From Bdellovibrionales bacterium (lineage in GTDB: Bacteria > Bdellovibrionota > Bdellovibrionia > Bdellovibrionales > UBA1609), in assembly GCA_965247685.1 (NCBI GenBank), contig OZ252021.1, positions 420,001 to 452,000 of the forward strand: DNA of 32,000 bases, given 5' to 3'. Shown piece by piece: positions 1-32,000 of the stretch. Below the pieces are notes generated by a model. The model saw nothing but the letters and a program-made list of their open reading frames with translations. It was not told the origin of the DNA and made no database searches. Each line of letters starts with the position of its first letter. Within the stretch, counting starts at the first letter, position 1. The position numbers and the translations under genes are program-made.

Positions 1-241
1 CAATTTGAGCAGACCAGTTCCACGGATCAGAATAAATAGCATTTCTAAAAGAGGCAATAGCTTTCGTGTTTTGATTAGATTCTAAGAGAGCCACTCCTTG
101 ATTGTAGAACTCTTTAGATTTATCTACAGAATAAGACTCTATTGAATGATCTTTTAAATGAATGTTTTTAACCCTTGAACGAGAACTCCATGCTTCTAAA
201 GAAAAGATCAAAAAAACATATAGAATAAAAAAATATTTCAT
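1..241 (-). CDS. 5' part of a secreted TPR-like repeat protein (ORF continues past the left edge of the window)
   Basis: My own minus-strand translation from the ATG at 241-239 gives MKYFFILYVFLIFSLEAWSSRSRVKN...EFYNQGVALLESNQNTKAIASFRNAIYSDPWNWSAQI. It stays open to position 1. The N-terminus is hydrophobic and signal-peptide-like. The AIxxFxxAIxxDP spacing resembles a TPR unit. It is absent from the supplied ORF track because it is truncated. Confidence 0.45.
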   Translation of the reverse strand, partial: MKYFFILYVFLIFSLEAWSSRSRVKNIHLKDHSIESYSVDKSKEFYNQGVALLESNQNTKAIASFRNAIYSDPWNWSAQI

Positions 242-376
242 AAACCTAAAATAATCGTTGTCCTATTTTGGAACATTCGAATCTAAATATACTAAATATA
301 ATTGTCATTTTAAAAAAAGTCTATATCCTCCTCAAAATATCTTCAGTTTAAAGTGTTTTTATCCGATTAATACATC

Positions 377-1465
377 GTGAAGTTCCTTATTTTATTTATT
401 ATTTCAGTCCTATGTGTTGCAGATAGTTTTGCCATAGGAGTTGGCGCTTTAAGTGCTACTGGAGCTGGCATTTCTTTGGTGGCTTCTATGACCAAATCTG
501 AAAAGGTTCAAAAAGCGGGGGCTGTGATCAATATAGGTATTGGAGGTAAATTAATAGCTTCCAATTGTCCTACCAATCTGCTGCTTTGTGGGTTGGGTGC
601 AGCACATATTTATGCAGGTATGCAGCTCTTCTCCAATGCCGATAAAACCCGTAGAAATCGAGACAATAATTATGGCAGAGAAGGATCACACCATCACCAC
701 CCTCCAATCGCTGGGCACTATCATCCGCATCCTCCAGGCCCGAGGCCTCCTCATCCCATCCCTGATTGCGCGGAAGGTGGGGATAATACTGATTGTGTGA
801 CTGAAGATCCCACTCCCACTCCTCCTGATCCCATTCATGACGACCCCCTTAATTGCGTGGCAGATGCGGACAACGTTGATTGTGATCCTAATCCCTCTAG
901 GATAGTTGAGAATTGCATAAATCATCCTCAACAGCCTGGTTGTAGGGTAATTATCGATGCGAATAGGATATGTAGGGAGAGTGCAGTCTGTGACTTGACA
1001 AATCTTCCGCTTATCACACTCCCTAATGGAGACATAGTAGATGTTACAACAATAAAAAACCCATTATCTGAACAAGAAATGAAAGATTTGTATGACAAAG
1101 CTTTATCTTCAGCTCAATCTTCTTATCCAAATTTATTCTCTGATTCATCTATGGCAAGAAAACGCAAAAAAGGTTCCAGTACTAGCGACGTTGCTAAAGA
1201 TAAGGGACTCCTTGATGGAGATGGACAAGGTGGAGCGTCGTCTAGAGGAGGTCCTATTGTTATCCGAAGAAATAGAAGCCCAGACTCTTTAGATGATGAT
1301 GGATTAGGAAACGATTGGTATAAAAAACTTCAAGCTCAATTAAATAATAAGAAGAAGAAAAAAACACTCAAATTCAAATCTCAAAAACTCGGAAATGACA
1401 AAATCGGTACATCTTATGACAATATCTTTAATATGATGTCTGAAGGTTATCAAGCGCGCTACTAA
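377..1465 (+). CDS. Hypothetical secreted protein rich in His/Pro, with C-x8-C loops and a Lys-rich tail
   Basis: A 362-codon ORF is long for AT-rich DNA. The start is GTG. The signal-peptide-like N-terminus is MKFLILFIISVLCVADSFA. Gly/Ala-rich hydrophobic segments follow, then SHHHHPPIAGHYHPHPPGPRPPHP. Next come three C-x8-C pairs (CAEGGDNTDC, CVADADNVDC, CINHPQQPGC) and one C-x5-C (CRESAVC). The tail contains KKKKK. I recognise no family. Confidence 0.7.
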   Translation: MKFLILFIISVLCVADSFAIGVGALSATGAGISLVASMTKSEKVQKAGAVINIGIGGKLIASNCPTNLLLCGLGAAHIYAGMQLFSNADKTRRNRDNNYGREGSHHHHPPIAGHYHPHPPGPRPPHPIPDCAEGGDNTDCVTEDPTPTPPDPIHDDPLNCVADADNVDCDPNPSRIVENCINHPQQPGCRVIIDANRICRESAVCDLTNLPLITLPNGDIVDVTTIKNPLSEQEMKDLYDKALSSAQSSYPNLFSDSSMARKRKKGSSTSDVAKDKGLLDGDGQGGASSRGGPIVIRRNRSPDSLDDDGLGNDWYKKLQAQLNNKKKKKTLKFKSQKLGNDKIGTSYDNIFNMMSEGYQARY

Positions 1466-1472
1466 GCAAAAA

Positions 1473-2513
1473 CTATTTATCATTCCATTTGAATAAAATC
1501 ACTGTGAGCGTCAGTACAATAACACTAAACAATAGCATTGCCCAAATATGATCACGCACTTGATATAAAGAGGCTCCATCCAGCATAATCTTTCTTGTAG
1601 ATGCAATAAGGTGTGTTAAAGGGAGAGCTTTTGAAAAATTTTGCAGCCACACAGGACTTCCTTCTAAAGAAAACCACATTTCTGAAAAAATAAAAAAAGG
1701 CCAACTAAAAACATTTAAAAGCTGATCAGCAAACTCCTTACTCTTTGTCCGAGAAGCCACTAAAAGCCCAATGGAAGATAAAGAGATAGCTCCTAGAGTA
1801 TAACAAACAATAAGACTGAGATAAGAACCTTGAGTTTCAAAAGAAATCAATAAAGAACCTGTAATAAAAGTGACAGAAGTAGTGACTAGCACAATCACCA
1901 AACGAGAAAAGAGCTGCCCCAAAAGAAAAGAATAACTTTTAAGTGGTGTGGCATGAAGTCTTTTCAAGTAGCCTTCACATCTATAGACTACAATCATATA
2001 TCCCACTCCCCATAAACATCCAAACATAATGGTGAGAGCTAGAATTCCTGGAAAAACCCAATCCATATAACTTGCAGGCTGAGTCATAAAGGAATTTTTT
2101 CTAAGCTTTTTATTGAAAGACTTTTTTAGTAATTGTTCGGTAATGTAACCATTCTTATTAGAATCATTGATCCAATATTGCATAGGAGAAGATAGCTCAA
2201 TCAATAAATCTAACTTATGATCTCGAACTTTTTTGATCCCAGCTTGTTTTTCCTGTGGCAAAAACTGAATATGCTGAATTTGAAAAAATTCTTCAGATTG
2301 TAAAGCCGATGATTCTAATGAACCTACTATTCCAACTTTAAATAAAGAGCTTTGATCATTGTTAAAGGTTATATAAAAAGCAGTAATAATAAATATAGGT
2401 AAAACCCAATGCCAATAAAAACTACTTTTATCTCGATAAAACTCTCTAAAGCGAGCAAGCCATACGGCGTAAAAAGAAGTAAAAAATATTTTTACTGATT
2501 TAATTTTAATCAT
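1473..2513 (-). CDS. ABC-2 type transporter permease
   Basis: The 346-aa protein has one N-terminal TM helix, a roughly 110-aa soluble loop, then a cluster of about five hydrophobic helices. This is the typical ABC-2 topology. Its start overlaps the stop of the upstream ATPase gene by 8 nt, which suggests translational coupling. Confidence 0.85.
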   Translation of the reverse strand: MIKIKSVKIFFTSFYAVWLARFREFYRDKSSFYWHWVLPIFIITAFYITFNNDQSSLFKVGIVGSLESSALQSEEFFQIQHIQFLPQEKQAGIKKVRDHKLDLLIELSSPMQYWINDSNKNGYITEQLLKKSFNKKLRKNSFMTQPASYMDWVFPGILALTIMFGCLWGVGYMIVVYRCEGYLKRLHATPLKSYSFLLGQLFSRLVIVLVTTSVTFITGSLLISFETQGSYLSLIVCYTLGAISLSSIGLLVASRTKSKEFADQLLNVFSWPFFIFSEMWFSLEGSPVWLQNFSKALPLTHLIASTRKIMLDGASLYQVRDHIWAMLLFSVIVLTLTVILFKWNDK

Positions 2514-3387
2514 TCAAACTTTTTCCTGCTAGCTTGATAAATAAATCCTCTAAAGTGTAAGGATGTATCTCCATGTCTGTAATGGAAGTATTCGAATTAA
2601 TCAGTTTTTTTAGAAAAAGCTCTACTTGATTCACATTAAATTCTAAATGTGAAGAAGTTTCCCGAACTAGTAAAGATGAAAACTCACTAAGATCTTTTTT
2701 ATAAGACAGAGGAAATAAAGCACGAACACCTGTAAAATGTTTACTGAGTAAATCTTGAGGAGTCCCTTCTTCAATAATCTTCCCTTGATCCATAATAATT
2801 AATTCATCACAAAGTGTTTGAGCTTCATCCATAAAGTGTGTCGTCAAAATAATAGTTTTTCCTTGCTTTTTAATAATATTGATTAAATTCCAAAATCTTT
2901 TTCTTGCTGCTGGATCTAAATCCGTTGTGGGCTCATCTAAAAATAAAAGTTCTGGATCATTAATTAAAGACAATCCAAGTAGAAGCCGCTTCCTTTGACC
3001 TCCAGATAATTGTTTATGATCTTTTTCTAAAATATCCTCTAACTCACAAGTCTTAATAAGATCTTCTAAAGGTTGATGATGTTTATAAAACGCTGCAAAG
3101 GTTTTCAAAGCTTCATACACTCTCATATGTTCTTGTAAAGCTGTTTTTTGAAACTGAATACCAATTTTTTCTTTATATTCTGAAGTTCTGGGTTTTTGAT
3201 TAAATAAAATAGTTCCATGAGTCGGTTCTTTAACGCCCTCAAGTATTTCAATGACAGTCGATTTACCCGCTCCATTAGGTCCGAGCATTCCAAAGCAAAC
3301 ACCTTTTTTAACTTTAAAAGAGACATCATTTACAGCTTTGAAAGAGCCATAATATTTATGAAGATTAATAACATCCAAACAAATCAT
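2506..3387 (-). CDS. ABC transporter ATP-binding protein (ABC-2/DrrA-NatA-like exporter ATPase)
   Basis: Walker A is GPNGAGKST. The ABC signature is LSGGQRKR. Walker B is LLFLDEPTTDLD. A H-loop TTH is present. The start is ATG. Confidence 0.93.
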   Translation of the reverse strand: MICLDVINLHKYYGSFKAVNDVSFKVKKGVCFGMLGPNGAGKSTVIEILEGVKEPTHGTILFNQKPRTSEYKEKIGIQFQKTALQEHMRVYEALKTFAAFYKHHQPLEDLIKTCELEDILEKDHKQLSGGQRKRLLLGLSLINDPELLFLDEPTTDLDPAARKRFWNLINIIKKQGKTIILTTHFMDEAQTLCDELIIMDQGKIIEEGTPQDLLSKHFTGVRALFPLSYKKDLSEFSSLLVRETSSHLEFNVNQVELFLKKLINSNTSITDMEIHPYTLEDLFIKLAGKSLND

Positions 3388-3405
3388 AACGTAAAAAGGA
3401 AATAA

Positions 3406-4302
3406 CTAGGAACAACTTCGATTCGTACACACCTTATCACAAATGTTAGAAGTGAGCTCATCACTGTTAATACCTAAACCATAATAAGAGTCTTCTTCTT
3501 GAATAAAGTCAAAGATTTTATCCCTTTCAATAACTCCTGAAATAAATCTAAAATTAGGTGTATGAATGTATTTTGAATCTTCTTTATGACAATACACTCG
3601 CAACACACAAGTTTCATTAAAGTCTGATAAATCAAATAAAGCATATTCATAATCAAAATCACATAATTCTTCTTCAATCATAATATGAGCCATATAAACG
3701 GCATAATCATTGTTATTCTCATTGCTAATTGTATAGAAGTTACTTCCATGCACTAAGTTCCAATGAAGAGCATTTTCCACTGTTAAAGGACTGACGGAGC
3801 TTACCAAGTTGAGAAAAATATTTTTATATTCATCAGACCCTAGTGAGAACAAAATATGTGCAATATCTCTTTCTTCTGCAACCCATGACAAAAATCTTCG
3901 AGCTTCTGGAATAGTATATTCATAAATATGTTTGTTTAAAGTACGTGTTCCTACGCTTAAAAATAATTGAAATTCACGAGCATTAACATGTTTGAGATCC
4001 AAACGACTTGCATTTTCAAAAACAGGGGCGATGTAATGAATATCTTCTACATCAGACACAGACAGATCCAAGCATGTAGAAATTTCTTCAGGATGATTTT
4101 GATAAATTTCAGAGCAAGCCACTCGACACTTGCTAAAGGAGTGGCATAATCTATCGTCTCGAGAATATCTGTTTGAAGATCTCTTTTCATCTTCAATATC
4201 TTGATCAAGCTCCACCTTTTGCCTATCGTTGATATTTGTACAAGCTCCACAAAAGGATAAGACTAAAAGCAGTAACAATCCATTTTTTTTCATCGACTCC
4301 AC
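3406..4302 (-). CDS. Cys-patterned lipoprotein, paralogue 1 of a 4-member tandem family (function unknown)
   Basis: The signal peptide has a lipobox (LLLLLVLSFCGAC). Shared family motifs are CHSFSKCRVACSEIY, RFLSWVAEE and CVLRVYC, with a C-terminal CDKVCTNRSC. The start is either the GTG at 4302 or the ATG at 4293 (MKKNG...), which has GGAG just upstream. Confidence 0.75.
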   Translation of the reverse strand: MESMKKNGLLLLLVLSFCGACTNINDRQKVELDQDIEDEKRSSNRYSRDDRLCHSFSKCRVACSEIYQNHPEEISTCLDLSVSDVEDIHYIAPVFENASRLDLKHVNAREFQLFLSVGTRTLNKHIYEYTIPEARRFLSWVAEERDIAHILFSLGSDEYKNIFLNLVSSVSPLTVENALHWNLVHGSNFYTISNENNNDYAVYMAHIMIEEELCDFDYEYALFDLSDFNETCVLRVYCHKEDSKYIHTPNFRFISGVIERDKIFDFIQEEDSYYGLGINSDELTSNICDKVCTNRSCS

Positions 4303-4352
4303 CTTCTTTGGAATTGTTCCATAGCTAGCATTTTAGGTCAAAATAAAAAAAA

Positions 4353-5336
4353 TTAAAAATCGCAGTCATTTTGTCTGTTGCAGAACCGATTACAAAGTTC
4401 AGTGTCAAAAATTTCACTTCTTAAATCACTATCTATAACATCACCATCTCTAATGCTTCTTTGTACATAAGACCACACATCTGGCCCTTGTACATAGCAA
4501 TAGTCCTCATCCTCAGCTTCATAACCATCTAAATAGTAACAACTAGAATCGTTCTCATAAGTAGAACTTTGTCCAGAAATAGGTCGCCTTGTACAAAGAG
4601 CGAGCAATTTACAATTTTTAGAAGAATTAGAGCATTCATCTTCCTCTAGTAATTTAAAAGCCAACTCTAAAGCTTTTTCATTATCATTTTCTTGAACAAA
4701 ATATAAAAAAGTTTCTCTTTGACGAGCTAAACCTATAGATAAAGCACGAGCAATGGTTTGGGGTTCTGAATGCCGGTCTGCAAGTTCTAAAAGAATTTCT
4801 TTCAGTGCTTCATCATTATTCCTATAGCTCATTGCTTGTGTTGCACTCGATGAGGCAGCCACCCAATTGAGAAAAGCGGATGTTCCTCGAACTCCCCAAT
4901 CATCCTTGAATTTTCTACGAAAAACATCTATTTCTTCGTCAAAAATGACTCCCACCGCTGAAGGATCAATGCCATCTGCATTGGGGCTGCGAATATTTTC
5001 TAATGCCTCAAAAGTTTCATGGAGAGCCTCTACCATATCAATAGGAAATTTTTCACAAGAATCTCTATTAGAGGAAGAAAAAATATCTCGACATAAATCA
5101 CGGCAATCACTATCTTCCTCACAGTCTTCTCCATCAAAATCACTTCTGCTTAAAGCACGAAATCGACTGGAAGAGGAATTTACTTCTCTGAGTTCACCGT
5201 TACCAGATCGTCTAGATGAATCATCAGGTTCAACAATAAAATCATTGCTACTGCGATCACAACTAAAGAGAAGTAAGAAAAAAGTAAAAAACACTGCAAT
5301 AAAAACAACCCTCAGTGTATTTCTTCGAACAAACAT
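4353..5336 (-). CDS. Cys-patterned lipoprotein, paralogue 2 (function unknown)
   Basis: The lipobox is FFLLLFSCDRS. Family motifs are CEEDSDCRDLCRDIF, AFLNWVAAS and CKLLALC, with a C-terminal CNRFCNRQNDC. Confidence 0.75.
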   Translation of the reverse strand: MFVRRNTLRVVFIAVFFTFFLLLFSCDRSSNDFIVEPDDSSRRSGNGELREVNSSSSRFRALSRSDFDGEDCEEDSDCRDLCRDIFSSSNRDSCEKFPIDMVEALHETFEALENIRSPNADGIDPSAVGVIFDEEIDVFRRKFKDDWGVRGTSAFLNWVAASSSATQAMSYRNNDEALKEILLELADRHSEPQTIARALSIGLARQRETFLYFVQENDNEKALELAFKLLEEDECSNSSKNCKLLALCTRRPISGQSSTYENDSSCYYLDGYEAEDEDYCYVQGPDVWSYVQRSIRDGDVIDSDLRSEIFDTELCNRFCNRQNDCDF

Positions 5337-5475
5337 ACCTTATTTTAATATCGATATATTCCTAGAATCAAGAATAAGTAAAGACAGCCACTCAGAACAA
5401 GCCTACAAAACTCCTATATCACTATGCACAACATGATCTCTCACACCTAACTGTTCGATATGAGATGTTATTTTA

Positions 5476-6465
5476 TTATATCAAACCTTGATTGTCTGCA
5501 GCTCTACAAACATCATTGATATCCTCATAGTCATCAACTTCTAATCCATCTCTGTGAGTAGTAGCATGTGTGCTACTAGCAGATCCTGCTCTAATATAAT
5601 CTTCAAGGTCAACTATCTCTTCTAAGATATACTCGAAGACATCTCTAAAGATATAATCACCTTTATCTTCATCGCAAAGGGCTTCTGCCAGCAAACAAGC
5701 TGCATCTCTAAAATCTTCATCTACATGAGTGTATTTACTAGTTTGCTGTCCAGCTGGAGCATTTTCTCGACAATCATCCAGTGCTTCTTCAAGAAGAAAA
5801 GAAGCTCCACTATCTTCGTCCGCATTAAAAGATAAAACAACAAAGTTATCTTCTTTATCTCTATCCAAGGTAGTTGTGATAAAATCAATAAAACTATTAG
5901 ACCCAAATTCATCTAAAAGATCGTTGAAAAACCTCTTCAGATCACCGTCATCAAATGACGAATCGATAGCGTCATAAATGTCACCTTCAGTTGCGATCCA
6001 ATAAAGAACTCTTTTTGCTTGAGACCTGCTATAATCTTCAATGAGCTCACCCCAAAGTCCACCATCAATGTCTAAAGCATTTTCTATATCTTCGGGTTGT
6101 ACCTCTGGTAGATCATCTTCATCTGGTTCAGCTAAATATCCATCATTGTCTTCAAATGCAAGAAACATCCCTTCCACCTCATTAACACTCAGTTCTAAGC
6201 AGTCCTCCCTTTTAGTTCTACTGCCAAAAAGGTCTTCACACTGTTCTTCACAATCATCATCTCTCTCACAAGAACCACCGCCAACTCGAGTACGAGTACG
6301 ATTTCTGCCGGTAGAATCATCAGGAGCAGGTGCTGGTAGAATAATAGGTCCCCCTCCGTTTCTCCCTCCGTTTACGGTTTGATTCCCTGGTCTACAAGAA
6401 GAAAAGGTAAAGGCCAACACGCCTACTATGAAAGCCGAACAAATATAAACCAATTTTCTTCTCAT
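5476..6465 (-). CDS. Acidic Cys-patterned lipoprotein, paralogue 3 (function unknown)
   Basis: The lipobox is LAFTFSSCRPG. Family motifs are CERDDDCEEQCEDLF, RVLYWIATEGDIYDAI and CLLAEALC. The protein is very rich in Asp and Glu. I place the start at the ATG at 6465 (MRRKLVY...) because GGAGG lies 5 nt upstream. The track's TTG at 6477 overlaps that Shine-Dalgarno sequence. Confidence 0.8.
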   Translation of the reverse strand: MRRKLVYICSAFIVGVLAFTFSSCRPGNQTVNGGRNGGGPIILPAPAPDDSTGRNRTRTRVGGGSCERDDDCEEQCEDLFGSRTKREDCLELSVNEVEGMFLAFEDNDGYLAEPDEDDLPEVQPEDIENALDIDGGLWGELIEDYSRSQAKRVLYWIATEGDIYDAIDSSFDDGDLKRFFNDLLDEFGSNSFIDFITTTLDRDKEDNFVVLSFNADEDSGASFLLEEALDDCRENAPAGQQTSKYTHVDEDFRDAACLLAEALCDEDKGDYIFRDVFEYILEEIVDLEDYIRAGSASSTHATTHRDGLEVDDYEDINDVCRAADNQGLI

Positions 6466-6664
6466 AACTACCTCCAAAAACAGCCAAAGACATTATCGAT
6501 ATCTTAATTCCATATAAGGTTCTCACAATCTTCGTGTAAAACCTAGCATCATACCGATCAAAACTAGACTTTTGTTCTCCTGTTTCATAAACATTTAAAA
6601 TCATTAGCTTTTAAACTATTTTTCAAAAACCCCGACTATTTAAAGACAAAAACCATTCAGTCTA

Positions 6665-7570
6665 TCACTCAGGAAGCCCTTGATCCTCTGCAGCCTCACA
6701 AACTGTACTAATATCATCAGAGTCCTCCACATCGAGTCCATCTGCATACCCATCGGATCTACCGTCTTCCACAAAATCCTTCAGGTCTGAAGTATTCTTT
6801 ATAATAAACTCAAAGGCAGCTTCAAAGATATAATCCCTGCCATCTTTTTTACAAAAAACCTGTCCAAGTAAACAAGCTGCTTCTGTAAAATCACCCGCAC
6901 TACTATAAGGGCCTTTCGGACAATCCTCTTCTGCGTTCTCAAGGACAAATTGAGCTGCTCTTAACCCTTTATTTGCAACAGCCAATACAATGAAATTATC
7001 TTCAGCATCTTCATCTAAATTTCTTATAATCAAATCGGTAAAAGTGGTGCCAGAGAGTTCTTCAAAGAGACTCTTTAAATCGTTGTCTTCAAGAGAAGTC
7101 TCGATAGCACCATAAATATCATTTTCGGTTGCAATCCAATAAAGAACCCTTTTAGACTGGGAGGAATTGTACGTACGAGCAAGTTTAGACCAAATATTTT
7201 TATCAATAGACAAAGCATTTTTTATATCTGCACATGAAATGTCTTTTAAATCATCTTCACTAGGTCCCTCTAACAATCCTCTTTTCTCATCAAATGCAGA
7301 AAATATACCTTGAACTTCATCCACAGAAAAATCCTTGCAGGCATTTGTTTTTGTATTACCACTAAAGAGATCCTCGCACTGCTCTTCACAATTACTATTT
7401 CCTACACAAGAACCACCGCCAGATTTAGAACATGTAGATGAATTTCCATTATCTGGTGGAGGAACTATATTGCCAGTTCCGGCTCCTGATTTATCTTCAC
7501 AAGAAATAAACATAAAAACCAGCATACTTGTGACAAGGACTGAATAAATATAACTTCTTCTTAAACTCAC
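6665..7570 (-). CDS. Acidic Cys-patterned lipoprotein, paralogue 4 (function unknown)
   Basis: The GTG start is preceded by AAGGAGAAGG. The lipobox is LVFMFISCEDK. Family motifs are CVGNSNCEEQCEDLF, RVLYWIATENDIYGAI and CLLGQVFC. It aligns with paralogue 3 along its whole length. Confidence 0.8.
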   Translation of the reverse strand: MSLRRSYIYSVLVTSMLVFMFISCEDKSGAGTGNIVPPPDNGNSSTCSKSGGGSCVGNSNCEEQCEDLFSGNTKTNACKDFSVDEVQGIFSAFDEKRGLLEGPSEDDLKDISCADIKNALSIDKNIWSKLARTYNSSQSKRVLYWIATENDIYGAIETSLEDNDLKSLFEELSGTTFTDLIIRNLDEDAEDNFIVLAVANKGLRAAQFVLENAEEDCPKGPYSSAGDFTEAACLLGQVFCKKDGRDYIFEAAFEFIIKNTSDLKDFVEDGRSDGYADGLDVEDSDDISTVCEAAEDQGLPE

Positions 7571-7808
7571 GACCTTCTCCTTTTATACTTGTGAAACAAG
7601 TCTTAATAAAACCACTATTTGAAACAAAATAAAAGATAAATATACTTCTGAATAATTCTTTTAATCTAAAAATTTTTAAAACCAGACTAAAATCCGTAAT
7701 TTGTGTTCAAAAATAAAACACTTTTTTTCAATAATAAAACGTTTCAACAAGCTTATGTATTCCTTAAGGAATTTTGTATTTAAAAAAGGAGATACTATTG
7801 CAATTGAA

Positions 7809-9941
7809 TCATTTTTTGATATTAAACTCCAAACAAAGATCATTGCTTGTAACATGGACTATAGATCCAGAATTTATTTTTTCACTAATAATTTGACGAG
7901 AGAGGGGATTGAGTAGCTCATTTTGAATGACCCTTTTTAAGGGTCTGGCACCAAACTGAGGGTCATACCCTTTTTGAATGAGAAATGAGGTCACCTTTGA
8001 ATCAAAATTAATTTTTATTTGCTTTGCTAAAAGGCGAGATTTCACTTGTTCCAACTGGATATTCACAATTTGGGACAAATCTTCTTTTTCTAATGCGTTA
8101 AAGAAAATAAACTCATCCACTCGATTCAAAAACTCAGGACGAAACTTTTGTCGAATAATATCCATCACTTTTTTTTGAGAAGGTGAAGAGTCTGAAAGCT
8201 CTTCTGCTCCCAAATTAGATGTCATTATTAATATGCAATTTTTAAAATTCACTGTTCTACCGTGACCATCCGTCAGTCTTCCATCATCAAAAACCTGCAA
8301 CAAAATATTAAAAACATTAGGGTGAGCTTTTTCAATTTCATCAAACAAAATCACACTGTAAGGGTTGTTCCTCGCATATTCGGTTAACTGTCCTCCCTCT
8401 TCATATCCTACGTAGCCTGGAGGAGCGCCTATCATTCTTTCTGCTTGGTGTTTTTCACTATATTCACTCATATCGAGGCGAATCATCTTTTTTTCATTAT
8501 TGAATAAAAAATGAGCTAAACTTTTTGCAGTCTCCGTTTTTCCCACTCCTGTCGAACCTAAAAACATAAAGACACCAATAGGTTTATCAGGATCCGAAAC
8601 TCCAGAACGAGATCTACGAATCGCATCCGATATTTTAAGTAAAGCGTGATCCTGTCCAACCACTCTTTTTTTTAACTCAAGCTCCATGTTTAAAAGTTTT
8701 TGTGCCTGCTCCTCTGCAATACGGCTTACAGGAATGCCAGTCCACCGGGCAACGACCTCCGCCACCTCTTGAGCCCCCACTTCTTCTTTTAGAAAGACTT
8801 TTCCATTACTTTTTTGAATCTTTTTTTCTAGTTCCTCTAGTTTTTGTTTTTGCTTAGGCAAATCTGCATATTTAAGTTTAGCCGCCTTATCTAAGTGACC
8901 ATCCCTTTGAGAGCGAGCAATTTCTATTTTCAGTCTCTCAATTTCTTTTTTTGTATTTTTTAATTCCATAATTCGAATTTTTTCCTTTTCCCACAGCTCC
9001 GACAGCTCTTTGTTTCTTTTTTGCAGCTCTTGTACTTGTTTTTGGACTTCTTTATATCTCCTTTTAGAAACTGTATCGTTTTCTTTATAAAGAGCTTTTT
9101 CTTCGACCTGCAATTGTAAAATTTTTCTTCGAAGCTCATCTAACTCATCCGGAACACTATTGACCTCTAGACTCAGCTGGCTTGCAGCTTCATCAATAAG
9201 GTCTATTGCTTTATCTGGAAGGAAACGATCGGAAATATAACGATAAGAAAGATGAGCCGCTTGTACTAATGCAGAATCTTTAATACGTACTCCGTGATGC
9301 ACCTCGTACTTGTCCTTGAGCCCTCTAAGAATGGTCACTGTATCTTCTACGGAAGGCTCTTCGACAGCAATTACTTGGAAACGTCTTTCTAAAGCCTTAT
9401 CTGTTTCTATAAATTTTCGATATTCGTCTCTTGTGGTCGCTCCAATAGCTCTTAAATCCCCACGAGCTAAAGAAGGTTTTAAAATTTGACCTGCATCCAT
9501 AGCTCCATCGATTTTACCCGCCCCAATAAGAGTGTGAAGTTCATCAATAAATAAAACAATTTGCCCCTGACTTTGCTCAATAGCTCGCACTAAGGTTTTC
9601 AACCTTTCCTCAAATTGCCCCCTATACATAGAACCCGCCACCATAGAGGCTAAATCCAAAGATAAAAGAGTTTTACCTATCAAAATATCAGGAACATCTT
9701 TGTTGATGATACGAACAGCTAGACCTTCAGCTATTGCTGTTTTACCCACTCCTGGTTCTCCCACCAAAACAGGATTATTTTTTTTACGCCGGCAAATCAC
9801 TTGAATAACTCGTCGAATCTCCTTATCCCGCCCGATGACTGGATCAAGGCGGCCCTTTTCTGCCAACAGGGTTAAGTTTTTGGTGTACTTTTCCAGCACT
9901 TGTTGCTCGTTTTGAGGTATTTCATTCACTCTTTCACTCAT
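7809..9941 (-). CDS. clpB: ClpB-type AAA+ disaggregase, encoded without the N-terminal domain
   Basis: There are two AAA+ modules (GEPGVGKTAIAEGLA with FIDELH, and GSTGVGKTETAKSLA with ILFDEIEKAH). A long coiled-coil middle domain is present (ELDELRRKILQLQVEEKALYKE...). The motifs ARWTGIPVS and FGARPLKR are present. There is no ClpP-docking IGF-type loop. The protein begins at the position equivalent to about residue 145-160 of E. coli ClpB (LEKYTKNLTLLAEKGRLDPVIGRD). Confidence 0.95.
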   Translation of the reverse strand: MSERVNEIPQNEQQVLEKYTKNLTLLAEKGRLDPVIGRDKEIRRVIQVICRRKKNNPVLVGEPGVGKTAIAEGLAVRIINKDVPDILIGKTLLSLDLASMVAGSMYRGQFEERLKTLVRAIEQSQGQIVLFIDELHTLIGAGKIDGAMDAGQILKPSLARGDLRAIGATTRDEYRKFIETDKALERRFQVIAVEEPSVEDTVTILRGLKDKYEVHHGVRIKDSALVQAAHLSYRYISDRFLPDKAIDLIDEAASQLSLEVNSVPDELDELRRKILQLQVEEKALYKENDTVSKRRYKEVQKQVQELQKRNKELSELWEKEKIRIMELKNTKKEIERLKIEIARSQRDGHLDKAAKLKYADLPKQKQKLEELEKKIQKSNGKVFLKEEVGAQEVAEVVARWTGIPVSRIAEEQAQKLLNMELELKKRVVGQDHALLKISDAIRRSRSGVSDPDKPIGVFMFLGSTGVGKTETAKSLAHFLFNNEKKMIRLDMSEYSEKHQAERMIGAPPGYVGYEEGGQLTEYARNNPYSVILFDEIEKAHPNVFNILLQVFDDGRLTDGHGRTVNFKNCILIMTSNLGAEELSDSSPSQKKVMDIIRQKFRPEFLNRVDEFIFFNALEKEDLSQIVNIQLEQVKSRLLAKQIKINFDSKVTSFLIQKGYDPQFGARPLKRVIQNELLNPLSRQIISEKINSGSIVHVTSNDLCLEFNIKK

Positions 9942-10143
9942 AATATTCCTTTTTTTAAAGCTCTCTTTTTAAGCTCAAGTTTTTCTTAAGTTTGTCCTTT
10001 TTAAAGACTGAAATTTCGGCTTTTACAGCAAAAGTCCTAAATAAAAACTGGTAATTATTTTCTATTTGTCAATTATTCTTAAAATTTCGGGCTTATTTGA
10101 CCTTAAAGAGGGCAATAATAATTAGAAACCTTATTCTTACATC

Positions 10144-10173
10144 TTGACAGTTGTGTATAGCTATCCAGACAAT
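10144..10173 (+). promoter_or_regulatory. Candidate sigma70-type promoter for the Lys-rich protein gene
   Basis: TTGACA lies at 10144-10149 and GACAAT at 10168-10173, with an 18-nt spacer. GGAG at 10184-10187 sits 7 nt before the ATG at 10195. This is a pattern match only, and such hexamers are common in AT-rich DNA. Confidence 0.3.
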
Positions 10174-10194
10174 TAATTGAAATAGGAGATCAGT

Positions 10195-10875
10195 ATGAAA
10201 AAGAAAAAACCCTCCAAAAAAATCAAAAAGAAAATTGCTGCTAAGAAAATTGCTGCCAAAAGAAGTGTGAAAAAAAAGACAGCTAAAAAAACTAAAAAGA
10301 AAGTTGCAAAAAAGGTTATTAAGAAAAAGAAATCTGCTTCTAAGAAAATCACTTCCAAGAAGAAAGGTGCAAAAAAATCTACTAAGAAAAAAAAGCCTGC
10401 TTCGAAGAAAGTTAAAAAGAAAAAAGCTTCCAAAAAAATCAAAAAGAAAATTGCTGCTAAAAGAAGTGTGAAAAAAAAGACAGCTAAAAAAACTAAAAAG
10501 AAAGTTGTAAAAAAGATTATTAAGAAAAAGAAATCTGCTTCTAAGAAAAAAGCTTCCCCTCCAGCAGGCATCCTAGCAGAAAAACCTCTATCTGAACCCT
10601 TTGAAACCATAGCGGATATCCTCATAGTTGAGGAGAATTTAAACCTAGAAAATGATCCTGCAGTGGTGGATGATGCTGAGAATGAAAATTTCTTCACAGA
10701 CCCCTTTGCAGATTCAGAAAGTTTAAGTGATAATGAGGGAATAGAGACGGATTCTTATGAAGATGACCCTTTTGATTCATTAGAATCCGAAGACGACGAC
10801 GAAGATTCTCTTCTTGACTCCAATGACCCTGATGACGACAAACAGACGCAAGATAATGATTCGGATTTCTTTTAA
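10195..10875 (+). CDS. Bipartite histone H1-like protein with a Lys/Ala-rich basic N-terminal half and an Asp/Glu-rich C-terminal half
   Basis: By my count, 66 of the first 119 residues are Lys, and residues 1-123 contain no Asp or Glu. The remaining 103 residues are strongly acidic and contain only 2 Lys. A good Shine-Dalgarno sequence and an ATG are present. The composition resembles bacterial H1-like proteins (Chlamydia Hc1/Hc2, AlgP, BpH). Confidence 0.7.
   Translation: MKKKKPSKKIKKKIAAKKIAAKRSVKKKTAKKTKKKVAKKVIKKKKSASKKITSKKKGAKKSTKKKKPASKKVKKKKASKKIKKKIAAKRSVKKKTAKKTKKKVVKKIIKKKKSASKKKASPPAGILAEKPLSEPFETIADILIVEENLNLENDPAVVDDAENENFFTDPFADSESLSDNEGIETDSYEDDPFDSLESEDDDEDSLLDSNDPDDDKQTQDNDSDFF
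10213..10550 (+). repeat. Two near-identical direct repeats of about 120-137 nt inside the Lys-rich coding region
   Basis: Copy A is 10213-10349 and copy B is 10429-10550. They differ by a 15-nt insertion in copy A (an extra aagaaaattgctgcc, KKIAA) and two substitutions (gttgcaaaaaaggtt vs gttgtaaaaaagatt). Both encode SKKIKKKIAAKRSVKKKTAKKTKKKV.KK.IKKKKSASKK. Confidence 0.9.
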
Positions 10876-12313
10876 AAAGAGAATTAACCCTCATTTTATT
10901 ATTATTTTTTTAAGCTTCTTTGGAGTCTTTGGGAGCCCTGCCTCGCCCTTGAATGATATGAGTTATTTAAAAAGAAACTACAGCCAAGTCCGTAGTTTTG
11001 AAAATTATTTATTTAAACCTCCTTTAGAAAATCCTGAAGAACTCATTAATCCCTATCAAATAAAAACTCACTCAGCTTTAATACTTAAAGATGGAAAAAT
11101 TATTTATGAGAAATACGCTGAAGGTTATGATAAAGATCGTCCACATAAAATGTGGTCTATTAGCAAGGCTATCACGAGTCTTTTAATCGGAATAGCTGTA
11201 AAAGAAAACAGATTATCTCTCAAGGATAATGTCTGTCGCTATTTCAAAAAATACACCCTTCAATTTAACTGCAAAAATATGACCATTGAGGATCTAATGG
11301 GTTGGTCGAGCGGGCTTCGCTGGAAAGAGCGAGATTTTCCATCTTCTACGATCAATATGCTTTATACCTCCATCGGCTATAAAGATTCCACTAGTTTTAT
11401 TTTGAAGCATTCTTTAGCGGGAAAACCTGGAGAACTTTGGCATTACTCCAGCGCAGACACTAATCTTTTAACATACATTTTATCTCAAGTTTATAAATCA
11501 GATGAATATGCTAAACTTCCTTGGATAAAACTCTTTAATGAGCTGGATGTTCAAAATGCTACTTGGGAAAAAGATCATAAAGGAATTTTTCAAGGATGCT
11601 GTTCCCTTTACCTCACCTCTAGAGATTTGGCACGGGTGGGGGAGTTTATGTTAGAAAAGGGGAATTGGCTTGGTAAAGATTTTTTACCTAAAGACTGGAT
11701 TAAAAATTATGTTCAAACTACTTCACCTTCTTTTTTAAAAGAACCTATTTTTATTCGTGGTTTGTTAGTTCCTAGTTTTCAATGGTGGATTAATAAACCT
11801 TCTTTTCATAAGAAGGTCTTTAAACCTAGAGCTATTTCTGCTCCTGATGATCTTTTTGCAGCCGTGGGATACGCAGGCCAATATTTTTTTATCATTCCCT
11901 CTATGAACACAGTGATTATTCGAACAGGCCCAGTACAAGATATCTTTATAGATATCAATGCTATTGTTGGGCTTGCTTTGGGAATTATTACAGGGAAACA
12001 ATATGTTTCTCCCATACGAACCTTTCAAGTCCCTTACACTTTAGGAGAAGAATTCCCTCTTCCTCTCCCTCAAATAAATAACAATTTTAATTCTGCTCAA
12101 ATGATTAATAATTATGTTTCTAAAGAACTTTGTTCGTGTCTTTTTGTGGAAAAAGGAACCAAGCATGAATGCCTGGATCAACTGGAGGATTTTATCAAGA
12201 ATACTCAAGTGATCTCCTCGTCTTACAAAAATAAAACGGTTAAAGTCTCTCACCTAGGGTTTCTTAAGAGCACTTCGCATTACTCTAAATTTTACGGTTG
12301 CAGAATCCAGTGA
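10856..12313 (+). CDS. Secreted serine hydrolase of the beta-lactamase/PBP-like (PF00144-type) family
   Basis: An S-x-x-K motif is present (MWSISKAITSLLIG). A Tyr motif (WHYSSADTNLL) and a GYAGQYFFIIP region follow. The likely start is the ATG at 10856 (MIRISFKKRINPHFIIIFLSFFGVFGSPASP, a signal peptide), which overlaps the upstream gene by 20 nt. The track's start at 10814 adds a non-hydrophobic extension. Confidence 0.85.
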   Translation: MIRISFKKRINPHFIIIFLSFFGVFGSPASPLNDMSYLKRNYSQVRSFENYLFKPPLENPEELINPYQIKTHSALILKDGKIIYEKYAEGYDKDRPHKMWSISKAITSLLIGIAVKENRLSLKDNVCRYFKKYTLQFNCKNMTIEDLMGWSSGLRWKERDFPSSTINMLYTSIGYKDSTSFILKHSLAGKPGELWHYSSADTNLLTYILSQVYKSDEYAKLPWIKLFNELDVQNATWEKDHKGIFQGCCSLYLTSRDLARVGEFMLEKGNWLGKDFLPKDWIKNYVQTTSPSFLKEPIFIRGLLVPSFQWWINKPSFHKKVFKPRAISAPDDLFAAVGYAGQYFFIIPSMNTVIIRTGPVQDIFIDINAIVGLALGIITGKQYVSPIRTFQVPYTLGEEFPLPLPQINNNFNSAQMINNYVSKELCSCLFVEKGTKHECLDQLEDFIKNTQVISSSYKNKTVKVSHLGFLKSTSHYSKFYGCRIQ

Positions 12314-12361
12314 ACGTTCCTAAATATCAAAATTTCCTTCATGAACACTGAAGTAGGAAAA

Positions 12362-12790
12362 TTATAATTCTCCACGAATAATTTCAATAAGGGCATTGAG
12401 TGCATCTGTCGATGTAAAAATGCCAATATCTCCATCTGCATTTTGCACAATGGCCGAGCCAATTTTTGTCTCAGACATATAAAAGGCAACTTCTCCAATA
12501 TCCGTATTCTCATCCACAATATAGGGATCAACCTTCATAATATCTTGAGCTAAAACATCTTCTTTTTGTTGAAAGCGGTAAGAATTCAAAACATCTCTTT
12601 GGGACACAATACCCACAACATTTCGGGAATCATCTAGTACAAGAATATGCCGAATAGACTCCTTTTGCATCCACTCCTCTAAGTCCTTAGCTGGAGTTTT
12701 TAAAGTTGCAAAAATCGAACAAGGAGTGGTAAATTCCTCAACTTTTATATTAATCTTTTTTTTTCTGTTTTCCATATACTGTTTTTTCAA
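12362..12790 (-). CDS. Stand-alone CBS-pair domain protein
   Basis: The 142-aa protein has two CBS-like units (IRHILVLDDSRNVVGIVSQRDVL and IGSAIVQNADGDIGIFTSTDAL). Confidence 0.85.
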   Translation of the reverse strand: MKKQYMENRKKKINIKVEEFTTPCSIFATLKTPAKDLEEWMQKESIRHILVLDDSRNVVGIVSQRDVLNSYRFQQKEDVLAQDIMKVDPYIVDENTDIGEVAFYMSETKIGSAIVQNADGDIGIFTSTDALNALIEIIRGEL

Positions 12791-12838
12791 TTGACTTCCT
12801 TAAAAGAAAATAACATAAAGTGGAGCGGATAATCAATT

Positions 12839-13609
12839 ATGTTTTATATTTTAACGCTCGCCATAGTAGCCCCTCTTGTTTTACTTCTTTTACTTGTCGG
12901 GCTGTCCAAGATTTTGTTTATTAAAAAAGCTTTATCAAGTGGGGCAACGACCTCTATCAGTGCAGGTCTTCTAACAAGTCTTATTTTCTTCAAGTTTTTA
13001 CCTCATAGTCTAGAGTCTACGACGCCTGTTATTTTTTCCACAGGTTTTTTATTTTCATTATTTCTTATGATTGCCATCGAAGTTTACATCATCCCTTATA
13101 TCCCTTTTTCTAAAATATTTCCAAAAATAGACTCAAAGATTTCCAGCTGCCAGCATTATCATAATTATCATCACCATATTTCGCACTCTCAATCTTTTTC
13201 AACAATCGGATGCCTTTTAAGTTGTACCTTTTTTGATGGTATTCGTTTTGGCTCTTCCTTATTTGTAGATTTACAAACAAGCATCTTTATTAGCTTGGCT
13301 TTACTCGCTCATCTTCTGCCAGAGGGGCTTTCCGTTCTTTCTTTAGCTCAAAGTTCTCAGTACTCAAAAAGAGCTTATTTATTTTTAAAACTCTTATTAT
13401 GCAGCTCTTTAGGTCTAGGCATAGCTTTAAACGGGATCTTTCACTTTGAGAAAGTTGAAAGTTGGATTTTAATTTTTTCTACAGCATCTCTTTTTTACGT
13501 AGTTTTTATTCATCTTGCCCCTTTTGTTCTTAAGAAAGAAAATCATAAATTATTTTTTATCACTTTACTTATTTCTTCTTCCCTTATGATTCTCTTGAAT
13601 TTTCACTAA
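12839..13609 (+). CDS. ZIP-family divalent metal (Zn/Fe) transporter, ZupT-like
   Basis: The protein is polytopic. It has a His-rich loop (CQHYHNYHHHISHSQ) and the conserved ZIP motif ALLAHLLPEGLSV. Confidence 0.8.
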   Translation: MFYILTLAIVAPLVLLLLLVGLSKILFIKKALSSGATTSISAGLLTSLIFFKFLPHSLESTTPVIFSTGFLFSLFLMIAIEVYIIPYIPFSKIFPKIDSKISSCQHYHNYHHHISHSQSFSTIGCLLSCTFFDGIRFGSSLFVDLQTSIFISLALLAHLLPEGLSVLSLAQSSQYSKRAYLFLKLLLCSSLGLGIALNGIFHFEKVESWILIFSTASLFYVVFIHLAPFVLKKENHKLFFITLLISSSLMILLNFH

Positions 13610-13686
13610 ACAAAAACTTTAAAACAATAGTTTCTTGTGTTACGATCAGACGATAATGGAAAACTATACAGAACGGAGATCTTATT

Positions 13687-14922
13687 TTGAATATTGAAGC
13701 TTTATTCTTAATCGTATTTCCATTGATTTTTGTTATTTTAGGTTTTCTTTTTTGGAGAAACTCACAAAAACTTAATGAAGCTCAACGAAAAAATACACAA
13801 GATGCCCAGCAAATAGCAACTTTACAAATAAGTCATCAAGCCGGTGAAGAAAAGCTTCAAATCGTTCAACAGCAAATAAAAGCTCAAGAGACAGTTGAAA
13901 AAAACATGATTTCTCAGTTTGATAGTCTTTCACAAAAAATTCTCAATGAAAAAACCTCTCAATTTAAAAAAGACTCCAAAGAGCAATTGGAAAACACTCT
14001 TCAACCTCTCAAAGAACAAATTAAATTATTTCAAGAAAAAGCAGAAAAATACTACGACACTGGATCAAAGGAAATGCTGACTTTAAAAAATGAAATAGAA
14101 CACTTGATGAATGTTGGTCAAAAAATGAATGAAGAAACCCACAACCTCACCCAAGCCTTAAAAGGAAATGTCCAAACTCAAGGAGCATGGGGAGAATCCA
14201 TACTCAGTCAAGTTTTAGAAGCTTCAGGATTAAGAGAAAATGAAGAGTATATTCTACAGGGAACAGACCTTCAGCTTCAATCCATAAGCGGCTCCCACTT
14301 AAAGCCAGATGTCGTGGTGAAGCTTCCTCAAAATAGACATCTAGTCATTGATGCTAAAGTTTCTCTAACTCATTATGAGCGATATATTGCAAGCTCAAAT
14401 GCCGAAGAAAAAAAGGAGTTTTTAAAAAACTTTACCCGATCCATTCGAAACCATATATCAAATCTAAGCTCTAAAGAGTATCAAAATGCCTTAGGTTTAA
14501 ATTCTTTAGACTTCGTCTTTTTATTTTTCCCTTTAGAAAGTGCTTTTTCTGTAGCTCTACAAACAGATCGAAGTATTATCGAATCTTCTTGGAAAGAATC
14601 TGTGGTCATTGTAAGCCCTACAACTTTGCTCGCCACACTGCGAACTGTCGCATTTATGTGGCAAAGAGAAAGAGAAAATAAAAATGTTTTAGAAATTGCT
14701 AAAAAATCAGGGGATTTATATGACAAATTTGTTGGTTTCTTAGACGATTTAACACAAGTAGGGACTCATCTGAAACATTCTTCAAATAGTTATGAGGATG
14801 CATATAAAAAATTAAGTACAGGTAAAGGCAATATTGTCTCACGATTGGAACATATTAAGAAACTCGGGGCTCGAGCTAAGAAACAAATCAATAAAGATTT
14901 CACTGCTGACCTTGAATCGTAA
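13687..14922 (+). CDS. rmuC: DNA recombination protein RmuC
   Basis: There is an N-terminal TM helix followed by a long coiled-coil. The RmuC core motifs are GNVQTQGAWGESILSQVLEASGL and KPDVVVKLPQNRHLVIDAKVSL, followed by IVSPTTLLATLRTV. The start is TTG, preceded by ACGGAGA. Confidence 0.9.
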   Translation: MNIEALFLIVFPLIFVILGFLFWRNSQKLNEAQRKNTQDAQQIATLQISHQAGEEKLQIVQQQIKAQETVEKNMISQFDSLSQKILNEKTSQFKKDSKEQLENTLQPLKEQIKLFQEKAEKYYDTGSKEMLTLKNEIEHLMNVGQKMNEETHNLTQALKGNVQTQGAWGESILSQVLEASGLRENEEYILQGTDLQLQSISGSHLKPDVVVKLPQNRHLVIDAKVSLTHYERYIASSNAEEKKEFLKNFTRSIRNHISNLSSKEYQNALGLNSLDFVFLFFPLESAFSVALQTDRSIIESSWKESVVIVSPTTLLATLRTVAFMWQRERENKNVLEIAKKSGDLYDKFVGFLDDLTQVGTHLKHSSNSYEDAYKKLSTGKGNIVSRLEHIKKLGARAKKQINKDFTADLES

Positions 14923-15073
14923 AAAGTTTGTTACTCTCACAAGAAAATTTATGACCTATTCAAGCCTTAGGGCTAAATTTTGACGTATCTTTCTTTCCAA
15001 TTAAGAATATTTTTAATCCTTTCTTTATTAGATTTTTTTTTATAACATAAGAGGATAAGGTCAGGGTTTTATT

Positions 15074-16336
15074 GTGAAAATCAAATCTGGAATATTATTT
15101 AACTTCTATTTTCTCTTTGTCACGCTTGCTCTGACATCTTGTAGTGGTAGAAATGAACCTTCGTTAAATAACATTCCAGATGATAGAGCTCAACAATTAA
15201 GAGAAAGACCACAGACCACATCACGAAATCGAGGCTGCAACTCTAATCAAAATGGAGAAGTAAGTATTAGTAGAGCAAGAACTATTAGTAGCGAAAATGC
15301 AGGTGAATATAGGTTATCTGGACGTTGCGATAGCAACAGTAGAGAAGTCACCATCACTATTGAGGGAAAAAGTTTAGATATTAACTGTTCCGGAGGACGT
15401 TGGGCAGCTAATTTAGATTTAACAAGTATTGTACAAGATCAAGATACAGTCGAAATTTCTGCTGAATCAGAATCAGATACAGCCTGTACTTCTGTGAATA
15501 ATATTTTTAATTGTCCAGATGAATATGTTCCTGTTCCTCGTTTAGATAATTTTACGAATAGAGATTTTTGCGTCATGAAGTATGAAGCTAAAAGAGAATA
15601 TTCCAATCGCAGGAGTTCATCCAGTCGCAGGAGTGTATCCAGTCGGGATGATAATAATAATAATTATGATGAAAAAGCTATTTCCAAATCTAGTGACGAT
15701 CCATGGATTGAAATCTCTCATACACAAGCCCAAGTAAAATGTCAAAATAATGGTTTAGGCTATCGTTTAATTAGAAATAGCGAGTGGCAAACCATTGCTC
15801 GTCATGTTGAAGATGAAGATCGAAATTGGAGTTCTGGAAAAGCTTCATCCTCTACTAGTAATTTTTTAAATTATGGTGTTCTATTCCGAAAAAGTGGCTC
15901 TAACTCTCGATCTTCTTTTGGAAGAGGTCGCTCTAATTATGCCAATCGTGATTGGAACCCTGAAAAAAGAGACCATTATTTACCAAACGGAGAAGAAATC
16001 TGGGATATGTCTGGCGGAGTCTGGGAGTATGTCGATGACTCTACTTCAGATTTAGGCGTGAAAAAAGAGAAAGATGAACCTATTTTTGATTCTGATCAAA
16101 ACAAAAAGCTTTTTGGACCTGCTGGTTACTACAATGCACCTTCTTATAATAGAGATACAAGGAATAATACTTTAGGTTTAGGGTATGCTTATTTATCCAA
16201 TATCAAGGATGGAATTATTCGTGGTGGAGGATTCACTGAAGATGATTTAGGAATTTTTTCCGTTGATGCAAGTGTTCGTTATGATGATGCCCTTACTTTG
16301 TCTCCCACTGGTTTTAGATGTGTTTATGAACCTTGA
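15074..16336 (+). CDS. Lipoprotein with a C-terminal FGE/SUMF1-type (formylglycine-generating-enzyme-like) domain
   Basis: The start is GTG. The lipobox is LALTSCSG. FGE-sulfatase-like motifs are FCVMKYEAK, RLIRNSEWQTIARH, GGVWEYVDD, RGGGF and the terminal GFRCVYEP. Confidence 0.8.
   Translation: MKIKSGILFNFYFLFVTLALTSCSGRNEPSLNNIPDDRAQQLRERPQTTSRNRGCNSNQNGEVSISRARTISSENAGEYRLSGRCDSNSREVTITIEGKSLDINCSGGRWAANLDLTSIVQDQDTVEISAESESDTACTSVNNIFNCPDEYVPVPRLDNFTNRDFCVMKYEAKREYSNRRSSSSRRSVSSRDDNNNNYDEKAISKSSDDPWIEISHTQAQVKCQNNGLGYRLIRNSEWQTIARHVEDEDRNWSSGKASSSTSNFLNYGVLFRKSGSNSRSSFGRGRSNYANRDWNPEKRDHYLPNGEEIWDMSGGVWEYVDDSTSDLGVKKEKDEPIFDSDQNKKLFGPAGYYNAPSYNRDTRNNTLGLGYAYLSNIKDGIIRGGGFTEDDLGIFSVDASVRYDDALTLSPTGFRCVYEP
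15607..15642 (+). repeat. In-frame 18-bp tandem duplication inside the FGE-domain lipoprotein gene
   Basis: tcgcaggagttcatccag is followed directly by tcgcaggagtgtatccag (16/18 identical). They encode RRSSSS and RRSVSS within a Ser/Arg/Asn low-complexity insert. Confidence 0.8.
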
Positions 16337-16371
16337 TATGTTCAATCATCTCTTTACCGATAGTGTATTTA

Positions 16372-16410
16372 TTCAACCAAAATCTTCAACCAAAATCTTC
16401 AACCAAAATT
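16372..16410. repeat. 13-bp tandem repeat, three copies (ttcaaccaaaatc)
   Basis: Copies lie at 16372-16384 and 16385-16397, with a third at 16398-16410 whose last base is t. The repeat sits between convergent genes, and the last copy overlaps the thioesterase stop codon at 16409-16411. Confidence 0.85.
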
Positions 16411-16882
16411 AAAGTTGATGTCTTCTTTCCAATCGCCACTGTCTTCTTAATTGAGCTTGTTCAAACCTTTTTTTGTTAATTTCCGTTTCTGGCTTTTTAA
16501 GAGGAGGAACGGGAGTAGGTTTTTTATTATCATCTAAAGCAACAAATGTGAGATAAGCAGAGACGATATGGCAAAGTTTTCCTGTGATTGAATTTTCTGA
16601 ATCTACTCGAACTCCAATTTCCATAGAAGTGTTATGCACATAATTGACAGATGCTTTGATATTTATGATTTCTCCTTTATACGCAGGAGCAATAAAGTGC
16701 ACATCATCCATACTGGCTGTAACGACTGGTCTTCCACAATAACGAGTAGCTGAAATAGAACCTGCAATATCCACCCAAGACATCACAACTCCACCAAAAA
16801 CAGTACCTAAAGCATTCGTATGAGAAGGATAAACAACCTCTGTCATTACAACATGGGAACAATCAGCCGATTTAGGTTCCAT
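16409..16882 (-). CDS. Hotdog-fold acyl-CoA thioesterase (YciA/Acot7-like)
   Basis: The characteristic N-terminal region is VMTEVVYPSHTNALGTVFGGVVMSWVDIAG. The length of 157 aa fits, and a basic C-terminal tail is present. Confidence 0.88.
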   Translation of the reverse strand: MEPKSADCSHVVMTEVVYPSHTNALGTVFGGVVMSWVDIAGSISATRYCGRPVVTASMDDVHFIAPAYKGEIINIKASVNYVHNTSMEIGVRVDSENSITGKLCHIVSAYLTFVALDDNKKPTPVPPLKKPETEINKKRFEQAQLRRQWRLERRHQL

Positions 16883-16887
16883 AAGAT

Positions 16888-17298
16888 TTATTCTATGGAA
16901 CTACCAACAGTGGTGCGCCCAACAGGAATAGAAATTTCTACATCTGAATCCTCAGGATTGTTGGATGCCGCCGTACGATTGTGCGAGCTTTCTGGAGTTT
17001 GGTGAATTGGTTTTTCCCTGAACTTTTCTACAAAATCTCCTAGAGGAAGTGTCCATACGATTTGAGAGCGTCTGGAAATTTTCATCCTTTTGTATATGTT
17101 GGTCAGATGGAATTTCACTGTTTTTTCGGCCACACATAATTTGTCAGCAACTTGTTTATTCGTCAGACCTTGGAGAACGAGTACCACGACTTCTGTCTCT
17201 CTTCGAGAGAGACCTTGCTCAGCCAAGTGCGTTTTCAAATATATAATACCTTCTTCTGAAAACAAAAAATCTTTTTCTACTGCTGTCACGTTGAGCAT
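16888..17298 (-). CDS. Small LuxR/GerE-family HTH transcriptional regulator with no receiver or ligand domain
   Basis: The GerE-type HTH is LSRRETEVVVLVLQGLTNKQVADKLCVAEKTVKFHLTNIYKRMKI. The protein is 136 aa. Its stop lies 5 nt from the thioesterase start. Confidence 0.85.
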   Translation of the reverse strand: MLNVTAVEKDFLFSEEGIIYLKTHLAEQGLSRRETEVVVLVLQGLTNKQVADKLCVAEKTVKFHLTNIYKRMKISRRSQIVWTLPLGDFVEKFREKPIHQTPESSHNRTAASNNPEDSDVEISIPVGRTTVGSSIE

Positions 17299-17520
17299 CC
17301 TTGCTCCTCCTTGATTAAAGTCCGTTTATTATTCAAATTGAACCACTAGTCGTACTATACAGCAAGTCTTATGAATAGAAAACTGGACTTGTTGTTTAAT
17401 GCTCCACAATAAAAAAGAATGATAGATGATAAGAAGTGGGAAAGTATTATCCTTCTTAAACTACTAAAGCTTATTTTTTTTTAAGTATTGCGCATAACAG
17501 ATATGTATATTTTTCATGGT

Positions 17521-19839
17521 CTAGGAATCTAAAATAGAATCTAAATCAGGAGGATTTATTTTATCTTTCTCAAATTTTTGAATCAATTGTTGAGCTCTAG
17601 TAATTAATGCGGAGGGCAGTCCTGCTTTTTTTCCTACATCAATACCGTAAGAACGCCTGCAAAATCCGTCCTTTAAAGTATATAGAAAATCAATATCATG
17701 TTCCAATTCTTGCACTGCCATATATCCATGTTGAATCCTCGGCTCTTTGATATGTGTCAGTTCGTGATAGTGTGTCGAAAAAAGGATATAGCTTTTATTT
17801 TTTGAGATGAGATGCTCTAAAATAGCTTGTGCCAAGCTTAATCCATCGTATGTGGACGTCCCTCGGCCGAGTTCATCCATCACAATAAGGGATTCTTCAT
17901 CGGCTTGCATAATAATATCGGCCGTCTCTGTCATCTCCACCATGAAAGTTGAAAGACCTGAATGCAGCTGATCGTTAGAACCAATTCGTGTGAGCAGTTT
18001 TTTAAACAAAGGCATTTTAGCTTCGGTCGCTGCCACAAAGGATCCCATCTGAGCGAGGATGACATTTAACGCCACCTGCCTCATCAAAGTACTTTTACCT
18101 GCCATATTAGGTCCAGTCAGAAGAAGAGAGTAACCTGAATCCATCGTGATCGTATTTGGAATAAAATTCCTACTTTGCTCAATCACAGGATGCCGGCTTT
18201 CCACTAAATGAAGAGACTCACCAAAGCACGGACGGACATAGCCTCTTTCTAAAGCCAAAAAAGCTAAGGAGGAATAAACATCCATTTGATGAACTGCACG
18301 AGCTATCTGATGAAGTATAGGAAGTTCAGAATAAATTTCTAATAAAAGCTTTTGAAACATTTCATATTCTTTTTTTATTCTCGTTTCTCGAGCGGATAAT
18401 ATTTTTTCTTCCAGTTGCTGTAACTCTTCTGTGGTATACCTTTCCGCATGAGTGAGAGTTTGTTTTCTTATATAGTGCGAAGGAATTTTAGAAGTATGTG
18501 TTTTAGTGACTTCAATGTAATAACCAAAAATTTGATTATACCTGACTTTCAAAGACGAGATCCCACATCGAAGTTTTTCTTGGTTTTCTAAACTTTTAAT
18601 TTTATTTTGAAAGTTTTCAGACCAATCTATGAGCGTATCAAGCTCTTCATTAACACCTTTGTTAAACAAGCGACCTTCTTTAAGGGATAAAGGAGCTTCA
18701 GAAGAAATATATTGAGCTATTTTTCGACTCAAGGTTTGAATGATGGGTGCATATTCGCAAGTTAGGCTTTCAAAATAAGGATCATAAGAAAATAATGTTA
18801 AGCTCGTAGCAAGAGACTGCCCTAAGTCCAAAACATCTCGAGCATGAGCTACAGGACTACAGATTTTACCAATCCCTCTTTCTAAATCACCCACCGCTTT
18901 TAGTTTTTCTCTAAGTTCATGACATTCTTCTGTATGATTAAAAAAATACTCCACGCGATCGAGCCGCTGTTCAATAGTTTCTTGATGTGCAAGGGGAGAG
19001 AGTAAATACTTTTTTAAAAGACGGGTTCCTGCACTAGTGACCGTCCGATTGACAGCAGAAAATAGACTTCCTTTAACTGCCCCTTCGAAAGTTTGAAGAA
19101 TTTCTAAATGCTTAGGAGTCATGGAACTCATAAGCATATCCTTTTGTATGTATCGTTTCTCAAATGGTCTTAAACTTTTTAAAGCTTTCGGACCTCCCAT
19201 TTTTTTCATATAGGATGTTAACCGGCGAACGCTCACAGAGACACTGGAGGAATCATCTAAATCAGAATGAAGAGAAAAATGTGTTTGACTTAAATTTAAA
19301 GGCAAATCCTTTTTTTGTTTCTCATCAAAAACAATTTCTACAGGCTGAATGAGTGAAATGATTCGGTGACACTCTTTAAGAGAAGAAAAAATATAAGTAA
19401 AGGCTTCACCAGTTGTATGATCCGAAAAACTAACCGTCTTATCGTCAAAGGCACAAAGATAGTGGGACTTTAACTCATCTAAAGCTGAAGGATCATAAGC
19501 CATTGCTGGACTCAAAATTCGAGTAATTTTTCTTTTAACTAGACCTTTTTTAAATTGAGAATTTTCAACTTGCTCACAAAGCACGACTTTATAACCAGCT
19601 TGCAACAACTGACCCGCCACTTTTGGCATAGCGTGTAATGGAATTCCACACATAGGTATTGAATTGGCTTTGTTTTTATTACGAGAGGTGAGCGCTATGT
19701 TCAAAACAGGAGCTGCTACTGTGGCATCTGTGTAGAACATTTCGAAAAAATCGCCCATTTGAAATAGAACAATTTTATCTGGATGCAGACTTTTAGCATC
19801 CCAATACTGTTTCATCACTGGTGTCAGTGTTTTTTCCAT
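17521..19839 (-). CDS. mutS: DNA mismatch repair protein MutS
   Basis: The N-terminal mismatch-binding region is TPVMKQYWDAKSLHPDKIVLFQMGDFFEMF. Walker A is GPNMAGKST. The motifs DELGRGTSTYDG and STHYHEL are present. I place the start at the ATG at 19839 (MEKTLTPVMKQY). The track's TTG at 19923 adds 28 unconserved residues. Confidence 0.95.
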   Translation of the reverse strand: MEKTLTPVMKQYWDAKSLHPDKIVLFQMGDFFEMFYTDATVAAPVLNIALTSRNKNKANSIPMCGIPLHAMPKVAGQLLQAGYKVVLCEQVENSQFKKGLVKRKITRILSPAMAYDPSALDELKSHYLCAFDDKTVSFSDHTTGEAFTYIFSSLKECHRIISLIQPVEIVFDEKQKKDLPLNLSQTHFSLHSDLDDSSSVSVSVRRLTSYMKKMGGPKALKSLRPFEKRYIQKDMLMSSMTPKHLEILQTFEGAVKGSLFSAVNRTVTSAGTRLLKKYLLSPLAHQETIEQRLDRVEYFFNHTEECHELREKLKAVGDLERGIGKICSPVAHARDVLDLGQSLATSLTLFSYDPYFESLTCEYAPIIQTLSRKIAQYISSEAPLSLKEGRLFNKGVNEELDTLIDWSENFQNKIKSLENQEKLRCGISSLKVRYNQIFGYYIEVTKTHTSKIPSHYIRKQTLTHAERYTTEELQQLEEKILSARETRIKKEYEMFQKLLLEIYSELPILHQIARAVHQMDVYSSLAFLALERGYVRPCFGESLHLVESRHPVIEQSRNFIPNTITMDSGYSLLLTGPNMAGKSTLMRQVALNVILAQMGSFVAATEAKMPLFKKLLTRIGSNDQLHSGLSTFMVEMTETADIIMQADEESLIVMDELGRGTSTYDGLSLAQAILEHLISKNKSYILFSTHYHELTHIKEPRIQHGYMAVQELEHDIDFLYTLKDGFCRRSYGIDVGKKAGLPSALITRAQQLIQKFEKDKINPPDLDSILDS

Positions 19840-19937
19840 ATTGATTCTTCTTTTATGACCTTCAGTAAAATAGGTCAACTCACAAACTTTTTTTAATCCA
19901 ATCTTTTTATGACCGATAGGCAATATAGGAAGGTTTT

Positions 19938-21488
19938 ATGATTTTTAGAGCACTTTTGTTATTTATTTTTTCTGTAGTATTTTTTTATATGTCTGGCTGT
20001 AATCCTTTAGCAGGCGCTCCACATCTTTACTCTTCAAGCCATTTAGAAGAAGACCTTTATGCTTATACACCAGCCCATGAAGTGCAAGGACTCACCGATC
20101 CATATTTAAAAAGGCTTTTGACTCGTGTGAGCTGCGATGATTTTAAAAGTCATATATGGACTCATATTTACATCACCTTGTTTGATAAAAATCCTCCCCC
20201 TTCCCCCACATTGGTTCAACGGGAAGTGAAATCTTTTGCACAAAGCTACCTTTTAAACAAAGGTGCCAATAGTAAGATGATTCGTCAATTTGCTCAAAAC
20301 TTTTCTAGAATATATGAACAAACTTTGAATTTTTTTTCTGACAAAACAGCTCTTACAATCATGGAAGAGATCGCTCTTATTGAACTGATGGATGAAAATG
20401 ACAACTCTCTTTATTCTCATCCTGAGCTTGCTCAATTTGTGAACGAATTAAATGATACTTTTGATGCTATTCAAAAAATTATTTCTCCGTTGAATTTAAA
20501 ATGTGAAGCAGTGAAGCCCATAAATATAAAAGAAACTTCCTTTTCAAGTTTGAAAAATCCACAAGAAACTAAGCTGCATCCACTAGTCTATGGAGCAAGA
20601 AAAGTGATGGTCACAGCCTATCAAAGCTGTAAAGTTCTTAATTTACCTCTCGTTCATTCTAAAACTCCTCAAGTCAAGGGTGTCCGTCAAACTTCCGTCC
20701 ATCAAGGAGGAGGTATAAATCGATCTATTTTTTCTCTTTCACAAATTCGATCTTCACACTACTATCTCAATAAAATTGATATCCACCCTTCTCCACAATG
20801 CCCTAATATTTTCAATAATCCTTTAATTTATGATTTCGGAGGTAAACCTTTTGTAAATATGTATCCCTACCCCCAAATTAACCTATTTAAAAACTCAGGC
20901 TCCGGATCCCATGTACTCGGTGTAGACTGTTCAGGTTTTGTGATGTCTTCATTAGCTGCTGCAGGTTTAAGAGTTAAAAGAAATAAACCTATGAAAGGAT
21001 CTTATATTTCTGGAATGAGCTCGTGGATGTTTAAAGATACATCCAATGGTTTAAGCTGCCTCAAGCAAGTGACACACTCTTCTAGCTCCAAACCTATTCA
21101 AGCTGGAGATATTATTGCTGTTTCTGGTCACATTATAATTGTTGATCAAGTGGGACGTAATGCTTTGGGAATTGATCATCTAACTTCTATCTCGCAATGT
21201 ACAAGAAAGAGTATTAGACCAGATCGTTTTAACTTCAGCATTATTCAAAGCAGTTCGGAACTGAATGCTATAGGAATTAATCGTATGCACATTCAACACA
21301 CAAAAAATGATCAGCTTAAAAATGGATTAATTGACTGGGCTGTTTATAATTGCAAAAAGAAATGGAACTCTCGTTCCTTATTTAACAGTGAAGATATAGT
21401 TATTTCTCGCCACATTCTCACACCGGAGTGCCGAGAATCTCAAATGTATCTTTTTGGACAAGAGTGTGTGTCTGATTGCTCGTTTTAA
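19938..21488 (+). CDS. Lipoprotein with a C-terminal NlpC/P60 (C40) cysteine peptidase domain
   Basis: The lipobox is FFYMSGCNP. The catalytic Cys motif is GVDCSGFVMSSLAAAGL. The His motif AGDIIAVSGHIIIVDQVG lies about 67 residues later. The roughly 300-aa N-terminal part has no motif I recognise. Confidence 0.8.
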   Translation: MIFRALLLFIFSVVFFYMSGCNPLAGAPHLYSSSHLEEDLYAYTPAHEVQGLTDPYLKRLLTRVSCDDFKSHIWTHIYITLFDKNPPPSPTLVQREVKSFAQSYLLNKGANSKMIRQFAQNFSRIYEQTLNFFSDKTALTIMEEIALIELMDENDNSLYSHPELAQFVNELNDTFDAIQKIISPLNLKCEAVKPINIKETSFSSLKNPQETKLHPLVYGARKVMVTAYQSCKVLNLPLVHSKTPQVKGVRQTSVHQGGGINRSIFSLSQIRSSHYYLNKIDIHPSPQCPNIFNNPLIYDFGGKPFVNMYPYPQINLFKNSGSGSHVLGVDCSGFVMSSLAAAGLRVKRNKPMKGSYISGMSSWMFKDTSNGLSCLKQVTHSSSSKPIQAGDIIAVSGHIIIVDQVGRNALGIDHLTSISQCTRKSIRPDRFNFSIIQSSSELNAIGINRMHIQHTKNDQLKNGLIDWAVYNCKKKWNSRSLFNSEDIVISRHILTPECRESQMYLFGQECVSDCSF

Positions 21489-23290
21489 ATCTTTTTATGA
21501 GAAGAGTTTTCGATCCATTGGTGGATCACCTGATCTAAAACATTTAAAGGAATAGCTCCATTTTTAAGAATTTGATCATGAAACTCTCGAATATCAAAAT
21601 GACTTCCTAATTTTTCTTTGGCCATTTTTTTTAATTCCAAAATTTTCAAAGATCCAATCATATAAGCAGTTGCTTGAGCAGGATTCACAATATATCGATC
21701 CACCGAGCGCACTGCGGAGTCATAAGAAACATCCGAGTTTCGAATGAGATACCGGATTGCTTTTTCTCGACTCCATCTTTTATAATGAAGACCTGTATCA
21801 ACAACTAAACGACATGCTCGCATAAGCTCCATAGAAAGTTGACCAAACTGATCATAATCACTGGTATATAAGCCCATTTCATCCGCTAGTCTCTCTGAAT
21901 AAAGAGCCCACCCTTCAATAAAAGCCGTCATATCCATATACCTTCTGAATCGAGGTATCGATTTAAGATTCAAGGCAATAGAAATTTGTAAATGATGACC
22001 TGGAACAGTTTCATGGAAAGTTAAAGCTTTTAAAGAATATTGAGGTTGCTCATTCATGTTATAAAAATTAATATAAAAAATACCTGGGCGATTTCCTCGA
22101 GTAGAAGGTTGTTGATAAAAAGCACTCCCTGTGGACTTAGCTCTAAAACTTTCTACTTCTTTAAGAATGACCGGTTGATCAGGAAGAAGTCCAAAATACT
22201 TTGGAAGTAATTTCTGAGCTTCCAAAAGAGATTGCTGGGCGTCTTTTATATATTTTTCTTTTTCTGTATAATAAAACTTCTTATTATTTCTAAAATCATT
22301 AAAAAAATCTAACAAAGAGCCTTTAAACCCTATTTTATTTTTTAATTGTTGAATTTCTAAATGAAGTCGACGCACTTCTTTTAACCCTAATTGATGCACT
22401 TCTTGAGGAGTATAATGAGTAGTCGTGAGATGACGTAATTTCATTGCATAATAATCATTTCCACGAGGCTGGCTCCACACCCCCACTTGAGATCGGGCTT
22501 TTCTTTGGAGACGCACCCAATAATTGAGCAGATTTTGATAAGCAGGCTGATAATGATTTACGAGAGTGTCTTCAAGCTGAGTATTTAGTTTTTTTATTTT
22601 ACGAGCACTTAAATTTAAAACTTTAATTTTCTTATTAAAATCTGCAAATAGAATATGTTCTCCATCTGAAGTGAGAGGGTACCCTTTTAATAGATCTCTT
22701 AAAACTTCTTCCACCTTAGAAAATACAAAGGAAGGAGGGATGATTTTTTGTTCCTCAGACAATTGAAGACGCCCTATAAGTTGATCAAAATTTTGCCCTA
22801 AACCTTGAACACGAGCAATATAATCTTGAGCATCTTGAACAGATTGAATAGTGTGCATATTAATTAAAAACCCATTCACTGATGTATGATGACCAAATAA
22901 TTGGTTTACAAGATAAGGATGAAAACGAAATTCAAACTCTTCTTTATATCTCTTGAGAAGAATCTCAAAAATATCCCAACTCAGTTTATTTTCCTTTGAA
23001 AAAGAATCTGAATTCAGGTTCGATAATTGTTTAAGGTAATTATGGATTTGCTTGTTGTCTTTTTTTTGTTTCTCTTGTGATAAATCATTCCATTTATCTT
23101 TGTCTTTTTTATAACCTAAGAAAGTTTGCATTTCAGGGTGAGTGTTGAGCTGCTCTTTAAAGAATTGATCCATGAGTTTATTAAGCTTTCTTTCTTCAGA
23201 GTTTTGAGCCCAGTAAGAAGTACAAGACACTAAATGACTGATAAAAAATATAGAGCAAAGTAAATAAAAAAAGATCTTCATATCGAACAT
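21485..23290 (-). CDS. DUF885-family protein (predicted metallopeptidase-like), lipoprotein
   Basis: The characteristic HETVPGHHLQ motif is present in a context typical of DUF885. The signal peptide has a lipobox-like ISHLVSC. The stop codon overlaps that of the convergent NlpC/P60 gene. Confidence 0.85.
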   Translation of the reverse strand: MFDMKIFFYLLCSIFFISHLVSCTSYWAQNSEERKLNKLMDQFFKEQLNTHPEMQTFLGYKKDKDKWNDLSQEKQKKDNKQIHNYLKQLSNLNSDSFSKENKLSWDIFEILLKRYKEEFEFRFHPYLVNQLFGHHTSVNGFLINMHTIQSVQDAQDYIARVQGLGQNFDQLIGRLQLSEEQKIIPPSFVFSKVEEVLRDLLKGYPLTSDGEHILFADFNKKIKVLNLSARKIKKLNTQLEDTLVNHYQPAYQNLLNYWVRLQRKARSQVGVWSQPRGNDYYAMKLRHLTTTHYTPQEVHQLGLKEVRRLHLEIQQLKNKIGFKGSLLDFFNDFRNNKKFYYTEKEKYIKDAQQSLLEAQKLLPKYFGLLPDQPVILKEVESFRAKSTGSAFYQQPSTRGNRPGIFYINFYNMNEQPQYSLKALTFHETVPGHHLQISIALNLKSIPRFRRYMDMTAFIEGWALYSERLADEMGLYTSDYDQFGQLSMELMRACRLVVDTGLHYKRWSREKAIRYLIRNSDVSYDSAVRSVDRYIVNPAQATAYMIGSLKILELKKMAKEKLGSHFDIREFHDQILKNGAIPLNVLDQVIHQWIENSSHKKI

Positions 23291-23360
23291 GAATATACAT
23301 ACAAGAAAAAACTCTGTCTAGGAATTGTTAAAATAGGCTTCAAAAAGGTACTTTGAATAT

Positions 23361-23387
23361 CGGAGCATGTAAATTTTACATACTCCG
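23361..23387 (-). terminator. Candidate stem-loop downstream of the 768-aa gene
   Basis: In cggagcatgtaaattttacatactccg, the arms cggagcatgta and tacatactccg pair at 10 of 11 positions. The hairpin starts 15 nt past the stop at 23402. No clean U-run follows, only AT-rich sequence, so terminator function is uncertain. Confidence 0.4.
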
Positions 23388-23401
23388 CAAGTGTAGTGAG
23401 T

Positions 23402-25708
23402 TTATTGAGGGCAACTCACATTTAAGATATTTTTAGAAACCATTCTTTTTGCTAAATTTACCGCTAACTTTATTGCTTCTAGTCGAGTTAAGTGAACTCC
23501 GTCACCAAAAATATCCCTCATAAAATCTTCAGCTTTGATAAAATAACTCCCATAATTTATTCCTATATTTAATACACCTACAAGACTTGATTTATCCATC
23601 AGATCTAATTCAGAAATAACATAAAAATATACAAATTTTAGATCCACATCTTGATCAGAAAGGCACATCACATTATTTATTCCATACTCTATAAGCCCTT
23701 CCCAAAGCTCAAAACCTTTTCCCATAGCTTCTGTATAGTCTACAGCATCATCTTCGTTTTGATCAAATCGAGTGATCATCACTTCTTGAAACACAAGAGC
23801 ATAAAAAACAAACTCAAGTTGTTTTTTTTCTATTTCTTGAACAGGTCCACCTAGCTCAATCACTTGAATTAAAAAATCAACATATCTATTTAAGGAATCT
23901 TGATCGAGCTCACGGATAAAATCTTGAAAATAAGGAGCATATGGCATTCGCTCATGCACATAGGTGACAATATTATTTTTAAAACACGACAGATCAATCA
24001 ATGAACACTCTTGACTTAAAAATTGAAAGAGATCGCCCGCTCCTCTTTTAATATGTAAGTAAACAGGAAATAACTCTAAACCTTCTTTTCGAGATAATAA
24101 ATCAACTTTTTTTCCACGCTCATCCAGTACATAATCAGGCTTATAATAGCCTTCTGTAGAATAAAGAAGGATATTACTCATTACAAACTCTACTCTTCCA
24201 TATTTTTTTTCAGGGTCTATAGAAGGCTCTTGACCTCTTATTAAGAGAGATAAAGTATTATAATCTTTAATAAGCATTCCAAATTCTTGTTCCTCGAGGC
24301 CTCTTTTTGGATATTGGTGGGCGTATCGATCCATCACAATATTTACTAAAGAAGAGTAAACATTATTAATAGTTAAGTTCTTGTACCTAAAACCCTGAGG
24401 TCTTGCTGAAGGGTAGGTATAATGCACATCAAAATATCCCAAAGAGCCTTCACTGTATAAAGGCTTTATCTGATAAAGTGAGTTTATAGTCTTTAAAGAA
24501 GAATGGAAAGATTGCTTTTTTACCACACGATCGTTCTTAAAAAGATCATGAATAGAGTAGTATGGATGATTCTTCAACCAAACTTTAAGGGCATCAATGG
24601 AGTTTTGAGTATTTTTCCATGATTGATAATGAGCCTTCCACCATTTCAGCTCTGACAACTCTAAAGAAAAATTCTGTGTTTCAGGTTGCTCAATAATACT
24701 TTCAAACAGATGTTCTAAAAATCTTTCAATATGAGTCACAGAAATACCTTGGGGTAAAACTTTGTCATCATTTAAAGAGTGAGCAACATTCAAGAGTTCT
24801 TTGATTGTTAAAGATTTTTCCGGAGAAGAGGAAACTTTTTTATCTAAGAAAGTAAACCCATTCTCCAAAGCTACAGAATAGTGTTGAATTTTATCTTGAA
24901 AATTATCACTCTGATCTCCATGAATCTTATGCAGGTATACAGACCATATATCCATAGTCATATCAAGAAGTCGAGGCCACTCGTAGGCTTCAATAACATC
25001 TTTTGAGTTTTTCAGCATAAAAGGAGCTGTGTTTTTGAATAACTTAAACCACTTGAAGTCTTGCTCTTCTGAAAACTGAAATATTTCATTAGATTGTTCT
25101 AAAAATTTTAACGCAGAATCTAGAGAATAAGGTTGAGTAAATAATTTTTGAGATAATTCTTGAAGACTGCTTCTTAGTTGCAAAGTACTTTTTTTTAATT
25201 CTTCATTGCTTGAGATCTTTTGATTATAGAGAACATCCATATAAGGGTAAATGTCAGATACTAGATTTCCTAAAAAACCAATACGCTCGCTGATTTGATC
25301 CAGCTCTTCAGAGGTAAGCATTTTTGAACTCCCTCCCACTAAACCAACTTTAAGATCCATTAAACTATCGAGAAACTGATTCGAAAGTTTTTTTTCTTTT
25401 AGAAAGAATTCTTGTAAAAAATTTCTCAACTCTTCAGGCTCATAAGTATCCACTTCTTGCCCCCATACATGATGTTTAAAGATGTGCAAAGCCGACTGTA
25501 GACATTGAGCAACCTGACCAATTTCTTCTTGTGGAATTTCTTTATTCAAATAACTTTCAAACTTTTGGTTCAATCCATCAAGACAACCCAGATTAGTATC
25601 ACTTAAAGGGATATTCTTATAGGTATCGCCCACATACAATCCGCAGTGACTCAATAAAGTCACAGCTAAAACAATTTTTAGGATATATAAATAAAATCTA
25701 AAATCCAT
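23402..25708 (-). CDS. Hypothetical exported protein (768 aa) with an EF-hand-like Ca-binding loop near the C-terminus
   Basis: This is a long ORF with an N-terminal hydrophobic signal (YILKIVLAVTLLSHCGLY). The content looks mostly helical. The loop FDQNEDDAVDYTE is encoded at 23729-23767. The start overlaps the upstream OMP gene by 11 nt. Confidence 0.7.
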   Translation of the reverse strand: MDFRFYLYILKIVLAVTLLSHCGLYVGDTYKNIPLSDTNLGCLDGLNQKFESYLNKEIPQEEIGQVAQCLQSALHIFKHHVWGQEVDTYEPEELRNFLQEFFLKEKKLSNQFLDSLMDLKVGLVGGSSKMLTSEELDQISERIGFLGNLVSDIYPYMDVLYNQKISSNEELKKSTLQLRSSLQELSQKLFTQPYSLDSALKFLEQSNEIFQFSEEQDFKWFKLFKNTAPFMLKNSKDVIEAYEWPRLLDMTMDIWSVYLHKIHGDQSDNFQDKIQHYSVALENGFTFLDKKVSSSPEKSLTIKELLNVAHSLNDDKVLPQGISVTHIERFLEHLFESIIEQPETQNFSLELSELKWWKAHYQSWKNTQNSIDALKVWLKNHPYYSIHDLFKNDRVVKKQSFHSSLKTINSLYQIKPLYSEGSLGYFDVHYTYPSARPQGFRYKNLTINNVYSSLVNIVMDRYAHQYPKRGLEEQEFGMLIKDYNTLSLLIRGQEPSIDPEKKYGRVEFVMSNILLYSTEGYYKPDYVLDERGKKVDLLSRKEGLELFPVYLHIKRGAGDLFQFLSQECSLIDLSCFKNNIVTYVHERMPYAPYFQDFIRELDQDSLNRYVDFLIQVIELGGPVQEIEKKQLEFVFYALVFQEVMITRFDQNEDDAVDYTEAMGKGFELWEGLIEYGINNVMCLSDQDVDLKFVYFYVISELDLMDKSSLVGVLNIGINYGSYFIKAEDFMRDIFGDGVHLTRLEAIKLAVNLAKRMVSKNILNVSCPQ

Positions 25709-27083
25709 ATTGCACCTTTAAAGACAATCGATCGTTATTTCCAAACCAAGTCAAGAAGCTATTTTTGAACTTGTACTCAGACCCTAGTATATCGCACTCA
25801 AATAAAACCCAAATTTGAGAATTAAAAAAATAAGAAAGCTTCCATTGAAGCCATCCTCCTTTGTTGGAAGAATCATACCAGTATCTTAAAAAAGATTTTA
25901 CTTTTTGCTCTTTTCCCCATAAAAAATCTGTCGTCCAATCTACAGCAAAACCACTTGTGATTTTTAACCTCTTTAAAGAAACTAAAGAATCCACTGTTCC
26001 ACCAATGAGTGAAATATGGTGTTGTTCCTTAATCCATGAGTTCAAAAAAGATAAACGAATAGAATTTCGATTCCAAGGCACAAAGTGAATATCCCTTGCA
26101 ATAGATGCAGAATAAAAAAGAATCGTATGAGGAATACTAGGGATAATCCAATTTTGAGGCAAATCAACACGGTCCAAAGTTTCATCCAGTAAACCAGTAT
26201 AGACAGACCAATCCTTCCAACGAAACCCTGTATCTACTGAAATCAGTTGATGTGTTAGAGAATGATGATAGATGGAGCTGTCTAAAGATGCACCTGAAAT
26301 GTTAATTCCAGTTTTCACACGATAAAAAATATTATTCAAAGGTTTTTGAGCATAAGATAAAGAAATCCAATTATTCTTCTTAGAACCTAGAATAAAATTA
26401 ATATTATAACTTCTTTGCAAAATCACACTAGTCAAATAAGGTTGCTGAATCCAGTAATAAGCATCCAGTTCTTTGTTGAGAATAGAGACATTGGTCGCAG
26501 GAGGAGTTCCCCAACGGGATTTAGATTGAATAGAGCCTGCTTTGTTCTCTCCAATAGAGGATCCCTCATTAGGGAAAAACAACGCTCCGATGAAACTAGT
26601 TAGAGACCAGTAGTCTCCTTTAAAAATAATTGCAGAACCTAATACACCTAATTCTTCAGGATTAAAATAATCAAATAAGTTTCTAGGATTCCATAACCCC
26701 AGATCCCAATAGCTATCAAGCCAGCTCCACTGTTTTTTATAACGTCCCAAAGAAGCTTGAAAACCATTTAAGAAAGAAACGGTTTTAATGTCCTTAACAT
26801 GATATCCAAAATTAGCATGAGGGACAGAAACAAAATACCTCTGACTTGCATCCAAGGAAAGAGTCGCTCTCACATTGAAATCGTAGTAAACATATTTATA
26901 TTGCTGTTGAGTTTTCATCTGACTCGACACCATCCAATAGTAATCGAGTTGTTCTGAATAAGATTTAGGGCTTATATACCAATCTGCTTGTGTTTGAAAA
27001 TTAAAATGTACTTTGCCATTTTCTGCAAAGAGGCAAAAACAAAATAGAGCAATAAAAATAAAACCAAAGTTTTTCAAAAACAT
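25698..27083 (-). CDS. Predicted outer-membrane beta-barrel protein (family not recognised)
   Basis: The signal peptide is MFLKNFGFIFIALFCFCLFA/ENG. Short alternating hydrophobic/aromatic strands rich in W and Y occur throughout. The C-terminal sequence LSLKVQYGF ends in Phe, which is typical of BAM substrates. Confidence 0.7.
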   Translation of the reverse strand: MFLKNFGFIFIALFCFCLFAENGKVHFNFQTQADWYISPKSYSEQLDYYWMVSSQMKTQQQYKYVYYDFNVRATLSLDASQRYFVSVPHANFGYHVKDIKTVSFLNGFQASLGRYKKQWSWLDSYWDLGLWNPRNLFDYFNPEELGVLGSAIIFKGDYWSLTSFIGALFFPNEGSSIGENKAGSIQSKSRWGTPPATNVSILNKELDAYYWIQQPYLTSVILQRSYNINFILGSKKNNWISLSYAQKPLNNIFYRVKTGINISGASLDSSIYHHSLTHQLISVDTGFRWKDWSVYTGLLDETLDRVDLPQNWIIPSIPHTILFYSASIARDIHFVPWNRNSIRLSFLNSWIKEQHHISLIGGTVDSLVSLKRLKITSGFAVDWTTDFLWGKEQKVKSFLRYWYDSSNKGGWLQWKLSYFFNSQIWVLFECDILGSEYKFKNSFLTWFGNNDRLSLKVQYGF

Positions 27084-27120
27084 ATTCTTTGAACCTTCCG
27101 CTAAACATAAAACACCATGA

Positions 27121-27161
27121 ATATATAAAACCCCATTATACAGTATTTTAATACTAAGGGG
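27121..27161 (-). promoter_or_regulatory. Terminator-like hairpin plus U-tract in the 5' leader of the OMP gene
   Basis: On the plus strand, CCCC (27131-27134) pairs with GGGG (27158-27161). These enclose the palindrome AGTATT-TT-AATACT (27142-27155). Read on the minus strand, the hairpin is followed by TTTTATATATT (27130-27120). It lies about 40-80 nt upstream of the start at 27083. Confidence 0.3.
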
Positions 27162-27438
27162 ATTCTGATTTTTTGGAACTCTGTTTTAATGTTTTTTTGA
27201 GTGTAATTTTTACATACAGTTCTCTTTTAGAATACTTTAAAATGAGTTTTAAGACTCTCTTTAAATCAGGGAGCCCATGCAATAATAGATAAAGAAATGC
27301 AACTTGAAGCTGCTAAGATCTAATTTTATACAGTGCATCTATAAAAGTTAAAGTGTGCTGTAATAGATCCCTTTAAAGTCAGAAATTAAATTTACTGATT
27401 TTTGAGATGTAAATTAAGTCCTGACTCTATGAAACACA

Positions 27439-27468
27439 TTGAAAAAAATCAGAATAATTAGCGATAAT
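27439..27468 (+). promoter_or_regulatory. Candidate sigma70-type promoter for nrdA
   Basis: TTGAAA lies at 27439-27444 and GATAAT at 27463-27468, with an 18-nt spacer. This would give a leader of about 110 nt. It is a pattern match only. Confidence 0.3.
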
Positions 27469-27585
27469 TAAATGAACAACTAAAAGACAAAGTGGCTGTA
27501 TTAATGCAGATCGACATGATGTGTAGAGACTTTATGCCACAAAAATATAGTGGTAATCGTTTTGTTCTTGTCCAGTGAGGGGTAC

Positions 27586-29976
27586 ATGACAGAGTTAGAA
27601 ACTCACACAAATACAAATATTCAATCTGAGTCCACCGGAAATTCTTCAGATCAAAGTACTCCCAAAATCATGAGTGTTAAAAAACGAGATGGCTCTTTAG
27701 AGCCTGTGAATGTAAATAAAATTATTAATGTAGTTTATGCTTGTTCTTCTGGATTAGAATCCGTAGACCCAATGCGAGTCGCCACTCGCGCCATTAGCGG
27801 TCTTTACGACGGAACTTCTACAAAAGAATTAGATGAGCTTTGCATTCGTACTGCTTCACTTTTAATTTCTGAAGACCCTCAGTATTCTCAATTAGCAGCT
27901 CGATTAATGGATCGCTACATCGAAGAAGAAGTAACAAGTCAACAAATCGGTAATTTTTATGAGTCAGCTAAGAAGGCATTTGAAGTTCAACTTATTTCTA
28001 AGCAGACTTTTGCTTTCATTAAAGAACACAAAGAAGCTTTAAATATTATTATCAACAAAAACCAATCCCGCAGATTAGAGTATTTTGGAATTCGAACTAT
28101 CTATGATCGATATCTATTCAAGCATCCTCATTCTCGCCTCGTCATCGAAACACCTCAGTATTTTTTCCTTCGAGTTGCCAGTGGTCTTTCTAAAACTTTC
28201 AAAGAAGCGACAGAACTTTATGAGTTAATCTCAAGCCTTGATTATATGCCTAGCTCTCCTACACTGTTTAATTCCGGCTCTCCTCGATCACAGCTTTCCT
28301 CCTGTTACTTGCTGGACTCTCCTGAAGATAGTTTAGACTCCATCTATAACAAATATAAAGACATTGCCCTGCTTTCTAAGTATGCAGGAGGTATTGGGGT
28401 TTCATTTAGTCGCGTGAGAGCTCGAGGTTCGTTGATTCAAGGAACCAATGGACACTCTAATGGTATCATTCCTTTCTTAAAAACTTTAGACTCCTCCGTA
28501 GCTGCTGTAAATCAAGGAGGTCGCCGAAAAGGAGCTGCTTGTGTTTATCTTGAAACTTGGCATGCTGATATCGAAGAATTCTTAGAACTTAAAGATAATA
28601 CTGGAGATGAACATCAAAGAACCTACAACCTGAACTTAGCTAATTGGGTTCCTAACCTTTTTATGAAAAGAGTCGAAGCTAACGAAGAGTGGTCTTTATT
28701 TGATCCTAAGGATGTACCAAATTTTGTGGATCTCTTTGGCGAAGAATTTGAAAAAGCTTATCTTAAAGCAGAAGTAGACGGACTGGCTCTCAAAAAAGTT
28801 TCTTCGAGAAAACTCTATTCTAGAATGATGAAAACACTCGCAGAAACAGGTAATGGTTGGATGACCTTTAAGGATCATTGCAATCAAAAGTGTAACCAAA
28901 CCAAGGAAAAAGGAAATATTGTACATCTTTCTAATTTATGCACCGAAATTTTAGAAGTGACCTCTTCACAGCAAACTGCGGTATGCAACCTAGGTTCTAT
29001 TAATTTAGCGAATTTTTACCATAATAAGGATGCAGTCGACTGGAAAAGGCTAGCTAAAACGGTTAAAATCGCTTGTATTTTCTTAGATCGTGTTGTCGAT
29101 ATTAATTTTTATCCTACTGATACCTCTAAAAAATCGAACAATTTATGGAGACCCGTTGGTTTAGGATTAATGGGGTGGCAAGATTTACTATTTAAATTGA
29201 AATTAACTTTTGATAGCCCCGAAGCTTTAAAACTTGCTCGGGATATTCAAGAAGACATTTATTACAATGCTCTCAAAACATCCTGCGAACTAGCCAGTAA
29301 GCACAGTCCTCATAAAAGTTTTGATCAAACCCGAGCAGCTGAGTTAATGTTGCAGTTCGATTTATGGAATGAAAACCCTAAGAATAAAGATAAGTGGAAT
29401 AAACTGAAGCAACAAATCAAACAGCACGGGCTTAGAAACTCACTGATGATTGCCATCGCACCAACAGCTACTATTGCCTCCATTTCTGGAGTATATGAAG
29501 CTATTGAGCCGCAAATTTCAAATCTTTTTAAAAGAGAAACTCTTTCTGGAGAATTTATTCAAATCAACAAGTATTTGGTCGCTGAATTAAAAAAAATAGG
29601 GTTATGGAATGACAACATTAGAAATAAAATTAAAATGAATGATGGCTCGATTCAAAACATAAAAGAAATCCCTGTAGAACTCAAAACTATTTATAGAACA
29701 GCTTGGGAGCTACCGCAAAAGTCCTTGATTGATCTAGCCAGAGCAAGAGGTCCTTACATTGATCAAAGCCAATCTTTAAACCTATTTATTGAAAGTCCTT
29801 CCATTGGAAAGCTTTCCAGTATGTATATGTACGCATGGAAAAATGGAATAAAAACAAGTTATTATCTACGCTCCAGACCAGCCACTCGTATCTCCAAGGT
29901 AACGGTTCAATATGACACTGCTTTTGATGATAATTCGTCTTTAGAAAACCCTGAGATCTGTGAATCCTGCCAGTAA
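27586..29976 (+). CDS. nrdA: Ribonucleoside-diphosphate reductase alpha subunit (class Ia-like NrdA) with an ATP-cone
   Basis: The ATP-cone is VKKRDGSLEPVNVNKIINVV. The active-site region is NLCTEI. The motif AIAPTATIASISG is present, and the C-terminal redox pair is CESC. The preferred start is the ATG at 27586 (MTELETH), preceded by GTGAGGGG. The track's GTG at 27550 adds 12 residues. Confidence 0.95.
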   Translation: MTELETHTNTNIQSESTGNSSDQSTPKIMSVKKRDGSLEPVNVNKIINVVYACSSGLESVDPMRVATRAISGLYDGTSTKELDELCIRTASLLISEDPQYSQLAARLMDRYIEEEVTSQQIGNFYESAKKAFEVQLISKQTFAFIKEHKEALNIIINKNQSRRLEYFGIRTIYDRYLFKHPHSRLVIETPQYFFLRVASGLSKTFKEATELYELISSLDYMPSSPTLFNSGSPRSQLSSCYLLDSPEDSLDSIYNKYKDIALLSKYAGGIGVSFSRVRARGSLIQGTNGHSNGIIPFLKTLDSSVAAVNQGGRRKGAACVYLETWHADIEEFLELKDNTGDEHQRTYNLNLANWVPNLFMKRVEANEEWSLFDPKDVPNFVDLFGEEFEKAYLKAEVDGLALKKVSSRKLYSRMMKTLAETGNGWMTFKDHCNQKCNQTKEKGNIVHLSNLCTEILEVTSSQQTAVCNLGSINLANFYHNKDAVDWKRLAKTVKIACIFLDRVVDINFYPTDTSKKSNNLWRPVGLGLMGWQDLLFKLKLTFDSPEALKLARDIQEDIYYNALKTSCELASKHSPHKSFDQTRAAELMLQFDLWNENPKNKDKWNKLKQQIKQHGLRNSLMIAIAPTATIASISGVYEAIEPQISNLFKRETLSGEFIQINKYLVAELKKIGLWNDNIRNKIKMNDGSIQNIKEIPVELKTIYRTAWELPQKSLIDLARARGPYIDQSQSLNLFIESPSIGKLSSMYMYAWKNGIKTSYYLRSRPATRISKVTVQYDTAFDDNSSLENPEICESCQ

Positions 29977-30014
29977 AAAAATATTTTAGGCTTCAGTCAA
30001 TAAAAGTAGACTCA

Positions 30015-30905
30015 ATGGAAATTCAAAAAAACACTCCATTAAAAGATTGGACGAGCTGGAAGGTGGGAGGCCTAGCAGAGTATCTTTGCTTTCCTTCTCA
30101 TCTGAAAGACCTTCAAAAAGCTTGTGTGTGGGCTCATGAGAAAAAAATACCTATTACCACTTTGAGTGGAGGAACCAATGTTCTTATTAGCGATCAAGGA
30201 ATCCCAGGTTTAGTTATTATCTTAAACAAATTAAACTCTGTAAAAGTGCAGGAGAATAAAGATGAAATTGCCATTCAAGCTCTTGCAGGTGCTTCTAAAG
30301 GTCAAATTTTTAAAATTTTTTCACTTTATCAATTAGCTCCTGCTTTATTTCTTTGTGGATTACCAGGTGATGTTGGCGGAGGAGTCGTGATGAATGCAGG
30401 TGTCAGTTATGATATTTATCCTTATGAATTTTCCCAAATTGTAGATTGGGTGGAAGTTTTGAATGATAAACAACTTCAAACTTTTAAAAAAGAAGAACTT
30501 ATTTGGAAATACCGCTCCTGCCAAGGTTTTACAGGAATCATCTATAGAGTAGGACTTAAATGGCCAAACCAAAAATTAGAAAATTTCCATCAGCAAGTTC
30601 GAACGATCAACCGTAAAAGATTATCTTCTCAACCTTTAAACCATCCAAGTTGTGGGTCTGTTTTTGTGAATCCTCCCAAAGAAAAATCGGGTCGCCTTAT
30701 TGAAAAAGCAGGGCTTAAAGGTTTCAAATTGGGTGGAGCTGAGGTTTCGAGTAAGCATGCTAATTTTATAGTGAACCAAAATCAAGCTACAGCGCTTGAT
30801 ATTCATCAAATCATTTGTCATGTTCAAAAAACTGTGAAAGAAAAATTTAATATCCAATTAAAAACAGAAGTGAAGTATTTAGGTTCATGGGATAAAGAAG
30901 AATAA
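30015..30905 (+). CDS. murB: UDP-N-acetylenolpyruvoylglucosamine reductase (short type II MurB)
   Basis: The FAD-binding N-terminal region contains WTSWKVGG and LSGGTNVLISD. The C-terminal region contains SCGSVFVNP and ANFIVN. Confidence 0.93.
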   Translation: MEIQKNTPLKDWTSWKVGGLAEYLCFPSHLKDLQKACVWAHEKKIPITTLSGGTNVLISDQGIPGLVIILNKLNSVKVQENKDEIAIQALAGASKGQIFKIFSLYQLAPALFLCGLPGDVGGGVVMNAGVSYDIYPYEFSQIVDWVEVLNDKQLQTFKKEELIWKYRSCQGFTGIIYRVGLKWPNQKLENFHQQVRTINRKRLSSQPLNHPSCGSVFVNPPKEKSGRLIEKAGLKGFKLGGAEVSSKHANFIVNQNQATALDIHQIICHVQKTVKEKFNIQLKTEVKYLGSWDKEE

Positions 30906-30914
30906 TTTTAAAAA

Positions 30915-31907
30915 ATGAGCAGCATGAAAAAAATAGTTTTAATTCAAGGTGGAAATGGAGCTGAAAGCTCCATCAGCTTGATGACAGGAAAAAAAGTAGC
31001 TGAAGCTTTAAAAGAGTTGAATATTCCTTTTACTCCTCTGGAAGCTAATTCAAAACTCTATAGCAATTTAATGAAAATTCGACCTGATGCGGCTTTTTTA
31101 GCCGTGCATGGAACTTATGGAGAAGACGGATTGCTTCAAGGGATTTTAGAATATTTAAAAATTCCCTACACAGGAAGTGGAGTTTTATCGAGCGCCCTAT
31201 GTATGAACAAAAATGTTTTCAAACAGATTCTGTTAAAGAATAAGATATTAACAGCTCCCTTTTTATTTTTGAATATACAAAAAAATTCATATCAAGTTTT
31301 AGATTTTTATGGACTTCAAAAAAGTACAATAGAAAATCTTCAAACTGAGCTTCAAAAAAATGGAACTTTATCTGCCCCACCTTTTTTACCTTGCGTAGTG
31401 AAACCTAATCGTTCAGGTTCCAGCATTGGAGTGACAATTTGTACATCTGAAGGGGAGTGGAAGACAGCTATCGAAAGTGCATTAAAAGTGGATCATGAAA
31501 TCCTCATCGAAAAGTATATCAAAGGAGTAGAAATTGCAGTCTCTTATTTTGATGAAAAAGCTCTCACCCCTGTTGAAATCAAACCTCCGAGAGGTTTCTT
31601 TTATGATTTCAAACGCAAGTATGAAAAAAACCAAACTCAATATATTCTTCCACCGACACTCAACCCTCATACGGTTGAAAAACTCAAAACCATTACCTTG
31701 AATGTCCAAAATCTATATCAAGTGAAAACTTACGGGCGAATAGATTTTATTTTAGATCAAAACGAAAAGGCCTATGCTTTGGAGATGAACACTTTACCAG
31801 GGCTTACTCTTCTTTCTTTATTACCAATGTCTGCAAAATATGACGGTATTTCTTACAATCAACTCATTCAAACTATTCTTGAAAAGGCCGCTCTCGAATA
31901 CTCATAG
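30915..31907 (+). CDS. ddl: D-alanine--D-alanine ligase
   Basis: The motifs are HGTYGEDGLLQGILEYLKIPYTGSG, the ATP-grasp segment VKPNRSGSSIGV and the terminal EMNTLPGLT. Confidence 0.93.
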   Translation: MSSMKKIVLIQGGNGAESSISLMTGKKVAEALKELNIPFTPLEANSKLYSNLMKIRPDAAFLAVHGTYGEDGLLQGILEYLKIPYTGSGVLSSALCMNKNVFKQILLKNKILTAPFLFLNIQKNSYQVLDFYGLQKSTIENLQTELQKNGTLSAPPFLPCVVKPNRSGSSIGVTICTSEGEWKTAIESALKVDHEILIEKYIKGVEIAVSYFDEKALTPVEIKPPRGFFYDFKRKYEKNQTQYILPPTLNPHTVEKLKTITLNVQNLYQVKTYGRIDFILDQNEKAYALEMNTLPGLTLLSLLPMSAKYDGISYNQLIQTILEKAALEYS

Positions 31908-32000
31908 AAGTTTTAAGACTATTATTAGACTCTGCTTTATCCTTTGAGTTTTATTTTTCATAGGTAGTAATAACTAGTTCCTTCTCCTGTTTTTTTCTTT

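Follow-up and report, generated by a model that had tools for sequence, protein, structure and literature searches.

Acidic eight-cysteine lipoproteins as candidate partners of an ABC-2 exporter in small-genome Bdellovibrio-like bacteria

In lantibiotic producers, a membrane-tethered lipoprotein, LanI, is encoded with the ABC-2 ATPase/permease pair LanFEG (NisI/NisFEG, SpaI/SpaFEG), and LanI proteins are beta-rich. NosL is likewise an accessory lipoprotein encoded with an ABC-2 type transporter, NosDFY, and acts at the periplasmic face. LpoA/LpoB and RcsF are tethered regulators among the outer-membrane lipoproteins: behind the lipobox, a long disordered linker allows a folded domain to contact its partner in the envelope, a PBP or the Rcs system. 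Helices make up most of LpoA, and non-consecutive disulfides lock RcsF. The locus described here resembles the first two systems in its gene content and the third in the layout of its proteins.

The initial annotation of the window (the whole 32,000-nucleotide stretch of DNA analysed here) had described four paralogous ORFs on the minus strand at 3406-7570. All four were intact and lay where claimed, and they are designated here A1, A2, B and C (Table 1). A1 and A2 were 42% identical in a pairwise comparison (E 2e-83), the remaining pairs compared among the four paralogues shared 23-25% identity (E 2e-10, 9e-10 and 9e-15), and the HMM of the family matched each copy with E 1e-61 to 1e-76 (4e-70 for A1). 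Judged by sequence comparison, the paralogy of the four copies is far above chance. The ORF listing opened the C-type gene at GTG 4302 (298 aa) and offered an alternative TTG start at 6477 for A2 (333 aa). The true start of the C-type gene is probably ATG 4293 rather than GTG 4302, as a AAGGTGGAG Shine-Dalgarno precedes the ATG, and the start assigned to A2 is ATG 6465, with GGAGG upstream. An AAGGAG Shine-Dalgarno lies ahead of GTG 7570 in A1.

Table 1. Genes of the cassette and its convergent neighbour in the window.
Feature	Position	Strand	Remarks
Secreted protein with Gly-rich hydrophobic block	377-1465	convergent to cassette	conserved neighbour
ABC-2 family permease, 346 aa	1473..2513	(-)	PF12698 E 5e-20, PF01061 E 5.5e-17; start overlaps ATPase stop
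ABC transporter ATPase, DrrA/NodI-like	2506..3387	(-)	PF00005 E 1.5e-29; co-oriented and tightly spaced with C-type gene
C-type paralogue, most conserved copy	3406..4293	(-)	295 aa from ATG 4293
B-type paralogue	4353..5336	(-)	327 aa; lipobox LLFSC, 45-aa tether, additional C-terminal C-x3-C-x5-C tail
A2, acidic A-type paralogue	5476..6465	(-)	329 aa from ATG 6465; lipobox TFSSC, 41-aa tether
A1, extra fast-evolving acidic A-type paralogue	6665..7570	(-)	301 aa; lipobox MFISC, tether of 30 aa, all-alpha domain with eight cysteines

Spurious or decaying ORFs, that is, acidic low-complexity frames in which cysteine patterns arose by chance, could be suspected here, considering the biased composition and the mirror-image antisense ORFs in the same region. 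However, the HMM matches span the full length of the proteins, an exhaustive profile search returned 734 related cluster representatives (none of which carries a name), dN/dS is far under 1, the starts are preceded by Shine-Dalgarno sequences and the AlphaFold models are confident. This explanation is effectively refuted already, and the four genes are very probably members of a real, formerly unnamed protein family.

The family occurs in gene arrays in small-genome Bdellovibrio-like bacteria: the long contigs noted for relatives measured 1.0-2.3 Mb, and three relatives are labelled Bdellovibrionales. It is lineage-restricted, without relatives in curated databases. Every locus examined carried at least two domains, either as a tandem array of 2-8 genes or fused into a single two-domain protein of 549-615 aa, and this constant multiplicity hints at a hetero-oligomer. 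Arrays of up to eight copies occurred on contigs of 1.2-1.6 Mb.

The initial annotation could name no family, and neither the profile nor the structure searches that it called for supplied one. Searches of the four proteins against Pfam, NCBIfam, PADLOC and PHROGs gave best E values of 0.03-0.18, all under cutoff; no Pfam or NCBIfam model matched the 90 distant relatives searched, and no family was matched by more than one member. PDB sequence profiles yielded nothing better than E 0.075, and Foldseek found no structural neighbour for the two confident AlphaFold models (pLDDT 81 and 88). Alpha-solenoid repeats (ARM/HEAT/TPR/ankyrin, including ankyrin-type self-protection) were rejected, with no repeat family matched in Pfam; ARM, PUF, TPR and ankyrin entries led the Foldseek lists, yet with E >0.7 and TM 0.15-0.25. 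A cysteine-stabilised defensin-like fold was also rejected, since the AtDEF-like model PF25052 scored 12.5 bits (E 0.16-0.18), short of its cutoff of 25, as was the Lipocone/Min-Wnt superfamily, of which no Wnt-like entry appeared among the Foldseek matches listed (all E >0.7). Passages of the Lipocone paper (PMC12419801) describe five-helix domains that are often membrane-embedded and occur in other contexts.

Each product is predicted to have a lipobox-bearing Sec signal peptide, the cysteine that would take the lipid, a disordered tether and a strongly acidic all-alpha domain. In the four copies the tether spans about 30-45 residues and the compact domain, in which eight cysteines are near-invariant, about 240; across the family the median tether length is 44 residues, 79% of them disorder-promoting. 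The AlphaFold models of A2 (pLDDT 80.7) and of the C type (pLDDT 88.4, pTM 0.84) were all-alpha, with pLDDT <50 in the tether of A2. Lipoboxes were scored with our own implementation of a PROSITE PS51257-style rule, not with SignalP or LipoP; the rule calls for an N-terminal K/R, an uncharged hydrophobic stretch and [LIVMFWSTAG](2)-[LIVMFYSTAGCQ]-[AGS]-C with the Cys at position 15-35, and 114 of 177 family proteins pass it. A lipobox had been proposed for all four copies. A1 (MFISC, C24), A2 (TFSSC, C24 from the ATG) and B (LLFSC, C26) passed, but C (SFCGAC) failed, solely because of the Cys at −3; several C-type orthologues carry permitted residues at this position (FFGAC, ISGAC).

The cysteine signature C-x5-C-x3-C-x3-[FY]-x7-9-C and the [FV]L-x-W-[VI]-A motif were present in all four proteins as first described, and B and C do end in the C-x3-C-x4-5-C tails noted at their C termini. 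The later C-x6-C ascribed to all four was found in A1 and A2, but B and C have C-x5-C instead (CVLRVYC, CKLLALC). The cysteine spacing held in orthologues and across the large family: C70, C76, C80 and C93 were invariant in a 90-sequence alignment, and the eight domain cysteines occurred together in 129 of 168 sequences. The family has an N-x7-H helix motif, whose His survives in just one of the four copies, the C type (NNDYAVYMAH); in the B type the motif is reduced to the Asn alone. We recognised no catalytic or ligand-binding signature that is conserved.

Asp/Glu richness, initially attributed to the two upstream copies, was indeed high there (domain D+E 30% in A2 and 21.5% in A1), but acidity is common to all four copies, whose domain pI ranges from 4.05 (A2) to 4.69. 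Family domains have a median pI of 4.14 and a median D+E of 25%, and the pI lies below 5 in 90% of members. This composition could suit high-capacity binding or buffering of divalent cations (Ca2+ or Mg2+) in the envelope, in which case the acidic surface itself, and not protein partners, would be what matters; a weak EF-hand_8 match in one family member (E 0.0013) and an acidic loop, LEDPDxDDLxDID, conserved in the main subfamily and the A type, point the same way. We consider cation binding very unlikely: neither the B nor the C type of the cassette retains the loop, although C is the most constrained copy; Pfam revealed neither an EF-hand nor another calcium motif in the four proteins; and acidity alone leaves unexplained why eight cysteines are invariant, why A, B and C form a fixed set and why fusions exist.

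Types A, B and C were each monophyletic across seven genomes (the window and L001-L004, L011 and L012), in agreement with the earlier view that the duplications are old, and dS was saturated among A/B/C orthologues, indicating deep divergence. Local expansion, also proposed initially, applies to the extra A copy only, whereas the A/B/C triplet is ancient and stable. A1 groups with copy 1 of L011; orthologues of A2 open the cassettes of L001-L004 and L012 and take second place in that of L011, and in each of the six related cassettes the B orthologue immediately precedes the C-type gene. The C-type orthologues P0004, P0005, P0007 and P0008 were 70-82% identical. Relative to L011, dN/dS was approximately 0.36 for A1, 0.27 for A2, 0.23 for B and 0.09 for C, and 0.07-0.14 for ClpB and the ABC genes; the C type evolves as slowly as the ABC genes. 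On these codon-based estimates, all four genes are under purifying selection.

Could the proteins be adhesins or variable antigens through which a small-genome epibiont or parasite contacts its host or prey, the arrays diversifying binding and the ABC-2 neighbour being incidental? The eight-copy arrays on small contigs, the variable low-complexity tethers, the confinement of the family to one lineage and the fact that the A type is both duplicated and fastest evolving are all compatible with such a role. It is nevertheless rather unlikely, because A/B/C orthologues and their order are stable over deep divergence, unlike contingency or antigen families, the dN/dS of the C type is low, no repeats or switching elements were seen, and the two-domain fusions suit a complex better than alternative variants.

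In all seven genomes the ATPase gene lies next to the C-type gene. Gaps between the two measure 18, 12, 12 and 2 nt, and in L012 they overlap by 4 nt; in the window, the C-type stop lies 18 nt ahead of the ATPase start. The order A-B-C-ATPase-permease is kept in L001-L004, L011 and L012, and the upstream flanks vary among them. Linkage to the ABC-2 pair, for which a survey had been suggested, is thus conserved in the seven-genome clade but not family-wide: no ABC-2 pair lies beside the family at the loci examined outside the clade, one of which adjoins an unrelated OpuAC-type importer. Exporter coupling therefore cannot be the general role of the family and, since the seven genomes are relatives with partial collinearity, the conserved adjacency does not amount to seven independent observations. 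The A/B/C genes and the exporter apparently form one operon, as read from gene layout. No terminator-like sites were found in 1300-8000, and a promoter scan was uninformative (26 sites against 23.6 expected). A1, A2 and B could be transcribed separately because they are separated by gaps of 139-187 nt. The neighbouring ABC genes belong to the generic ABC_tran and ABC2_membrane_3 families; the DrrAB subfamily proper was rejected, with TIGR01188 (drrA) at 219.6 bits against a cutoff of 312.45 and TIGR01247 (drrB) at 66.3 against 223.05.

The combination of lipoprotein, ABC-2 ATPase and permease also raises the question of self-protection in the manner of LanI/LanFEG, in which the acidic lipoproteins (domain pI ~4) would trap a cationic, membrane-active product on the outer face of the membrane and the pump would expel it. 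The ATPase matches the lantibiotic-protection ABC subfamily TIGR03740 (2.4e-43), although at 148 bits against a cutoff of 310 and below its drrA match. The convergent secreted gene, which stays by the cassette in at least five of six related loci, could encode the agent, yet its product has no known toxin domain. Predatory Bdellovibrio have periplasmic all-alpha (ankyrin) self-protection proteins, which adds to the case. On the other hand, the proteins show no likeness to LanI, SpaI or any immunity family, the window contains no bacteriocin biosynthesis genes, the pump is absent from most family loci and the stable three-type set differs from variable immunity-gene islands. Self-protection of this kind is unlikely, and a LanI/LanFEG-type immunity module was rejected, the resemblance being one of general architecture only.

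We tentatively favour the reading that A, B and C are envelope lipoproteins, tethered and locked by disulfides, which function together as a hetero-oligomer and here serve the exporter, to which we assign a probability of roughly 0.4. Lipidation would place the domains in the periplasm or on the cell surface, each domain would be locked by four disulfides, and the paralogues would cooperate as a hetero-oligomer rather than redundantly. In the seven-genome clade the complex, and the C type foremost, would be the extracytoplasmic partner of the exporter. In the permease, TM1 and TM2 are connected by a loop of some 97 residues that is neutral to basic in six orthologues (pI 6.5-9.7); the tether may let the helical domain reach this periplasmic loop, where exported substrate might be received, held or passed on, or the pump regulated. 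A bolder version, in which A, B and C represent a new disulfide-locked all-alpha fold and build a tripartite, periplasm-spanning adaptor that links the ABC-2 exporter with the outer membrane or the surface of the cell, is distinctly unlikely. If true, it would mean an undescribed trans-envelope export or self-protection machine restricted to reduced-genome Bdellovibrio-like bacteria, with the bigger arrays found in sister lineages as variations on one envelope scaffold.

Set against the known systems, the locus differs from LanI/LanFEG in having not one lipoprotein but three distinct all-alpha paralogues, a diderm host, no nearby lantibiotic genes and a clade-specific linkage. It shares no homology with LpoA/LpoB or RcsF, from which it also differs by its eight cysteines, extreme acidity and multi-paralogue set, and its proposed partner is an ABC-2 pump. 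Unlike NosL/NosDFY, it shows no NosD, NosL or NosY family match and no nos genes, and its proteins are of another fold class. DrrAB/NodIJ-type exporters compare with the neighbouring ABC genes only, which have ABC_tran and ABC2_membrane(_3) domains and drrA and drrB as best NCBIfam matches; their scores remain under the subfamily cutoffs, and classical DrrAB has no lipoprotein partners. The tandem lipoprotein families of Borrelia, Mycoplasma and Treponema are, like the present one, paralogous, lineage-restricted, found in small genomes and unnamed elsewhere. Here, by contrast, the types are ancient and orthologous, their order is fixed across genomes and they are fused in some lineages, which argues for a complex rather than for variation.

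Listing of open reading frames (ORFs) in the window, whose GC content is about 35%, placed four ORFs of ~300-330 codons each at the head of six minus-strand genes lying in the same orientation (1473-7570), the last two of which encode an ABC ATPase and an ABC-2 permease. BLASTP confirmed the tandem array of paralogous lipoproteins that the initial annotation had proposed at 3406-7570: A1 and A2 were 42% identical (E 2e-83), and the other pairs compared were C and A1 (25%, E 9e-15), C and B (23%, E 2e-10), and B and A2 (24%, E 9e-10). In a four-way alignment the lipobox Cys, a C-x5-C-x3-C motif, a fourth Cys 12-13 residues on, an L-x-W-x-A motif and three later Cys were invariant. All of the motifs first described were found, except that the later cysteine pair, given as C-x6-C for every copy, is C-x6-C in the two upstream copies and C-x5-C in the two downstream ones. 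Three of the four leaders satisfied a PROSITE PS51257-style lipobox rule; the C-type leader (SFCGAC) breaks it only through the Cys at -3, where several orthologues carry an allowed residue (Phe, Ser). No terminator-like site was found in 1300-8000, and promoter-like sites were as numerous as expected from shuffled sequence, making them uninformative. The long, Ser-rich antisense ORFs within the acidic genes are not genes: they are reflections of a coding strand rich in GAA/GAT. The GC skew, strongly negative at 3-10 kb, has the same origin.

Features of the window and of loci outside the clade. dN/dS (Nei-Gojobori) compares the window with L011, a locus of a related genome; the ratios are only rough because dS (~1.0-1.3) is saturated.
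Feature	Position	Strand	dN/dS	Remarks
Lipoprotein A1	6665-7570	-	0.36	start GTG 7570, AAGGAG in front
Lipoprotein A2	5476-6477	-	0.27	start ATG 6465, GGAGG in front
Lipoprotein B	4353-5336	-	0.23	
Lipoprotein C	3406-4302	-	0.09	start ATG 4293, AAGGTGGAG in front
ABC ATPase	2506-3387	-	0.14	start 18 nt past stop of C, the last lipoprotein gene
ABC-2 permease	1473-2513	-	0.10	start overlaps ATPase stop
ClpB	7809-9941	-	0.07	710 aa, N-terminally short; upstream of lipoprotein genes
Secreted protein	377-1465	+		362 aa, signal peptide; convergent on permease
Antisense ORFs	4867-5436, 5729-5977, 6041-6382	+		Ser-rich
Lys-rich protein	10195-10875	+		226 aa
Antisense ORF	10173-10697	-		Phe/Leu-rich
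Lipobox-like leader	15074-16336	+		LALTSC; FGE-sulfatase domain
Lipobox-like leader	19938-21488	+		FYMSGC
Lipobox-like leader	21485-23290	-		HLVSC
Lipobox-like leader	23402-25708	-		LLSHC
Two-domain fusion, L005	8001-9755			
Two-domain fusion, L007/L008	8001-9848			
Two-domain fusion, L010	8001-9650			
Eight family genes, L014	3735-13875			
Six family genes, L015	8808-14440			
LspA (Peptidase_A8), L009	5006-5527			~1.2 kb upstream of tandem family pair

The initial annotation could assign the proteins to no nameable family, and neither could our searches. Comparison of the four proteins with Pfam and NCBIfam gave sub-threshold noise only, and PADLOC and PHROGs gave zero matches; among 90 relatives, no Pfam or NCBIfam family was matched by more than one member and none scored above threshold. 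Profiles built from 4 and 90 sequences reached a best E of 0.075 against PDB sequences. The AlphaFold2 model of A2, from a 16-sequence alignment, was all-alpha (pLDDT 80.7, pTM 0.73), with pLDDT <50 in the tether (residues 28-63), and that of C, from a 65-sequence alignment, had ~15 helices (pLDDT 88.4, pTM 0.84). When Foldseek compared the two models with PDB, every match had an E of 0.79 or more and a TM-score no higher than 0.24, with generic helical repeat proteins at the top of the lists; BFVD returned nothing, leaving the two libraries together without a match at E <0.3. Literature searches on the organism group, on the motif and on paralogous cysteine-rich lipoproteins turned up no account of this family. 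The Lipocone/Min-Wnt superfamily was considered as an identity and rejected. A weak ferredoxin match (E 0.35) raised a ferredoxin-like metal cluster at C-x5-C-x3-C. We put this idea aside by argument: no known Fe-S motif has this spacing, and export signals are present in the proteins.

As to the size of the family, an exhaustive search of 1.84 billion representatives with a profile gave 734, 565 and 66 proteins at E thresholds of 1e-3, 1e-10 and 1e-30, respectively, counted as cluster representatives (50% identity clusters). A word-indexed search had returned 11-24 proteins per query, including 15 close relatives, all unnamed and with no UniRef member among those listed. Across 90 aligned sequences the four N-terminal cysteines did not vary, and conservation reached at least 90% at the lipobox Cys, at L123 and W160 and at four cysteines further on. 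Of 168 sequences aligned to the family HMM, 129 have the eight domain cysteines and the lipobox Cys together; an Asn (78%), a His (65%) and a Tyr (76%) are also conserved. Around the Asn and His the consensus reads NExALEWVH; among the window's four copies only the C-type keeps both residues of this N-x7-H motif (NNDYAVYMAH). From the lipobox Cys to the first domain Cys, the tether spans 44 residues at the median (32-59 for the 10th-90th percentile), and 79% of its residues are disorder-promoting. Given the export signal and the invariant, even-numbered cysteines, the products are predicted to be exported, lipidated and locked by four disulfides; the cysteines were too invariant for their presence or absence to yield a pairing. 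The proteins could also constitute a surface adhesin or antigen family, a reading we consider unlikely. The domain is acidic throughout the family (median pI 4.14, pI <5 in 90% of members, median D+E 25%), and cation binding by such a domain is improbable but was weighed. With its boundaries, its eight conserved cysteines, its tether and both motifs (W and N-x7-H) in place, a new domain family can be defined.

Linkage to the ABC-2 pair, raised by the initial annotation, proved to be conserved: in loci of six related genomes (L001-L004, L011 and L012) the gene order is A-type, B-type, C-type, ABC ATPase and ABC-2 permease, and the cassette proteins share 38%-81% amino-acid identity with those of the window. 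The upstream flank consists of ClpX/Lon and then two unannotated ORFs in L001, of MutS, a LuxR-type regulator and a thioesterase in L002-L004, and of ClpB in the window, L011 and L012; MutS and other genes of the flanks share 59-77% identity between the window and its relatives, which places the window in their broad group. The window's ClpB aligns from profile position 147 and lacks the N-terminal domain, and since the same form occurs in L011 and L012 (712 and 699 aa), this is a lineage trait rather than a truncation artefact. The C-type and ATPase genes lie at most 18 nt apart, and in L012 they overlap by 4 nt. In a neighbour-joining tree the A, B and C proteins formed three clean orthogroups, and the extra window copy, A1, paired with the extra copy of L011. 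The dN/dS ratios show that all four copies are under purifying selection, with C constrained as strongly as the pump; that these are spurious ORFs is hardly credible. Both pump proteins, ATPase and permease, are of a generic DrrA/DrrB-like ABC-2 kind and score under the subfamily cutoffs, and the permease has a TM1-TM2 loop of ~97 residues with a pI of 6.5-9.7 in six orthologues. Because the spacing is tight and the constraint on C matches that on the pump, the paralogues of this clade may serve the exporter.

The secreted protein convergent on the permease, which matched nothing in Pfam or NCBIfam, has positional homologues adjoining the cassette in L001, L003, L004, L011 and L012 and may belong to the locus as its sixth member. 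Its Gly-rich hydrophobic block (SEKAQKxGGxIxIGxGxKL..NC) and its C-terminal end (KLGNDxIGTSHDNIFDMMSxGYQ) are conserved; its middle, rich in Cys, Pro and His, is hypervariable. Self-protection of the LanI/LanFEG kind, possibly against this conserved neighbour, is a doubtful alternative, ranking just behind an adhesin family. Elsewhere in the window, the four further proteins with lipobox-like leaders do not belong to the eight-cysteine family. The Lys-rich protein, which has no family match, combines a repeat N-half (KKKxAAKK, histone-H1/AlgP-like) with an acidic C-half and has a partial homologue in L011 (55% identity over 110 aa); the ORF antisense to it is a mirror artefact.

At eight further loci, from more distant lineages, an adjacent ABC-2 pair was absent; one of them adjoins an unrelated OpuAC-type ABC importer. 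Multi-domain occurrence is universal, each of the eight having at least two family domains: tandem pairs in L006, L009 and L013, arrays of six and eight genes in L015 and L014, and two-domain fusion proteins of 549-615 aa in L005, L007/L008 and L010. The second domain of the fusions lacks the N-terminal C-x5-C-x3-C part, its HMM match beginning at about position 135-206. When paralogous domains are fused in a single chain, this classically hints at interaction between the separate paralogues, and because the types are stable and non-redundant and fusions occur, the paralogues may form a hetero-oligomer. In L013-L015, whose contigs measure 1.19-1.56 Mb and have 32-36% GC, DivIVA and a cluster of T2SSF/FHA genes are found upstream of the family genes, and there is no ABC-2 pair. 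The LspA gene near the L009 pair is possibly a coincidence.

Scanning genome contigs with one protein as query found no relative, but an alignment query found three, all labelled Bdellovibrionales, one of them a 1.40 Mb chromosome. Scanning JGI metagenomes for the core motif DCE[DE]IC[DKS]D brought no relative to light. Many of the 15 close relatives lie on 0.6-1.3 Mb contigs, the long member-bearing contigs noted were 1.0-2.3 Mb, and the fetched loci had 31-43% GC. So far the family is seen solely in little-known bacteria with such contigs. Since small genomes of this kind retain few paralogues, the presence of two to eight copies in an array points to an envelope function of some importance.

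Taken together, the sequence, fold and neighbourhood analyses support the initial interpretation and establish a real, constrained, unnamed family in which an acidic, all-alpha domain with eight cysteines is joined to a tether and a lipoprotein leader. In this clade an old three-type A/B/C set apparently forms one operon with an ABC-2 exporter. Our preferred reading, to which we give a probability of roughly 0.4, is that the proteins would form a lipidated, disulfide-locked hetero-oligomer serving the exporter in this clade; what the alternatives leave falls to functions not thought of. Unnamed lipoprotein families are not rare, but this one is sizeable (at least 565 representatives at E <=1e-10) and has no name, curated model or structural neighbour in the libraries searched. 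It is well defined, with a confident, novel-looking model, in hosts that are uncultured, and the A/B/C set with its exporter operon offers a concrete, testable entry point. If both the fold and the pump coupling hold true, the proteins would be a new accessory type for ABC-2 exporters and possibly also a marker for the lifestyle of this lineage. No sequence- or structure-testable feature placed the family in LpoA/LpoB, RcsF, NosL/NosDFY or LanI/LanFEG, and the most fitting classification is as a new domain family among tethered envelope lipoproteins and lineage-specific lipoprotein gene arrays. In its working, the system may come closest to the tethered accessory lipoproteins of envelope machines, such as LpoA/LpoB, RcsF, and NosL with NosDFY, or alternatively may resemble the arrangement of LanI with LanFEG.
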